Shown: positions 1 to 64,000, numbered from the stretch's first letter. The stretch: 64,000 nucleotides of DNA from an uncultured Verrucomicrobiae bacterium (GCA_963702845.1 OY969763.1:128001-192000); one strand, 5' to 3'. Notes: a model not told the origin generated them from the letters alone. Numbers and translations: made by a program.

Positions 1-315
1 TCGAGAGATGGCAGAAGCGCGGGATCATTCCGTTCGTGAAATGCGGCCATGCCGTGCTTTTCGACTGGGTGGATGTGCAACGACATCTGGAAGCGAATTT
101 CCGCGTTTGCGCGACCGCACAGCTACCCGCTTCAGCCGTCGCACATCTCTCCGCTTCCAAGAACTGAGCGTTAGCACGCGGCCACCTCAAATGAATTCCC
201 GAAGAAAAGGAAAAGTCGGCGAGCGCGAGTTGGGCTTCCCAAGCCTGCCTCAAGTTAGGTGCCCCGAAAGAGACGGTCGCTTCGCGACACGAGATGCCTC
301 GTTGGAGGCGAATCA

Positions 316-762
316 ATGAATAGTCGAACAAAAGGCAAACGTGGTGAACGGGAATTCGCCTCTCTCCTGCGCGAGCATGGTTTTGACGCGCGACGCGGAC
401 AGCAGTTCTGCGGCGGCGAAGATAGCCCCGACGTGGTCAGTGAAGCGCTCGCCTGGCTGCACTTCGAAATCAAGCGCGTGCAGAACCTGAATCTTACCGA
501 TGCGTGCGTGCAAGCGATTGGCGATTGCGGGCAGACGGTGTCTGCACTCAAGGGTGGCGTTCCTAAGCCGTGGGTGGTGGCGCATCGGAGAAATCATGCG
601 CCGTGGCTGATCACGATGAGCGCTGAAACTTTTTTCAAATTTCTGAGGGGCGCGTTGCCTCCAGATGTAACCGAACAAAACAACAATACTCCGATGCCAA
701 TTGGCACAGAGCAAAACATAGAAAGCAAAACGTATGAGTCTAGTCCTACAATCAACAGTTAG
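316..762 (+). CDS. Holliday junction resolvase-like (Hjc-type PD-(D/E)XK) phage protein
   Basis: MNSRTKGKRGERE...PDV...FEIKR motif; GGAGG RBS before ATG 316. Confidence 0.75.
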   Translation: MNSRTKGKRGEREFASLLREHGFDARRGQQFCGGEDSPDVVSEALAWLHFEIKRVQNLNLTDACVQAIGDCGQTVSALKGGVPKPWVVAHRRNHAPWLITMSAETFFKFLRGALPPDVTEQNNNTPMPIGTEQNIESKTYESSPTINS

Positions 763-1378
763 TTCCGATTTCAAACCGCATCCGGAAGGGATTCATCCCG
801 CCGTTTGTGTCGATGTGATCGATCTCGGCATGGTCGAGTCCGAATACAAGGGTCAGGTGTCACTCAAGCGCAAGCTGCGCGTGGTGTTTGAATCCGAACA
901 GGCGACTGCCGGTGGGGTTCGTTGCACGATCGGCAAGCGGTTCACTGCAAGTTTGCATCCGAAATCGCGCCTTGCGGAATTCCTCGGCAAGTGGCGCGGC
1001 CGTCCGGTTGTTCCTAGCGAAACGATTGACCTTGCAAAGTTGATCGGTGCGTCGTGCACGCTCGTTATCAGTCATCAAACGGATTTGAGTGGTCAGTTGT
1101 ACGCTGCTATCGATGCGGTTTCGAAGCCGACGAAGAAGGTCGCTCCTTCCGGCCAATACGATCCCGCTGCGGCGCGTCAGCGCATCGCGCAAGCGAAGCA
1201 GGCGAAGCAAGCGGGGCTTGCATCCACCTCGGCTTCGCCGGTTCGCGGAGTGACACCGGCAGCGGCGGCTCCGGCTCGTGCTATGACTCCGGTGCCGTCC
1301 GCGGCTGAGCCGTCCAAAAGCGCCGCGCCGACGTCGGCTCCGGCAGTTCCTGAGTACGATCCTGAAGTCGGATTCTGA
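734..1378 (+). CDS. Phage ssDNA-binding/replication protein (OB-fold-like)
   Basis: PEGIHPAVCVDVIDLG N-domain, Ala/Pro linker, acidic-aromatic tail YDPEVGF. Confidence 0.6.
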   Translation: MSLVLQSTVSSDFKPHPEGIHPAVCVDVIDLGMVESEYKGQVSLKRKLRVVFESEQATAGGVRCTIGKRFTASLHPKSRLAEFLGKWRGRPVVPSETIDLAKLIGASCTLVISHQTDLSGQLYAAIDAVSKPTKKVAPSGQYDPAAARQRIAQAKQAKQAGLASTSASPVRGVTPAAAAPARAMTPVPSAAEPSKSAAPTSAPAVPEYDPEVGF

Positions 1379-1418
1379 GTTGCGCGAAATAATCCCGTGA
1401 ACACATGACGCCAAGGTC

Positions 1419-1453
1419 ACGCGGGGCAGTGCAACAACTGCCCCGCGTTTTTT
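1419..1453 (+). terminator. Rho-independent terminator
   Basis: ACGCGGGGCAGT-loop-ACTGCCCCGCGT followed by a T run. Confidence 0.75.
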
Positions 1454-1466
1454 GAAAGGAAATTTT

Positions 1467-2300
1467 ATGACACTGATTGATAGACAACCGGCAAGCCATT
1501 GGTATTTGCGAGATGGCCGGCCATTTCATCAAATTGCAAAGAAGGACGGCAGCCTCAAGGCTGTCACGCTTGCAGACGCGCGCAAAGTTCTCGCACTGCC
1601 GAGCGTCACTAACATTTTAGGCGTGCTGGCTAAGCCTGGGCTCGATGCGTGGAAGATCGAGCAAGCAATTTTCGCGGCACTAACGTTGCCGCGCGAGGCG
1701 GATGAACCGCTGGATGCATTCGCGCGTCGTGTCGTTAAAGACATGAGCGAGCAAGTGAAGAAGGCTGCGGATTTCGGCACGGCAATTCACGCCGCATGCG
1801 AGGCCTACGCCATCAATAAGGAACTGCCGGGCACCCAAATGATTTTGGATTTCGTTCGCGAGTGGGTCCTTTGGTTCGACGAAAACGTGGAGCGCATCGA
1901 CGGCATCGAGCAAGTCGTTGTGCATCCTACGGCGCTCTATGCCGGCCGGGTCGATATGGTCGCGAAGTTGAAAGACATCGGTTGGTGCGTGGTGGATTTC
2001 AAAACGCAAAAGGTTAAGCGCAATGCCAAGGGTGAGCCGAAGGCTGCGTTTTATGAAACATGGCCGTTGCAGCTTGCCGCGTATCGGGAAGCGATTAACG
2101 CGTCGACGGGCAAAAACGTCGTCGGCCTAGTTTCGGTGGTGGTCGATAGCGTCGAGCCCGGGCCGGTGCATGTGAAGGTTTGGCCGCAGAATGTTAATTA
2201 CGCGGAGGTCTTCGCTGGGACGTATCTGGCTTGGAAATACATGAAGTGCTACTCGCCAGGTGAAGCGGCCCTGAACTCGCCGAATCCTGAACTGAATTAG
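1467..2300 (+). CDS. Phage PD-(D/E)XK exonuclease (Cas4/RecB-like)
   Basis: LPSVTNIL, GTAIH, YAGRVD, VVDFKT and QLAAY motifs. Confidence 0.8.
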   Translation: MTLIDRQPASHWYLRDGRPFHQIAKKDGSLKAVTLADARKVLALPSVTNILGVLAKPGLDAWKIEQAIFAALTLPREADEPLDAFARRVVKDMSEQVKKAADFGTAIHAACEAYAINKELPGTQMILDFVREWVLWFDENVERIDGIEQVVVHPTALYAGRVDMVAKLKDIGWCVVDFKTQKVKRNAKGEPKAAFYETWPLQLAAYREAINASTGKNVVGLVSVVVDSVEPGPVHVKVWPQNVNYAEVFAGTYLAWKYMKCYSPGEAALNSPNPELN

Positions 2301-2310
2301 GGGGAGCACA

Positions 2311-2565
2311 ATGGAAGCGTTAGCACGCCGCCACCTTAGCACACTGCTACCTCTCCGCCCACCCGCGCACGACGTGGAACGGGTGCGGCGGCTCATCGGC
2401 AGCAATCCGGAAAGCAACGCCATGGTGTTGCGATTCGTCGCGCATCAATACGGCGTTAAGACTCTGGATGATTTGCCGACGAAGGTGGTTCGGGCAATCT
2501 GCAAGCGGCCCGCAGCTTTCGCCCGCGCTGTTAAGCAGCATTGTGAGACTCACCTTCTCGGTTGA
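2311..2565 (+). CDS. Hypothetical phage protein
   Basis: RBS GGGGAG; in operon. Confidence 0.55.
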   Translation: MEALARRHLSTLLPLRPPAHDVERVRRLIGSNPESNAMVLRFVAHQYGVKTLDDLPTKVVRAICKRPAAFARAVKQHCETHLLG

Positions 2566-2601
2566 CCACGGATGACACAGATGATCAACAGACAGACATT
2601 T

Positions 2602-3057
2602 TTACTGCGCACTCGATTCGATGACGGATGCAACCCGTTTATTAATTTCGGGTTGATTATTCGACACGAAAAGGTCGTACAAGGATTTCTTTTCGGAATC
2701 ACTCAGCGTAGACACCCATCTTTCAAATGCATCCGAACGCGTATCGATAATGGCGCCGGGCTTGCCGTGACTGTAGCGAAGCGGCTTACCGAAAATGTTG
2801 TATGTGGTGCCTCCGTATCGTGTCCAGCGGTGGTGAAATTCGTTGGGAAATTTCTGGGCGATGAATTTCTCAATCAACGAGGAGCTCTCCCAGTTTCCTG
2901 TCTGCAACCCAAAAAAATATGTTCGATGGCCTCTCGTCGAACCGGTGTTTTCGCAAATGATGCCGACCTCCTCGTAGACGGGAAAAATCGGCAATATAAG
3001 GATTGCGGCCATTGCAACAATCGCACAGGCGGCTATGACTTTCCATCGGCGTCGCAC
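2602..3057 (-). CDS. Membrane-anchored hypothetical protein (antisense moron)
   Basis: Probable GTG start; RRRWK followed by a hydrophobic helix; looks less GC-rich than flanks. Confidence 0.65.
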   Translation of the reverse strand: MRRRWKVIAACAIVAMAAILILPIFPVYEEVGIICENTGSTRGHRTYFFGLQTGNWESSSLIEKFIAQKFPNEFHHRWTRYGGTTYNIFGKPLRYSHGKPGAIIDTRSDAFERWVSTLSDSEKKSLYDLFVSNNQPEINKRVASVIESSAQ

Positions 3058-3112
3058 GCAGGCAGTAAAACCCATCGGTGTGTGGCTCGCGAGTTTTCTT
3101 TGGAGGTGCGGT

Positions 3113-4099
3113 GTGATTGATCCGCGACAAGTCGCTGCGCAGGTGCTTGGGCCGATTGATTGGCAATCGGAGGTCAGCGGCTTTTGTCGTTGTCCTGGGG
3201 AAGCGCTGCACACGAGCGGGAACGGGGAAAAGGATTGTCGCGTCAACGTCGACGGTGCGCCGACAATCTTTTGTTTTCACGCGTCCTGTGCACCTGCGGT
3301 CGCCGCTGCAAATCACAAGCTGCGGTCGGGTCTTGGAAGTTCGCCTTGGGAAATCACCTTACCGGGCGGCACGGTGCTTAGAAGTGGCGATGTGTTGCAA
3401 GGCGACGGGACGGTTCTACAAGCATCTGCCTCCGCTGGAGGGCTCGCGCGACAAGCCGCCGATGGTGAACGCCAGGTGTTAGAAAACGTGCGGGCGTTGG
3501 CGGAGCGGTTCAAACCGGAATTGTTCGGCGCGTTTCATTGGCCGATGGAACGGATTCTTGCGGACTCGCCTTTGCAGGTCAGCGAGCGTGAACCGGAAGA
3601 GCAGTTCCGCGCCTGGCTAAAGTTGTGGCCGGCGCATTCGACGGTTTGGGTCGGCGATGTTTTCAGTTCGGGCAAGCCGGAACACAAAACGCATTTCAGG
3701 CCGGTGGCGGAGTGGTATCAGATCGGGCCGGTGCTCGGCAATTTCACGTGCGGCTCGGCGTTCAAGCCCGGCAGTTTTCAGCGCTCGAATGAAACAATCG
3801 ACGGGCATCGGTTTCTTGTTTTGGAGTCGGACACGCTGAGCCGCGACGAAGTCGGCGCGGTGTTTGCGTATGTGCGGCGGCGACTGCGTTACAAGCTGCA
3901 TTGCATCATTGATACCGCGGGCAAGTCTTTGCACGCGTGGTTTGATGCGCCGCGCACTCGTTTGCACGAGGGGCGATTGAAAGCAGGGCTGGAGGTGTTT
4001 GGGTGTGATCCGAAAGTTTTTACGTATTCGCAACCGGTCCGTGTGCCTGGGGCTTTCAGGGATGGACGGCTGCAGAAACTAGTTTGGTTGAGGTCTTAG
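3113..4099 (+). CDS. DNA primase (RepB'/AEP-like) with N-terminal Zn-binding domain
   Basis: CRCP..H and C..CFHASC; LVLESD and DTAGKSLHAW motifs; GGAGG before GTG 3113. Confidence 0.7.
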   Translation: MIDPRQVAAQVLGPIDWQSEVSGFCRCPGEALHTSGNGEKDCRVNVDGAPTIFCFHASCAPAVAAANHKLRSGLGSSPWEITLPGGTVLRSGDVLQGDGTVLQASASAGGLARQAADGERQVLENVRALAERFKPELFGAFHWPMERILADSPLQVSEREPEEQFRAWLKLWPAHSTVWVGDVFSSGKPEHKTHFRPVAEWYQIGPVLGNFTCGSAFKPGSFQRSNETIDGHRFLVLESDTLSRDEVGAVFAYVRRRLRYKLHCIIDTAGKSLHAWFDAPRTRLHEGRLKAGLEVFGCDPKVFTYSQPVRVPGAFRDGRLQKLVWLRS

Positions 4100-4160
4100 C
4101 AGACGGCCACCGATGATCACCCACTTAAATATCTCAATCGAAACACGACCTCGGGAAGGC

Positions 4161-4838
4161 TCACAGCGCACTCAGCGCGTTCGTCGCGATCACACGCACA
4201 CGCTCGTCGGAGTCCTTCAGGTGTTTGCGTATTTCCTGCCTAATGAATTCGTGTTCAGCAGGAATCGTCAGGGCTGCCAGAGTTTCTGCGGGGTTTGGAT
4301 TGTTTGGATCGTGCAGCAGCGAGACGATGGTTTGAATCCCCTCGTTTCCCATGTCTACTATCGCGGAAGCCGCGTTTGCGGCGGCAATAGGGTGCTTTGC
4401 GTCCATAACGGATTTCGAGAGTTGCGGAATCGCGGGCGCGGCGTTTGTTCCAACAATTCTGAAAACGGTCAAGGCAATCAGTACGCGGCGTTCGCCCCGG
4501 GTTATAAGCCTGTAATATCCCTGGAAAATACCAACCTTTCCTGCGGCCGGCATCATCAATTGCTGAACACGCGCGAGGCGAGGCGATTTCTCATAGCTAA
4601 CCCATCGGATAAGTGTTGGAAGAATTTGCGGGGTCATTTTACCCAATGCCTGGGCGGCTGCGCCCTGTTTAGCATCTTCAAAGGTTTGCTGATCCTGTTC
4701 GTAAGCAGATATCCACTGCGAAAGGGTGCGGCCTTTGTATACCGGTTCGGAATCTCCCGTTGTCAGCGCAATGGCGGCAACGATTGCCATAATCGTGCCC
4801 GCTACAAGGGTAATTTTCCACCGTCGCTTCACACTCAC
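4161..4838 (-). CDS. Membrane-anchored HEAT-repeat protein (antisense moron)
   Basis: N-terminal TM helix, EPVYKGRTLSQW, HEAT-like AAPAIPQL and LKDSDERVRVIATNAL. Confidence 0.75.
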   Translation of the reverse strand: MSVKRRWKITLVAGTIMAIVAAIALTTGDSEPVYKGRTLSQWISAYEQDQQTFEDAKQGAAAQALGKMTPQILPTLIRWVSYEKSPRLARVQQLMMPAAGKVGIFQGYYRLITRGERRVLIALTVFRIVGTNAAPAIPQLSKSVMDAKHPIAAANAASAIVDMGNEGIQTIVSLLHDPNNPNPAETLAALTIPAEHEFIRQEIRKHLKDSDERVRVIATNALSAL

Positions 4839-4858
4839 AGAGTAGGCGGGTGCATTGA

Positions 4859-5884
4859 ATGAGCGAGCAAATTGACATCGCGGTTGATCTGGGCGCCGTG
4901 CCGCCTCCTTTGCCGGAGATTGTCTCGTTGCGCAGTTTCATCGTCAACCCACCGACGCCTCCGCCGCAGGTCATCGAAGGCATCCTCCATCAGGGGTGCA
5001 AAATGATTTTGGGCGGGACGTCCAAGAGCAATAAGTCGTGGTGTTTGCTCGATCTGGCTTTCAGCGTTGCGAGCGGCCAAAAGTGGTGGGGCAAGCAGTG
5101 CGTCAAAGTGCCGGTGGTTTATATCAATTTCGAACTGCATGCCTGGGCGATGGCGCAACGCGTGGATGCGCTTTGCGCGGCGCGTCCGGAGTGCAAAGGC
5201 ATCGGGGATACGTTTCATCTTTGGAATCTGCGCGGGCACAATGCTGATCTGACGTTGTTGCGGCCGAAGTTGCTCGAGCAACTGTCGCGGCATGAATTCG
5301 GGCTCATCATTGTGGATCCCGCTTTCAAGGTGCTCGGCGATCGGGACGAGAATTCGAACGGTGAGATTGCCGCGTTGATGAATGAGTTTGAGGCAATCGC
5401 GCAGGGTTCGGGTGCTGCGGTGGTCATTGCGCATCATTTCGCCAAAGGCGACAGCACCGCGAAAGAGGCCGGCGATCGCATGAGCGGAGCCGGTGCGTGG
5501 GTGCGTGACCCGGACAGCATCATGGTGATGACACCGCACGAGGAGCCGGATTGTTACACGGTCAGCAGTATTCTCCGCAATTTGCCCAGGCAGGATGAGT
5601 TCGTTGTCGAATGGGAGTTTCCGCGGATGAAGGTTGCGAGCGAGCTAGATCCTCATGCGCTGCGTCGGCCCCAATCCAAGAACAAGGTTTGTCGCGACAG
5701 CGAATTCATTGAGCAAGTGCTTGGCAATGGTTCAAAAGCGTTCACGCGCATTGTCGTGGACGCTGAGTCGGCGTTGCAGATGAGCCGACGAACGACGGCG
5801 AATTATCTCAAGCGCTTGTGTGAGGCTGGTTTAGTCAAACAAGGAGGCGGGCTTTATTGGAAAGCTGCGCCTGCTCAACCGTAA
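4859..5884 (+). CDS. RepA/AAA_25-type replicative helicase
   Basis: Walker A variant GGTSKSNKS, Walker B IIVDP, DENSN, AHHFAKG, C-terminal wHTH. Confidence 0.85.
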   Translation: MSEQIDIAVDLGAVPPPLPEIVSLRSFIVNPPTPPPQVIEGILHQGCKMILGGTSKSNKSWCLLDLAFSVASGQKWWGKQCVKVPVVYINFELHAWAMAQRVDALCAARPECKGIGDTFHLWNLRGHNADLTLLRPKLLEQLSRHEFGLIIVDPAFKVLGDRDENSNGEIAALMNEFEAIAQGSGAAVVIAHHFAKGDSTAKEAGDRMSGAGAWVRDPDSIMVMTPHEEPDCYTVSSILRNLPRQDEFVVEWEFPRMKVASELDPHALRRPQSKNKVCRDSEFIEQVLGNGSKAFTRIVVDAESALQMSRRTTANYLKRLCEAGLVKQGGGLYWKAAPAQP

Positions 5885-6024
5885 AAAACCCAAAGGAAGT
5901 GCAAGGTGCAACATCCCTATAATAAGAATGCAGCATTAAGCAGGAAAGAAGGGACAACCCTCCTAGGAGTCGGGTTGCCCTTCTTCTGCCTGCAATGGGT
6001 TTGCACCTGTTTGAAAGTGATTTT

Positions 6025-6606
6025 ATGAGCAGACCATTCGAACAACTACCGAAAGAAAGCGCGAAAGCCTTCGCGGCGTTCAACTTGTATCTGAATCTCG
6101 GCGCGGAGCGTTCATTGCGGGAGGTAGGGGAAAAGTTAGGTAAGAGTGAGGGATTAATTGAACGCTGGTGTTCCAAATATGATTGGAAGACGCGCGTGCA
6201 GGCGTTCTCGGCGCACCTTGCACTGGTGGAGCGCGAAGCGATTGAGGCTTTGGCGCGAGAGCGTGCGATTGACTGGCATAAGTTGCACGAAGAGCAACGG
6301 ATCACTGAGTGGAAGATACGGTGTGAAGCCTTGGAGCTGGCGAAGGAGGTCATCGCTCGATGGCGAGAGAACACGAATAAAGCGGGGACGCTTGAAGGGA
6401 TCGCACGGCTTTTGGAGTTGGTCCACAAGTTCGGGCGGTCGGCAACGGGGATGCCTACGGAGATCAAGGAGGTTCGTGGGGAAGTGAATGCGACGCTGGA
6501 GGTGGAGTGGGAGATCGCGTTGAAAAAGGCGTTTCCAAAGGTGGCAGCGCCACCGGCCACTATTGTGGAGGCAGAAGTGATTGAACCGAAGGAGCTGAAG
6601 CCATGA
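6025..6606 (+). CDS. Terminase small subunit-like protein
   Basis: ESAKAFAAF..Y..RSLREV..ERW..KYDW HTH; overlaps the terL start. Confidence 0.7.
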   Translation: MSRPFEQLPKESAKAFAAFNLYLNLGAERSLREVGEKLGKSEGLIERWCSKYDWKTRVQAFSAHLALVEREAIEALARERAIDWHKLHEEQRITEWKIRCEALELAKEVIARWRENTNKAGTLEGIARLLELVHKFGRSATGMPTEIKEVRGEVNATLEVEWEIALKKAFPKVAAPPATIVEAEVIEPKELKP

Positions 6607-8018
6607 TTGAGCAGCAAATGTTTGTAGATGAAGCGGTGCGCGCTGGTTGCGGCGAGGATCAGATTCGGAACTTTATCCGCGCGCGCGTGTTCTTGCAGCA
6701 GCGGCAACTGGTGGCGAGCGCGGCGGCGCGGCTCTGCGATAGCCCGGATGGGCCGACGTCGATCGGCTACGGCGGCGCGCGCGGTGGCGGCAAGTCGCAT
6801 TGGCTTTTGGCGCAGATGGGCGCGGACGATTGTCAGCGTGTGCCTGGGCTGAAATGTCTTTTGCTCCGCAAAGTTGGGAAGTCGAACACGGAACATTTCG
6901 AGGATCTGCGCCGAAAGCTGTTCATGTGTTTGCCTCATGAGTTTTCGGCCTATCGTGGGTTGTTGACGTTCACGAACGGGTCGCGGATTCATGCCGGGCA
7001 TTTCCAATGTGAGAAGGACATCGATAATTATCTAGGCATTGAATACGACGTGATCGGGATCGAGGAGGCAACGACGTTGTCGAAGCGGAAGCATGACGAT
7101 ATTTCGACGTGCTGCCGGTCATCGAAGATTTTGCCGGACGGCACGACGTGGCGTCCGCGGATTTATTCGACGACGAATCCGGGCGGGGTAGGGCACGCTT
7201 GGTATCGAGCGATGTTTATTGTGCCGTTCCAGGATGAGAAGGAGAGCGATACGCGATTTATTCCGGCGCGCGTTGAAGATAACAAGTTCAACAATCCGGA
7301 TTATCGCAAGAGGCTGGAGGGTTTGGCCGACGGTTGGCAAAAGCGCGCCTGGCTGCACGGTGATTGGGACATTGCGGCAGGGCAATTCTTCACGACGTTT
7401 CGACGCGATGTGCACGTCATCGAGGATTTTGATGACACGCGCGCAATGGAGTGGTTCGCCGCGCTCGACTACGGGTTCAATCATTACACGGTGGTGTTGC
7501 TCGGGTGCCGCGATGGCGATGGCAACGTTTTTATCGTGGATGAACATGCGGAGCGGATGTGGGTTCCGCAGCGGCACGCGCAGGCGATCCGCACGATGTT
7601 GGCGCGGCACAAAACAAATCAGGGTTGCACGTTGCACTTGCTGGATTTGAAACAGGTTGTTGCCGGCGCGGATGTGTTCAGTCGACAGAGCGACGGCACT
7701 ACGATCGCGGCGCAATATGAGCGGCTGGGGGTGAAGCTTTCGCAAGCGAACATGGACCGGGTAAATGGATGGGCGGAGGTGCTGCACCTGTTAGGTGACA
7801 CGGCGAATAATATTAAGCCGAAGTTGTTTATTCATCGGCGGTGTGCGCGGTTGGTCGAGTGTTTGCCGGCGTTGCAGCACGATCCGAAGCGTCCTGAGGA
7901 TGTTTACAAAGTTGACGCCGAGGATGGAATCGGCGGCGACGATGCGGCGGATGCTCTTCGGTATATGGTCGCGACGAAGTCGCGCGAGTGTTTTGTGCGG
8001 AAGTTGAGGGGACTCTAA
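6603..8018 (+). CDS. terL: Terminase large subunit
   Basis: GGARGGGKS, IEEAT, TTNPGGVGH, LDYGF, DDAADALRY. Confidence 0.92.
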   Translation: MIEQQMFVDEAVRAGCGEDQIRNFIRARVFLQQRQLVASAAARLCDSPDGPTSIGYGGARGGGKSHWLLAQMGADDCQRVPGLKCLLLRKVGKSNTEHFEDLRRKLFMCLPHEFSAYRGLLTFTNGSRIHAGHFQCEKDIDNYLGIEYDVIGIEEATTLSKRKHDDISTCCRSSKILPDGTTWRPRIYSTTNPGGVGHAWYRAMFIVPFQDEKESDTRFIPARVEDNKFNNPDYRKRLEGLADGWQKRAWLHGDWDIAAGQFFTTFRRDVHVIEDFDDTRAMEWFAALDYGFNHYTVVLLGCRDGDGNVFIVDEHAERMWVPQRHAQAIRTMLARHKTNQGCTLHLLDLKQVVAGADVFSRQSDGTTIAAQYERLGVKLSQANMDRVNGWAEVLHLLGDTANNIKPKLFIHRRCARLVECLPALQHDPKRPEDVYKVDAEDGIGGDDAADALRYMVATKSRECFVRKLRGL

Positions 8019-8068
8019 GAAAGGCTGAAGGATGAAGGGCTTTGCCCCGCTTTTGGTCGAGCCCATTG

Positions 8069-8371
8069 TTAGGCACTACTGCCTCGGACTTTGAAGAAGC
8101 CCCACTTCATACCAAGGCCGATAGCAGCGACGAAGGAAAGTGCCGCGCAGGGAAAAATATTTTGGATCAACTGGAACGTGCGAAGTTCCTTGAGCGACGC
8201 ATACCGAACGGAGCCATGGCTTACTACCACTTTCTCGGTCAGGCCCAAAGTCTCGTCTGGAGCCTTCGGGAGATGAACGAAGTAATATTGGTCTATAAAC
8301 ACAGCTGCTCCCACGAAGATGAAAAAAAATCCAAGGAGAACCCCAAGCAATGTTTTGCGAAACCTATTCAT
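8069..8371 (-). CDS. Two-TM membrane protein, integron-cassette-like
   Basis: Stop codon lies in GCCTAAC (attC R''-like); attI-like family-B site upstream. Confidence 0.7.
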   Translation of the reverse strand: MNRFRKTLLGVLLGFFFIFVGAAVFIDQYYFVHLPKAPDETLGLTEKVVVSHGSVRYASLKELRTFQLIQNIFPCAALSFVAAIGLGMKWGFFKVRGSSA

Positions 8372-8381
8372 GATTCATCAC

Positions 8382-8442
8382 CACCTAGACAATTTATATC
8401 CGACAACTGTTCGCAGATTTTGAATCAGCCAACAAGGGTTTT
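8382..8442 (-). repeat. Family-B attI-like site, copy inside the prophage
   Basis: aatttatatccgacaactgttcgcagattttgaatcagccaacaagggtttt aligns with 50993-51052 and 55450-55508. Confidence 0.75.
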
Positions 8443-8565
8443 ATGGCGGCTTCTTTAAGAGAGGCCGGAGTCCAGAGGTTGCAAATCTCTGGCGCGGAGG
8501 TTTGGAGGCGGCGTGAGTCTCCAAAGCGAATGGCTCGCGCCTGGGCGGACGCGAGGCAAAACGGG

Positions 8566-8943
8566 TTATCGGGGACTGGCCGCGCAGGTTTGCGGCTTCG
8601 CGTCGCGATCGGCGGTGTAGATGAGAGGCTGGCCGCAGGCGTGGCAGGTTTTCCAATAGGTGCCGGCGTCGCGGTCTTTCTGACTTCGGCAATACCAGCG
8701 GATGCCGCATTGGGCGTGTTCGTCGGGCGTGCGGTATTTGTTCGCACAGGCGCGCTGAAAGCGGCGGTGATTCTTCGCGATTTCCTCCTCGGCGTTGCGC
8801 TTCTCGCGCTGGATTTTGGCGAGGATCTTCGCGGCTTGTTTGACTTCCCGTTCGTGTTGTTCGGCGGCGCGTTGGGCTTCGCACTTCGCGGTGTCGGCCG
8901 CAACGGCGGCGGCTTCGAACGGCATGAGAGATTGTTGGTTCAT
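8566..8943 (-). CDS. Hypothetical coiled-coil protein with CxxC
   Basis: ATG 8943 coupled to the upstream ORF; CHACG. Confidence 0.6.
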   Translation of the reverse strand: MNQQSLMPFEAAAVAADTAKCEAQRAAEQHEREVKQAAKILAKIQREKRNAEEEIAKNHRRFQRACANKYRTPDEHAQCGIRWYCRSQKDRDAGTYWKTCHACGQPLIYTADRDAKPQTCAASPR

Positions 8944-9287
8944 GAATGGAGTTCGGTGTGGATGAGGTCTGCGAGGTAATGCGCTTGTTTGGGCAAGCCA
9001 CGAATGTTCCAACGTTTCAGAACGGCTGCGCGTTGCTCCGGCCTGAGCAAGAGGAGCTGGCGGCGCGCTCTGCGCCACGTCTGCGCGGTTTGGTTTCTCC
9101 AGCGTTGCACCATTTCGACGGTTTCTTGGTCAAGGCGATCAATGCGTTGGTGTGCCGTCTCGGTCGGTGCGAGTTCTGGAAAAAGACAGACGGCATCGGT
9201 CTGGCGCTGGAGGGCGCGACTTGCGGCGGCGATGCGTCGTCCCGAAACAGGGCGGCGCGCTGCTTTCATGTGCTTGTCGAATCTCAT
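8940..9287 (-). CDS. Hypothetical protein
   Basis: 4-bp overlap with the downstream gene. Confidence 0.6.
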   Translation of the reverse strand: MRFDKHMKAARRPVSGRRIAAASRALQRQTDAVCLFPELAPTETAHQRIDRLDQETVEMVQRWRNQTAQTWRRARRQLLLLRPEQRAAVLKRWNIRGLPKQAHYLADLIHTELHS

Positions 9288-9346
9288 GGCTCGATCCTCG
9301 TCGGGTGGATGGCTCCCGCCCTGGGCGGACGGGAACCAAGTGGGAA

Positions 9347-9658
9347 CTAGGCTGTGGCTGCCTCTACTTCGATGGGCGGGTGTGCCTCGTGGATGAGCTC
9401 CAGCTTGCGGTCCGTGGCCATCACTTTCGCGAGGCCCGAAGCGCGGCGGAAGTCGTAGACACCGTAAACTGTGTTGATTGGCTGGCCGTGCTCGTCACCG
9501 AGATAAACTGACCAGCGCTGAACGTCTGCGCCGGTCTTGTCTTTGCTCTGTTCCGGTCCCCGGAAGAAGACGGCTCTCCATGCCTGACTGGTTGACTGTG
9601 CGATCCGGTTCATGAGCCCTGGCGTTTCAGTGTTTTGTTTTTTGGTATTTGTTTTCAT
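9347..9658 (-). CDS. Hypothetical protein
   Basis: ATG 9658 after an A-rich leader; first gene of a small antisense operon. Confidence 0.5.
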   Translation of the reverse strand: MKTNTKKQNTETPGLMNRIAQSTSQAWRAVFFRGPEQSKDKTGADVQRWSVYLGDEHGQPINTVYGVYDFRRASGLAKVMATDRKLELIHEAHPPIEVEAATA

Positions 9659-10746
9659 GTTCTTTTTTTTGACTGCTCTGCTGTGCGCTCTCGGACTGTC
9701 GCCCTTCATCCGAAAAAGCGCGTGCAGGCAGCGGCGGACGGCGGGAGTAGTCTTCAGAGGGCACCGCGAGATCCCCCTGCTGAAGCGCGCCGGTGAGGGC
9801 GATTGGTCGAGTGGCCAGCAGAGGGTGAAAAGGAACCAGAATTCTTTTTAGGGCTCAGGGGAATGGCGAGCGCCGACTGAGCGCGTTAGTCAAATGCGAC
9901 TCCGCCTAACTTCTTTCAAGCTGCGGAGTGGAGGCGTGGCGTGAAGAATGCAAAACGGATTGGCGCGCGCACTGCAGGCCGATGGTGGGGAAGATCGGCC
10001 GACCGCATGTGAGCGTGCCGAGCCGTTTTCCCTGCGTGGCATAAGGCAATATTGTGCGACAAATCCGGTTCGCATCAGTGGGTCTCGCGGGTCCCGCTGT
10101 TGCGATGCGTTATTTCGCAACGGATTTTCTGCACAATGTTTCTTATGTCTTAGCAGTGGTTCGCAAGGCAGACGCCCAGACGCGCAGTTTCGAGCATCGT
10201 AGCGTCTGCCGATTTCTTCATGACATGCCTGAACGGAGCTTAGCAGTTTCTCGCGGGGTCGCATCAACACGGGCTCGCGGCGGCCGCGATCTCTGACGTG
10301 TGCGCGGAAGCTGAGGATGTCGCCGGCGTTCGTATGGGGACGGGGCGAACGGGAAGGCGATACCGCAGGCTTTTGCGCAGAGGTCAGACTGAAGTTGGGG
10401 GCGACAGTGAGTGCGGCAAATTCAGTGGAGGCCCAGACACGCAGCTCGCGAGTATCGTAGCCGGAACTGAATTGGCCGCTCTCACCGAGCTGGGGCTGTT
10501 TTGCCAGTCTCCACAGATTTGAAACGTCGGAACGGAGGCGTTAGCACGCGGCCACGAAATGGAGGCGTGATGGAAGCGGAGTTGTTCGCTGACACGCGCC
10601 GCAATGTAGCGGAGTGGAGCGTTTTTAATTTGTGGAGTCTGGCTCTTCGGGGCTGCGCAAGGGTGAGGACAACGACGGTGCTTGCACGATGGAGCGACAT
10701 CGGCAGCGACAGTCGAGTCGATGGCGTCACTCTTGTGCGGCAGGGG

Positions 10747-11304
10747 CTACTTGTGAAAGGCAGGGTTTTTTAGTTTGATTCGTCCGAGAACATTGGACCG
10801 GGCCATATTGTTCTCATTGTAAAATGACAGTTCCAATGTCTCTTCGTTCGTAGGGCATTCTGGCCAGGTGATGGCAACGATGCCCGGATGGTTCAGCCAT
10901 CGCCAAGCATGCAATTTCCAAGCGGCCATTATTGTGTAGGGCTCCCCGGGATCCTGGACGGCACACCATGTCCGGCGAGAGCGATCGGGCTCGTATGGAT
11001 TTTCGCTGAACCAAAACACTGCCTCACCCGGGCCCGTATGGAATGGAATCGTATTCGTTTGCATGAAGAGTCGTGGGAAAACTTTCGAGCTCAAGAGGCT
11101 CAGCTTTTGCAAGGCGCGCTTTGCTGGGTTTTGGTTCAGCCACATTTGACTGCGGACGTCGTATGTCGCCTCTATTAGTTTGAGCGTCGGTCCGTTAGGG
11201 ATCGTGATCGTTACCTGGTTAAGTTGAGTTAACCACAACAGAGCAGCGATTCCCACGGCGAGGGCGCAAATAGCCACCAGAGTAAATTGGGTTTTGCGCC
11301 GCAT
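10747..11304 (-). CDS. Membrane-anchored hypothetical protein
   Basis: MRRK followed by a hydrophobic helix. Confidence 0.7.
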   Translation of the reverse strand: MRRKTQFTLVAICALAVGIAALLWLTQLNQVTITIPNGPTLKLIEATYDVRSQMWLNQNPAKRALQKLSLLSSKVFPRLFMQTNTIPFHTGPGEAVFWFSENPYEPDRSRRTWCAVQDPGEPYTIMAAWKLHAWRWLNHPGIVAITWPECPTNEETLELSFYNENNMARSNVLGRIKLKNPAFHK

Positions 11305-11557
11305 GAAAGGAGGTTGGCAGAACAGGGAAAGAGTTCAAGCCGGTGACTAGGTTTAGTCGGAGAACTGGAATTTGAAACGGCTAAGCGGTGGCTTGTCACC
11401 GCGTGCCAGAGCGAGACTGCGTTGGGTTGGTGGGCGTCTTTGGGTTGTATTTGTTTTTGGGGCGAGCTGGGAAGCGAGGGGGTTCTTTTGGGCTCGCGTG
11501 GCGCGCGTTCAGTATGCCGGGGAGGGGGCGAACCTGTGGCTAGTCGCGAGGAGCGGT

Positions 11558-11627
11558 GCCCCCTCCCCCGCTGCTAGACGTCGCCCGCTTTTAGCGGAAC
11601 TGCGACGTTACCAGCGGGGGAGGGGGC
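11558..11627. repeat. Strong GC-rich inverted repeat
   Basis: Perfect 16-bp arms GCCCCCTCCCCCGCTG / CAGCGGGGGAGGGGGC plus inner stems. Confidence 0.85.
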
Positions 11628-11799
11628 GCGGGTTGGTGGGGGGCCCCGCGACGAGGCGGGCAATGCGCGGGCGGCGCGAGGGGGAAATGGGCGGGTGCCG
11701 CCGGCGTGCGGCGGGGAAATCAGTAGGACGTAGCGAGAAGGGAAACAGGGCGAGCGGAGTTCCGTTCAACCCTCTGAGCCTGGCGAACAAATGTTGTCT

Positions 11800-12258
11800 T
11801 TAATGCTGCGGAGGACCAACTGGCGTTGCTTGCTCTGTTTGAACCGTCTGACGCTGGCGCTTCGCATTCTTCAGTGCATACATGATCGCATAGACTAGCC
11901 ATGGCCACGTCAACAGCGCCTCCCATCCAGGAAAGGGATTGCGGATGGTGAACAACCCCATTACCCAAGTGCGAATGATGATCGTAAACGCAGCCGCGAT
12001 GGTGAATGCACCGGTCTGGTAGTTGCCTTTCGTTCCTCGTTTTAGCAGGACGCGTCCTAGTAAACAAAGTGCTCCTACGATTACGTCCCAGAAGGTTCCC
12101 CAGAGGAGGGCTCTTACGTTTCGAGCGTCGCCACGTCGTTGAAATTCCGAAATGAGTAACAGATTGAGCAGTGCGGCTGCCCAATAAACGACTGTGAGGA
12201 TTGCCAGGGAAATTGACACTGGCTTCCACCGCAGAAAGGATCTCACCTCAGTATTCAT
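11800..12258 (-). CDS. Four-TM membrane protein
   Basis: Four hydrophobic segments. Confidence 0.7.
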   Translation of the reverse strand: MNTEVRSFLRWKPVSISLAILTVVYWAAALLNLLLISEFQRRGDARNVRALLWGTFWDVIVGALCLLGRVLLKRGTKGNYQTGAFTIAAAFTIIIRTWVMGLFTIRNPFPGWEALLTWPWLVYAIMYALKNAKRQRQTVQTEQATPVGPPQH

Positions 12259-12661
12259 AAGTACAACTTGGCGCGGCTGAAGGTAGCCAGCTGAGAAAGC
12301 GATGACAACGCCAACCTGCTAGCTTATGTGAATTGGCCAACTGAAATCGTGCGGAGCACTGCTGCCGAGTCTGCGAGGCGGCAAAGAGGGTGGTTGGAAT
12401 ACGGTCGCGCTGGGCGACTAACGCCGCCGCGAACGATACCGCCACGGCTGACGCGAACGGGGAAAATACCGGGACCAACCCATAACCACGATGAACACCC
12501 ACAGAGTACTGCGCCCACCACGGTAACCGCGGCACGCACCACTGAGGCGACCCGCACGACATCCAGAACTGAACTGGCTTATGAACACCATCATTATAAA
12601 ACCGCAACACCGAACCACGAAACCCGACTAGCGCCTGTTTTATTTTTTGTATTTTTTTCAT
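12248..12661 (-). CDS. Possible hypothetical protein (may be degenerate)
   Basis: MKKIQKIK start after an A-rich leader; no recognisable motif. Confidence 0.3.
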   Translation of the reverse strand: MKKIQKIKQALVGFRGSVLRFYNDGVHKPVQFWMSCGSPQWCVPRLPWWAQYSVGVHRGYGLVPVFSPFASAVAVSFAAALVAQRDRIPTTLFAASQTRQQCSARFQLANSHKLAGWRCHRFLSWLPSAAPSCTYEY

Positions 12662-13087
12662 CACATTGACTTTGAAAAAAATCAAAAAATAAAACTGGTG
12701 CGGTAGATCGCGGGAACCAACGTCGACAACCCTGCGCTCCAGTCGCGAGCATCAAAACAATTATATGGATCTCTGACTTCCAGACGGCGAAGGCTAAGCG
12801 GTGTGCAGACGGATCAGCAGCAGGTGTGACAGGGCACTGACTGACTAAATCAAAAATCAATTATCTCAGTGCCCTGGCGCATCTGCTGCCCGGCTGCACA
12901 GCGCGTGCCGGATGGGCGTTGGACGAGTTGAGGTGTTGAGAAGCGCAATTGATATTGTGCGTGCGAAGCGTGGGACGTTGGACAATCCGCGACGTTGGGT
13001 TGGTTTGGTGGCTAACTGATGCCGAAGGTTCGTAACAAATGAGCGACTGGCGGCTGCGCTGCTCTGAACGGTTCGTGTTATAGCAAC

Positions 13088-13134
13088 GCAGCGCGGGTGC
13101 CAGGCGCGCAACTGACTTCTTTTATGTAATCGGC
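13088..13134 (+). repeat. Family-C repeat, copy inside the prophage
   Basis: gcagcgcgggtgccaggcgcgcaactgacttcttttatgtaatc resembles 47112-47160 and 55551-55600. Confidence 0.75.
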
Positions 13135-13225
13135 ATCAGAATTATCGCACGCGTCGAGCAAGCGCGAAGCGGCTGCCGTTGGGAATTGTGCTGCAATCGG
13201 GGCACCTCCGTCGTCGTCGCCGTGG

Positions 13226-13714
13226 TCACGAGACGTCACCGCTTTTTCCACAAAACGGCAAATGCGTGAACTCGAGCACTTCCTGAGCGAACCTCTGCGC
13301 CAGCACCGCGTGCTCGGCGCCGTGGTTGTTCGTGGTAAAGGCGGCGAGTTGGACGAACTTGCCCGACCGGAGCAGCAAGCCGACGATACTATCGTGACCG
13401 TCGGATCCCATATACTGACAACGTATCGAAACGCCCTCGATGTCATTGGTCGCAATTTCCCTCCGTCTGAGAGTGACCAAGTCCCACGTTCGTGTGACAA
13501 CCAGTAGATTTCCCGCAGGCGTCAGGCCAATTTGCCGGAAGTTGCCGGCTAGAACGAAGGTAATCGCGCCGACGACGAAAGCAACTGCATCGGCGACAAG
13601 GCTGACGTGGCCGACGACAAAGACGCAAAAAAGGATGGCACTGCAGATAAAAACGCGCGGCACCCACCGGTCCCGCCGCACTTCCGATTTCAAAAACACG
13701 TCGTTCGTCGGCAT
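13226..13714 (-). CDS. Two-TM protein with a PH-like C-terminal domain
   Basis: Probable start MPTNDVF; two TM helices then a beta-rich region. Confidence 0.6.
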   Translation of the reverse strand: MPTNDVFLKSEVRRDRWVPRVFICSAILFCVFVVGHVSLVADAVAFVVGAITFVLAGNFRQIGLTPAGNLLVVTRTWDLVTLRRREIATNDIEGVSIRCQYMGSDGHDSIVGLLLRSGKFVQLAAFTTNNHGAEHAVLAQRFAQEVLEFTHLPFCGKSGDVS

Positions 13715-13949
13715 GCCGCAGTCTAAAAGCAACAATAGAACAGCGCGTTTTATATCACCAACGGGCGCTGGTCGCAATCACCGAGAGCGGACGGCTGCGG
13801 CGTAGGAGCGTTGCGATAGCATCGCGACGGAGCCGCTGCCGGACGCGTGCGTTGGAACCACGCAGCACGGAAAATTGCGCAAAGGTCGCGTAGTTTCGCT
13901 TAGTGTCGCGTTGCTTCGGTAGACCGGAGATGCAGATGTTTGCGAAGAT

Positions 13950-15557
13950 GTGTGCGTGCCAGTTAACACGACACATCCAGAATATGACGCCAGCTTAGCT
14001 TTATGGCTTCGCGCTCGCGATGTGCTGGCTGGCGAAGATTCTGTTAAAGCTGCGGGTGAACGTTATCTGCCGAAGCTGGAGTTGCAGACTGACGACGAGT
14101 TCAAAGCGTATCGCGCTCGTGCTTCGTTCTTCAATGCGACTGGCCGCACGCTGGATGGATACAGTGGGTTGATTTTTCGACGCGCGCCTTTTGTCAAAAT
14201 TCCTGAAGGTCCTTCCGGACGGGCAACATCCGGTCGGGCACCGTCCGCGCTCGCTTCTGCGCTCGGGCAGTTTGTCAACGATTGCGACATGCTCGGCACG
14301 TCATTAACCGGCTATGCAAAGGATTTGGTGACGGAGATCATCGGCGTTGGTCGTGCCGGCACGTTGGTTGATTGGGAAGGTGAATTTGAAAATCGCGCCT
14401 ACGTATCGCTGTATGAGGCGGAACAAATCATCAACTGGCGAGTGGAGCGCGTGAACGGGCGCAATGTGCCGACCTTGATCGTGCTGAAGGAAAGTTCGAG
14501 CACGAGTTCAACGGATGGTTTCACCAACGATGTGCTTCCGCAGATTCGGGTTTTGAAGTTGGTCCGCGGTGCGAGCAGCCCCGGCCAAGTGGGCGCAACG
14601 AAATTTTCGTTGGTATACCAAGTCGAAATCTGGCGGCAAGAATCTGCGAGCAAAAAAGGCGACAAAGCTGAATGGGTGTTGACGGAAACGCGCACGCCGT
14701 TGCGTTTCGGCAAGCCGTTGCCACTGATTCCGTTTGTGTTTCATGGGTCGCGGAATTCCCTGCCGTCCATCGATAAGTTGCCGCTGACGGATTTGATTGC
14801 GGTGAATCTGAATCACTATCGCCTCGATGCTGATTACAAGCACGGCATGCATTTCACTGCGCTTCCAACGGCGTGGCTGAGTGGCTTTAAGAAGGACGAG
14901 AAGTTTCAGATTGGCGCTCGTGCTGCGTGGGTTTCTGAAGCAGTTGGGGCGTCGGCTGGTTTTCTGGAATTTACCGGACAAGGGCTCACCACTTTTGAGC
15001 GCGCGATGGATCGTGACGAAAAGCAGATGGCTGTGCTTGGCTCGCGATTGTTGGAGTCGCAGAAGCGCGTGGGGGAAACGGCGCAAGCGATTGAGCTGCG
15101 GCAGAGCGGTGAAAATAGTGTGCTGGCGAATGTGGCCACGAGTTTGAGCGAGTCGCTGACGCAGGTTTTGCGCTGGGTTTATTGGTGGAATTCGACGGAG
15201 GAAACGCCTGAAGCGCTCACTGACAATGTTGTTGTCATTTCGCTTAACACGGATTTCACAACGGCTGGGATGGATAGCAATGAGCTGCGCGAGATCGTTG
15301 CTGCATGGCAAGCGGGTGCAATCAGCCAGGACACGATGCTGGAACTATTCCGGCGTGGAGAAATTTTGCCGGATGGGCGCTCGAATGAGGATGAGGTGGC
15401 TCTCATTAAGGCGGCGGAGTTTCGCGCGAAGGGTGGCAGCGCCACTGGCCACTCCAGTCCCAGCGACCCGTCGAAGAGTCCGGCAGATCAAACACAAACA
15501 TCGGTGCCAGCGCCTGCCGCTGCTGCTGCACCGACGAACCAACCGATGGCGGCATAA
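13950..15557 (+). CDS. Phage portal protein (DUF4055-type)
   Basis: THPEY...GEDSVKAAGERYLPK, Y..RASFFNATGRT, IPFVF, PL.DL..NL.HYR.ADY. Confidence 0.88.
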   Translation: MCVPVNTTHPEYDASLALWLRARDVLAGEDSVKAAGERYLPKLELQTDDEFKAYRARASFFNATGRTLDGYSGLIFRRAPFVKIPEGPSGRATSGRAPSALASALGQFVNDCDMLGTSLTGYAKDLVTEIIGVGRAGTLVDWEGEFENRAYVSLYEAEQIINWRVERVNGRNVPTLIVLKESSSTSSTDGFTNDVLPQIRVLKLVRGASSPGQVGATKFSLVYQVEIWRQESASKKGDKAEWVLTETRTPLRFGKPLPLIPFVFHGSRNSLPSIDKLPLTDLIAVNLNHYRLDADYKHGMHFTALPTAWLSGFKKDEKFQIGARAAWVSEAVGASAGFLEFTGQGLTTFERAMDRDEKQMAVLGSRLLESQKRVGETAQAIELRQSGENSVLANVATSLSESLTQVLRWVYWWNSTEETPEALTDNVVVISLNTDFTTAGMDSNELREIVAAWQAGAISQDTMLELFRRGEILPDGRSNEDEVALIKAAEFRAKGGSATGHSSPSDPSKSPADQTQTSVPAPAAAAAPTNQPMAA

Positions 15558-15569
15558 CTACGAACGATT

Positions 15570-16367
15570 ATGGCACTGAAGTTTAAGTTTAATTCCAAAA
15601 CCGAAATTCCGGCTGAGTTGGCTGCACATTATGTCGAGCGCGATGGCGCTTGGGTTTTGGACGCTGACGGCGATGCCGACAAGGTGTTAGCACACGGCCA
15701 CGATGCCCTCAAAGCCCGGCTGGATGAGTTTCGCAGCACAAACGTCACGCTGCTCAAACAGTTGGATGATCAGAAGAAACGTTTCGAGGGAATTGATCCC
15801 GACGAATTTCGCAAGCTCGCGGATGAAAAACGTCAGCTCGAAGAATCGCAACAACTGAAGGCGGGCGAGTTGGAGAAGGTGGTTGAGAATCGTGTGAAGG
15901 GTTTAAAGGCGGATTGGGACAAGCAACTTACCACGCTGACGTCGGAGCGCGATTCGCTGAACGGCCGGCTCACCGCGATTCAGATCGATCAAGGTGTGGT
16001 CGGTGCTGCGACGAAGCGGGGGCTTCGTGCGACTGCACTTACGGATATTACCTCGCGTGCGCGAAATGTTTTCAAGTTGGTCAATGGCGCGCCGCGCGCG
16101 TTTGAAGCCGATGGCGAGACGGTGCGTTACGGCAAGGATGGCGTGACGCCAATGACTTTGGAGGAGTGGGTGGATACGCAAGTGTCCGAAGCTCCTCACT
16201 TGTTTGAATCTAACGCTGGTGGCGGTGCTGCCGGCAACGGCTCCGGTGGAGCTGGTAATCGGTCCGTGAAAAACCCGTACCGCAAGGAGACGTGGAATCT
16301 CACGGAGCAAATGCACTTACAAAAAACTGATCCGAATCTCGCAGCGCGCCTCAAAGCCGCTGCGTGA
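15570..16367 (+). CDS. Capsid scaffolding protein
   Basis: MALK...YVERDG.WVLD, coiled coil, APHLF..GGG, NPYRKETWNLTEQ. Confidence 0.8.
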   Translation: MALKFKFNSKTEIPAELAAHYVERDGAWVLDADGDADKVLAHGHDALKARLDEFRSTNVTLLKQLDDQKKRFEGIDPDEFRKLADEKRQLEESQQLKAGELEKVVENRVKGLKADWDKQLTTLTSERDSLNGRLTAIQIDQGVVGAATKRGLRATALTDITSRARNVFKLVNGAPRAFEADGETVRYGKDGVTPMTLEEWVDTQVSEAPHLFESNAGGGAAGNGSGGAGNRSVKNPYRKETWNLTEQMHLQKTDPNLAARLKAAA

Positions 16368-16424
16368 AACAGGTCAATCCTCCTTCGCTAAAGCTATGGA
16401 GGATAAACCGGAGAAATAACGTTT

Positions 16425-17435
16425 ATGGCAAAGACAGCAGTGGCGGACATTATCATCCCCACAGAGTTTGAAAAATATGCGATCGAGCGCACCGCTGAAT
16501 TAGCGGCGTTCGGTGAGTGCGGCATTGTCGAGGCATCGCCTGAGTTCGATGCCATCGCTGCCGAAGGTGGACGCGAAGTTAAAATGCCGTTTTGGAAGGA
16601 CCTTTCCGCGACGCGTCAGCTTCTGAGCGATTCGGCAACGCTCGCCGTCAATAAAATCGGCACTGATCAGGATGTCGCGCGTATTCACAATGACGCGCAG
16701 GTCTGGTCTGTGAATCACCTGGCGAAAGTGATTTCAGGCGATGATCCGATGCAGGCGATTGTGGATCTGGTCGCGCAGTATTGGGCGCGCACGGATGAAG
16801 GTCTGGTCGTGTCGTGCCTCAAGGGTATGTTCGCGGCGGGTTCGATGGCGGGTAATCTTCTCGCGATTCATTCGGAGTCGGCGGCTGGCGCTGCTTCGTC
16901 GACGAAATTGACTGGTGCGACGTTCGTGGATGCTTGCGCGAAGTTGGGCGATCGTGCTGACCGGCTCACTGCCGTTGCGATGCACTCGGCGACTGAAGCC
17001 GCGTTGCGAAAGCTCGACCTGATCGACTTCATTCCTGACAGCCAGGGCAAGCCGCTCTTGCGCGTGTTCCAAGGTCGGCGCGTGGTTGTCGATGACAACT
17101 TGCCGACTCGGGCTGGCACGACTGATGGCACGGTCTACACGACGTATCTGTTCGGACAGGGTGCGTTTGCGAAAGGTTCGTCGAAACTCGATTCCACTCC
17201 GCTGCAAGGCGGTATGGGGACTGAAGGTGTCGAGATCGCACGCGTGCCCTTGGATAGCGATACGATTCTGATCAATCGTCGCCGCTATTTGCTGCATCCG
17301 CGGGGCGTGAAGTTTACCAGCGCTTCTGTTGCTGGCGATTCGCCCACGAATGCGGAATTGGAAACCGGCGCGAACTGGACCCGCGTTTGGGAAAACAAAA
17401 ACGTTCGCATCGTTGCGGTGACTCACAACAATTAA
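16425..17435 (+). CDS. Major capsid protein
   Basis: DIIIPTEF, MPFWKDL, DPMQAI, AMHS, LHPRG, SPTNAEL..NW.RV. Confidence 0.88.
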   Translation: MAKTAVADIIIPTEFEKYAIERTAELAAFGECGIVEASPEFDAIAAEGGREVKMPFWKDLSATRQLLSDSATLAVNKIGTDQDVARIHNDAQVWSVNHLAKVISGDDPMQAIVDLVAQYWARTDEGLVVSCLKGMFAAGSMAGNLLAIHSESAAGAASSTKLTGATFVDACAKLGDRADRLTAVAMHSATEAALRKLDLIDFIPDSQGKPLLRVFQGRRVVVDDNLPTRAGTTDGTVYTTYLFGQGAFAKGSSKLDSTPLQGGMGTEGVEIARVPLDSDTILINRRRYLLHPRGVKFTSASVAGDSPTNAELETGANWTRVWENKNVRIVAVTHNN

Positions 17436-17440
17436 CAAAC

Positions 17441-17484
17441 CGGGCGCCGACCCCGCACACCGAACGGTGTCGGGGTGGCGCTCC
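17441..17484 (+). terminator. Hairpin after the capsid gene
   Basis: GGGCGCCGACCCCG..CACCG-AA-CGGTG..CGGGGTGGCGCTC. Confidence 0.55.
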
Positions 17485-17506
17485 CCCTCTTAAGAAAGGA
17501 AATTTT

Positions 17507-17734
17507 ATGGGCAAGCTGATTCCCTGGGGTTCTGAAAAAATTCGGTCGGGTGAGGTCATTCAGATCCCGACGTTCACAAATGTTGCTGCTGCGAACGCTG
17601 CTGGCATTACTGCGGCAAAGTTTCCGCGACGCATTATTTATTTGAGCGCTGGCGGAACTGGTTCTGTGGCGTGCCTCGCAATTTCCGACGGCACGAATTG
17701 GAAACAAGTCGCCATTGGAGCGAACGCCATATGA
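17507..17734 (+). CDS. Small virion/decoration-like protein
   Basis: AAGGA RBS; follows the capsid gene; SDGTNW motif. Confidence 0.65.
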   Translation: MGKLIPWGSEKIRSGEVIQIPTFTNVAAANAAGITAAKFPRRIIYLSAGGTGSVACLAISDGTNWKQVAIGANAI

Positions 17735-17916
17735 ACCCGGCTCGTGACCAATTGTATCCGATCATCCGGCGCGTGCGACGGCCGCTGATTCCCACTGATG
17801 CCGGCACGGCTGCTCCTGCGGTCGTGCCGGCGAAAACGCCTGAGCCTGTCTCGCCTACGCAACCGTCAAAACCTGAAACAACAACAGATGCCCCGCCGAC
17901 GACCTCAGATGACTGA
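17731..17916 (+). CDS. Small hypothetical protein
   Basis: Overlap-coupled to both neighbours. Confidence 0.55.
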   Translation: MNPARDQLYPIIRRVRRPLIPTDAGTAAPAVVPAKTPEPVSPTQPSKPETTTDAPPTTSDD

Positions 17917-18664
17917 TGCGCTTCCAGTTTCGGCAAATGCCGCCGCGTGGTTTGCGATGCAGCAGCAGCGCCGTCGACGTCGCAATTCTTTGGCAGCTGG
18001 CGGACCAGCGCTGGCGAATGTGCCGGGTGATTGCGTGTTGCGTTTGAAAGCGAGCACACTGGATTTGGGTGATGATGATTCGATTGCGTTCTGGCCTGAT
18101 CTGAGCGGCAACGCAAATGACGTTTCGCAAATCACGGTTTCGCAACAGCCGACATTTCAGACAGTGACGTTCGCCGGGAAGACGTTTGCTGTTGCGCGTT
18201 TCGATACTGTCGATGATGGGATGGAGACGCCGGTCGTGATTTCTGGTGCGTTTTCGATTTTCACGTTGTGGAGGTTGGCCGATGCCGATGTGTTTAGCGG
18301 CGCGATTCTGTCGTCCGCTTCAGCCGACTGGACCGTGGGCAATATCAATGGGCAGATGCTTTGTTACTTCGAAGGATGGAGCGCAGCCGCATCTGTCAAT
18401 GATTCGGATTTTTATCTGGTGGAGGCACGCGTGGTTCCTGGGAGCAGCCCGCTCAATATTTATTTGAACGGCGTGCAGGTTGGGATGAGTGGCGGCGGCT
18501 CGGCGGTGCCGTATCAGGTGATGTTGGGAGCTTCGGGCAGTAACGGTTATCCGGGCAATTGCGATTGTGCGGAGATTCTTATTTACGATCGTTTTCTCTC
18601 GGACGATGAGGCGGCCGGCGTGCGCGCCTATTTCCAGGAGGAATACAACTACTTGAAGTTATGA
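17909..18664 (+). CDS. LamG/concanavalin-like lectin-fold virion protein
   Basis: WPDLSGNAN, FDTVDDGM, YLNG, AEILIYDR.LS. Confidence 0.75.
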   Translation: MTDALPVSANAAAWFAMQQQRRRRRNSLAAGGPALANVPGDCVLRLKASTLDLGDDDSIAFWPDLSGNANDVSQITVSQQPTFQTVTFAGKTFAVARFDTVDDGMETPVVISGAFSIFTLWRLADADVFSGAILSSASADWTVGNINGQMLCYFEGWSAAASVNDSDFYLVEARVVPGSSPLNIYLNGVQVGMSGGGSAVPYQVMLGASGSNGYPGNCDCAEILIYDRFLSDDEAAGVRAYFQEEYNYLKL

Positions 18665-18978
18665 GCGTGCGCTATCTCGTCATTATTCCCGCTGCGGATC
18701 AGTCGCAAGCAAATGCTCTGTCGAAATCAGAATTTGATTCTGATGGCGGTGAGAAAACTTTTTCGATTGGGTTGTCAGAAACGGGCAAACCTCCGGCTAC
18801 GCATTATTGGTGCTCGGCTTTGTTCTTTCGCACCGGTCCTGAACGTTTGCTTGCAGCTAAAGCGATTTTTCCTGACGCCGTCGTTGTGGACTACGACGGC
18901 GCAACGGATCCCGGGTTTCCGCAACGCACGATTGCGGAGCTCGGACTGAAACAAGTTGTGACTCTGCCGGATAGATAA
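18661..18978 (+). CDS. Hypothetical phage protein
   Basis: LS.TG..PATHYWC; overlap-coupled. Confidence 0.65.
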   Translation: MSVRYLVIIPAADQSQANALSKSEFDSDGGEKTFSIGLSETGKPPATHYWCSALFFRTGPERLLAAKAIFPDAVVVDYDGATDPGFPQRTIAELGLKQVVTLPDR

Positions 18979-18979
18979 T

Positions 18980-19564
18980 ATGGCGCTCGTTCTCGTCAAA
19001 GAAGATGGCACTGGATTGGCGAATGCGAATTCTTACGCGAGCGCTGCTGATGGTGACGCGTACCACGATGCGCATTTGTATGCAACGTCTTGGACGAGTG
19101 CGACGACGGCCAATAAGGAGAAGGCGCTGGTGTTCGCGACGCGGGTCATTGATTCGCAGTATCGGTTCCATGGAGTTCGCGCGGTCGCCGTGCAAGCGTT
19201 GCAGTGGCCGCGGTCCGATTGTCCCGATCCGGACGCTGCGCCGGATTCCAGTGGAATCGCGGTGTTTGCGAGCAATCAGGTTCCAACCGCTTTGATTAAC
19301 GCGACGTGCGAAATGGCGCGCGCCTTGTTGGCAGCAGATCGAACGGGTGCACCAGCTGGCGAGGGAATTGATACGACCCAGACGTCGGCCTCGAGCGCGA
19401 GTAAGGACGGAACTACGTCGAGCAGCGTCAGCAATAGTTCAATGATGCGATACAGCAAGGTGGATACGCGCCCGACCGTTTCGCAGGCGGCACAAGCGTT
19501 TCTGGCCAAGCTGGGCGATCTACCGGGTCGAGCGAGTGGCGCTGTTCAGCTGGTAAGAGTGTGA
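18980..19564 (+). CDS. Head-tail connector ('DnaT-like' phage family)
   Basis: EDGTGLANANSY, KEKAL..AT..ID, QALQWPR, VP..INATCEMA. Confidence 0.8.
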   Translation: MALVLVKEDGTGLANANSYASAADGDAYHDAHLYATSWTSATTANKEKALVFATRVIDSQYRFHGVRAVAVQALQWPRSDCPDPDAAPDSSGIAVFASNQVPTALINATCEMARALLAADRTGAPAGEGIDTTQTSASSASKDGTTSSSVSNSSMMRYSKVDTRPTVSQAAQAFLAKLGDLPGRASGAVQLVRV

Positions 19565-19574
19565 AAGGAGTTTT

Positions 19575-19895
19575 GTGACGAACATGAACACAACTGAGTT
19601 TTTGAAAGCGGTTGATCACGCGGCGGCGATGAATGACCGCTGGTTATTTTTGGCGGCGTTTTGCCTGCTGCTGTTGCTGTGCGGTGTGGTGATTTATTGG
19701 CTCGTGCGACAGTTGCAATCCCTGATCGCGGACCACAAGGAACTGCGCCACGAGCATCACGCGGCGCTGCAGGAAATCATCAACACACAAAATGAAACTT
19801 CGCTGAAGCTCGCGGTTTGTCTCGATCGGAACACGGCTGCGTTACAGGAGTGCAGTTTCGAACTTCGCAGATTTCAGGAGCAACGAGTTTTATGA
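19575..19895 (+). CDS. Single-TM plus coiled-coil protein (holin-like)
   Basis: One TM helix; late-gene position. Confidence 0.5.
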   Translation: MTNMNTTEFLKAVDHAAAMNDRWLFLAAFCLLLLLCGVVIYWLVRQLQSLIADHKELRHEHHAALQEIINTQNETSLKLAVCLDRNTAALQECSFELRRFQEQRVL

Positions 19896-20608
19896 AAAAG
19901 ACCATTATCTTATTTGCCGCGCTTGCAATTGTGGGTTGCAGCACAATTAAACCACTTAAGCCGGGCGTCGCGCGCATTCAATCGAATGTCGGGACGAACG
20001 GCATTCGCGAATTCGTCGCCGATTTGAAGCAGCCCGAGAATCCCGCGCAAAGCGCGACTCAGAATTTTGAACGCACGACAGAAACGGAGTTGCCGATCCC
20101 GGCGCAGAGCAGGGTGCAGGAAGTATTCATCACGCCGGCAGCGCAGCCTGGTGAGCAACCGGTGAAGCAGGAAAAGACGATCGTGCTGTCTGCGCCGACC
20201 GTACAAAAAACGCGAATCGTTGAGAAAGCTGGCACGATGATTGGCGCTGCGCAAAAAGACACGGCGCGAGAATTCGGCGCGAAGCTTGCCAGTTTGAAAG
20301 GTGTCGTTTGGGTTGGGCTTGGTTTGTTTCTGTTCGGACTGGCATCTCTATTCTATCCACCTCTGCGCGCAATTATTGGCAGCGTGACAACTAGCTTGGC
20401 GATGCTTGCCGGCGGCGTGTCGCTAATGGTGTTGCCGTCGCTGATCGTCGGGAATGAATTGCTGATTTTAGCTGTCGTGGCGCTCGGTGTCGGTGCTTGG
20501 TTTTTTGCGCATCGCCACGGGCAATTGCGTGGAACAGTGGACGCCCAAAATAAAACGAGTATGGCCGGTGCGGCGGAAGAGACCGTTTCGCGGCTGATGG
20601 CTAAATGA
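19892..20608 (+). CDS. Lipoprotein with three C-terminal TM helices (possible lysis protein)
   Basis: MKK...IVGC lipobox; hydrophobic C-terminus. Confidence 0.6.
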   Translation: MKKTIILFAALAIVGCSTIKPLKPGVARIQSNVGTNGIREFVADLKQPENPAQSATQNFERTTETELPIPAQSRVQEVFITPAAQPGEQPVKQEKTIVLSAPTVQKTRIVEKAGTMIGAAQKDTAREFGAKLASLKGVVWVGLGLFLFGLASLFYPPLRAIIGSVTTSLAMLAGGVSLMVLPSLIVGNELLILAVVALGVGAWFFAHRHGQLRGTVDAQNKTSMAGAAEETVSRLMAK

Positions 20609-20617
20609 AAGGTTTTT

Positions 20618-20965
20618 ATGCGAGATGAACAACATCGTTTCCTAATGTTAATGAGGCGACTTCCTGCGCGCCTCGACGTTGAGCAGGCCGGTTGGGTCCT
20701 TGGCTGTCAGAAGCATGACGTTCCGGCTCTCGTGGCCGCGCGTCTGTTGAAACCGCTGGGCAACCCTCCACCCAATGGGATCAAGTTCTTTGCGACCATG
20801 GATATTCTGGAGTTGATGGAAGATAAGGCCTGGCTCGCGAAGATGACGAACACGATCACGCAACATTGGTTTAGAAAAAATGCGCAGAGAAAAACCGGTG
20901 TCGTGAGCGCGCGTCGAAACGGCGCTGCTGGTTTGGACAGCATGGCGCCGGTTTCGAATAACTGA
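20618..20965 (+). CDS. Excisionase-like DNA-binding protein
   Basis: LPARL..EQAGWVLG..HD.P.LV...LLKPLG; convergent with the integrase. Confidence 0.6.
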   Translation: MRDEQHRFLMLMRRLPARLDVEQAGWVLGCQKHDVPALVAARLLKPLGNPPPNGIKFFATMDILELMEDKAWLAKMTNTITQHWFRKNAQRKTGVVSARRNGAAGLDSMAPVSNN

Positions 20966-20971
20966 CCGCGT

Positions 20972-22000
20972 TTACTGGTTTACCGCCATTGGGAGTGGAA
21001 CGATTTTCGACTCGTATTCTTCCAGGGATGGAACGATGACCTTTGCCTTCTTAGAGTAAGCGCGCGCAAACGCCTTTGAATTATGTCCGAGGGCCTGCTG
21101 TGCGTAGCGCTCGGGCATTCCGACAACCTTGGCACGTTCCGCCCATGCATAGCGGTAGCTGTGCAACGAAATGCCGCTGCCTTTTAGGGCGACCGTTTTG
21201 AGCCGCTTGATAAACATTTTCGCACGATGGTTCTCTTTGATGCGCGCGAGTCCCGGGAATAAATTGCCGACCTGCGGAAGCGAACGCAGAATGGCCGCTG
21301 CCTCTGGCCCGAAGGTGATTACGACAGGAACTCCCGTTTTGTTGCGTGAAAAAGAGATGGTGCGGTCCTGCCAATCAATGTCCTCGGCTTTCAGTTCGGC
21401 GATATCGGTTTGTGCGCCGCCCAAGTGCCACAACATTTGGTAATAGGCTTTGATCTCGGGGTTGAACTCGCGATTCAAAATTTGTGTGTGTTCGGCGAAC
21501 GTGATGGCACGACGTTCTTTGTGTTTAACGGCCGGCCATTGCAGCTTCGGAAGCACGGGCCAAGGTAGCCAGTGCATGCCGACGGCGAAATTGTGGAGCC
21601 GGCGGAGAAACATATTTGTCGAGGTACCGCCATTGCGGAGCACTTCAAAAAAATGTTCGCCGGTAGTTTCCATCAACTTGCGACTGCGAATCGTGTCGAA
21701 GGCTTTGTCGAGAATCGCGTGCTTCCATCGCTCCTGGGTTGGGCCGGTCTTGAGCGGCGTCATTTGATCCATCACGTGCTGCCATGTGCGCGCCGAGAGT
21801 GCGGAGTCGCTGTGCTTCAAATAAACCTGCGCGATCTGCAGGTTCATCGAGGCGTTGCGGACGGCCTCGTTTTTGATGTCGGTCAGCCGTTGGGCTTCGT
21901 CTGCGTTGTTGGTTTTGAGGCTCTCGCGTTTCTTGGTTTGAGTGTCGAAGCAATAGTAAGCGTCCCGCTTTCCCCGGTAGATTAATCGATAGCGCTTCAT
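20972..22000 (-). CDS. Tyrosine recombinase/phage integrase
   Basis: LHSYRY, ALGH...AY catalytic motifs; adjacent to a tRNA. Confidence 0.9.
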   Translation of the reverse strand: MKRYRLIYRGKRDAYYCFDTQTKKRESLKTNNADEAQRLTDIKNEAVRNASMNLQIAQVYLKHSDSALSARTWQHVMDQMTPLKTGPTQERWKHAILDKAFDTIRSRKLMETTGEHFFEVLRNGGTSTNMFLRRLHNFAVGMHWLPWPVLPKLQWPAVKHKERRAITFAEHTQILNREFNPEIKAYYQMLWHLGGAQTDIAELKAEDIDWQDRTISFSRNKTGVPVVITFGPEAAAILRSLPQVGNLFPGLARIKENHRAKMFIKRLKTVALKGSGISLHSYRYAWAERAKVVGMPERYAQQALGHNSKAFARAYSKKAKVIVPSLEEYESKIVPLPMAVNQ

Positions 22001-22162
22001 ACGTTTGAATCGTAATGAAGTGCGAACTACTCGCGTCAGAGTGTAGTCGCGGAGCTCCCGTGAATTTCCACGCTTAGTAATTATCTAAGCAGCGTGGTGT
22101 CCATTTTGGTGTCCGCTCCGGCTCTCTTCTCCTCAAGTCCTTGTGTTCCAACACTCGGAGAA

Positions 22163-22238
22163 TGGAGCCAGTTGCCGGACTTGAACCGGCGACCCACGCT
22201 TTACGAAAGCGTTGCTCTACCAACTGAGCTAAACTGGC
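22163..22238 (-). tRNA. tRNA-Thr(CGT)
   Basis: GCCAGTTTAGCTCAG...ACGCT-TT-CGT-AA-AGCGT...GGTTCAAGTCC...CCA. Confidence 0.97.
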
Positions 22239-22571
22239 GTCCCGAAAGGCACGACAAGGTAAAACCGCTCTCAGACCGTCGCAAGACAAAAGTCAGGACC
22301 CAGCCTTTGGACGTACGTTTCGTCCTTGCGCTCACACCGAAGTGAGCGGTGATTGATGTTGGGTCGTAGTTTTACTGAGCACTGCCCGAGGCCGGTTATT
22401 AAAGCCGCCGCCTGGTATGGCCAGTGCCCGTTGCAGAAATGAAAGCGTTCGAATCGTGCAAGCGAGTCCAGAGCAGTTGTTTCAGGCAAATCCCGAAACA
22501 TCCGTAGGGACTTACTCGCCTTGTCGGTATCGCAACAAAAAGCCACTATCGATGAAACCAAGATTTGTGGG

Positions 22572-23612
22572 ATGAAACAGTTAATCAAAACTAAGGGAAT
22601 ACAGACGAAGCCAACCGACAACCGCGGGAGAAGCCCAAGTGCGCAGCCTCTGCGTATCGCAACTCCGGAAAGAACGGTGGCGAAAGAACATAAGGATGAG
22701 TTTGAGGGTGGTCGGCTGAAACCTGAGGTGCCGCGCGATCGGAATGCTGCAACGGACGTGCCCCTTCCCGCTCCAGAACGAGGTTCTTACGATGGCGACA
22801 CGGCCATTAAACTGTACCTGCGTGAAATCGGGCAGGTAAAACTCCTCACGCCCCAGGAAGAAATTGAATTAGCGGCCCGCATCAAGAAGGGCGACAAAAG
22901 AGCGCGCGAGCAGATGATCAAGGCGAACCTGCGCCTCGTCGTAAAGATCGCGCACGATTACGAAAATTTCGGATTGCCGCTGTTGGACCTGATCAACGAG
23001 GGGAACATCGGCTTGATGAAGGCGGTGGAGCGGTTCGACCCTTCCAAAGGCGGCAAGCTTTCGACTTACGGTTCGTGGTGGATCAAGCAATCGATCAAGC
23101 GCGCGTTGGCCAATCAGTCGAAGACCATTCGCTTGCCCGTGCACCTGGTCGACAAGATTTCGAAGATGCGCCGCACCGCGATGAAGTTGCAGGAAGTTTT
23201 TGGGCGCGAGCCAACTGATGAAGAGTTGGCGGAAGAGCTGGGAATGTCCGCCCAGCGCGTCACGCAAATGCGCACGGCGGCAATCCGGCCAGCCTCTTTG
23301 GATGCGCCGATTGGCGATGATGAATCGAACAATTTCGCCGAAGTCGTCGAAGATGAGAACGCCGACACACCTTACGAAACTCTCGAGGACAAAACCGTCA
23401 CGAGAATGTTGCAGGAGATGGTCAAGACGCTCGACGACCGCGAGGCGACAATTTTGAAGTATCGTTTTGGGCTCGATGGCGGTTCTGAAAAAACGCTTGA
23501 AGAGGTCGGTGAAAAATTCGGCGTCACCCGCGAGCGCGTCCGGCAAATCCAAAACATCGCGCTGAACAAGCTTCGCAAAATGATCGAGAAGCTCGAAGCT
23601 GTGAAGAGGTAA
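22572..23612 (+). CDS. RpoD/RpoS-family sigma-70 factor
   Basis: YLREIG, ANLRLVV, DLINEGNIGL, TIRLPVH, TRERVRQI; start uncertain. Confidence 0.93.
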   Translation: MKQLIKTKGIQTKPTDNRGRSPSAQPLRIATPERTVAKEHKDEFEGGRLKPEVPRDRNAATDVPLPAPERGSYDGDTAIKLYLREIGQVKLLTPQEEIELAARIKKGDKRAREQMIKANLRLVVKIAHDYENFGLPLLDLINEGNIGLMKAVERFDPSKGGKLSTYGSWWIKQSIKRALANQSKTIRLPVHLVDKISKMRRTAMKLQEVFGREPTDEELAEELGMSAQRVTQMRTAAIRPASLDAPIGDDESNNFAEVVEDENADTPYETLEDKTVTRMLQEMVKTLDDREATILKYRFGLDGGSEKTLEEVGEKFGVTRERVRQIQNIALNKLRKMIEKLEAVKR

Positions 23613-23659
23613 GCGAATCAGATCGCGGATATATCCTGCTCAATTACGTTGCAGGACGT

Positions 23660-25465
23660 TCATTTGGATCCGCTGTAAAAGCCCGCGTAAATACCGCCTT
23701 GCGCGAGCAATTCTTTTTCTGTGCCGATCTCGGCTATTTGGCCAGCCTTTAACACGACAATCCGATCGGCCCAACGAACCGTCGATAACCGGTGGGCGAT
23801 GATGAAAGTTGTTCGGTCCTTCATCAAAGCACGCAACGCATGCAGCAACGCATCCTCGGTCTCAGCATCCAACGCGCTGGTCGGCTCGTCCAAAATCAGA
23901 ATCGGCGCATCTTTCAATAACGCTCTCGCTATGGCGAGCCGTTGGCGTTCGCCGCCGGACAACGTCGCGCCACGTTCACCAATGACAGTGTCGTAGGTTT
24001 GAGGCAGCTGCTGAATAAACGCATCAGCATTGGCTGCTTTGGCAGCAGCTTCGATTTGCGCACGCGTTGCGTGGGGAGAGCCGTAGGCGATGTTCGCGGC
24101 GATGGACAGCGGAAACAAAAAGGGCTCTTGAGAGACAATCGCAACCTGCGACCGCAAACTGCTCAGTTTCACTTCCCGCAGGTCTTTGCCATCGATCAAC
24201 ACGCGTCCTTGCCACGGATCCAAAAAACGCGGAACAAGACTGACCAGAGTGCTCTTACCGGCGCCGGTCGTGCCCACCAACGCAATCGTTTCTCCCGCGC
24301 GCACGTCGAGCGCAATGTCGCGCAGGGCAGGGCGGTCGGATTCATAGCCAACAGTGACGTTTTCAAATTGCACGCGGCCGCTCAGACGCGGCAGAGAGAT
24401 TGCGCCGGGGCGGTCAGCGATTTCCTGCTCCGCGTGTAAAATCTCCAGCACACGGCGCGAGCTGCCGGCCGCGCTTTGCACGATTGCAGACGTGTACATG
24501 ATTGAATTCAGCGGCGTGTAGAGCGAGCCGAGGTAGGAAAGGAAAAGCAAAATCGTGCCGACGCTCATATTTCCAGCCAGCCCATGCCGTGCTCCAATCC
24601 AAAGCACTCCGGATGTGCCAACAGCGGTCGCCAATCCCATCAATATTTTGAACTGCAATTGCACGTTCGTTAACGAAAGCGTCGCCACGAGACTTTCGTT
24701 GAGGTTCGCTTGTAAACGACGTTCGCTTTCCCGTTCGCGACCGAACGCCTGCACGATCGGGATAGCGGCGAACGTTTGCTCGATGATATCAAAACCGCGC
24801 CCCTCAATTTCCTGCTGCTGCCAACCACGCTCCATCATCGGTTTTGCGTAAATGAAAAAGATCAACGCCATGTAAGGAACGATGGCGATCGACAAAAGAG
24901 TCAGCGTCGGGTCGATGCGCCACAAAATGACAAACATCATCACTAATGTGACCACTGCCGATACGAGCGGCAGCATGGCATCTTTGACGATGACCGACAC
25001 ACAATTGCAGTCCGAAGTGACGCGCCGAATGTTATCTCCAACGGATTTGTTCGCGTGAAAGCGCAAGGAAAGATGCTGAAGTTTGGCGAACAAATCGGCC
25101 GCCAAATCATAAACGATACGTTGGCCGAAACTAATGTTGGCATACGCGTCTGCGACTTGAGCAACCCAGCCGAGGAGAAAAATGACAATTGTCGCCCCGA
25201 CGCTCCACAGAATCAGATTGCTGGTCGTCGGCGCGGCGGGAAGCCAATCAACAAGTGTTTTGACCACAGGCGTCGCTGCCTTTCCCTGCAGGACATAATC
25301 GACCAGGAAAACCATCGGCCATGGTTTCAACAAATCGATTCCCGTTTTCAGGAGCATCGTGCCCAGGACAGTCCCGAGCGCGAGCCATCGCCGAAACGCG
25401 TAGGTCGTTGCCCAGATGCACAGGCCGAGCATCGTCGTTTTGACTGTTGGCTTCTCTTTGCTCAT
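23660..25465 (-). CDS. ABC transporter permease/ATPase fusion
   Basis: TM domain, GTTGAGKS, LSGGERQR, ILDE. Confidence 0.93.
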   Translation of the reverse strand: MSKEKPTVKTTMLGLCIWATTYAFRRWLALGTVLGTMLLKTGIDLLKPWPMVFLVDYVLQGKAATPVVKTLVDWLPAAPTTSNLILWSVGATIVIFLLGWVAQVADAYANISFGQRIVYDLAADLFAKLQHLSLRFHANKSVGDNIRRVTSDCNCVSVIVKDAMLPLVSAVVTLVMMFVILWRIDPTLTLLSIAIVPYMALIFFIYAKPMMERGWQQQEIEGRGFDIIEQTFAAIPIVQAFGRERESERRLQANLNESLVATLSLTNVQLQFKILMGLATAVGTSGVLWIGARHGLAGNMSVGTILLFLSYLGSLYTPLNSIMYTSAIVQSAAGSSRRVLEILHAEQEIADRPGAISLPRLSGRVQFENVTVGYESDRPALRDIALDVRAGETIALVGTTGAGKSTLVSLVPRFLDPWQGRVLIDGKDLREVKLSSLRSQVAIVSQEPFLFPLSIAANIAYGSPHATRAQIEAAAKAANADAFIQQLPQTYDTVIGERGATLSGGERQRLAIARALLKDAPILILDEPTSALDAETEDALLHALRALMKDRTTFIIAHRLSTVRWADRIVVLKAGQIAEIGTEKELLAQGGIYAGFYSGSK

Positions 25466-27270
25466 GTGCCAGTAGTCGCAATCGTCGCATCGGACGCCGA
25501 CCGAAATTGCAATTTGTGCAAGTGCGCATAGACACCGTCTTGCGCCAATAATTGCTGGTGTGTTCCGGCCTCGCAGATTCGTCCGGCCTTCAACACCACG
25601 ATCTGATTAGCCCTGCGGATGGTGCTCAAGCGGTGAGCGATAATTAAGGTCGTGCGACCGGCCATTAACCGTTCCAACGCTTCGAGCAACAAATTTTCCG
25701 TTTCCGAATCCAAAGCGCTGGTTGGTTCATCGAGAATCAGGACGGGCGCGTTTTTAAGCAGCGCTCGCGCAATCGCGATCCGCTGACGTTCACCTCCGGA
25801 TAACGTGGCGCCGCGCTCTCCCATTATCGTGTCGTAGCCCTCAGGCATGCGCGTGATGAAATCGTGCGCATTGGCCGTGCGCGCGGCCTCCTCGATTTCC
25901 TTCCGCGAGGCGCCTTCTCGTCCCCACCCAATATTTTCCGCTATCGAAAACGGAAACAAAAACGGTTCCTGGAGGACGATCGAAATTTGTGAACGCAATC
26001 CAGCCAATTGCAAATCGCGCACGTCGTGGCCATCGAGCAAGACCCGGCCTTTCAACGGATCCAGAAAGCGAGGAATCATGCTGACCAACGTGCTCTTCCC
26101 CGCGCCCGTGGGTCCAACGATCGCCAGCGCTTCGCCCGGGAGGACTTCCAACGACACATCCAACAACACAGGCCGTTCGGGATCATAACCGGTCGTAACG
26201 TTCTCGAATCTTATGTGCCCTCGCGCGGTATCGAGTGGAAGCGCGTTTGGTTTGTCGACAATTTCCGGCTGCGCATCCAGCACTTCATTAACGCGATCGA
26301 CGCTCGCGCCGATGTTTAGCGCGGTGGGATACACGCCCGCGAGAACCTTGGTCTGTGCCTGCAACGAATTCAGATAAACCAAAAACACGAGCAAACCGCC
26401 GACCGTCAATTTTCCCTCACCGACATAATGAGCTCCTGCCCAGATAATCACGCCGGTGCCAATCGTCGTAATCAGTCCGGAACTGAGACCACCCAGGCTC
26501 CCCAGAAATGTGCTCCGTTGCTGCGCTTCGATGGCCTGGGCGGCAAATTGCCGGAATCGCTCGTTCTCGCGTTCTTCCTGCACGAAAGCTTGCACGACCG
26601 GCATCCCGCTGAGCGTTTGCTGAATGTGCGACTGAATGCGCGTTTCAATTTCGCGCTTGTCTTTCGCCGCCGCTCGCAATCGTTTCCCCAATAACAACGA
26701 CGCTCCGACCATCAACGGCACTACCGCCAATGAAATCAACATCAACATCGGCTGGAGCAATCCCATCAGCACAATCATGGCGATCGTCGTGAGCATGGCC
26801 TGAAACGCCGCGAAACAAACAGTGTGCAACAGTTGATAAACACACCAACTATCGACCATTACCCGGCTGATCGAGTCACCCACTTCACTGCGGCTATGGA
26901 ACGAAAGCGAACGCTGTTGCAATCGCGCGAACATATCGTGGGCTAAATCATTGACTGTGCGGCGTCCGGTCGAAGTCCACCCCCAGGCCAGTGCCGCGTC
27001 TAAAGCACCGTTCAATAAATAAATGACGAGCCCGGCGAGCACGATCACCGGGAGCAGTTTTGCAGGCTCTGTGCTGATCGAGAGGGATTGAAGAACGGAC
27101 TGCAATGCGGATGGCAGAGCCGTGTTACTTAGTAAATGGTCCACGACCAACTTCATTGGCCACGGCTGGAGGGCGGTCACGGCTGAGGCCAGCACCGTCA
27201 TCACCAGGAGCAGAAGAAAACGGCCGCGATAGGGCGAAGCATATCGAAGCAGTTTCAGATAACGGCGCAT
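25462..27270 (-). CDS. ABC transporter permease/ATPase fusion (heterodimer partner)
   Basis: GPTGAGKS, LSGGERQR; paralogous to the neighbour. Confidence 0.93.
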   Translation of the reverse strand: MRRYLKLLRYASPYRGRFLLLLVMTVLASAVTALQPWPMKLVVDHLLSNTALPSALQSVLQSLSISTEPAKLLPVIVLAGLVIYLLNGALDAALAWGWTSTGRRTVNDLAHDMFARLQQRSLSFHSRSEVGDSISRVMVDSWCVYQLLHTVCFAAFQAMLTTIAMIVLMGLLQPMLMLISLAVVPLMVGASLLLGKRLRAAAKDKREIETRIQSHIQQTLSGMPVVQAFVQEERENERFRQFAAQAIEAQQRSTFLGSLGGLSSGLITTIGTGVIIWAGAHYVGEGKLTVGGLLVFLVYLNSLQAQTKVLAGVYPTALNIGASVDRVNEVLDAQPEIVDKPNALPLDTARGHIRFENVTTGYDPERPVLLDVSLEVLPGEALAIVGPTGAGKSTLVSMIPRFLDPLKGRVLLDGHDVRDLQLAGLRSQISIVLQEPFLFPFSIAENIGWGREGASRKEIEEAARTANAHDFITRMPEGYDTIMGERGATLSGGERQRIAIARALLKNAPVLILDEPTSALDSETENLLLEALERLMAGRTTLIIAHRLSTIRRANQIVVLKAGRICEAGTHQQLLAQDGVYAHLHKLQFRSASDATIATTGT

Positions 27271-27408
27271 TCTCGTGGGAGACAATTTTATTGCTGCATC
27301 GCGCCATAAAGCGATTCCAAACCCATGCATAGGTAAGTTACAGGTTGATCGGAAACTCAACCGTGGGTGTGGCTGGCGGAAAAAATGTTCAGCGCGAAGC
27401 GGACCGAC

Positions 27409-28494
27409 TTAGCAGATGCGCGGCAATTGCTCGCCGGCGAGCATTTCGACAACCCGTTCGCCACCGACTTTCGTTTTCATCGTGACGAATCCGGGCATGT
27501 CGGTGACGACTTCACCGATGATGACGGCGTCGCGACCTAACGGATGAAGGCGCATGGCGGCCAAAACGGCCTCGGCGCATTCCGGAGGAACAAACGCGAG
27601 CAGTTTGCCTTCATTAGCGACGTAAAGTGGATCGAGACCGAGAAGTTCGCACGCGGCTTTGACCTGCTCACTAATCGGGATGCTCGATTCATTGAGATGA
27701 ATTCCAACACAAGCTGATTGGGCGATTTCATTCAATGCACTGGTTACTCCACCGCGGGTTGGGTCGCGCAGCACGTGGATATCTTTGCTGGCAGCGAACA
27801 TGTTTTCGACAAGTCCATTCAGTGGCGCGGTATCGCTGACAATCTGCGTTTCGAATTCAAGTCCATCGCGCACGGACATAATGGCCATGCCATGTTGAGC
27901 CACCTGGCCGTTGATTATGATTTTGTCGCCGGGTCGGGCGTTACGCGGATGGATGTTAATTCCGTCGTGGATTAATCCGATGCCGGACGTGTTGATAAAA
28001 ATTTGGTCGCCTTTGCCGCGATCAACGACTTTTGTATCGCCAGTCACGATGCTCACACCGGCAGCTTTCGCAGCGGCTTGCATCGATTGGACGATGCGCC
28101 ACAGATGTTCGAGCGGCAGTCCTTCTTCGATGATAAACGCCGCCGTCATGTAGAGCGGTCGCGCGCCGCACATGGCGAGGTCATTGACCGTTCCGTGCAC
28201 GGCCAGAGTGCCGATATCGCCGCCGGGGAAGAAGATGGGGCTGACCACAAATGAGTCAGTGCTCATCGCGAAACGGACGTTGCCGTTGCCACTGGTGTTA
28301 TCGATGGAAAACATCGCGCCATCGTGGAGCGGTTCGAGCAGTTCGTTTTTGAAATGGGGCAGAATTATTTTCTGAATCAGTTGCTGGCTCAATTTTCCGC
28401 CACTGCCATGGCCAAGGACGATTTCTTTGTGCGTCGTGATCGGCAGCGGACACGAAAACGAGGCCGGATCGGCGGATGGTATTTCAGACGACAT
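27409..28494 (-). CDS. hypE: Hydrogenase maturation protein HypE
   Basis: HGSGG, TDSFVVSP.FFPGGDIG, DPTRGG, C-terminal PRIC. Confidence 0.97.
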   Translation of the reverse strand: MSSEIPSADPASFSCPLPITTHKEIVLGHGSGGKLSQQLIQKIILPHFKNELLEPLHDGAMFSIDNTSGNGNVRFAMSTDSFVVSPIFFPGGDIGTLAVHGTVNDLAMCGARPLYMTAAFIIEEGLPLEHLWRIVQSMQAAAKAAGVSIVTGDTKVVDRGKGDQIFINTSGIGLIHDGINIHPRNARPGDKIIINGQVAQHGMAIMSVRDGLEFETQIVSDTAPLNGLVENMFAASKDIHVLRDPTRGGVTSALNEIAQSACVGIHLNESSIPISEQVKAACELLGLDPLYVANEGKLLAFVPPECAEAVLAAMRLHPLGRDAVIIGEVVTDMPGFVTMKTKVGGERVVEMLAGEQLPRIC

Positions 28495-29086
28495 CTTCGG
28501 CTCCTAACGCGACGTGAATCAGGTCCCACGCAATGTGAACGAGAGTGGCGTGGACTTCCTGGATTCGGTGAATGCTGTAGGAAGGGACAATGAAGCAGTA
28601 ATCGGCCAACTCGGGAAATCGCCCGCCGTCTTTGCCGGCCCACGCGATGGTGAGCATCTGGCGCTGGCGCGCCTCTTCCAACGCGTAAATCAAGTTGGGC
28701 GATTTGCCACTGGTGCTGACCACCAAAGCCATATCACCGGATTGCGCTTGCACGCGCAATTGGTTGACGTAAATACGCGAGAAATCAACGTCGTTGCCGA
28801 TGGCAGTCATAGTCGCAATGTCAGTCATCAATGGAATGACCGGAAACGCTGGTCGCTTTTCAATAATTGGATGGGTGAATTCGACGCTGAAATGAAGCGC
28901 GTCACAAAGGCTGCCGCCGTTGCCCATGACGAACAACCGTTTGCCTTGCGAAAAGCGCGTGGCCATGTCCCTGGCCATGTGCTCGATCTGCCCGGCGTAT
29001 TGGCAAAAGAACTTCTGCTTCATCTCAACGCTTTCGTTGCATTTGCGCAGGATTTTATCGGAAAAAGTTTCAGTGCTTGTTTGCAT
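28484..29086 (-). CDS. gmhA: SIS-domain protein, phosphoheptose isomerase-like
   Basis: [25 protein letters not shown]. Confidence 0.85.
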
Positions 29087-30191
29087 ACTCGGGCACTTTG
29101 CTTTGCAAATGACGACCGTAAGCGTAGTAGGCGGCGCATGCTCCTTCGGCGGAAACCATGGTTGCGCCGAAAGGAGTTTCGGGGGTGCACTGTTTGCCGA
29201 ACGCGGGACAGTCATGCGGCTTTTTGATTCCCCTGAGCACGAGACCGCTGATGCATTGAGCAGGTTCGTGCGTGTCAATTTCTTTGACTTCGAAGATGCG
29301 TTCAGCGTCGTAGTCGCGAAATTCGAAACGGAGTTTGTAGCCGCTCTTTGGAATGCTGCCGACGCCGCGCCATTTCCGGTCGCAAACTTCGAAAACTTTG
29401 TTGATGACGTCGCGAGCGGCGGTATTGCCGTCGCGTTTGACGACGCGCGCGTATTGATTTTCAACTTCGGCGCGGCCTTCCTCGAGCTGGCGAAGGGCGC
29501 ACAACGTGCCTTGCAGCAGATCAATCGGCTCGAAACCCGTGATGACAATTGGCACTTTGAAACGGGCCGTGATCGGCTCGTATTCGCGATAGCCCATGAC
29601 AGTGCAAACGTGGCCGGGACCCAAAAAGCCCTGCACGCGGTTGTGCGGTGATTGCAAAATGGATGCGATGGATGGCGGCACAAGGACGTGCGAAACGAGA
29701 ATTGAAAAATTGGATATACCCTGCCGCTGCGCTTGCCAGACAGCCATTGCGTTTGCGGGAGCGGTCGTTTCAAACCCGATGGCGAAGAATACGACTTTTT
29801 TGTCAGGGTTAGCCCGCGCGATTTTAAGGCAGTCGATTGGTGAATAAACGACGCGAATGTCCGCGCCGCGTGACTTGAGAACCAGCAGGTCGTGCTTCGA
29901 ACCCGGTACGCGCAACATGTCGCCGAACGAACAGAAGATAACATCGGGCCGCGACGCGATCGCATGCGCTTTATCGATCATTTCCAGTGACGTGACACAC
30001 ACCGGGCAACCGGGGCCATGGACGAGTTCAACTTCCTGGGGCAATAGACGATCAAGACCGTATTTGACGATGCTGTGAGTCTGACCACCGCACACTTCCA
30101 TCAACACCCATGGCCGCGTTACGGTGCGATGGATCTCGTCGACAAGTTTTTCGGCGAGGGCTTGATCACGATATTCGTCGAGGAACTTCAT
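29070..30191 (-). CDS. hypD: Hydrogenase maturation protein HypD
   Basis: [32 protein letters not shown]. Confidence 0.97.
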
Positions 30192-30514
30192 AAGACTTGC
30201 GGATTGGGAATTGCCGATCGGGAGTCGAACAAACTGTTATCGGCATTGGTCCCGACGTCGTTTGGTTCCGGCGTGTCCAACTCGCCTAGCTGTTGAAGGT
30301 CGGCGAGCGCTTGATACGTCCTGGCCGCTTCTGCTTCATCGACTTTTTGCAGAGCGAAACCGACATGGACCAGGACGTAGTCGCCAAGCTGAGCGTCGGG
30401 AATGTATTCGAGACAGACTTGTTTGACGATGCCGGCAAAATTGGCTTTGCCCATGCGCACCCCAGTTGCATCGGGAGCGACTTCGATCAGTTTACCGGGA
30501 ATAGCGAGGCACAT
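30188..30514 (-). CDS. hypC: HypC chaperone
   Basis: [15 protein letters not shown]. Confidence 0.96.
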
Positions 30515-30529
30515 ATTGAGATTATAGGT

Positions 30530-32797
30530 TTATGACTTTGGATGACACTTCGCGGCGGCCGTGATTTGGCCTAACGCGATGCCGCCGTCATTGGTTGGAA
30601 CGTGTTGATGCCAATATGGACGGAACCCACTTTGTTTAAGTCGGGTGACGGTGCCGGTGAGCAGCAATTTGTTTTGGAAGCATCCGCCAGTGAGGATAAT
30701 CTTTTCTTCGCCGATGCGTTCAGCGATTTGGATGACCACTGCGGCAAGTGTGTTGTGGAACCTGGTAGCGATCGTTTCGGTAGCGACACCTGCGGCCACA
30801 TCATCGAGTAGCAAAACAATCATTGGTTCCCAATCCACAATCAGTGGTTTGCCCTCACGGATCAGCATTGGATATGCGTCTGACGTTTGCGCACCGGCCG
30901 CAAATTCCAGATCCATGGCGGCTTGTCCTTCGAAGCTGGATTTGTGACGCAGACCTATGATCGAAGCAACTGCGTCGAACAGTCTACCCATGCTCGAAGT
31001 GAGCGGCGCATTCGTGTCGCGTTCGAGCATCTGGCGGACTACGGCCAGCTCTTGCTGCGAACAATTCGCAAAAGGCCGAATTTCGCGATGGAGAAGCATT
31101 TCTTTGCCAAAAATTTCGTAAAGCAATCCAATGGCGGAGCGGCACGGTTGTTTCGCGGCCGCGTCGGCGCCCGGTAGGCGAAAGGTTCTGAGGTGTGCGA
31201 CGCGTTCGAAACTTCCGTCGTTCACAGACAGGAATTCGCCGCCCCAAATGGTGCCGTCTGCCCCTAAACCGGTTCCGTCCCACGCCACGCCGAGTGCTGC
31301 GGGTTTCAATTCATTATCCGCGAGGCAAGACAACACGTGCGCATAATGGTGTTGAACTGCCATGACCGGAATGCCGAGTTCGCGCGCATAACTCGTGGAC
31401 GAATAATCGGGATGCAGATCGCAGGCGACGAGATCTGGCTTTGTTTCGTAAAAGGTTTGTAGGTCGGCGGCGATTTTTTTAAATGCGCAATGTGCTTCTT
31501 TGGTTTCAAGATCACCAATGTGCTGGCTGATCACAATGGTGTCGCGGTGTCTCAGCGCCACGGTGTTTTTTAAATGCGCGCCCACAGCCAAGATCGTGTC
31601 GGCGTGAATTGGCGTCGGTATACAAATTGGCGCGTAACCGCGTCCGCCACGCACGAGCATTTCCCGGTCGAGAACACACCGCACAATTGAGTCGTCCGCA
31701 TGTCGAACAATCGGCCGATTGTGCACCAGAAAAAAATCAGCGATGCCGCGCAGGCGCTCGCGAGCTTCCATTTCTTCGGTGCAAATAGGTTCGTCGCTCA
31801 AGTTTCCACTGGTCGCGACAATAGGCCCGTTGAACTCAAGCATCAGCACGTGATGCAGCGGTGAGTAGGGCAGCATGATGCCGAGATTTGGATTATTTGG
31901 CGCGACAGAAGGAGCAATCGACTTTTGTCCGGGCCGGCGCTGCAACAGTACAATCGGCGCTTGAGGCGAGCAAAGTAGCTGTTCTTCGACCTCGGAAACC
32001 TGGCAAACGGAACGGACGACATCGAGCGAAGGAAACATCAATGCAAATGGTTTTTCTTCCCGATGTTTGCGGCGGCGCAATGTCAGAATGGCCTCGTGAT
32101 TTGCCGCGTCCGCCAGCAAATGAAAACCGCCGATTCCTTTCATTGCCACGATTGCGCCCATCCGAAGCATGTGTGCGGCGAGAGCGAGGGCACGATGGTT
32201 CTTTTCTAAAAAGTCGTTGCTGTCGAACAATTCAACATGTGGGCCGCACACCGGACACGCGTTCGGCTGCGCGTGAAACCGGCGATTATTCGGGTCGTGA
32301 TATTCGGCCTCACAATCTTCGCACATCGCGAAGGATTTCATCGATGTATTCGCACGATCGTAGGGAAGTGATTCGATGATCGTGAAACGTGGCCCGCAAT
32401 TGGTGCAGTTGGTAAATGGATAGAGGTAGCGACGATTTGTTGGATCGAACATTTCGCGCAGGCAATCATCACACGTCGCGATGTCCGGCAAGACTTGCGC
32501 GTTTTTAGCTCCGGCAGCGGAACTTTGGTGAATTTCAAATTGCTCAAATCCTACCGGGGCTGCGAATGTGAAATCCAAGGTGCGAATACTCGCGCGCGGC
32601 GGTTTGTCAGATTTGAGCCGATTGATGAATAGTTCGACGTTCTGCGTGTCGCCTTCAGCTTCAATGGCTACTCCCTGGCTGGAATTCGAAACGGAGCCAT
32701 AAAGGTGTAGTTCGTTAGCGAGCCGAAAAATAAACGGACGGAAACCGACGCCTTGCACGGCGCCGCGCACCATTATCCTGGCTCGCGTGGTGCTCAT
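30530..32797 (-). CDS. hypF: Carbamoyltransferase HypF
   Basis: VQGVGFRPF, CTNCGPR, HAQPNACP.CGP, QHHYAH, NDGGI..GQ. Confidence 0.96.
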   Translation of the reverse strand: MSTTRARIMVRGAVQGVGFRPFIFRLANELHLYGSVSNSSQGVAIEAEGDTQNVELFINRLKSDKPPRASIRTLDFTFAAPVGFEQFEIHQSSAAGAKNAQVLPDIATCDDCLREMFDPTNRRYLYPFTNCTNCGPRFTIIESLPYDRANTSMKSFAMCEDCEAEYHDPNNRRFHAQPNACPVCGPHVELFDSNDFLEKNHRALALAAHMLRMGAIVAMKGIGGFHLLADAANHEAILTLRRRKHREEKPFALMFPSLDVVRSVCQVSEVEEQLLCSPQAPIVLLQRRPGQKSIAPSVAPNNPNLGIMLPYSPLHHVLMLEFNGPIVATSGNLSDEPICTEEMEARERLRGIADFFLVHNRPIVRHADDSIVRCVLDREMLVRGGRGYAPICIPTPIHADTILAVGAHLKNTVALRHRDTIVISQHIGDLETKEAHCAFKKIAADLQTFYETKPDLVACDLHPDYSSTSYARELGIPVMAVQHHYAHVLSCLADNELKPAALGVAWDGTGLGADGTIWGGEFLSVNDGSFERVAHLRTFRLPGADAAAKQPCRSAIGLLYEIFGKEMLLHREIRPFANCSQQELAVVRQMLERDTNAPLTSSMGRLFDAVASIIGLRHKSSFEGQAAMDLEFAAGAQTSDAYPMLIREGKPLIVDWEPMIVLLLDDVAAGVATETIATRFHNTLAAVVIQIAERIGEEKIILTGGCFQNKLLLTGTVTRLKQSGFRPYWHQHVPTNDGGIALGQITAAAKCHPKS

Positions 32798-33498
32798 CTG
32801 AATAGGCCTTCGACAAATCCAATTTGGTAAATGAGAAACAAACCAAATCCAACGCTCAGAAAACTTGTCGCGACCCCTAGTCGTCGATTGAACTGGACCG
32901 AACGCCGTGCCGTCCACGTGAATGGAACCGAAATCGCTGCGGTGATGAACATCATTCCGACAATCGTGCCGACGCCGAACACCATCAGATATGCAACCGC
33001 CCAGCGCGGATCCTGAATGATTGGTATGACCATTAGCGCCAATGCAGCCGAACCAGCCAAACCATGCACGCACCCCACGAGCAGCGGGCGCAACACCTGG
33101 TAGAACCGCAGATTGCCAAATATTTTGTCGAGACGATTTGTGGTTGGGTCCTCCTGCGGAAAACGTTCGTCGGCGTCGCGGTCTTTTAAATTGCGAAACC
33201 AATTGCGCAGATCTTTGAGATTCAGGAGCCCGAGTATGATGAGCATCACGCCGACGGAAAATTCAAGGGCCAGTCCGGTGCGACGAGGGATGACAACGCC
33301 GAACAATAAAATGGCACTGCCGACCAACATGACCGTAATCGTGTGGCCAATGCCCCACAGACAGCCAATCAACGTTGCGCTGTGCAGTTTGTTTTCGCGA
33401 CTGACGATCGTTGTCACTGCAATGACGTGATCGGCGTCGGTTGCATGACGCATACCCAGAAACAGCCCCAGAACAACGACAGAGAATAATGTGATCAT
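32794..33498 (-). CDS. High-affinity nickel transporter (NiCoT/UreH-like)
   Basis: GMRHATDADH, WGIGH, HGLAGSAA. Confidence 0.88.
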   Translation of the reverse strand: MITLFSVVVLGLFLGMRHATDADHVIAVTTIVSRENKLHSATLIGCLWGIGHTITVMLVGSAILLFGVVIPRRTGLALEFSVGVMLIILGLLNLKDLRNWFRNLKDRDADERFPQEDPTTNRLDKIFGNLRFYQVLRPLLVGCVHGLAGSAALALMVIPIIQDPRWAVAYLMVFGVGTIVGMMFITAAISVPFTWTARRSVQFNRRLGVATSFLSVGFGLFLIYQIGFVEGLFR

Positions 33499-34061
33499 GT
33501 CTTTGTCTCTTCCAGTTCGCCCTGTTCCAATTCCAACGCAATCAAATCCGGGCAGGCTTCGATGACAGCGCGGCGAATCGCTAATTCAAGGGTCACGGCT
33601 GATGACGGACAAGTTTTGCAGGTGCCTTGAAATCGCAGCCGTGCAATTCCATCGTGCACACCGAGCACGTCGATGTTGCCGCCGTGGCTTTTCAAATAAG
33701 GCCGAACAGAATCGAGTGCGCCAAGAAGCCGCTCATCAAGCGATTGCGGGTGCAGATCGTGGACAAGTAACAGGCTGCGCAGTAATTCGTCTTTGAGCAG
33801 ACCTGCCATTACCTTTTCATTGTCACGGCCGATCACCTTCACGATGCGGCCCAGTGCTTCGCCGTAAAGTGTTACGACCGACTGCACTGATTCGGCGGCA
33901 AGTTCGCGCGCGGCCAGATTCGGGATTGAATCCAGTTGCGCAAACAATTCTTCGAGGCGAGAGGCGGCGTCCTTGTGATCGGATTTTCCTCCGTTGTTTT
34001 GCAACGGAACGAAATGAGTCTCCGGCAATTCGGTTGGCGCGATTGATTCAACGGTATTCAT
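33495..34061 (-). CDS. NifU-like hydrogenase-associated protein
   Basis: VRPYL.SHGG, G.CKTCPSS..TL. Confidence 0.88.
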   Translation of the reverse strand: MNTVESIAPTELPETHFVPLQNNGGKSDHKDAASRLEELFAQLDSIPNLAARELAAESVQSVVTLYGEALGRIVKVIGRDNEKVMAGLLKDELLRSLLLVHDLHPQSLDERLLGALDSVRPYLKSHGGNIDVLGVHDGIARLRFQGTCKTCPSSAVTLELAIRRAVIEACPDLIALELEQGELEETKT

Positions 34062-34429
34062 TTGGCAATCCGGATAGTTTTAATGGCACACTCCTCGCCT
34101 TCGCGTGCCTCCACCTGACGGCTGCACTTCGGGCATTGGAGTGTTGGAACGGCAGCAAACGAAAGCGCTCCGTCCCAGTATTTTGGCTTACCGCTGTAGC
34201 CGCAGTGCGAACAGGCGACAGCGGCGTCAACGCGTTCGATCTCCAACTCGGAATTTGCGATCTCAGTGTTCTGCGTGATGGAGCGATAGCAAAAGCTCAG
34301 TTGTTCCGGTTCGACGCACGCTAATTCTCCAATCGCCACTCGCACTACCAAAACCTGTGCGGGTGATTGCTCGCGACAAAAAGCCAGCACGTTATCGACG
34401 ATCGAGCAGGCGATGGAGAATTCGTGCAT
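34058..34429 (-). CDS. hypA: Nickel metallochaperone HypA
   Basis: MHEFSIA, two CxxC. Confidence 0.95.
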   Translation of the reverse strand: MHEFSIACSIVDNVLAFCREQSPAQVLVVRVAIGELACVEPEQLSFCYRSITQNTEIANSELEIERVDAAVACSHCGYSGKPKYWDGALSFAAVPTLQCPKCSRQVEAREGEECAIKTIRIAK

Positions 34430-34432
34430 GGA

Positions 34433-35107
34433 TCACAACGCGAGCAACGCGGTCGCGAGTTCGTCAATGCCCTGACCGGTCTTGCAACTTGTATGGATGA
34501 CTTTGATGTCCGGCTTCAGTTTGTGAACGTCGAGTGTCAGTGCTCCGGGGCTCACGTCCATCGCCTGCGCCAAATCGATCTTATTGATGACGACGATGCT
34601 CGCGCCGAGGAACATGTGCGGATGTTTCTTCACCATCCACGGACCTTCCGTCACGCTCACGACCACGACACGGGCTTTCGAGCCGAGCGGAAATTCCGCC
34701 GGGCAAATCAAGTTGCCGATGTTCTCGATGAGAATGAGACTGGTTTTCTGCAGGTCGATTTGTTTGATCGCCTTCGTGACAAGGTTGGCGTCGAGATGAC
34801 AGCCATTCACCGTCGCAATCTGCACAATCGGCACGCCTTGTTTGTGAATCTGCTCGGCGTCTTCCGTTGTCGTTGCGTCCCCATTGAAAACGGCAACACC
34901 GAGTTTGGATTTCAGTCGTTCGACCAAACGCGTTATGAGCGTGGTTTTGCCGGAGCCAATCGCGCCCATGAAATCGATCGCCGTCGTGCCGTGGCGATCA
35001 AGCATGCCGCGATTTTCGTCGGCAATTTTTGCGTTCGCCTGAAGCAGACTGTGCTCGAGCTCGATATCATACGTTTCAGCCGGAGAGGCCTGGATTGTCG
35101 GAATCAT
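34433..35107 (-). CDS. hypB: Nickel insertion GTPase HypB
   Basis: GSGKTT, GCHLDA, ENIGNLICPA, NKIDL. Confidence 0.95.
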   Translation of the reverse strand: MIPTIQASPAETYDIELEHSLLQANAKIADENRGMLDRHGTTAIDFMGAIGSGKTTLITRLVERLKSKLGVAVFNGDATTTEDAEQIHKQGVPIVQIATVNGCHLDANLVTKAIKQIDLQKTSLILIENIGNLICPAEFPLGSKARVVVVSVTEGPWMVKKHPHMFLGASIVVINKIDLAQAMDVSPGALTLDVHKLKPDIKVIHTSCKTGQGIDELATALLAL

Positions 35108-35139
35108 AGTATTACTAGTCCTTCATTCATTGTTGTTGG

Positions 35140-36963
35140 TCATGAACCACGTTTGGCCATGCCGAGTAGTGCTGTCGGGGTGTGTAGTTGTTTGAGGACT
35201 TTGCCGGGGCCGAGATACATGTGAACGCCGCAAGGCAGGCACGGATCGAAACTGCGCACCGCGCGCATGATGTCGATGCCCTTGAAGTTGTCCGGTCCGT
35301 TCTCTTCGAAAATCGGCGTGTTTTGCACGGCGTCTTCGTACGGCCCAGGAGTTCCGTACATGTCGCGCGGGCTGGCGTTCCACGGCGTAGGCGGATACGG
35401 ATGATAATTTGCAATCTTACCCTTTCGAATCACGAGGTGATGCGACAGGACACCGCGAACGGCTTCGTGGAAACCGCACCCAATCGCTTCGTCGGGTACT
35501 TTAAACGGCGTGAACGTTTGCGTGCGACCGGCGCGAACTTCGTCCATCGCCTTTTCAACACAATACATTGCGATGCCAGCGGCATACGCCTGGAAGTACG
35601 TGCGCGCGCGATTACGTTCGATGGCGTTGCTCCATTTCGGAATGCGCCAGACGAATTCCGCTTCGGGCTTTAACATCGTTTTTGGTAATCGAATGCGCAC
35701 GCTTCCGTCGCCGGGCGCTTTGACATAGCCGCAGTCCACCATACCGGAGAGCGCCGTTGACCAGAGCCGCGCAATCGGACCGCCTCCAGTATCGAGTGCC
35801 AGATGGTCGCCGGTCCGTTTGTCGAACCAGCGCGGCGACATCACCCAGGTGTATTTGTCATCGAAGTTGCGCTTCTGCGGTTTTGGAATGGTGGTTTGAT
35901 TCCACGGATGCCGTTTGTCCACTGGATTGCCAAGTGGATCACGACTAACGAACATTTCTCCGGTGCCATTCTCGGCCCAATCGTCATAGAACGACGACCC
36001 CAGCAAAATGCGAATTCCCAGGTTGATATCCACCAGGTTGTTCGTGACTAATTTGCCATCCACGATAATTCCCGGCGTGACAAACATCGCTTTGCCCCAG
36101 TTATCCATGTGTTCGTATTTGTAATCGCAAACATCTGGATCCTGCCACGAACCCCAACAACCCATCAGGACCCGGCGTTGGCCGACCTTCTCGTAACCCG
36201 GCAGCGCTTCATAGAAAAAGTTGAACAGATCGTCGTGCAACGGCACAGCCTTCTTCATGAACTCGCAATACTTCATCAAACGCACCAGATAATCGGTGAA
36301 CACTTGAATCGAAGGCACCGTGCCCACGCCGCCCGGGTAGATGGTGGACGGATGCACGTGTCGACCTTCCATCAGACAGAACATCTCACGCGTGAGCCGG
36401 CTCATCTGCAGAGCTTCGCGATAGAACTCCCCTTCGAACGGGTTAAGCGCCGTCATGATCGCGCCGATCGTGCGGTAACCGTGGTCCTTCGCGTTTGGCG
36501 CTTCGGTTCGCTGCGCTCTGTCCCAGACACCCGGGTTGGTTTCCTTCACCATCATTTCGCAGTAATCCACGCCCACCAGATTTTCCTGGAAGATGCAATG
36601 ATCGAACATGTATTCGGCCGCTTCACCGAGGTTAAGAATCCATTCGGCTAGTGGCGGGTTTTTGATCCCGTAAGCCATGTTCTGCGCGTAAACTGAACAG
36701 GTCGCGTGATTGTCCCCGCAAATTCCACAGATACGGCTCGTGATGAAATGCGCATCACGCGGATCTTTGTTCTGCATGAAGATGCTGTAGCCACGAAAGA
36801 CTGAAGATGTGCTGTAGCACTCCGTGACTTGTTTGTTCGAAAAATCGATTTTCGTGTAGATGCCCAGGCTGCCGACAATGCGAGTGATGGGATCCCATGA
36901 CATCTCAACGATGTTGCCGCGCTGTTCAGCTTTTTTTTCACGAGTGGCGGTTAACGTTTCCAT
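35140..36963 (-). CDS. hhyL: Group 1h [NiFe]-hydrogenase large subunit
   Basis: L1 TSRICGICGDNH; L2 SFDPCLPCGVH. Confidence 0.93.
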   Translation of the reverse strand: METLTATREKKAEQRGNIVEMSWDPITRIVGSLGIYTKIDFSNKQVTECYSTSSVFRGYSIFMQNKDPRDAHFITSRICGICGDNHATCSVYAQNMAYGIKNPPLAEWILNLGEAAEYMFDHCIFQENLVGVDYCEMMVKETNPGVWDRAQRTEAPNAKDHGYRTIGAIMTALNPFEGEFYREALQMSRLTREMFCLMEGRHVHPSTIYPGGVGTVPSIQVFTDYLVRLMKYCEFMKKAVPLHDDLFNFFYEALPGYEKVGQRRVLMGCWGSWQDPDVCDYKYEHMDNWGKAMFVTPGIIVDGKLVTNNLVDINLGIRILLGSSFYDDWAENGTGEMFVSRDPLGNPVDKRHPWNQTTIPKPQKRNFDDKYTWVMSPRWFDKRTGDHLALDTGGGPIARLWSTALSGMVDCGYVKAPGDGSVRIRLPKTMLKPEAEFVWRIPKWSNAIERNRARTYFQAYAAGIAMYCVEKAMDEVRAGRTQTFTPFKVPDEAIGCGFHEAVRGVLSHHLVIRKGKIANYHPYPPTPWNASPRDMYGTPGPYEDAVQNTPIFEENGPDNFKGIDIMRAVRSFDPCLPCGVHMYLGPGKVLKQLHTPTALLGMAKRGS

Positions 36964-36974
36964 AAAGCATCTCC

Positions 36975-38114
36975 TTATTTGCGTTTGAACACTTCCTCGG
37001 TTGAACGGATGTGGCCACGTGAATGATGTGTGCCATCACCGTTACTGCTGCCATTTGCTTCGCCGTAATACTTGGGATGGTATCCGCTAGTGAGCACTGG
37101 TTCGGTGTTGCGCCATTTGGGTTCTTTGTTGACCGCTTTGTTCGTGATGGCGCGGAGTGAGCGGATCAGTTTTCCATACGAGCCCACCATCATGCTCGAG
37201 AATGTCGCGCCCGGCGGTTCGTCCATGAAAGGCATAAACTTGTCCGGGAAACCAGGCATCGTGCACGCAATGCAAATACCGCCGACATTCGGGCAGCCGC
37301 CGATGCCGCTCATCCAACCGCGTTTGGTCACATTGCAATTCACTACCGGACCCCAGCAGCCGATTTTCACGAGGCATTTCGGTGAACCATATTCGTGGGC
37401 GAAGTCGCCTTGTTCGTAATAAGAACCGCGATCGCAACCTTCATGAACTGTTTTGCCGAACAGCCAGGTCGGTCGCAATTTGTCATCGAGTGGAATTACG
37501 GGCGCCATTCCTGCGAGCATGTAGAGGACGTAAAGCAGCGTCTCCATCATATTGTCCGGTTGCACGGGACAACCGGGAACGTTCACGATCGGCAGGCCTG
37601 CTTTCGAGCGCCAATCCCAGCCAAGATAATCCGCGACACCCATGCAGCCCGTTGGATTTCCTTCCATGGCGTGAATGCCGCCGTAAGTCGCACAGGTCCC
37701 TGCAGCCACGACCGCCAACGCCTTGGGCGCGAGCTTATCAATCCATGTGTTGAGAGTAATCGGCTGACCCGTCACAGGATCAGTGCCAATCGCGGCCCAA
37801 TACCCTTCCTCTTTGATATCTTCGTTCGGAATCGAGCCTTCGATTACGAGAATGAAATTATCGAGTTTCCCTTCGGCCGCCTCGAACCAAGGCTTCATGT
37901 AATCGAGTCCGTTTTCGGGCGCGAGCACACGATTGTGGAGATGCACCTTAGGAAGACCGGGAATTGTGCCCATGATTAAATCTTCAATGCTGGGTTGTTG
38001 GGCGGCGGTTATCGAAACCGTATCGCCGTCGCAACTCAGACCATCAGGGGTCCAGAGAATATGAACTTCTTTGACCGGCGGAATATTATCAGCAGCAATT
38101 TTTGGTGTCTTCAT
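36975..38114 (-). CDS. hhyS: Group 1h [NiFe]-hydrogenase small subunit
   Basis: GLSCDGD, GTCATYGG, PGCP, HEGCDR, GGICIAC; no Tat signal. Confidence 0.92.
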   Translation of the reverse strand: MKTPKIAADNIPPVKEVHILWTPDGLSCDGDTVSITAAQQPSIEDLIMGTIPGLPKVHLHNRVLAPENGLDYMKPWFEAAEGKLDNFILVIEGSIPNEDIKEEGYWAAIGTDPVTGQPITLNTWIDKLAPKALAVVAAGTCATYGGIHAMEGNPTGCMGVADYLGWDWRSKAGLPIVNVPGCPVQPDNMMETLLYVLYMLAGMAPVIPLDDKLRPTWLFGKTVHEGCDRGSYYEQGDFAHEYGSPKCLVKIGCWGPVVNCNVTKRGWMSGIGGCPNVGGICIACTMPGFPDKFMPFMDEPPGATFSSMMVGSYGKLIRSLRAITNKAVNKEPKWRNTEPVLTSGYHPKYYGEANGSSNGDGTHHSRGHIRSTEEVFKRK

Positions 38115-38138
38115 GGGTGCACTCCCTTCATAAAAAAT

Positions 38139-38264
38139 TTACATACGCATCAGTTTCAGTTCCCGTCGCATCGACGGCAGTTCGCGCACGAACATCATCG
38201 CCGCACCCAACGCCGCTAATCCTCCGACAACCCACCATGCTCTGACTGCATTTCTTGCTCTCAT
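38139..38264 (-). CDS. 41-aa single-TM peptide of hhy clusters (missing from the ORF track)
   Basis: MRARNAVRAWWVVGGLAALGAAMMFVRELPSMRRELKLMRM*; AAGGAG RBS. Confidence 0.75.
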   Translation of the reverse strand: MRARNAVRAWWVVGGLAALGAAMMFVRELPSMRRELKLMRM

Positions 38265-38274
38265 AATTCTCCTT

Positions 38275-38787
38275 TCAACCCGCCGTTAGGCAGGCATTTG
38301 GTTCCTGGTTCACTGACAATAGATTGGTAACGATCGATTCGATTTCTTCAATGGCTCGCGGAATCGCCGCGCGCACAGGCTCGCTCAAACCCAGTTCCTC
38401 TGATTCCAAAACCGCTGGCTCGCACGCGACCAACAGCAATTTGTCGGGCAGGGGACCCAAGGATTGAGCCAATTGCAAAACGCTGACTGGATTGAGGCTG
38501 TGCGCGTCAGGGGTTGTATTTTCAAACTCGTTAAGTCGAGTAAGATCGGGTTCGATCACTGCAATCGTCCCCGGCGACTCACCGCGTGCCATCGCATCGA
38601 CAAGAATTACCGCATCGAAGCCGTCTGTGAATGCGTACGCTAAATCGTAGCTGCGAATCCCGAAGTCGATCACGCGAACCCGTTCCGGTAAAGGCCTGTG
38701 CGCCAGTTGCTGTGCGACTTCACAGCCAAATCCGTCGTCGCCAAAAAAAATGTTCCCGATGCCGGCGATGAGAATTCGCGGTGTCAT
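38275..38787 (-). CDS. Hydrogenase maturation endopeptidase
   Basis: GIGNIFFGDDGFG, DFGIR, DAHS. Confidence 0.92.
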   Translation of the reverse strand: MTPRILIAGIGNIFFGDDGFGCEVAQQLAHRPLPERVRVIDFGIRSYDLAYAFTDGFDAVILVDAMARGESPGTIAVIEPDLTRLNEFENTTPDAHSLNPVSVLQLAQSLGPLPDKLLLVACEPAVLESEELGLSEPVRAAIPRAIEEIESIVTNLLSVNQEPNACLTAG

Positions 38788-40139
38788 GCTTTCTCCTTCA
38801 CCGCTTCCACCTCATCCACTGTGTAGAAAAAACGGTGTCCCGGTTGCCGCAACATTCCCAGGTCCTTCCCCGGATCATCCTGCACCACCAGCGCGAGATG
38901 CACCCGCGCTTCGGCGTCCTCTTCCACCGCTTCAATAATCGCGATCTTGCCATCCAGCGCGATATCCATGATATCGGCGCGCGCTTTCGGACGGATGCGC
39001 ACGCGATCGCCCGGCTTAAGAAAAGCGCCGTCGATATTGACGCCCTCCCGTCGCTGATTGGTTCCAAAAATCTGTTCTTCCAAAGGCCGAACGCCGCGCA
39101 GCGTCCCGTGCATCTTTAGAAAATCCTCGCCGCTCAAATTTTCGGCGCGCTCGAGCAACTGGCGCGCGGCCGCGTCGACGTTGCGCATTTCGCGCTTCTC
39201 CTCGTCCGTCATCGTGAGAATGCGCAGGTTCAGGATTTCGTCGATTTCAGTTCCGTCAAACAATGGGCCGGCACTCTCCGGTGCGATCTTTGGCCAGTCG
39301 TACAAAATAATCGGTGATGCGAGCATCGTTCGTCGATCGGAGGATTTCTCATCGCCAACAAGGACGGGCCAAACACCGATGTTTCGGCAGTCTTCGGCGA
39401 GACCCTGAAATTCCTCATCCGGTTCGAGCAGTGACACGAATGCACCTTCGTCCAGAGAGAGAACTATGTGGCTGGACGCAAACGTCCTTTCAATGATGGC
39501 GTTCTGATCCGACATATCCCCCGACTCCATCGGAGTCTCATTAATAACCCGCACCGTCACTTTCGTGCAGTTCGGCGCTGGTTCGGTTTCGATATCAATC
39601 TTTCCTTTGATCGCGCATTGTTGACGCAAAATAACGGCGGGAATTTGTCCCTGATCATTTCGTATCGACTCAACAATTCGAGACGGTGGAAATTCGAATT
39701 CAATCGACTTTCGGTGCGTCGCGTTCGATTCCAGCACGGCGTCGGTAACCATGATCTCGCGTTCAACCGCTTCATGCCACGATTGGAACAAACGGCCGTC
39801 CACCTCCACTTTCGGCACGACGTTGAACGCTGGTTCTTTATCTGCGGACCAGTTTGTCACCGGCGATGTCAACACGCCAATCTCCCGGCGCATCGGATGC
39901 AAAAAACGGACACAAACATTGAGTGAGCCGGGCATCCTGTCAGGCGTTTTGACCAGCACCTGCGCTTGCATCATCGACGGCTCAACCCCTCCTTGCGCAG
40001 CGCCGTAATCAGTTGGGTAAACGCGTCCGAAAGTAAATCGCTCGCGCTGGTTTTTCGAAGAAGAGGGGCGATACGGATACAAAATATATCCTTCGTAAAG
40101 AACGGCATTGATGATTTGCTCTAAGGAGGAGTTGTTCAT
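38784..40139 (-). CDS. Conserved hhy-associated protein
   Basis: AVLYEGYILYPYR, SPIILYD, FDGTEIDEIL, DDPG. Confidence 0.85.
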   Translation of the reverse strand: MNNSSLEQIINAVLYEGYILYPYRPSSSKNQRERFTFGRVYPTDYGAAQGGVEPSMMQAQVLVKTPDRMPGSLNVCVRFLHPMRREIGVLTSPVTNWSADKEPAFNVVPKVEVDGRLFQSWHEAVEREIMVTDAVLESNATHRKSIEFEFPPSRIVESIRNDQGQIPAVILRQQCAIKGKIDIETEPAPNCTKVTVRVINETPMESGDMSDQNAIIERTFASSHIVLSLDEGAFVSLLEPDEEFQGLAEDCRNIGVWPVLVGDEKSSDRRTMLASPIILYDWPKIAPESAGPLFDGTEIDEILNLRILTMTDEEKREMRNVDAAARQLLERAENLSGEDFLKMHGTLRGVRPLEEQIFGTNQRREGVNIDGAFLKPGDRVRIRPKARADIMDIALDGKIAIIEAVEEDAEARVHLALVVQDDPGKDLGMLRQPGHRFFYTVDEVEAVKEKA

Positions 40140-40813
40140 GCGGGCACCTCCTGCAATTGCGAATCACCGGCTGCAACGCGTGGAGTCGCCCGTTGCAGCA
40201 GCGAATCGATCGTCTGCTCCCAATTCAAAAACGCTCCGCGTCGCTTGAATTCATACAGCCGATCAAAAACTTCGCGCTCCAAGTAGAACCACGCGCTGTT
40301 CGGATAGTGTTGGTCCATCAGGCTGCGCCAGGTGCTCACCGGCATCTGATAAACGCATTCGCTGTCCCACGAAATCGGTTCCACCTTCAACTGCCCTTCA
40401 GCTTCGTAAAAGACCGATCCGTTAAACAAAAACAGCAACGGCACATTTCCCTGCTCAAGCGCATATATATACTTCGTGGCCGCGATGTTCAGGTCGAACG
40501 TGCACGGCACTTGCAAAACCCCGTTCGCCTTTCCCCGAAAAGCGCACACCGTGGTGTTCGCTTGAGACCACAAGCGATTCCGCAAACTCTGCCCCCACAT
40601 TTCCGGCGGCCCAAACAGCTCGATCAGCTTTTCCTTTTCGGGGCCGCTGTAAGTCCGTTGCGGACATTGAAATTGAATCTGCGCACTGAGCAGCACTGCC
40701 TGGATGCATTCGTCGGCAGGCGAGTTGGTAACCTCCACTTTGAACCCGAGCAACGGGGCCAACCCTCGAGTGGTGGGCTCGACACCGGTGATCTGGAATT
40801 TTAAGTCAGGCAC
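40136..40813 (-). CDS. Conserved hhy-associated protein (DUF6084-like)
   Basis: GTG start with GGAGG; ELFG.P..WG, VPCTFD, HYPNS. Confidence 0.8.
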   Translation of the reverse strand: MPDLKFQITGVEPTTRGLAPLLGFKVEVTNSPADECIQAVLLSAQIQFQCPQRTYSGPEKEKLIELFGPPEMWGQSLRNRLWSQANTTVCAFRGKANGVLQVPCTFDLNIAATKYIYALEQGNVPLLFLFNGSVFYEAEGQLKVEPISWDSECVYQMPVSTWRSLMDQHYPNSAWFYLEREVFDRLYEFKRRGAFLNWEQTIDSLLQRATPRVAAGDSQLQEVPA

Positions 40814-41480
40814 AAACCTCCGTTGGTGCTGGCGTCGTCCGTCCCTCTTCAGGCGCGCTTCGCAGTTCCACACTTGTCTCCTTTAAACGCGTAAAAAATT
40901 CCTCGATTCCCTGCCACACCAGGTCGCCGCCGCTGAACCCGCGCCAACGCACCCGAATCAATCCTACCAACTCAAAGCACACATCGATGGGTGCGAGGTA
41001 ATACTCTCGCGCGTCATTCAGTCGATTGACCAGCAGCGCTTCCACGTCGCCCAGCATTTCCGCGAGAACCGGATTTTCACTCACCACGTTTTCCCAACTC
41101 GAAATCGGCAACAACGATTCCGTCGCTCCACCCGGGCTCGGGTAAAGTGCGACCACTTTGTTGGCCAAACTATCCCGATAAAAGAAGGCAAGCTGTATAG
41201 GCAGGGAAAAACTCTCCCATTGCACGTCGCTCATCCGTAAGTCCGGTAATCGGCGCGTGTCTCTGGGAACCAACTTGAACTTGCCAACGACGTTATCAAA
41301 CCGCAACGCGCACGCGTCACAGGCACAGATAATCTTGCGAGTCCCGTTCTCCAGCAAATGGCGGTGCTGTGGTGCAAGTGGCACACTACAAAAATCACAC
41401 TCTTCGACGGCCACTGCGGGACGCGGTCGCGCATAGCGCCGCAGGGCTTCAAGAGGATTGGTTTGTACAGCACCGTTCAC
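40806..41480 (-). CDS. Conserved hhy-associated protein (DUF5947-like)
   Basis: CDFC, CACDAC, YPSPGGATES, WRGFSGG; start uncertain. Confidence 0.8.
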   Translation of the reverse strand: MNGAVQTNPLEALRRYARPRPAVAVEECDFCSVPLAPQHRHLLENGTRKIICACDACALRFDNVVGKFKLVPRDTRRLPDLRMSDVQWESFSLPIQLAFFYRDSLANKVVALYPSPGGATESLLPISSWENVVSENPVLAEMLGDVEALLVNRLNDAREYYLAPIDVCFELVGLIRVRWRGFSGGDLVWQGIEEFFTRLKETSVELRSAPEEGRTTPAPTEVCA

Positions 41481-41499
41481 ATTCGTAAACGTAGCGAAG

Positions 41500-41700
41500 T
41501 TAGGCCGGCGGAATTTCCGGCATGATCGGCAGAATGGGCGCGCGGTCCTTGGCGTTGATGCTCGTCGAATCTCTCGCGCTGCGATACATATCTTTTCCAC
41601 GACCTGGTTCGCGTCCGAGGTCAAACACAGCCTCTTCACCCTTGTGCATCCCTTCGACGTGTACGGGCTTCGGCGGATCTTTCGTCAAAAACTTCGGCAT
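41500..41700 (-). CDS. Small conserved protein at the head of the hhy operon
   Basis: GGAGG RBS; ARDSTSIN..PI.P.MP.IPPA. Confidence 0.7.
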   Translation of the reverse strand: MPKFLTKDPPKPVHVEGMHKGEEAVFDLGREPGRGKDMYRSARDSTSINAKDRAPILPIMPEIPPA

Positions 41701-41930
41701 AGTGTGGCCTCCATCTGAATTGGTGAATTACGTATCTAGATTGAGTTTCGACCACCTGACTCTGACCAACAATCGGGGCACGACCGTTCCTCTGGATTAG
41801 GGATGTGCTTACACAGCGTAGTACTTTCTAATGCCGCAGCAGCCCGCTCCACGCCGTTCCCAGCCGGTGACTTTATTTATGCAAACTTGAGCCTGTTAAA
41901 ATTTCGGCCCTTACTCTAAGTTCCTCGCCC

Positions 41931-42467
41931 ATGACGTCAGCCAAAGTCACCGCAGCCGAATTGGCCAAAGCCATTCGCAACGTTCCGGATTTCCCCAAGC
42001 CCGGTATTCAATTCAAAGACATCACGCCGCTATTGGCTGACGCGCATCTCTACGCCGGCTCCATCGATTTATTGACTGAGAACTTTAAACCGGGCGACGT
42101 CGAGGCTGTGGTCGGTATCGACGCTCGCGGATTCATCTTCGCCGCCGCCGCTGCGTTGAAATTGCAATGTGGATTCGTGCCCGTTCGCAAGAAAGGCAAG
42201 CTGCCGTTTCAGACCTTCGAAGAAAGTTACGATTTGGAATACGGCTCAAACACCATGGCCGTTCATACCGACGCACTGCAGAAAGGCAGTCGCGTGCTGT
42301 TGATTGATGATCTTCTCGCCACTGGCGGAACCGCATCAGCCGCGGCCAACCTGATGAAACAGATCGGCGTGAATATTTTGCAAATGAACTTCCTCATCGA
42401 ATTGAGTTTCCTCGAAGGCCGCAAGCGCCTGGAAGGTGTTCCCGTTCGTTCGCTCGTTGTTTACTAA
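41931..42467 (+). CDS. apt: Adenine phosphoribosyltransferase
   Basis: PDFPKPGIQFKDIT, RKKGKLP, DDLLATGGT. Confidence 0.97.
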   Translation: MTSAKVTAAELAKAIRNVPDFPKPGIQFKDITPLLADAHLYAGSIDLLTENFKPGDVEAVVGIDARGFIFAAAAALKLQCGFVPVRKKGKLPFQTFEESYDLEYGSNTMAVHTDALQKGSRVLLIDDLLATGGTASAAANLMKQIGVNILQMNFLIELSFLEGRKRLEGVPVRSLVVY

Positions 42468-42522
42468 AAATGATTGAGTGTCCTCCACGCGTTGATGCAA
42501 CATCTCGCGCAAGGAGGACGGT

Positions 42523-43188
42523 ATGTTTTTACGGAAGTGGTGCGCCCGATATTGGCGCAAGCTCGCGATTTCTTTTCTGTTGTTGCTGTCGGCTTTTGCC
42601 GCCGCCAATCTTTGGATAATCCATTCAGCGCGCCCATTTATCTATGCGGACATAACGGCGCTCCCGCCCAACGCCGTTGGGCTCGTCCTGGGAACCGGTC
42701 CGTTCACAGCCAAGGGAAATACCAACCTGCATTTTACCGTTCGCGTTGAAGCGGCCGCCGAACTCTACAAATCCGGCAAGGTAAAACATCTCCTGCTCAG
42801 CGGGGATAATCACATTCGCGGCTACGACGAACCGACGGAGATGAAAAATGCGTTGCTCAAACTCGGCATTCCGGAATCCGCCATGACGCTCGACTACGCC
42901 GGCTTGCGAACGCTCGATTCAATGGAGCGCGCGCGAAAGATTTTCGGCCAAACCAAACTGACACTGGTGACGGAACCATTCCACGCCGCGCGCTCCGTAT
43001 TTCTAGCGCGCCATTTCGGCATCGAGCCTGTTGTCTTTTGTGCCGAGGAACTGCCCGGTATGTGGACCAACAACATGCGCGTTCGCGAAGCCGCAGCGCG
43101 CGTCGTTGCCGTGCTGGATGTTTACTTGTGGCATCGAGGCGCCCGCCATTTGGGTGAGCCGATCACCATCAACGTCGCTACGAACTAA
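42523..43188 (+). CDS. SanA/YdcF (DUF218) family protein
   Basis: GLVLG, LLSGDN, DYAGLRTLDS, FH..R, RVRE. Confidence 0.88.
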   Translation: MFLRKWCARYWRKLAISFLLLLSAFAAANLWIIHSARPFIYADITALPPNAVGLVLGTGPFTAKGNTNLHFTVRVEAAAELYKSGKVKHLLLSGDNHIRGYDEPTEMKNALLKLGIPESAMTLDYAGLRTLDSMERARKIFGQTKLTLVTEPFHAARSVFLARHFGIEPVVFCAEELPGMWTNNMRVREAAARVVAVLDVYLWHRGARHLGEPITINVATN

Positions 43189-43351
43189 AATTGGTATCCA
43201 CGTCGGTCGTGATTGAAGGCTTCAGTGGAATCCCCTCAAGTTGAAAACCAAGTTTGTCCTACTTGCTAGGTCACTCTGTGTCAATAGATTCGCTGGGTAC
43301 AAAAGGAGAAGACATATAGCCGACTCCAAAACATTGAACCAAGGCATAAAT

Positions 43352-44222
43352 ATGAAACGAAATATCGGGAAATTCGCAGCAAACGTCGCCGCCGCGGGCG
43401 TGCTACTCGGCGCAGCGGTCGTTTTTGCGGATGATCAACAAAACCAGCAAAGCGGAGCCAGTTCGACAGATCAGTCTCAACAAGCAGGACAATCATCGTC
43501 AGCAACGTCTCCGTCGTCGTCTGATCAATCGAGTCCGTCGGCCACTGGAGGCGGCGGCGCGATTAGTGCAGAAGCACGCGAGAAGGCCCAGGCCAAAGTC
43601 GCCGAGATCGCTCAGGACCCGCAACTGTTCATTAAAGTCGCATACGAGGAAAACCTCAGCGAGGTGAAGGCCGGTCAATTGGCTCAGCAAAAAGCGCAAA
43701 GTCAGCAGATGCAAAGATTTCGCGCAGAGCCTGGTGCAAGACCATCAACAAGCGCTCGATCAACTCAAGAAACTGGCCGATCAAAAAAACGTGCAAGTTT
43801 CCGACCAACTCGATCCGCGTCGTCAACGTATGATCGACGAGCTGTCGAGTCTTTCCGGCGCGGACTTCGACAAGCGTTTCATGAACCAGCAAATTCGCGC
43901 ACACAAACGTGCGATTGCGCTGTATCAACAAGCGGCCCAGAGCAACACCGATGCTGAGGTGAAGCAATTCGCGCAACAGAACGTCGCGGGCCTGCAACAT
44001 CATTTGCAGATGGCCGAACAGCAGGGCGGCATCAGCGAACCCGCCGGTGCAAGCAGCTCGAAAGACTCGAAAGACCAAGGTTCATCGAGTCAGCCACAAC
44101 AAGGACAATCCGGTGCATCGAGCTCCAGCCCATCGAGCCCGGATCAATCAGCTCAGCCTGGACAGTCGGGACAGCCCAGTTCGCCCAGTCAGCCCGATCA
44201 ATCCCAACCAAGTCCTAAATAG
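43352..44222 (+). pseudogene. Secreted DUF4142-domain protein, frameshifted near 43714
   Basis: EVKAGQLAQQKAQ continues in another frame as DFAQSLVQDH...LSGADFDK..HLQMA. Confidence 0.75.
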
Positions 44223-44289
44223 TACTTTGGGCAGCTTTTATTTTGGGCTCCCGATTCTGAGGACGGGCACTTCAAAATGAAAGCCGGGG

Positions 44290-44331
44290 AAAAAGTCCCG
44301 AGCTATCGAAAGATTGCTCGGGACATTTTTT
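44290..44331. terminator. Bidirectional terminator
   Basis: AAAAAGTCCCGAGC..GCTCGGGACATTTTTT between convergent genes. Confidence 0.7.
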
Positions 44332-44355
44332 GTACTCGCGTCGGCTGCTACAAAG

Positions 44356-46098
44356 TTATTGTCCACTCAACTCCGCTGATAAATCGAATCGCTCGAAAAC
44401 TTTGCCCAGCAAACGAATTGCGAGCGCCACTTCCACGCACATGACGGCTGCGCCTGCAATGGCTCCGAGGACGATGCCGATCTCGAACGACAGGGCTAAT
44501 TGTGTGACGAACAAAACTGCGCCGAACACCAACCCTGCAGGAGCCAAACACAATGCTAACGCAAGGACCTGGCCGAACATTAGAATGAGTTGCTGCCCCA
44601 TCGTCTCGATGCCGCGCGGGGCGGTTTTATCAAATTGAAACCATGCCGGCAGCAAGAGGACGCTGGTGTTCTGCAGCAGGATGGCGATCAGGTCCAGGAA
44701 GGGCAGGGCGATCGCGGCCGCGACACAGCAGCTGAGCTTCATCCCAAAAGGCAACGGTTGTGTGCCAAATTGCGACGGCGAACCGACGAGAAAAACCGCA
44801 ATCAGCACCCATTGAAAACATGCGAGCAACAGCGCGGGAGCGAGCACTTCGCCTAAAACAATTTGCCAGCCCCGCATCGGCAACGTTTTTAGCACGTCGA
44901 TCATCGGCAGGTCCTGACGCAAATCCAGGCGAACGATTTGCGGACCGAAGAACAGGGACATGACGGCAAACATTCCGCTGAATGTGGCGATTGCGATGCC
45001 CCACGCAAAATGTCCACGCGTCATCATCACGGTGATGAAAGTGATCCACAAAATGATGAACCAGAAACGGCGGCTGAAAATCTGGCCGCTGCTGATGAGG
45101 TTCTTCCAGAGGATCGCGATATACGGCGAGCCTTCGGTTCCGAGTTGAAAGGGTGAGCGCTTGGCTTTCTTGGGCTTTTGCACGCCCCATTGTCCCGCGC
45201 GCATGTTGGCGATTTTCTCGGCGGTTTTGCGCGACAATTCGATCGACGCTTCTTCAAAGGCAACGTTGGCCGACATGACCCACCAGTAATGCGCCGCGAA
45301 AATGACGATGGCCGGCACAATCGCGACAGCGAAATCGTGCCAGTTGGTGGCGAAAAACGGCGCGAGCAAAACGCGGAAGGGCAGCAGCAACCAGTACAGT
45401 GCACCCGTGTTGAACAAATTCAGGAAATACTGTTGCAGGGCATTGATGTTGACTTCGTCCCTCGCAGGGAACGCGGGAGCGGTCGTCCACGTGTAATAGC
45501 CGATGGAGGCGACGCCCACGGCAATAATTAGCACAACTGTAATGCGTCGCTTCCAGGTGCTGAGCCCGTGCTCGGTCAAGCGCGTGACGGCAAAGGAACT
45601 GCCGAGCGAGTGCAGGCCCATGGTCGCAAGAACGATCCACCAACCCAACACGCGAATGAACGGGTTGCTGCCGGCCCAGGCGCGACCAAAAATTGTGAAC
45701 ATGATCGCGCTAATCAAAATGACCAATTGTGTGCGGAGCAGTTTGAAATTGATCAACGTGCGACGCCCGATCGGCGCTGGAAACAGGAACGCAATTTCCG
45801 CTTCGGTGAAAACGAGAGCCGCGCGTTCACGCGGGAACAGCCACGCCAACAAAAACAGGACAAACAAGACGACGGTCACGCCGGTGTGTACCAGTAGGAC
45901 GCTGTCTGGTGACGCTCCCCAAATCGGAGCGACACCATGCCGGCGCGCTCCGCCGCGCATGAACACGAAGAAGTAAAAGTAGCAGAAACCGACGATCGCG
46001 CCGAAGAGGTACTTCGGTTGGCGCAGCCGTCGGAAACGCATAATGATCGCGTTCTTCCAACTGTGATAGATGTAAAAGGTGAAGGCGTGCAGTATCAT
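44356..46098 (-). CDS. Putative ABC exporter membrane protein
   Basis: Multi-TM; FTEAEIAFLFPAP; coupled to an ATPase. Confidence 0.85.
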   Translation of the reverse strand: MILHAFTFYIYHSWKNAIIMRFRRLRQPKYLFGAIVGFCYFYFFVFMRGGARRHGVAPIWGASPDSVLLVHTGVTVVLFVLFLLAWLFPRERAALVFTEAEIAFLFPAPIGRRTLINFKLLRTQLVILISAIMFTIFGRAWAGSNPFIRVLGWWIVLATMGLHSLGSSFAVTRLTEHGLSTWKRRITVVLIIAVGVASIGYYTWTTAPAFPARDEVNINALQQYFLNLFNTGALYWLLLPFRVLLAPFFATNWHDFAVAIVPAIVIFAAHYWWVMSANVAFEEASIELSRKTAEKIANMRAGQWGVQKPKKAKRSPFQLGTEGSPYIAILWKNLISSGQIFSRRFWFIILWITFITVMMTRGHFAWGIAIATFSGMFAVMSLFFGPQIVRLDLRQDLPMIDVLKTLPMRGWQIVLGEVLAPALLLACFQWVLIAVFLVGSPSQFGTQPLPFGMKLSCCVAAAIALPFLDLIAILLQNTSVLLLPAWFQFDKTAPRGIETMGQQLILMFGQVLALALCLAPAGLVFGAVLFVTQLALSFEIGIVLGAIAGAAVMCVEVALAIRLLGKVFERFDLSAELSGQ

Positions 46099-46910
46099 TG
46101 CGGCCCTTTCTCGGACGGCGCAGCGGGACCGTCCCCGCCTTCTTCGGTGACGCGGAAGAATACGTCCTCGAGATTTGCGCCCTCGGGCAGTTCGGAAAAG
46201 CGTGCGCGCACTTCGGCCAGACTGCCGTCCACGATTTTACGTCCGTTTTTCAGAATGAGGACGTGTGAGCAGACTTCCTCGAGCAAGTGGAGCAGGTGAG
46301 AGCTGATCAAGATCGCCGCGCCTTCGCGAGCGCGTTTCAGGATCGAATCTTTCATGCGACGAATGCCGATTGGGTCGAGACCGGTCAACGGTTCGTCGAA
46401 GAAAATGACCTGGGGCGCGTGCAGCAGGCCACAGGCGATCATGAGTTTCTGTTTCATGCCGCGCGACAATTCCGACGGCAGCTTGTCGCGTTTGTCAGCG
46501 ATCTCGAGTTCTTCGAGCAAGGTGAGCGCGAGCGGTTCATAATTGCGCACGTTGTAAATGCGCGCGGTGAAAGCGAGATGTTGGTTGACGGTCAAGTAAT
46601 CGAACAGGCGCGGTTCGTCGGAGAAAAAGGACAAACGCTTTTTCGCTTCGATAGGTTGGGTGGCCATGTCGAAGCCGCAAATGCGAATGGAGCCGCGCGA
46701 TGGCGGAATGATGCCCGCAAGACAGCGCATGGTGGTGGTTTTGCCCGCGCCGTTCGGGCCGACCAAGCCGATGACCTGGCCTGGTCGCACGAAAAACGAC
46801 AGGTCGGTGACTGCGGGAAAGTTGCCGTAGAGTTTGGTCAAACCATCCGCGGAAATTAATGCATCCTGGACAGGCGGGATATGTGACAGCACCGGCGGCA
46901 ATGTTTCCAT
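46095..46910 (-). CDS. ABC transporter ATP-binding protein
   Basis: GPNGAGKTT, LSRGMKQK, FDEP. Confidence 0.93.
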   Translation of the reverse strand: METLPPVLSHIPPVQDALISADGLTKLYGNFPAVTDLSFFVRPGQVIGLVGPNGAGKTTTMRCLAGIIPPSRGSIRICGFDMATQPIEAKKRLSFFSDEPRLFDYLTVNQHLAFTARIYNVRNYEPLALTLLEELEIADKRDKLPSELSRGMKQKLMIACGLLHAPQVIFFDEPLTGLDPIGIRRMKDSILKRAREGAAILISSHLLHLLEEVCSHVLILKNGRKIVDGSLAEVRARFSELPEGANLEDVFFRVTEEGGDGPAAPSEKGPQ

Positions 46911-47111
46911 GGCGCGGAGGGTAGCAATGGCGCGGTGAGTGGGGGAGTATAAAAAGGCGGCGTGTTTGTAAGTCGGTGAGTCTGTAAGGCGGTAAGTCGG
47001 ATCATAATCTATCTGTTTGGGCGCACCTCGACGGATTACCTTTTGCAACGGGCGCCCCGTTTGTGTTGACCAGGCGAACCCAGATGCATTCGGTGTATTT
47101 GTGAAAGCAAA

Positions 47112-47160
47112 GCAGCGCAGATGACAGGCGCGCAACTGGCTTTGTCTTTAAGCAGCGTTG
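47112..47160 (+). repeat. Family-C repeat at the left edge of the cassette array
   Basis: First 27 bp identical to 55551-55577. Confidence 0.85.
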
Positions 47161-47196
47161 GAATTACTGAGAGCGGACGCCAACGGCCCGGCTGTT

Positions 47197-47583
47197 TCAT
47201 TGTGAGTCTCGCTCTGACACCCACCGCTTCATGTGCCCGTCCAGCTCGGTAAACAGGGCTGGCAGCTTGGTGAATTGCTCCTGCGTGAACGCCTCGGTGC
47301 CAAAGCCAGGAAGTCTCCGACTGCAAAAACCGTAGAACTCTTCCGCGCATCGCTTGCAAAGCGCCCACAGCTTTGGATTGCCAGATAACTTTGCAGACAA
47401 ATCGGGAGCGCTGCAGTCGGGAGCGCCACCACAGTAATGGCAACCAGCCGGCAATACGGAGACCGAGCCGGGGTTCACCTCTTCAGAACACTGGACGCAA
47501 AGATCTGCCGTCGTGACGTTATCTCCGACGATTGTCGTGATGTGAACCGTCGCCTCCCGTTGATTGCATTTCGCGCAAAGCAT
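47197..47583 (-). CDS. Cassette: Zn-finger protein with McsA-like N-terminus
   Basis: MLCAKCNQREATVHIT...LCVQC plus two more CxxC. Confidence 0.7.
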   Translation of the reverse strand: MLCAKCNQREATVHITTIVGDNVTTADLCVQCSEEVNPGSVSVLPAGCHYCGGAPDCSAPDLSAKLSGNPKLWALCKRCAEEFYGFCSRRLPGFGTEAFTQEQFTKLPALFTELDGHMKRWVSERDSQ

Positions 47584-47592
47584 AACGACTGT

Positions 47593-47691
47593 GGTTAACG
47601 AAAAAAACTGAGCCACGCCGGGCAACTGACGTCAGCCGCGAAAGCGGAGCTGCCAACGCCAACCGGCGTTGGCTCAAGCGTCTGGTTAAGC
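47593..47691 (-). other. attC site
   Basis: + strand GGTTAAC..TGAGCCACGCCGG/CCGGCGTTGGCTCA..GTTAAGC with an extrahelical base; cassette stop within R''. Confidence 0.85.
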
Positions 47692-47979
47692 TGCATGCGG
47701 CCTCCGCTCGGATGAGCCACGAAGAGCGCGACGAATACCAAGGACAAACAATCCAAAGGCGATAAGGACTACAGCTGAAATCAAGACGTCAGGGACGCGC
47801 CCGTACCCGCCACCAAAAAACCATAACGTGCTACTTTTAACGTGAGCGAATCCGTAATCGGAACCGCGGATGGTTACCGTAGCGTATCCCTGAAATCGCC
47901 CCAGCCAATACCGGCATGAAACGCCAAAGAATCCCGCTCCAACCAAGAGGAGTAGCCACTTAGATTGTTTCGGATTCAT
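47686..47979 (-). CDS. Cassette: two-TM protein
   Basis: Fills the interval between attC sites. Confidence 0.7.
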   Translation of the reverse strand: MNPKQSKWLLLLVGAGFFGVSCRYWLGRFQGYATVTIRGSDYGFAHVKSSTLWFFGGGYGRVPDVLISAVVLIAFGLFVLGIRRALRGSSERRPHAA

Positions 47980-47990
47980 ATCTTGTTCAG

Positions 47991-48083
47991 CAATAACCCC
48001 AAAGCTCAGCGGCGACGGGCCACTGACTCGAGGATTGTAAACGCAGCGTCGAACCGCCGTCCGCCGAAGCGCTATTGTTAGCC
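47991..48083 (-). other. attC site
   Basis: CAATAAC..GCGGCGACGG/CCGTCCGC..GTTAGCC. Confidence 0.75.
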
Positions 48084-48120
48084 TTTGTCTTCACGTTTGG
48101 AAACTTGCGCTACGATGCTG

Positions 48121-48642
48121 TCACTTCGCCCGCTCCGCCGCCCTCATATCCGCCTCCGCAATCTTCTCAACATAAAACTGCCCTCGCGCCTTCAGCTTGG
48201 TCGCCCACGATTCCCTGTCGCCGCCTCCACTACGGACATAACAATCGTAACCTAACACTGCTGCATACTGATCTTCCGTCTGCTCCATATTCCGCTCGCA
48301 CCATTTCAAAACCGCTGGCCGATACTTGTCATTGATATGCCTTGAAAACTCCGTCGCCAGCGAAAGATCAAAATCGTTCTTTTCCGAATCTGCGGCCACA
48401 ACTAACTTCTGCCAATCCGCATCCGTCGGCTGCCGGCCCGCCTCCAACGCCTCAAATGCCCGATTCCTCGCCTCGACATTCTCAATTATCCAGCCCTGCT
48501 TTTGGGCAATGGCCTGTAACATCCGCTCGCTTGGATGCGAAAAATCCGACCTCTGACCCGAAGTCTCCTGCACCTGCTTGCCACAACCAATCAATAGCCC
48601 CGCCACTATCGCCGCAACAATTGGAACCATGCGAAATTTCAT
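48121..48642 (-). CDS. Cassette: lipoprotein
   Basis: LIGC lipobox. Confidence 0.75.
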   Translation of the reverse strand: MKFRMVPIVAAIVAGLLIGCGKQVQETSGQRSDFSHPSERMLQAIAQKQGWIIENVEARNRAFEALEAGRQPTDADWQKLVVAADSEKNDFDLSLATEFSRHINDKYRPAVLKWCERNMEQTEDQYAAVLGYDCYVRSGGGDRESWATKLKARGQFYVEKIAEADMRAAERAK

Positions 48643-48655
48643 AAAATCTGGATGC

Positions 48656-48754
48656 TGCTAACGTCCAGAGCTCAGGCACGCGGGACCAAAAACCGTGAAC
48701 CGCGAAGCGGAGCTGAGAGCGCCATCCCGCGTTGCCTGCAGAGATTTGTTAGAT
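48656..48754 (-). other. attC site
   Basis: TGCTAAC..CAGGCACGCGGGA/TCCCGCGTTGCCTG..GTTAGAT. Confidence 0.85.
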
Positions 48755-48982
48755 CTCTGGTTCATGTCTCCTCAACTCTCGAAGCAAACGCACCTCACTC
48801 GATCCGTCCTCATACTCGACGAGATACTTCTGCTCTGGATGCGGGGCTTCCGGTGAAATAACCGAAGCGACAGCTCCGCGTCTCGCTCCTCCAATAACTG
48901 TCACCATATCGTTGACCACGAGCGGCAACGCCTCACTTCTTTTGCCTTCGTAAAATGCTTGGCGCATGGCTTCAGTAATCAT
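48749..48982 (-). CDS. Cassette: small SH3/KOW-like protein
   Basis: ND.V.V.GG...G...V....YLVEY.DGS; stop within R''. Confidence 0.7.
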   Translation of the reverse strand: MITEAMRQAFYEGKRSEALPLVVNDMVTVIGGARRGAVASVISPEAPHPEQKYLVEYEDGSSEVRLLRELRRHEPEI

Positions 48983-48992
48983 GTCCGGTGAG

Positions 48993-49189
48993 GTCTAACT
49001 ATGATTATGCGACACACTGTCGCAGTAATTTCGATATGCGAACGGTTGGTTCATATTGGTTGAGCAGACTATTGTTCTGCTGCCGCTGCGAAGCAAGCGC
49101 AACTGGGCGCGCTCGCGAGCACGGCGACGACATGCCGGAGATCCGCGATTGGAAGTGGAGCGCGTAGGGAAAGGGCAGAGCAGTTTAAC
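48993..49189. repeat. Family-A repeat copy 1 (attI-like site + arm + xfp-like 3' end)
   Basis: gtctaactatgattatgcgac...; 49117-49167 encodes EHGDDMPEIRDWKWSA*. Confidence 0.9.
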
Positions 49190-49274
49190 GCCCCGGGTCA
49201 GGCAGGCCGGGGCAAAGGTGTTCGATTGCAAACAGAGACGCGATCCCGGCCTTGCCTGCAGCGACTTGCTAGGG
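49183..49274 (-). other. attC site (R'' variant)
   Basis: GTTTAAC..CAGGCAGGCCGGG/CCCGGCCTTGCCTG..GCTAGGG. Confidence 0.75.
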
Positions 49275-49640
49275 TGCATTTGTGATGTTGATAGATACAA
49301 TGTTGATGCCATTGCTTTGAATATGTGCTGCCTGCAATAAACCGTCTCTCCATGCTCCATCCGGTCTAAATCGCTTCGGCTTAATGTCCAGACCTAGACT
49401 GCATCCGCGTGACAATGGGAAAAAATGAGACCAACCAAAACTGTCTCCAGCGCTTAGGCCGTCCTTAAAACCGTGATGCACTAAATATTTCGTCGCGTCA
49501 TCTTCTCGCATCCCAAAGGTCAGTTTCGATGCGATCTTAACCGCCTGTGCTTGGGTGAACTGGTTTGTCGCCGTCTGCGCTTCTGTGAGGTTCGTAAAAG
49601 CGAGAAGCACTAAACAACATATTGCTGAAATCGTTCTCAT
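49269..49640 (-). CDS. Cassette: secreted protein
   Basis: Signal peptide; stop at the attC edge. Confidence 0.75.
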   Translation of the reverse strand: MRTISAICCLVLLAFTNLTEAQTATNQFTQAQAVKIASKLTFGMREDDATKYLVHHGFKDGLSAGDSFGWSHFFPLSRGCSLGLDIKPKRFRPDGAWRDGLLQAAHIQSNGINIVSINITNAP

Positions 49641-49643
49641 GCA

Positions 49644-49857
49644 CCCTAACTATGCTTACGCGACGGGGTGTCGCGGTGATTTTGATATACGAACGGTTGG
49701 TTCATATTGATTGAGGAGACTATTGTTCTGCGGTCGCTGCGAATCAAGCGCAACAAAACGCGCTTGACCTCACCTTGGGCCTTTGAGCACGGCGACGACA
49801 TGCCGGAGATCCGCGATAGGAAATGGAGTGCGTAGGGAAAGGGCGAAGCAGTTTAAC
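49644..49857. repeat. Family-A repeat copy 2
   Basis: 49785-49835 encodes EHGDDMPEIRDRKWSA*; short insertion in the arm. Confidence 0.9.
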
Positions 49858-49949
49858 GAAAAAAGCTGAGCCACCGCCGACTCGTGGCGTGAACCGTGAT
49901 AGCGGAACGGACAGCGCCAACGGCGGCTGGCTCCGGCGATTTGTTAGAC
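49851..49949 (-). other. attC site
   Basis: GTTTAAC..GAGCCACCGCCG/CGGCGGCTGGCTC..GTTAGAC. Confidence 0.85.
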
Positions 49950-49955
49950 TCGTGG

Positions 49956-50297
49956 CTACTTCTTTGGAACACCAACTCCATATACCTCCAGAATCCCACC
50001 TTCGCCGCCAGTTTTAAGTATCAAGTAACCGCCTGTCTGCTCTGACCTCCATATATCGTATTCCACAATATCCAATCCGGTGGGATGGGGCACCCGATAC
50101 TTCTCAAAGGTCGCCAGCTTCTCAATCTCTGACAGGTCTTGATAATGTAATTTCTGGAGGCCGCTGGTATGCGACACGGATGACGCAGTGAAACGCTCAT
50201 CAAGAATCTTCTGCATCTCCTTCGAAGGCTTGGCATCGGCCGCATAGGCGAACATTCCGCATAAAAGAACAACGACAAAACAGGTGAGAGGTTTCAT
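49956..50297 (-). CDS. Cassette: secreted protein
   Basis: Signal peptide ending AYA. Confidence 0.75.
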   Translation of the reverse strand: MKPLTCFVVVLLCGMFAYAADAKPSKEMQKILDERFTASSVSHTSGLQKLHYQDLSEIEKLATFEKYRVPHPTGLDIVEYDIWRSEQTGGYLILKTGGEGGILEVYGVGVPKK

Positions 50298-50301
50298 ACG
50301 A

Positions 50302-50476
50302 GTCTAACTATGATTATGCGACGGGGTGCCGCGGTAATTTTGATATACGAACGGTTGGTTCATATTGGTTGAGGAGACTATTGTTCTGCGGCCGCTGCGA
50401 ATCAAGCGCAACAAAACGCGCTCGCGAGCACGGCGACGACATGCCGGAAATCCGCGATTGGAAATGGAGTGCGTAA
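50302..50476. repeat. Family-A repeat copy 3
   Basis: 50426-50476 encodes EHGDDMPEIRDWKWSA* with a TAA stop. Confidence 0.9.
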
Positions 50477-50494
50477 GGGGGAATTAGTCGGTCC

Positions 50495-50983
50495 TTACTT
50501 TCGATTTGCGTCTAGGCGGAAGGGTTGGCTTCCGTACGCTGGACCGCTTGGTTCGCCCGTCTTCGGATCTTTTTTGATGACAAGAGAAACATAATATTTG
50601 TCGGTTGGACGGATTGGATATGAATGGACACCCCACGCGTCCTTCAAATCGTCCACCCATAAACCAAAACCTTCAGCCCCGCCATGAAACTCAATTACCA
50701 TGTGGTCGGAATGCACATACACGCCAACCGGTTTTAATTCGACAATAGATAGCGGCAAGTTTGTTAGACCACTCCCCTTATAATAAATTTCATTTGTCGG
50801 CGACCGGCTAATCACGCAACTCGCACTGCGGATGATTTCCGCGCAGTCCACGGTTCTCAGAACCTTGTGGAAGTGCCACTGCTTGGGCAGGGAATACCAG
50901 AGCCCGCTTACTGTGAGAATACCTGTCAGGACCACACAAAGTCCGAGAAAAATGCCGAGTGGAATTTTTACGATGTTTTTCAC
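50495..50983 (-). CDS. Cassette: membrane-anchored protein
   Basis: N-terminal TM; C-terminus appears to read into a truncated attC (GGCGAAC...). Confidence 0.7.
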   Translation of the reverse strand: MKNIVKIPLGIFLGLCVVLTGILTVSGLWYSLPKQWHFHKVLRTVDCAEIIRSASCVISRSPTNEIYYKGSGLTNLPLSIVELKPVGVYVHSDHMVIEFHGGAEGFGLWVDDLKDAWGVHSYPIRPTDKYYVSLVIKKDPKTGEPSGPAYGSQPFRLDANRK

Positions 50984-50992
50984 GGAGACTTT

Positions 50993-51052
50993 GGCCTACC
51001 AATTTATCTGCGACAACTGTTCGCATAGTTTTAATCGGCGAACAAGGGTTTT
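50993..51052 (-). repeat. Family-B attI-like site
   Basis: TGTTCGC-13nt-GCGAACA inverted repeat; aligns with the 8382 and 55450 copies. Confidence 0.8.
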
Positions 51053-51128
51053 TGGGGTTGTCCTAAAAGCTGTCAAACGGGGACTGGGGTATGTGGTTGC
51101 TGATGGCTGCAGCGCTTGGTTAGACGTC

Positions 51129-51437
51129 TTACGAGTAATGTGCGGTAATGCCAGCATAAGTCAGTGTGACGAAGAACGCGATAAAGACTCCAGCCTCAAC
51201 CCATATTCTCGTCCGAAGCGTTTTCTTGCGAACGATGAAACGAGCAACGGTAGCGGTGATAAAATAAACACACGCTGCTACAAAGCCAATAACCATGAAG
51301 CCGATGATAAATCCAAACTCCTGCTGTCCGTCTCCAGGATACTGCTCTCCCCACTGTAAGTGGGAGAACGGCAAAGCGACGGCAACGCCGACCGTTAGCA
51401 GAACCCGAAGTAGCGCAAGCAAGACGTGGCGTTTCAT
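51129..51437 (-). CDS. Cassette: three-TM protein
   Basis: GTCTAAC R'' follows the stop (51120-51126). Confidence 0.7.
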   Translation of the reverse strand: MKRHVLLALLRVLLTVGVAVALPFSHLQWGEQYPGDGQQEFGFIIGFMVIGFVAACVYFITATVARFIVRKKTLRTRIWVEAGVFIAFFVTLTYAGITAHYS

Positions 51438-51456
51438 GGTGAGATGCGCGAATGAC

Positions 51457-51507
51457 ACCTAACAGTTGAGCTCGGGAGGTTTCACACAGGCTCGCGATTT
51501 GTTAGGC
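51457..51507 (-). other. Short, internally deleted attC
   Basis: ACCTAAC...GTTAGGC, 51 bp. Confidence 0.6.
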
Positions 51508-51925
51508 CAAGATTGTTGCATGTGCGGAGTCTGCCTGAACTACGACAATGGCGCCGGACATGAACTCGATGGCATTCAAAGCAAGCGGTTGAGCAGTCAT
51601 CCTCTCGTCGCAAATCATTAGGGAACCCTCTCCAGTCCTCGTCCGTCCAGTAGCCGAAATTACGCAAGCAATCGTCCTCAGTGAACGGAAGCCCAGAACG
51701 ACGAGGCAGAAACCGAAACTCGGTAACGCCTGAAAACTCGATCGTAGATGACGCTGGCAGACTGTTACGGACGCCCTCGCGCTCAGAACGTCGCCACAGC
51801 AACAACAGAGTCCGCTGGGCCACTGAGTAACGCAATTCTTGGAAGTCATAGTCATTGTGGAGATCAAGTTCGTGTGGCGGTTGAACAAGATAGATTCCCA
51901 TGTTGACTGTGAAATTGCGGCGCAT
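51502..51925 (-). pseudogene. Cassette gene frameshifted near 51630
   Basis: N-part ...GYWTDEDW in one frame; C-part IEFMSGAIVVVQA..ILA* ends in R''. Confidence 0.6.
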
Positions 51926-51934
51926 GGCAGTTGG

Positions 51935-52060
51935 CTCTAACGATCAAGCTCAGCCACAGCCGGGAAACTGCAGCAACGACTGCAGGTCTGACAATCTAAT
52001 TTCATATCCCGATCCAAAACAAGGTGGCCTACGGCTGGTGGCTGAAGCGCCTTGTTAAGC
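51935..52060 (-). other. attC site
   Basis: CTCTAAC..TCAGCCACAGCCG/CGGCTGGTGGCTGA..GTTAAGC. Confidence 0.85.
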
Positions 52061-52408
52061 GCTTCGCCTCTTTGTCCTGCGCCGCCCAACGCCGCGTGAC
52101 CCCCCTAATGCCGGGGCAATCTGTTTGTACGCGTATACTATGAGGCCGCCAATGATAAAAGGACTTACCCCCTCAACTGCCAACTTTACGTGTGCTTGGG
52201 AAAGGGAGCCTCGCTCCTTTTCGTAAACCTCCTTCCACTTGTCTCTGTATTCCTTGTGATACCTGGTCTCGGTAGCAATTTCTTGAAATGCAACGGAGTA
52301 AAGTCCGGCGGTCACAAGCAGAGGTACGACCGCCAGACATATCAAGGTAAGGAATCCTAAGAAAGCTCCATAAACGCCAGAGCGCCCAAAGAAAAAAATG
52401 AGAATCAT
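52055..52408 (-). CDS. Cassette: membrane protein
   Basis: Stop within R''; TM segments. Confidence 0.65.
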   Translation of the reverse strand: MILIFFFGRSGVYGAFLGFLTLICLAVVPLLVTAGLYSVAFQEIATETRYHKEYRDKWKEVYEKERGSLSQAHVKLAVEGVSPFIIGGLIVYAYKQIAPALGGSRGVGRRRTKRRSA

Positions 52409-52485
52409 GCAATGCTCCAAACGCGATGCGAAAGTCCTCGCCGCCTCTCCGCATAAATGAACGATTGCGCATTCACAGTGATGGC

Positions 52486-52700
52486 GCCCAACTATGATTA
52501 TGCGACGGGGTGTCGCGGTCATTTTGATATACGAACGGTTGGTTCATATTGGTTGAGGAGATTATTGTTATGCTGGCGCTGCGAAGCAAGCGCAACACAA
52601 CGCGCTCGCGAGCACGGCGACGACATGCTGGAGATTCGCGATTGGAAATGGAGTGCGTAGCGCGGGCATCACCGAGAACAGCGTGCAGGTGACGATTATT
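52486..52700. repeat. Family-A repeat copy 4
   Basis: 52610-52660 encodes EHGDDMLEIRDWKWSA*; downstream 40 bp shared with 54889-54929. Confidence 0.9.
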
Positions 52701-53064
52701 TAAGGGGTGGCTGATCGTTCGGAGAAGCCTCCGATTTGACTGCTTCAGCAGCAACGGAACTGTGTGCATTCAGAACAGGACGGACCAGAAGAACAATGCC
52801 GATGCACCAAGAGATGAGGTCGGCGAAGTACATCAAACGCCGAAACGTCCGGGTGACGATATAGTTTGGATCGCCCATCGGTTGCAGGCTAACGGTGTGG
52901 TCGTAAACCGTATCGATGATACCGAGCACGCACGCAATGGCGATGAAGATGAAAGCTTTATTCCGAGTCCGCTTGAACGCTGGATAAACGTGACATAACA
53001 CGATTGCATCGACAGCGATTGTTAGCACAAGGCTGAGGTGCGACAGGAATCTGAGCCAGATCAT
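52696..53064 (-). CDS. Cassette-like three-TM protein
   Basis: Hydrophobic helices; lies between family-A copies. Confidence 0.7.
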   Translation of the reverse strand: MIWLRFLSHLSLVLTIAVDAIVLCHVYPAFKRTRNKAFIFIAIACVLGIIDTVYDHTVSLQPMGDPNYIVTRTFRRLMYFADLISWCIGIVLLVRPVLNAHSSVAAEAVKSEASPNDQPPLK

Positions 53065-53144
53065 ATAGTGGTTAGGAGACTATTGTTCTGCTGCCGCTGC
53101 GAATCAAGCGCAACACAACGCGCTTGACCTTGGGCCTTGGGCAC
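53061..53144. repeat. Family-A partial copy (arm only)
   Basis: ggagactattgttctgctgccgctgcgaatcaagcgcaac...; ends at gggcac where the xfp-like tail would begin. Confidence 0.85.
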
Positions 53145-53279
53145 AAACGCGGCGTTCCCATGACGCTGTTTGAGTCCCAGTGTTATCATGGGCCGGGAAT
53201 CGGTATCCATGGCCTGGTTTTTTGCAAGGCGGTCGCGCCGGTCGGGTTTTGCGCGCGTATCGTTGAGCCCTCCGCTTTG

Positions 53280-53363
53280 TCCGTTGTTCCCAACGCTCGC
53301 TCCGTTATCTCCAACGCCGGCTCCGTTGGGTTCAACGCCCACTCCGTTAGCCCCAACGATGCC
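53280..53363. repeat. Four 21-bp degenerate tandem repeats
   Basis: TCCGTT-N5-CAACG-N5, four times. Confidence 0.8.
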
Positions 53364-53373
53364 ACCGTTGACT

Positions 53374-53411
53374 ACTGATAGGAAATTGCTTTTTGACGCT
53401 GGCGCGGTTAA
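53374..53411 (+). repeat. 38-bp direct repeat, copy 1 (copy 2 at 54816-54853)
   Basis: actgataggaaattgctttttgacgctggcgcggttaa identical in both. Confidence 0.9.
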
Positions 53412-53438
53412 GTCTGCCCCTGCTAATCATTTTGTTTT

Positions 53439-54281
53439 CTACTCATCTTGATCATTGATGTACCAATAAAGAAGGAGGTTCGTGACTTCGTTTGCCTTCA
53501 CGCCTGAGTTCTTCTTCCTGATTTCTGAAAATAGCGCGATAAACTTGGCATTGGTGAAAAGAAGCTCGGCCGTGCCGGCCTGAGGTACAACCAGCAAACG
53601 ACCATCAAAGCCTTCGTCCGTTGTCGCGCCGACGGGATGAGCAATCAGCCGCCGATCTTTACCCGCTGATGTTGTCCAATCAGCCGGATGAACAACCCGT
53701 CTCCCGTCTTTTCCCTCGTCCCATATCCAGCCAGGAGGGCAAGCCACACGCCTGCCGTCGCCCCCCTCCTCCCACGACCAACTGTTCGGTCGGATAATTC
53801 GCCTGCTGTCAAATCCGTCCTCCCAGGTCCAACTGACGGGCCGAACGACTCGGCGACCATCTTCTCCCTCGTCCCATGTCCAACTCGCAGGACGAACCAC
53901 ACGCCCATCCAGTCCCTGCTCATAGTCCCAGCTTTTGGGCCGCACCACGACCCTGCCGCCTGGCCCCAGTTCCCAGGTCCAGTCCGCTGGGCACGCGACC
54001 AACCGGCTGTCGAGCCCCTGCTTTAAGTGCCAATTCGTCGGGTAAGCAATCATCCTCAAATCTCCCCCTTGTCCGTTTGTCCATCCTGCCGGCAGTAGAA
54101 CCTTTCGGCCATCCCTGCCTTCGATAACGCCCGGAGCCTTCGCAAACCGGATGCGGACAATTAAACTGGTTGGATCGGAATCGTTCGCAGATTGTGCGTA
54201 AAGAGAGACCGAGGTGAAACAGACCGCGATGAGGACGCGACTGCAATATCTGGCGATACGGCCAATGAGTGTGGGTTTCAT
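53439..54281 (-). CDS. Secreted protein with about ten 17-aa Trp/Gly repeats
   Basis: Signal peptide; PxxWxWxxGxDGRxVxx repeats. Confidence 0.8.
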   Translation of the reverse strand: MKPTLIGRIARYCSRVLIAVCFTSVSLYAQSANDSDPTSLIVRIRFAKAPGVIEGRDGRKVLLPAGWTNGQGGDLRMIAYPTNWHLKQGLDSRLVACPADWTWELGPGGRVVVRPKSWDYEQGLDGRVVRPASWTWDEGEDGRRVVRPVSWTWEDGFDSRRIIRPNSWSWEEGGDGRRVACPPGWIWDEGKDGRRVVHPADWTTSAGKDRRLIAHPVGATTDEGFDGRLLVVPQAGTAELLFTNAKFIALFSEIRKKNSGVKANEVTNLLLYWYINDQDE

Positions 54282-54440
54282 TTGACTAGTATTTGAATAT
54301 CTGACGAGTGCGGGGCGGGGAAACTTCAAAACTTGTCGGTAGATGACAAACAGTCGCCGCGGCCGATCGCGTGATGAGCTTTAGTTGTTTCCGCGCGCTC
54401 GCCACCCGTAATCCCGACATAAATGTGAACGGGAACCACG

Positions 54441-54512
54441 GACTCGCACAGACGAACACGGACTTACACGGACTTACACGGACTTACACGGACTTACACG
54501 GACTTACACGGA
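54441..54512. repeat. 10-bp tandem repeat
   Basis: GACTTACACG five perfect copies (54461-54510) plus degenerate flanks. Confidence 0.95.
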
Positions 54513-54692
54513 GCCGAACGTCGGCATCCAATCGGGCTACCTTCATTCTGTATCTCGGGACGGTGGGCCGCGACGATTTCTGTCAGGAACTGATAAAATT
54601 CAAAAGCCTGAAGTATCCATAACGCTCCGGGCTTTATGTGCGATGGTAAAAAAGTTCTTTTGCCGATTGGGACTGGTGAGAGGTTTGGTTGA

Positions 54693-54816
54693 GTGAGCGC
54701 TGAATCGCATAAGTATAGGCTGAACGCCGTTCTGGCCGCCACTATCCTCGGGTCGAGCATGGTGTTTATCGACTCGACGGTCGTGAATGTCATCCTGCCG
54801 CGGCTTCAATCGGAAA
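54693..54816 (+). pseudogene. 5' fragment of an EmrB/QacA-type MFS transporter
   Basis: VLAATILGSSMVFIDSTVVNVILP, cut by the 38-bp repeat. Confidence 0.75.
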
Positions 54817-54852
54817 CTGATAGGAAATTGCTTTTTGACGCTGGCGCGGTTA

Positions 54853-54930
54853 ATGCCGGAGATCCGCGATTGGAAGTGGAGTTCGTAGCGCGGACATCAT
54901 CGAGAACAGCGTGCAGGTGACGATTATTTG
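54853..54930. repeat. Family-A partial copy (xfp-like tail plus downstream)
   Basis: Encodes MPEIRDWKWSS*. Confidence 0.85.
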
Positions 54931-54990
54931 AGCGGTGAACGCGATCTACGAACCACCACATCTCCGGTGAAATGTTAGGGTCCGACGAAT

Positions 54991-55445
54991 CTATCGCTGA
55001 TACCAGTGGTGCTTCCTGATGTTTATCACAACCAATTTTCCATTTTCCCTCATCACAGCAATATCAAATGAAAATGTCTTCTTGCCCTTTGCTGTGCCTG
55101 TAAACACCAAGCCCACATTGTTCCGGTCGTCCCTATTTGCCCTGCCGTGGGTGTTCCAAGTGACAACGGTCCCCTTAAACTCGGTGACCACTTGGTCGGC
55201 ATACAAGGAACGCATGGAATCAGTCTGCGTTGCATAGCTAAGTGTGCTAGAATATCTAACATCTTATCAACTTCCCCAGCCTGTGCGTAGCGAACGAACT
55301 CAGTGGCCTTGGCTCGGTAGACCGGCTCCTCACCATAAACAGCGGCCATGCTGAATCTCGCTAGGTCGCGCGGACCACTCACGCAGCCTTGAAACGACAA
55401 CGCAACAACAAGAAACACCGGAAATAATTTTGTGTGTGACTGCAT
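54991..55445 (-). pseudogene. Cassette lipoprotein gene frameshifted near 55245
   Basis: FQGC lipobox ORF continues in the 54991-55215 frame; CCCTAAC R'' after the stop. Confidence 0.6.
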
Positions 55446-55449
55446 AATG

Positions 55450-55508
55450 GTCCTAACAACTAATTCGCGCCAATAGTTCGCACATTTTTAATCCGCGAAC
55501 AAGGGTTT
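55450..55508 (-). repeat. Family-B attI-like site with an intact GTTAGG core
   Basis: Minus strand ...gcgcgaattagttGTTAGGAC, a few bases before the ATG. Confidence 0.8.
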
Positions 55509-55550
55509 GTAGGTTCAAGGTTCGAAGTTCCGACGCTTCGGGTGGATTAC

Positions 55551-55600
55551 GCAGCGCAGATGACAGGCGCGCAACTGACTTTCTTATGTAATCAGCGTTG
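55551..55600 (+). repeat. Family-C repeat near the right edge of the array
   Basis: Direct repeat of 47112-47160. Confidence 0.85.
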
Positions 55601-55686
55601 CGAAGGCCACTTTCTGATGGAACTGTACGAAGGGCTTCCCTTGGAAAGACTGCGCAAAATCCTAGGTCACACGGAGGATCATTACC

Positions 55687-55992
55687 ATGAATAACAGTGC
55701 ATACTTAGCGGTTCGCCGATATGATGGCGTCACAGATTCTAAAGAGGCGACTCGCCGGATACAGGAAGGATTCATACCGTTGATTAGTAAAATCCCAGGA
55801 TTCATCTCTTACTACTGGGTGGACGAAGGAGACGGTGTGATGGTTTCGGTAAGCGTTTTTACGACTAGAGAAGGAGAGGGAGAATCTAATCGCCTGGCTG
55901 CGGATTTCGTAAAACAACACATCGCTCCCTTGCTCCCGAAGCCTCCCCGGATCACTGCCGGTCAAGTCGTTGCGAGTGCGGCAAAGAAATAG
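55687..55992 (+). CDS. ABM-like dimeric alpha/beta-barrel protein
   Basis: VRRY, GFIPL...PGF..YY..D.GDG, P.ITAG.V; GGAGG RBS. Confidence 0.75.
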   Translation: MNNSAYLAVRRYDGVTDSKEATRRIQEGFIPLISKIPGFISYYWVDEGDGVMVSVSVFTTREGEGESNRLAADFVKQHIAPLLPKPPRITAGQVVASAAKK

Positions 55993-56276
55993 GTAGTGCT
56001 GGTGGTGCGCCGGTGTGAGAGCCGGCTGCCAGCCACAATTTCTAGAGTGCCGAGCAAAAGTGAGGCTGCTAATGCGCCCACCCAAATCAGGCGCCAGACG
56101 CGGGTATATCTCCAGGCCAGCACCAAACCTGCAACCGCCACAACGAACATCAACCCACAAATCGGCAAGTCTGCTGGTGGAACACTCAGCGAGCCCACGA
56201 CGAGCAGGCATGGCACAAGGTAGCACGCCAACAGAACCGGCAGAAGAAATTGTGTGTAGGAAGGTGGCTTTTTCAT
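55962..56276 (-). CDS. Cassette-like three-TM protein
   Basis: Preceded by a half attC at 56292-56356. Confidence 0.6.
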   Translation of the reverse strand: MKKPPSYTQFLLPVLLACYLVPCLLVVGSLSVPPADLPICGLMFVVAVAGLVLAWRYTRVWRLIWVGALAASLLLGTLEIVAGSRLSHRRTTSTTYFFAALATT

Positions 56277-56291
56277 ACGTTATGGAGCGTT

Positions 56292-56356
56292 GCCCAACGT
56301 TTCAGCTCAGCCACAGCCGACTCATGACGTGCACCGCGACAGCGGAACGGACAACC
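56292..56356 (-). other. Truncated attC (R' half)
   Basis: GCCCAAC..CTCAGCCACAGCCGACTC..AGCGGAACGGACA resembles attC 49851-49949. Confidence 0.7.
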
Positions 56357-56380
56357 CATTTGGGAGTTTATTACACAACG

Positions 56381-56408
56381 TTGACACGCCGTAGCTTCCC
56401 CTTATAAT
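56381..56408 (+). promoter_or_regulatory. Consensus sigma-70 promoter
   Basis: TTGACA-16nt-TATAAT. Confidence 0.55.
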
Positions 56409-56940
56409 CCCTTAAGCCGCCGGTCCTTGCCGGCGCTGGGGATCGTCAAAAATGTGCAACTTTCCCCGGTTCGTTCTTTGAAAACTGCACTAAAAGTGCG
56501 ACTTAATTCCCACCAAAAGTGCAAGAATGTGCGGGAATGTGGGGCAATGTGTGACAATGTGCGACTTTCCCGTGATGTTTTCTTCCGGAGTCAGCATTGC
56601 GAGGCCGACGTTCGGCCTTTGACAAAAGTAGAAGCATTTCCTTCTACAAAGTTTCTCCACTTGGCAACTAATTGCCGGAAGTAGTAGGAAGTTGCAACAT
56701 TTCGATGATATTTTTTGATTCGGCTGCTTAAGCCGCGGACTGATTGTAACGCCAAGACACGGCGCGGCCAAGCCGCAACCGAAGTCGAGGGGTCGAAGGT
56801 CGAAAGTCGAGAGCCAAAAGCGATCCGATAGCCCATTGGAAGAATTTTGCCAAAAATGCTCAACTTTTGCAGATAGCACTGTGAAAAGACGCAGAGACAG
56901 GTTTGGAAAAGGAATGCTGCGAGCAGGCGGCGCTAGATAT

Positions 56941-57726
56941 TTAAAACCACTTTAGGAGTTCGCGGGCGACGAGTTGGTGGCCGGATCGATTTGGGTGGTT
57001 TGATTGGGCCATTAGGTCGGCGAGTGGGGTGCCGGAATCGATTTTGGCACGGAAAGCTTCGAGGCTGTCAGCGAGGCCAACGCCGTATTCTTGAGCGAGG
57101 CGGCGGATTTGTTGGGCGTGTTGGTTTAAGGGATCGTTTGGGTCATTGAGCTGGGAGTTTTTGTCGGGGGTTGGGGTGAGGAGGATTACTTTTATTCCGT
57201 GAGCCTGAGCATCGGTGATCATTTTGCGCCACGCGGCTTCGGCGCGGGTCAAACCGATACCGCGGTCGTTGAGGGCGTAGTCGATGGTGATGAGGCCGGG
57301 GTGGAGGGCGAGGACGTCGTGGTCGAAGCGGGCGGCGCCGGTTTCGGAGTGTTCGCCACCGATGGCAGTGACGATGACGTTGATGACGGCGTGGGGGTAG
57401 CGGTCGGCCAAGGCGCGGTGGAGGAGGTTCGGATAGGCGTCGAAGGTCCGGACTTCGGGCGTTTTGAAGTAGCCGGCCGGGACGCTGTGACCGTGACAGA
57501 TGATGTTGATGGTGTGATTGGTGGGCCAGGATTTGGTTAGTTCGGTTTTGAGCGGTGCTAAATAGGTGTCATGCGCTGAGGTTCGAGGGAGCGAGTCGGG
57601 GCCAAGGCGCGGGTGCGATGAGTGGTCGACAGTCCGACAACCGTTCGCGAACAGGAACAGCCCGAGAATCCAAAACTGGCGTGAGATAGCGTTCAAGTGC
57701 GTTGATTTAATCACGGCCCAGTCCAT
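56941..57726 (-). CDS. SGNH/GDSL hydrolase
   Basis: GHSVPAG, IGGE.S, DYALND, NHPN..GH. Confidence 0.88.
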   Translation of the reverse strand: MDWAVIKSTHLNAISRQFWILGLFLFANGCRTVDHSSHPRLGPDSLPRTSAHDTYLAPLKTELTKSWPTNHTINIICHGHSVPAGYFKTPEVRTFDAYPNLLHRALADRYPHAVINVIVTAIGGEHSETGAARFDHDVLALHPGLITIDYALNDRGIGLTRAEAAWRKMITDAQAHGIKVILLTPTPDKNSQLNDPNDPLNQHAQQIRRLAQEYGVGLADSLEAFRAKIDSGTPLADLMAQSNHPNRSGHQLVARELLKWF

Positions 57727-57814
57727 TGTCTACACGGGAGCCGCCGTCGGCAGCCGATAAAATCAGGGCGCAACTGAATTGACCCTGCGGTGTTAAATCG
57801 CATATCATCGTAAT

Positions 57815-58534
57815 ATGCGAATTTCGTCCAAAGGTCGTGTCGGCATTGGGATCGTCGGTCTCCTGGCTGTTGCGGGTCTGGTAGTCTGGTGGGCCCTGCA
57901 ACAAGGTAGATTGCCAACGCTGCCGACGGCGATTACGCAAACATCCAATCCGGGAGCAAATCCTGGGGCCGGTCACGGCACCAACGGCTCAGAAACGCAA
58001 GCGAGCACCAGCGGCACTGCTCAAGATGCACCCGAAGTGGCGGTGGAAGTCGAAACACCGGAAGTTCCTGTGCCGAAAACATGGGAAGATCATCTGGATG
58101 ACATTCTCTTGAGCGACGATAACGAGAATACCAAGGCGGACCAAATTCTGGCCCTGATGCAAACTACGCTACCGGAAAATCAGGAGGAGTTGGCCCAGCA
58201 CCTGGTGAACATGGTGCAGGACGATCATTACGAGGGCACTTCGAATTTGTTGATGAACCTGAACACGCAGACGAATGTCGCGGAGGTTTTGTTGAACGAT
58301 CTTCTGAATCGCAACAACACGCTCAAACTGAACACGCTTCTGCAAATTGTGAAAGTTCCCGAGCATCCGTTGCATGAAAATGCGCGCGAGATGCTGGAGT
58401 TGTTCGTGCAGGAGGATCACGGAAAGAATTACGACGAGTGGGAAAAAGCGGTGGCAGATTGGTTGAAGGAGAATGAGCCGGAACCGCAAGCGCAGGCCCA
58501 GGCGACTGCTCCAGATGCGCCAGCGCCGCAGTAA
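57815..58534 (+). CDS. Membrane-anchored helical protein
   Basis: N-terminal TM, low-complexity linker, helical domain. Confidence 0.8.
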   Translation: MRISSKGRVGIGIVGLLAVAGLVVWWALQQGRLPTLPTAITQTSNPGANPGAGHGTNGSETQASTSGTAQDAPEVAVEVETPEVPVPKTWEDHLDDILLSDDNENTKADQILALMQTTLPENQEELAQHLVNMVQDDHYEGTSNLLMNLNTQTNVAEVLLNDLLNRNNTLKLNTLLQIVKVPEHPLHENAREMLELFVQEDHGKNYDEWEKAVADWLKENEPEPQAQAQATAPDAPAPQ

Positions 58535-58537
58535 GGA

Positions 58538-59568
58538 AAATGGCGGAAGGGGTGGTTTCTGAACCCTTTTTGCCAGCTTTTGATCAGGGCTGTAAGGTAT
58601 GATTCGCACCCCTTTGCCCGTTCGCATTCGCTCCAGTGAGTTTGTTACCGGGCATCGCCATAGGGGTGCGTGACCGTAAATGAGCCCATATTCTTCGCGC
58701 CGGCGATGGTGGATAGAGACCATGTGCCGCTCAGCGAACCGTTGGTCCGCGATGACGTGAGTTCTACATTATTGTCAGCGTCGTTGGGATTCAGGTTGAT
58801 AGACAGACCCCTTTCATTCACAAAGCCGCGGAATGTTCCACTCTGAATTGAGTTTGTCGGGAACGATGCCTTCGCCGAGATCAGCTGCCAGCGGCCTACA
58901 AATGCCTGGCCATGCGCCGGCAACGGATCTGGAAGTTGCAGTTTGCCAGTGGCAACGATCTTTCCCGTGTGGTCACGAAACTCCAGTTTACCGCCTGCGT
59001 TTGTTGCCCCGCGAGGATCGCTTCTTCCGTGGCTGCTGCGTGGCAAGGCATTGGTGCGTATTTCGTCCCACAGCGCAGGGCTGTAGGGTCGCACGTCTTT
59101 TACTGGAGCGTCCTCACTTGGGTAAGAGAGAGCAAAGGATTCCTGGCCCAGTTGATTGGTTCCCGTCCCTTCGAGAAAGGTGATGTAATCCTTGCCGGTC
59201 TCGAACGCCGGGTCCGAGTGTAACCTGGTGCTGAAGTAAACGCAGATTCTCCCCCTTCTCGAGGGCCCTTTTAGCGTCTCCTTCACGACGCAGGTTGCCG
59301 AACATCGAAATGTTAAACCAGCGGTCATAATGGCACTACGCTCGACGCCGGTAACCTGGACATGGGCAACCAGGTCGGCTTGCCGAACGAGGGAAGCCAA
59401 GGAGTTTGTTTCAGCGGCATCGATGGCGAGCGGGCTGCCGAGCAAAGTGAGGCACAAGGCGAGGGATTGATGTTTCATGGTTCCATTTGTAAATCCACGG
59501 CTTACTACGGTAAACTTGCCCTCCTGAAACAACCGGCTTGTATGGCAAACAAATGGCGGAAGGGGTGG
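58538..59568. mobile_element. One-gene genomic islet at the tRNA-Ser 3' end
   Basis: 18-bp direct repeat aaatggcggaaggggtgg at 58538-58555 and 59551-59568. Confidence 0.8.
58645..59478 (-). CDS. Secreted hypothetical protein
   Basis: Signal peptide from MKHQSLAL; LVRQADLV..V.V motif. Confidence 0.75.
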   Translation of the reverse strand: MKHQSLALCLTLLGSPLAIDAAETNSLASLVRQADLVAHVQVTGVERSAIMTAGLTFRCSATCVVKETLKGPSRRGRICVYFSTRLHSDPAFETGKDYITFLEGTGTNQLGQESFALSYPSEDAPVKDVRPYSPALWDEIRTNALPRSSHGRSDPRGATNAGGKLEFRDHTGKIVATGKLQLPDPLPAHGQAFVGRWQLISAKASFPTNSIQSGTFRGFVNERGLSINLNPNDADNNVELTSSRTNGSLSGTWSLSTIAGAKNMGSFTVTHPYGDAR

Positions 59569-59643
59569 GATTCGAACCCACGGTAGGATTGCTCCTACTC
59601 CTGATTTCGAGTCAGGTGCCTTTAACCACTCAGCCACCCTTCC
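59554..59643 (-). tRNA. tRNA-Ser(CGA)
   Basis: GGAAGGGTGGCTGAGTGG..CCTGA-CT-CGA-AA-TCAGG, long variable arm, ..GCCA. Confidence 0.97.
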
Positions 59644-59723
59644 GCTCGATTAGTATCAACAACTTACGTTGTTGAGATTCTGCTCGGTTTGACTTTTTAC
59701 CACCGCGTTCGGATACTGCTCTC

Positions 59724-60035
59724 GTGATTTCGCCAAGAGCCTTCAAAAGCCGCCTCAAATGCAGATTGGGTTAGGACTCAATACGCTAACCTCATCCGCT
59801 ACAAACCATCTGGCAAATACTATGCCCGCATCAAAGTTAACGGCAAGATTTTTAAGAAGACTCTGAAAACTGCCGCGATCAGCGTCGCGAAGATTCGATT
59901 TGGCCGACCTAGAGAAAGAACTGCGTCAAAATGCAGAACTTAAGCTCTCCGAGCATGACCCAAAGATGACGTTTGAGTTCGCTCTGAACAATTATCGGCA
60001 ACGGTTCGATACCAATGTTCGTCTGAAGCAGCAGA
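59724..60035 (+). pseudogene. N-terminal remnant of a tyrosine integrase
   Basis: YANLIRYKPSGKYYARIKVNGK..KTLKT..SVAKIR, frameshift, LADLEKE; no catalytic domain. Confidence 0.7.
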
Positions 60036-60160
60036 ATGACGCCCCTCATAACGGGAATGTGCTTCCTGTAGGCTGGCGCGCGGTAGAAACAATTTGCTGC
60101 TTAGAAATTCGTGATCTAGTTTGAAAAGTTGACAGGAACTTACGAAACGGGAGGGGAACC

Positions 60161-61723
60161 ATGAGGAAAGTCACACCAACCACGCGGCGCTCGGCAAATC
60201 GACGCGGCCTTTTAAAAGTCACTGGGCCCAGGCGGGCAAGGTCTAATCGGATTTCAAATGAGCTGTTCGAGGACAGTATTCATACGCTGAAGCATTCCCA
60301 GGGAAAGGTTCGCAAGGAGAGCGACAACATCGGTTCGCTCGAAATACCGGGCGATGCGTATTGGGGAATCAATACAGCGCGAGCGCTCGAGAACTTTCCC
60401 ATTAGCGGCCGACCGATCTCAACCTATCCGGATTTGATATTTGGTTATGCGTGTGTGAAGCAGGCATCCAGTCGTGCCAATGCCGAGATCGGTGAGTTGG
60501 ACGAGGGGAAGGCCGACCTCATCGACGAGGTATGCGAAGAGATCAAACACGGTGGTCTTCAGGATCAATTCGTTGTCGATATCATACAAGGTGGCGCAGG
60601 CACTTCCACCAACATGAACGTCAACGAGGTGATTGCCAACCGCGGCGCTGAATTGGCGGGAGGCGCAAAGGGTAAATACGATATTCTCGATCCGAACGAT
60701 CACGTCAATCGCGGCCAAAGCACGAACGATACTTATCCGACAGCTTTGAAAGTTGGTTTGTGCCTCGCCATTGAACGGCTTTTGGAAGAACTGGCGCGAC
60801 TCGAAATTGCGTTCCGGGACAAGGGACGTGAGTTCGCCGGGATAGTTAAGGTGGGCCGCACGCAGCTGCAGGACGCCGTGCCGATGACCTTGCAGCAGGA
60901 ATTTGAAAGCTTCGCAGTTACTCTGGGAGAAGATCACGATCTTCTTGAGCTGGTGCGGCAAAGAATGTGGGAGGTGAACCTGGGTGGCACGGCTATCGGC
61001 ACAGGTATCGCTGCGGATCCTCGTTTCCCTGCGTTAGCTGCCAGGCATCTGAGTGACATTACCGGCTACGACATTAAGACAGCAGCCAATCTGATAGAAG
61101 CCACGAGCGACGTTGGCGTTTTCCTGAAGCTGTCGGGGGCGCTAAAGATCACGGCCATGAAGTTATCGAAAATTTGCAACGACCTGCGGTTGTTAAGCTC
61201 GGGGCCTCAGGTAGGCTTCGGTGAAATCAACTTACCCGCACGCCAGGCTGGTTCGAGCATCATGCCGGGAAAAGTGAATCCAGTCATTCCCGAAGTAGTG
61301 AACCAGGTAGCGTTCGTAGTGGCCGGCCACGACGTGACGATTGCCATGGCAGTCGAAGGTGGTCAGTTGCAGCTTAATGCCTTTGAGCCGGTGATTACTC
61401 ATTCACTTTTCGAAGGCCTGAAGTGGTTAACTGCTGCAATCGCAACGTTGCGCGTTAATTGCGTCGATGGGATAACCGCCAACACGCGACGTTTGGCTGA
61501 ACAGGTGGGTTCTTTCGTGGGCGTAGTAACCGCACTCATTCCCCACATTGGCTACGGCCCGGCGAGCAAATTGGCCAAAGAAGCTTTGGCTACGAATGCC
61601 AACATCGCCGACATGGTCGTAAAATCTGGCCTTCTCACGCGAGAACAGGTCACGGCCATGATGTCCCCGGAACGGTTAACCAGTAATCGAGCCTCGAAGA
61701 AAAATCGAAGCCGGCGAGAATAG
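60161..61723 (+). CDS. aspA: Aspartate ammonia-lyase
   Basis: YWGINTARA.ENF, QGGAGTSTNMN, GRTQLQDAVP, GSSIMPGKVNP; start uncertain. Confidence 0.92.
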   Translation: MRKVTPTTRRSANRRGLLKVTGPRRARSNRISNELFEDSIHTLKHSQGKVRKESDNIGSLEIPGDAYWGINTARALENFPISGRPISTYPDLIFGYACVKQASSRANAEIGELDEGKADLIDEVCEEIKHGGLQDQFVVDIIQGGAGTSTNMNVNEVIANRGAELAGGAKGKYDILDPNDHVNRGQSTNDTYPTALKVGLCLAIERLLEELARLEIAFRDKGREFAGIVKVGRTQLQDAVPMTLQQEFESFAVTLGEDHDLLELVRQRMWEVNLGGTAIGTGIAADPRFPALAARHLSDITGYDIKTAANLIEATSDVGVFLKLSGALKITAMKLSKICNDLRLLSSGPQVGFGEINLPARQAGSSIMPGKVNPVIPEVVNQVAFVVAGHDVTIAMAVEGGQLQLNAFEPVITHSLFEGLKWLTAAIATLRVNCVDGITANTRRLAEQVGSFVGVVTALIPHIGYGPASKLAKEALATNANIADMVVKSGLLTREQVTAMMSPERLTSNRASKKNRSRRE

Positions 61724-62212
61724 AATTCGTCCATAACCCCACAGCGTCGCCTCACAAGTGCGCGGTGCTGATGGGCATAAAAAAGCATGATGGCAGCCGT
61801 GATCATAACGGCCAATACAAGCATCAACATCAGCCTGCGTTCCTGGGTGTTCTTTTTGTACGCTGGACAAATTGTCAGAAAACGTTCCTCCCGAAAAGAA
61901 CTCCTGAGCATCAAAGAGAGCATATGACCGGCTCCCTTCATTCCATTCCATCAGCCGACCTGAACTTCACCCTGTTCTCATGGGAACACATAGCAGACGA
62001 CACTGTCCACGACCTGGACTATTACACTGAGCTTCTCGCTGTCGGCTGTGAGGTTTGACGTTGCTGCGGCCGCGGATGGCTTGCCACTGGATGATTGACA
62101 CCCTCAATTTGTGGGTATTCCGCGCTTTTCAGATTCGTGCAGAATCAACAGCTGTCCCCCAAAGTAGTCGTTGAGACGCTGTTGTCGTCCCAATTGTCCA
62201 TTGCTGTTGCTT

Positions 62213-64000
62213 ATGAATGCTTATCTTAAGACCCAGTTTCTCGTTGCCGTGTCGTCTGTCGCAACCGCCGGTTTCCTTCATGCAGGAACGGTTCTGGTCA
62301 GTGACACATATACTGTTACCGGTTCCGGCTCTGGTTTCGCCCTGAACACGGGCGTTAATACGGGAATCAATCCGCCAACGACGCGACTCACCGGGACGAT
62401 GGCGGCTAATCTGCGCTACATAAACACCGGCACGAAAGCGACGTCGGCTTATACTATCGGCAGCAATAAACTGAAGGTGGCGGCGGTGGTGAACGCCGGC
62501 CGTTTTGTTTTGTCCGCGAATGGCACGACGGCTTTTGATTTTGGGCCAGCGCTCGGAGTCACTGGCGCGACGCCGTCGAACCCGGTGGTTTACGATCTCG
62601 CAGTTAACATGGACAATGATGCGACGGCGACGGATCGCATTTCCTTTGCGCTCGGTACGGCGGAAGGTGATTCCACGACGTGGGCGTTTGGCGTGCAACT
62701 TTATCGTGTGGCGAGCGGCAATACGTTTTACACCATCGGCAAACGTATTGATACCACTTCGTCGGGATTGGCGAGTGATTTGAATGCGGCAATCACTACG
62801 TTGGGGGCTGGCACATACGGCACCGAACTGACTTTCCTCGTGCGTGTGACGGATGCAGGCTCCGAGACGTCAGCATTCCATTCGCGCGTGCAGGTTTCGC
62901 TCAATGGCGGCAGCACGTGGATCTATGACACGGCCACCGATACTGATCTGACGAGCGGATTTCGTTTTAACGGCGCGGCGCGCATCATCATGTGGGATCA
63001 GGCTCCGAGTGCGATTGCGACCTATGACAATTTTTCCGTGACGTGGAATTCCGGTCCGCACACATGGACGGGCGCTGGTGCGAATGGCAATTGGTCGACG
63101 GATGCGAACTGGGGCGGACCCGTGCCGGTATCTGGAGACACATTGATTTTTGCAGGCACGACGAGACAGACGAGCACGAACGACCTGGCGAGCCTTTCTG
63201 TGCCGTGGGTGACGTTCAATAACGGCAGTTTCACACTGTGGGGGAATTCGCTCACGGCCAGTGTGGCAATCACGAATGCGAGCGGCGTGAACACTTTCAA
63301 AATGCCCCTCGCGTTTGGTGTTGCTGCTCCCAAGACGTGGAGCGTGGCGAGCGGAACGGAAGTCGTGCTGGATAACACGACGACAGTCGAAACCAACGGC
63401 GACCATACGTTGGTCGGCGGCGGAACGATTCGGACAAAAGGGACGATGAACATCGGCCAGGCTACGGCGTCGATTCCGGCCTTCATCCTGAATGAAGGCA
63501 AACATATCGTCGATGGCGGCACCTTCAATTCTCGCGGTGGTTATCGCATCGGTTCACTCGCGACTGGTGCGGGTGCGCAAACGGTTTTGACCAACGGAGC
63601 GACATTTAATTTGACTGCCTCCACGGCGAATCTTCGCGTGGGCGACAGCACCAATCCGGTCGCCGCGCAACTAACGCTCAACAACAGCACGCTCACGATG
63701 GCGGGAGGTGTTCTTTGCGTTCCGTTTGTCGCCGGCGCGATTGGGTCTGTGAATCAAGTCGGTGGAACGGTCTCTGGATGTGTTCTTAGCTTTAGTGATT
63801 CGGGCGCCGGCACTGGCACTTACACCGTGACGGGAGGCACATTGCAACCGTTGCAGATCAGCGAGGGTACGTCCACCGGCACTTCAACGATTACGTTTGA
63901 TAACGCGACGTTGCGTCCTGCCACTGGCGCGAGCAGTTCGTTCATGTCCGGTTTGAACACGGCGCAAATCAATGCGGGTGGGCTTACGATCGATACGCCG
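62213..64000 (+). CDS. Large secreted beta-strand-repeat (autotransporter-passenger-like) protein, runs off the window
   Basis: MNAYLKTQFLVAVSSVATAGFLHA signal; TWTGAGANGNWSTDANW; Gly/Thr-rich; no stop seen. Confidence 0.85.
   Translation, partial: MNAYLKTQFLVAVSSVATAGFLHAGTVLVSDTYTVTGSGSGFALNTGVNTGINPPTTRLTGTMAANLRYINTGTKATSAYTIGSNKLKVAAVVNAGRFVLSANGTTAFDFGPALGVTGATPSNPVVYDLAVNMDNDATATDRISFALGTAEGDSTTWAFGVQLYRVASGNTFYTIGKRIDTTSSGLASDLNAAITTLGAGTYGTELTFLVRVTDAGSETSAFHSRVQVSLNGGSTWIYDTATDTDLTSGFRFNGAARIIMWDQAPSAIATYDNFSVTWNSGPHTWTGAGANGNWSTDANWGGPVPVSGDTLIFAGTTRQTSTNDLASLSVPWVTFNNGSFTLWGNSLTASVAITNASGVNTFKMPLAFGVAAPKTWSVASGTEVVLDNTTTVETNGDHTLVGGGTIRTKGTMNIGQATASIPAFILNEGKHIVDGGTFNSRGGYRIGSLATGAGAQTVLTNGATFNLTASTANLRVGDSTNPVAAQLTLNNSTLTMAGGVLCVPFVAGAIGSVNQVGGTVSGCVLSFSDSGAGTGTYTVTGGTLQPLQISEGTSTGTSTITFDNATLRPATGASSSFMSGLNTAQINAGGLTIDTP

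Follow-up and report, generated by a model that had tools for sequence, protein, structure and literature searches.

A non-coding repeat with an xfp fragment in integrase-less cassette arrays of an uncultured Verrucomicrobiae bacterium

The cassette array

The window, i.e. the whole stretch of 64,000 nucleotides that was analysed (GCA_963702845.1, OY969763.1:128001-192000), carries on its minus strand between 47.6 and 56.4 kb an integrase-less integron cassette array (CALIN). Such an array is defined by at least two close attC sites in one orientation and by the lack of an adjoining integron integrase; here six strong matches to R1, a covariance model trained on eight local attCs, lie at 47590-52062, all on the minus strand and all training members, and no integron integrase adjoins them. 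In the complete genome R1 recognises 44 sites, 36 of them outside the training set, which cluster with the copies of the repeat described below, and cassette arrays or isolated attC matches occur at about 18 places. Furthermore, the model matches sites beside true intI genes in five of eight intI loci of relatives, and the intI-adjacent attC of a same-family relative is nearly identical in sequence to the site at 49848-49950 of the window. The host IntI to which a preliminary description of this DNA refers is absent: the whole genome contains none (the highest TIGR02249 score is 85.9 bits, where the cut-off is 265, and the two top-scoring frames are XerC/D-like). Seven of the 41 genomes searched, which include the present one, itself without IntI, have a protein above this cut-off. 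Only one tyrosine recombinase is encoded in the window, on the prophage side (20972-22000), and nine tyrosine-recombinase frames other than XerC/D-like ones are present in the genome. IS elements were seen in or near the arrays.

A repeat search in the window revealed a 170-nt family with four copies at 48997, 49648, 50306 and 52490 showing 73-100% identity to the reference copy. Each repeat combines two segments. B' corresponds, in reverse complement, to the end of the phosphoketolase gene xfp (3' side) and varies in length from 36 to about 260 nt; A' (about 115 nt) ends in a GTTRRRY core 0-18 nt ahead of the next cassette ORF. On the minus strand the window copies terminate in a core (GTTAGAC, GTTAGGG or GTTGGGC) that is 3-13 nt away from the start of the following ORF. 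A fifth, partial copy of A' was found at 53074 and a partial copy of B' at 54853 (91% over 85 nt to 52625-52709), so the four full and two partial copies of the preliminary description are all present. A 26-nt probe from the xfp-like block hits five sites at up to three mismatches, compared to 0.00 expected from 100 shuffles. The repeat is a non-coding, ORF-less spacer within integron-type gene-cassette arrays and occurs at about one in four of their cassette junctions; the units measure about 650 nt, each with one small ORF without known family. All evidence on the repeat comes from one genome.

The following features, all on the minus strand, are given in order of increasing coordinates. The array ends with its last attC (47590-47692; R1 79.8 bits), of a type that adjoins intI in relatives, and a cassette ORF of 97 aa without Pfam family (47686-47979), next to which lie an attC (47988-48083; 77.1 bits), an ORF of 173 aa (48121-48642), a further attC (48653-48755; 77.3 bits) and an ORF of 77 aa (48749-48982) starting 10 nt past the core of the first A' copy (48993-49103; GTTAGAC at the low-coordinate end). 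The first B' copy (49114-49167) covers the final 54 nt of xfp, stop included, in reverse complement; it is 98% identical to the xfp locus and is continued by the native xfp 3' spacer of 15 nt and the R' core GTTAAAC of the preceding attC (49168-49189), which itself spans 49180-49275 (78.1 bits). Beyond an ORF of 123 aa (49269-49640) the second A' copy (49646-49754; core GTTAGGG) is extended by a piece of Aext, an extra 5' extension also seen upstream of A' at the xfp locus (49763-49790), before the second B' copy (49785-49835; xfp 1-51) and an attC followed by the native spacer (49848-49950; 82.2 bits). An ORF of 113 aa (49956-50297) precedes the third A' (50302-50412; core GTTAGAC) and the third B' (50423-50475), which has neither an attC nor the native spacer before it and adjoins an ORF of 162 aa (50495-50983). 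The unit 50306-51051 including this ORF has a duplicate of 96% identity at 4310128-4310874 of G000:C1.

Farther upstream are the 3' part of a short second-class attC (50995-51056; family D9, with 37 copies in the genome), an ORF of 109 aa (51129-51458), a short attC-like site recognised by its fold and a weak R1 match (51454-51508; 10.7 bits, E 0.43), an ORF of 147 aa (51482-51925), an attC of the long form (51932-52062; 70.2 bits) and an ORF of 118 aa (52055-52411). The fourth A' (52490-52596; core GTTGGGC) and B' (52607-52660) are joined to a second host-gene scar (52659-52704), formed by the final 47 nt of a response-regulator gene of the LuxR type (AGITENSVQVTII and stop). The intact gene is located at about 5449.64 Mb of G000:C1, and the scar shows 96% identity to its 3' end. 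A fragment of an MFS 5' end was also observed in the array. The remaining part contains an ORF of 122 aa (52696-53064), a truncated A' with only its 5' half (53065-53114) and a long upstream extension (53065-53286), a B' truncated to 36 nt (54853-54888) by a 38-nt repeat also found at 53374-53411, a second copy of the response-regulator scar (54887-54933), a second-class short attC (55452-55508; D9) and, at the upstream end of the array, a degenerate attC recognised by reading the sequence (56289-56390; R1 only 7.6 bits, E 2.5).

The xfp fragment and its source

The plus-strand block 49117-49167 reads EHGDDMPEIRDWKWSA and stop, and the 808-aa XFP frame of the genome itself ends in HYIREHGDDMPEMRDWKWSA and stop, so that 15 of 16 residues agree. 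The peptide had been recognised beforehand as an XFP C-terminus, and rightly so: it is that of the genome's own XFP (Pfam XFP_C). The gene is absent from the window, as had also been stated, and located at about 2198661-2201090 of G000:C1. The XFP_C profile gives 345 bits for the true gene and detects eight further fragments in the genome, covering profile positions 125-202 down to 172-202. The B' copies are 92-100% identical to the resident xfp, compared to 81-91% for the xfp tails of relatives, and 22 of the 23 copies lie away from xfp, inside cassette arrays. B' is a dead piece of the resident gene's 3' end and most probably a scar that travels as a passenger.

At the xfp locus the order is A' (2198078-2198188), ORF, attC, GTTAGAC, 15-nt spacer and xfp stop. 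The repeat is thus a circular permutation of this array boundary, and in this respect the attP-like geometry proposed in the preliminary description stands. At this locus and in its copies, the neighbour of A' is a protein of 206 aa with no assigned function, which is not a recombinase. In a same-genus relative purH starts about 60 nt past the xfp stop; in the present genome 16 kb separate the two genes, the insertion beginning after the xfp stop codon and containing prophage remnants (small and large terminase and a PHROG-family protein). Inspection of the locus found a slot headed by A' abutting the xfp stop and, at the purH end, no copy of the xfp tail, native intergenic sequence being resumed there. 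When xfp is compared with that of same-genus relatives, divergence stays even as far as the stop, with 67-89% in every 100-nt bin but the last, incomplete one, and the DNA which follows xfp in relatives is ordinary and unrelated.

A' as a cassette boundary

The last approximately 62 nt of A' form two small hairpins and then end in TAATCATAGTT; they are the only part kept in six diverged copies. This segment is a conserved cassette-boundary site, not a canonical attC. Its cores are GTTAGAC, GTTAGGC, GTTGGGC and so on, in agreement with an R' core, and conservation stops after GTT(A). An ORF of at least 50 aa starts 0-18 nt past the core in 29 of 29 cases; in the controls this applies to 732 of 3000 positions drawn at random and to 102 of the 399 remaining GTTAGRC sites. 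The 3' part of A' resembles that of the second-class attCs with a score of 32 (shuffle mean 12.9, sd 5.5), which was reached by one of 1000 shuffles. An assignment of A' or of the entire repeat as attC was rejected: DNA folds of both strands show only local hairpins with unpaired ends, and the folding z-scores are -2.1 and -1.1. The R1 attC model gave at most 8 bits (E=2), and this in one of the four window copies. An attI by position was rejected too, the genome having no intI and about 29 A' copies inside arrays; the proposed likeness of the repeat end to attI1 comprises about a dozen bases. A' has no match in Rfam and no BLAST-detectable similarity to plasmid-borne sequences, class 1 integrons included. 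Neither beside xfp, where the preliminary description had suggested looking for it, nor elsewhere was it found in 40 relatives, in genome and metagenome collections or on plasmids including class 1 integrons.

Cassette replacement, deletions and spread

The native spacer of 15-16 nt is retained in 10 of the 23 B' copies (the xfp locus and nine others), and in all ten the mutual similarity stops at the 7-mer core of the preceding attC, the attCs upstream being different. In the 13 copies without native spacer, similarity ends at the xfp stop codon or within about 3 nt of it, and the left contexts are the response-regulator tail, a 20-nt alternative spacer or the end of the 162-aa ORF. These endpoints are not predicted by random deletion and hint at a second specific breakpoint.

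The same boundary region exists in three platform copies, at the xfp locus, at 5448167-5449627 and at 5709908-5708895, with flanks that are 96-98% identical. Between the A' core and the R' core of the attC they contain unrelated sequences of 444, 318 and 478 nt, respectively, and homology ends within 4 nt of the core. Judged from these alignments, the cassettes appear to have been replaced between conserved flanks, and the earlier view that one end of the repeat is a GTTRRRY-type core acting as cassette boundary is borne out. The isolated platform copies at 5.449 and 5.709 Mb share the permutation of the xfp locus, hence they were not inserted through a core site.

The xfp/A' junction occurs in at least four types that differ on both sides, as deletions would produce; one type can be derived from another by removal of the sequence between two GTTGCG repeats. 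A nearest relative is situated in another array in the case of 22 of the 23 A' copies, and among the 20 copies that do not belong to the xfp island, 15 have a copy of this island in their nearest set.

Origin of the repeat

According to the best explanation, which may equally well prove right or wrong, the repeat is an ORF-less, cassette-like module that arose by capture of an array boundary together with its xfp flank, spread between arrays and was trimmed by microhomology deletions. The two-part anatomy, the origin from xfp, the boundaries at core sites and the spread between arrays can be read from the sequence comparisons. The process would have started from the cassette slot that is headed by A' and abuts the xfp stop codon (A'-core-cassette-attC-core-spacer-xfp). 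A piece spanning the xfp boundary would have been circularised or tandemly duplicated, whereby a point inside xfp was joined to the region upstream of A'; the circular form is a putative intermediate. By recombination at GTT cores the captured piece could have entered other arrays, yielding the product core-spacer-B'-A'-core, usually carried as leader of the next cassette, and microhomology deletions would then have trimmed the xfp/A' junction to the common 175-nt form. The genome contains no recombinase for the proposed movement, which may have been the work of an IntI acting in trans or since lost, and neither a circle nor a polymorphism was seen. A present-day role of the module as entry site or internal promoter is conceivable.

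A possible, though rather tentative, proposal compatible with the capture of a boundary is that A' serves as internal expression module for promoter-less cassettes, with a candidate promoter and perhaps a leader ORF of 19 codons that is terminated by the TAG within the core. The constant position of A' 0-18 nt upstream of an ORF agrees with such a role, as does the short ORF MNQPFVYQNDRDTPSHNHS and stop, which is open in 30 of 30 copies keeping the start and in 22 of them terminates at the core or directly adjacent to it. Its variable sites, however, fall 10, 15 and 11 times on codon positions 1, 2 and 3, which indicates no coding-type constraint. Furthermore, a sigma-70 consensus scan of the cassette strand found no site in any A' copy, and the lack of an Rfam match also speaks against this role. 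Among the gene-less cassettes tested in Vibrio arrays, most are described as having sense-strand promoter activity, and in-silico promoter prediction is reported to fail for them (PMC11014356).

The preliminary description had proposed a tiny non-autonomous integrative element whose attP contains the xfp tail and which, with an integrase supplied in trans, inserts at the 3' end of xfp, makes the tail complete again and accumulates in tandem. Its observation is confirmed, but this interpretation is only partly supported and appears unlikely. The permuted A'-B' junction, the loss of similarity at the xfp stop or close to it in 13 of the 23 B' copies, in different contexts and as if at a crossover point, the likewise stacked tail of the response regulator and the nine tyrosine-recombinase frames would all fit it. 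However, integration at xfp finds no support: the far end of the 16-kb insertion has no tail duplicate, no break in divergence occurs near the tail, relatives carry ordinary, unrelated DNA behind xfp, 22 of the 23 B' copies lie elsewhere, and both the xfp part (36 to 260 nt) and the A' side vary in extent. This variability of the junctions, together with the prophage remnants between xfp and purH and the other host-gene fragments in the array (response-regulator tail, MFS 5' end), would suit a model without any site-specific step, in which the units are scars left by unequal or illegitimate recombination recurring at a hotspot for accessory genes and were dispersed afterwards by rearrangements. 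Such an origin is likewise improbable in view of boundaries that fall on 7-mer cores in 10 of 10 spacer-bearing and all three platform copies, of nearest relatives in other arrays for 22 of 23 copies, and of attCs of the type used by IntI in relatives. Still less probable is a MITE-like element of about 175 nt inserting next to cassette starts via a transposase encoded elsewhere. About ten copies share one internal junction yet have at least five different left contexts, and subterminal hairpins occur near one end of the module; but the ends are unpaired and thus without terminal inverted repeats, longer forms grade into the xfp locus itself, and all copies lie in cassette-array or platform contexts, none outside. 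Target duplications, which the preliminary description had named together with a MITE as evidence against itself, were seen in none of the 23 left and 29 right contexts read.

Comparison with known systems

Genomic islands and cis-mobilisable elements target the 3' ends of genes and accrete in tandem, for example the ICESt-type elements at fda. As in these, a host-gene 3' end is repeated at the unit boundaries and units are stacked head to tail. In contrast to them, the present units are not at the target gene, lack a tail duplicate at the far end and an integrase, and carry a tail of variable length. An integrative element restoring a gene 3' end was rejected, with no duplication at both ends at xfp and no integrase in the units of about 650 nt.

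The platform sites attI are, like A', non-palindromic and end in a GTTRRRY core from whose TT the first cassette begins, and also in the case of A', platform copies that are otherwise identical carry different cassettes. The insertion of cassettes at secondary GTT sites has reportedly been described by Recchia et al. in 1994 and by Recchia and Hall in 1995. A' differs from attI in that no intI adjoins it and about 29 copies exist within arrays rather than one at the head.

CALINs, as characterised with IntegronFinder, likewise consist of unidirectional short ORFs between attCs with no intI near or in the genome and with IS elements, and they are described as arising when intI is lost, by rearrangement or by insertion at secondary sites (Cury et al. 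2016, PMC4889954). The present arrays add a conserved module made of a host-gene fragment and a non-attC boundary site at about one junction in four, a combination for which no published description in cassette arrays was found. Gene-less cassettes (PMC11014356, PMC6557892), too, are short non-coding units between core sites upstream of promoter-less ORFs, but those known end in a normal attC, whereas A', with which the present module ends, does not adopt an attC fold, and the module in addition includes a pseudogene fragment that can be recognised as part of a housekeeping gene of this genome. The repeat would illustrate how the DNA beside an array can become packaged and be copied in the manner of a cassette.

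The cassette array and its repeats

On the minus strand, from 56.4 to 47.6 kb of the window, short ORFs follow one another with imperfect palindromes of the form GTCTAAC...GTTAAAC between them. None of 15 ORFs taken from this array scored above the curated Pfam cut-off, and an Rfam search of window 46.5–57.5 kb had no hit up to E = 1. Two home-made attC finders were too strict (0 and 1 sites found) and the sensitivity of BLAST with attC seeds was too low; a covariance model was used instead, trained on eight of this genome's own sites, six from the window and two from elsewhere. With E up to 0.01 it detects 44 attC sites in the genome (36 of them non-training), which cluster at the same places as the repeat copies. 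Applied to relatives, it finds 10 sites at five of eight loci with a true or near-true integron integrase gene (intI), on the side and strand expected of cassettes; the intI-adjacent attC of a same-family genome is nearly identical in sequence to window 49848–49950. A second, shorter attC class (family D9) is represented by 37 copies in this genome. An IntI above the cut-off was found in 7 of the 41 genomes searched, this genome being counted among the 41, and the whole of this genome yielded none (top TIGR02249 score 86 bits, cut-off 265). Since attC arrays thus occur in a genome with no IntI, they are clusters of attC sites without an integron integrase (CALINs), as these are defined by Cury et al. 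2016 (PMC4889954).

The repeat within the array is a module of two parts. In cassette orientation it begins with B', a fragment of the 3' end of xfp (XFP phosphoketolase) in reverse complement, and continues with A', a part of about 115 nt that terminates in a GTTRRRY core. A repeat search of the window recovered the four copies and two partial ones of the preliminary description: a 170-nt family at 48997, 49648, 50306 and 52490, with 73–100% identity to the reference copy, one half at 53074 and the other half at 54853. A 26-nt probe from the xfp-like block has five sites at up to three mismatches, compared with 0.00 expected from 100 shuffles, and BLAST finds 38 pieces of the repeat in the genome, which is one contig of 6.03 Mb (C1; the window is C1:128001–192000).

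Several further repeats and fragments were observed in the array. At its upstream end (window 56342–56600) lies a repeat of about 220 nt with some 20 genome copies at 73–89% identity, possibly a MITE or a REP-like element. A direct repeat of 38 nt, identical in its two array copies (window 53374–53411 and 54816–54853, about 14 more copies in the genome), brackets a 1.4-kb segment with a 296-aa repeat protein (53439–54329) and a 10-nt tandem repeat (54437–54522); one of its copies in the array cuts a B' module. At window 54683–54815 a fragment of 133 nt matches, with 93% identity, the 5' end of a gene for an MFS-like transporter, the full copy of which is located at about 2390756 of the genome. 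A prophage segment at window ~13950–22000 (portal-like DUF4055, scaffold, capsid, DnaT-like protein) has a tyrosine recombinase at its end (20972–22000). Between it and the array are about 25 kb of housekeeping genes, namely those for a sigma-70 factor, for ABC transporters, and for the NiFe hydrogenase and its maturation. Array orientation tracks the replichores (cumulative GC skew minimum ~4.75 Mb, maximum ~2.21 Mb): arrays at 0.17–1.83 Mb lie on the minus strand and those at 2.29–4.31 Mb on the plus strand, so that most cassette coding strands are opposed to fork movement. The xfp island (2.19 Mb) and sites past 4.8 Mb do not follow this rule throughout.

Origin of the xfp fragments

The plus-strand block at window 49117–49167 encodes EHGDDMPEIRDWKWSA followed by a stop codon. 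The sole full xfp of the genome, an 808-aa frame with 345 bits to Pfam XFP_C, ends in HYIREHGDDMPEMRDWKWSA and a stop codon; the peptide had thus been correctly recognised as an XFP terminus. Eight more XFP_C fragments are dispersed in the genome, spanning profile positions 125–202 down to 172–202. Counted from the stop codon, the B' copies carry 36, 51–54, 67–71, 128, 158 or about 235–260 nt of xfp. They share 92–100% identity with this genome's xfp, whereas the xfp tails of relatives reach only 81–91% with the window copy, and by this comparison the B' fragments are home-made pseudogene scraps of the resident xfp.

The A' part and its core

Conservation of A' ends after GTT(A), and the next ORF begins 0–18 nt after the core in all 29 copies. 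For comparison, this holds for 732 of 3000 random positions and, among the genome's 399 other GTTAGRC sites, for 102; an ORF starts within 1–49 nt of 38 of the 44 attC sites. The core site at the end of the repeat and the coupling of this type of site with attC cassettes, both proposed earlier, are borne out. Only the last ~62 nt of A' are common to six diverged copies; they comprise two small hairpins, with loops more variable than stems, and then TAATCATAGTT. This 3' part is similar to the corresponding part of the second-class attC (score 32, shuffle mean 12.9, sd 5.5, 1 of 1000 shuffles as high); no such similarity is seen in the 5' remainder (355 of 1000 shuffles). The module as a whole has no attC-like fold and escapes the attC model, whose best score for it is 8 bits (E = 2), in one of the four window copies.

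Outside this genome A' was not found. Searches of 40 relatives did not reveal it, beside xfp or elsewhere; their intI loci share nothing with A' or its upstream extension past chance words of 9–17 nt. A 23-nt invariant stretch of A' has no exact match in genome_contigs and metagenome_contigs, a 21-nt stretch of the extension has none in genome_contigs, and a distant BLAST of A' against plasmids had no match.

A' was also considered as an expression module. On the cassette strand of A', a scan for the sigma-70 consensus was negative. Its 19-codon ORF is open in all 30 copies retaining the start, and a leader peptide was rejected since the variable sites (10, 15 and 11 at codon positions 1, 2 and 3) indicate no coding constraint. 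The gene-less cassettes described from Vibrio arrays mostly have sense promoters, unpredictable in silico (PMC11014356). A' may still be of use as an entry site or expression module. At the commonest xfp/A' junction (window 52601–52616 and 50417–50432, minus strand) a terminator-like hairpin with a T-rich run points in cassette direction; the A' hairpin also has a terminator-like score on the opposite strand, in xfp direction.

The xfp locus and its dispersed copies

On the plus strand of the genome the xfp locus reads: upstream extension, A' (2198078–2198188), a 114-aa ORF, an attC, GTTAGAC, a 15-nt spacer and the xfp stop codon. As A' here precedes B' and the repeat has the order B'–A', the repeat is a circular permutation of the locus boundary, and the attP-like geometry seen in the preliminary description was right. 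The start of purH is only about 60 nt past the xfp stop in one same-genus relative; the distance here is 16 kb. The insertion contains small and large terminase genes, an IS110-family element, a 1241-aa Ig-domain protein and further A'/B' modules; genes of 206 and 292 aa adjoin A'. At its purH-side end native intergenic sequence resumes without a copy of the xfp tail. Compared with two same-genus genomes, xfp keeps a level identity as far as the stop, at 67–89% per 100-nt bin, the final partial bin excepted. Compared by eye, the 15-nt spacer resembles the post-stop sequence of the other same-genus genome and is therefore probably native xfp flank.

This spacer is retained in 10 of the 23 B' copies, namely at the xfp locus and in nine others, in seven arrays or loci. 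The mutual similarity of all ten ends at the 7-mer core, and the attCs upstream differ. Two dispersed copies of the xfp platform exist, e1 at 5448167–5449627 and f at 5709908–5708895, each matching the xfp locus at 96–98% identity in both flanks. From the A' core to the R' core of the attC, the three platforms carry unrelated sequence of 444, 318 and 478 nt, and such inserts between conserved flanks are to be expected if cassettes were exchanged at a pair of core sites. Together with the spacer boundaries, this speaks for both cores as crossover points. The isolated platforms e1 and f share the permutation of the xfp locus and so did not enter through a core; e1 ends 12 nt past the stop codon of a LuxR-type response-regulator gene that is intact. 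A search for the same cassette behind both an A' and an ordinary attC was uninformative, the cassettes behind A' being nearly all unique.

The 206-aa gene (2197050–2197670) has paralogs at 1298174, 2347159, 2662529, 1356361 and 5434624. This family is divergently paired with a conserved upstream region containing GTTTGTGCCAAAGGCCCAAGG, the gene and the region being separated by ~230 nt of hairpin-rich, tandem-like sequence. Downstream of this region follow, at the three loci examined, A' (xfp locus) or a second-class attC with cassettes (1298 and 2346 loci).

Descent of the modules

In an alignment of 11 copies with xfp, the junctions fall into at least four types, with differences on the xfp side as well as on the A' side. 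One of them is a longer type that has lost the stretch between two GTTGCG words, and the shortest, common to about ten copies, joins xfp 1–54/56 to AGCGCG.... A nearest relative lies in another array for 22 of 23 full A' copies, and the nearest set contains an xfp-island copy for 15 of the 20 A' copies outside the island. Judged by these similarities, the relationships of A' are star-like with the source region central.

The preliminary description proposed tiny elements that insert at the xfp 3' end, restore its tail, load cassettes through an attI of their own and stack. Neither insertion into xfp with repair of its tail nor accretion at xfp finds support. The searches of the 40 relatives, of the genome and metagenome collections and of plasmids did not find A', at xfp or elsewhere. 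What still speaks most strongly for a specific event at the xfp stop, as there proposed, is the recurrent breakpoint at this point: 13 of the 23 B' copies have no native spacer, and their similarity ends at or within ~3 nt of the stop codon. Their left contexts are of several kinds: a 20-nt alternative spacer (5–6 related copies), the end of a 162-aa ORF (two related copies) and a second host-gene scar, the last ~47 nt of a LuxR-type response-regulator gene, AGITENSVQVTII with its stop codon (window 52659–52704 and 54887–54933; genome 1731422–1731455 and 4310072–4310124). The intact copy of this gene, at ~5449.64–5450.33 Mb, directly adjoins one platform copy.

The mechanism proposed here as the most likely would start from a segment across the array/xfp boundary that was circularised, or tandemly duplicated and then looped out, whereby an internal point of xfp would be joined to DNA upstream of A'. 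Recombination at GTT cores would have placed this segment into other arrays as core–spacer–B'–A'–core, usually with the next cassette, and later deletions would have shortened the module. The enzyme would be an IntI since lost or acting in trans, and B' a passenger. Two other candidates were considered and rejected. The 206-aa protein beside A', considered as a recombinase, belongs to no Pfam or PHROG family; its atlas neighbours are hypothetical, the nearest named one being fn3-like at 0.89. As a driver, the IS110-family element (1.68 kb, six copies at 95–100% identity, at 2185922–2187604 and five other sites) does not set the module ends, and the copies with examined flanks have one end inside an attC site. 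Two of its copies adjoin B' modules.

Significance and comparison with known systems

All evidence on the module comes from one genome. In this genome a recognisable piece of a resident housekeeping gene stands between two cassette core sites and has been copied to at least ten places in cassette arrays. Since the source locus survives alongside longer intermediates, one can follow in stages how flanking DNA became a cassette-like unit. Literature searches on CALIN attC sites in Verrucomicrobia and on ORF-less cassettes brought up no description of such a module; integron attC together with phosphoketolase led to work on Methylococcus genomes. It is a speculative and rather unlikely reading of the sequences that A' is a portable cassette-entry site, i.e. 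an attI-like site turned cassette, of which each of the ~29 copies opens a new insertion point, as in the stacked 'mini-integrons' of the preliminary description, and that the birth of the module from the array/xfp boundary is a natural, datable case in which an integron made host DNA from its flank into a new mobile cassette. If true, it would have direct relevance to the still unsolved problem of cassette origin; an 'unknown mechanism creating novel cassettes' is named among possible origins of CALINs by Cury et al. (PMC4889954). If the module is only a fossil, it is a well-documented curiosity of array decay. For annotation, about one junction in four of a Verrucomicrobiota-type genome can have its cassette boundary marked by a non-attC site, and attC-based tools may miss boundaries of the A' type.

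Several likenesses to known systems are presumed here. The core end of A' presumably resembles attI1, and ORF-11 is a further presumed parallel. Insertion in attC, as in the IS110-family copies with examined flanks, is the habit of the IS1111-attC group, and the tandem arrangement of the modules presumably resembles the accretion of cis-mobilisable elements.
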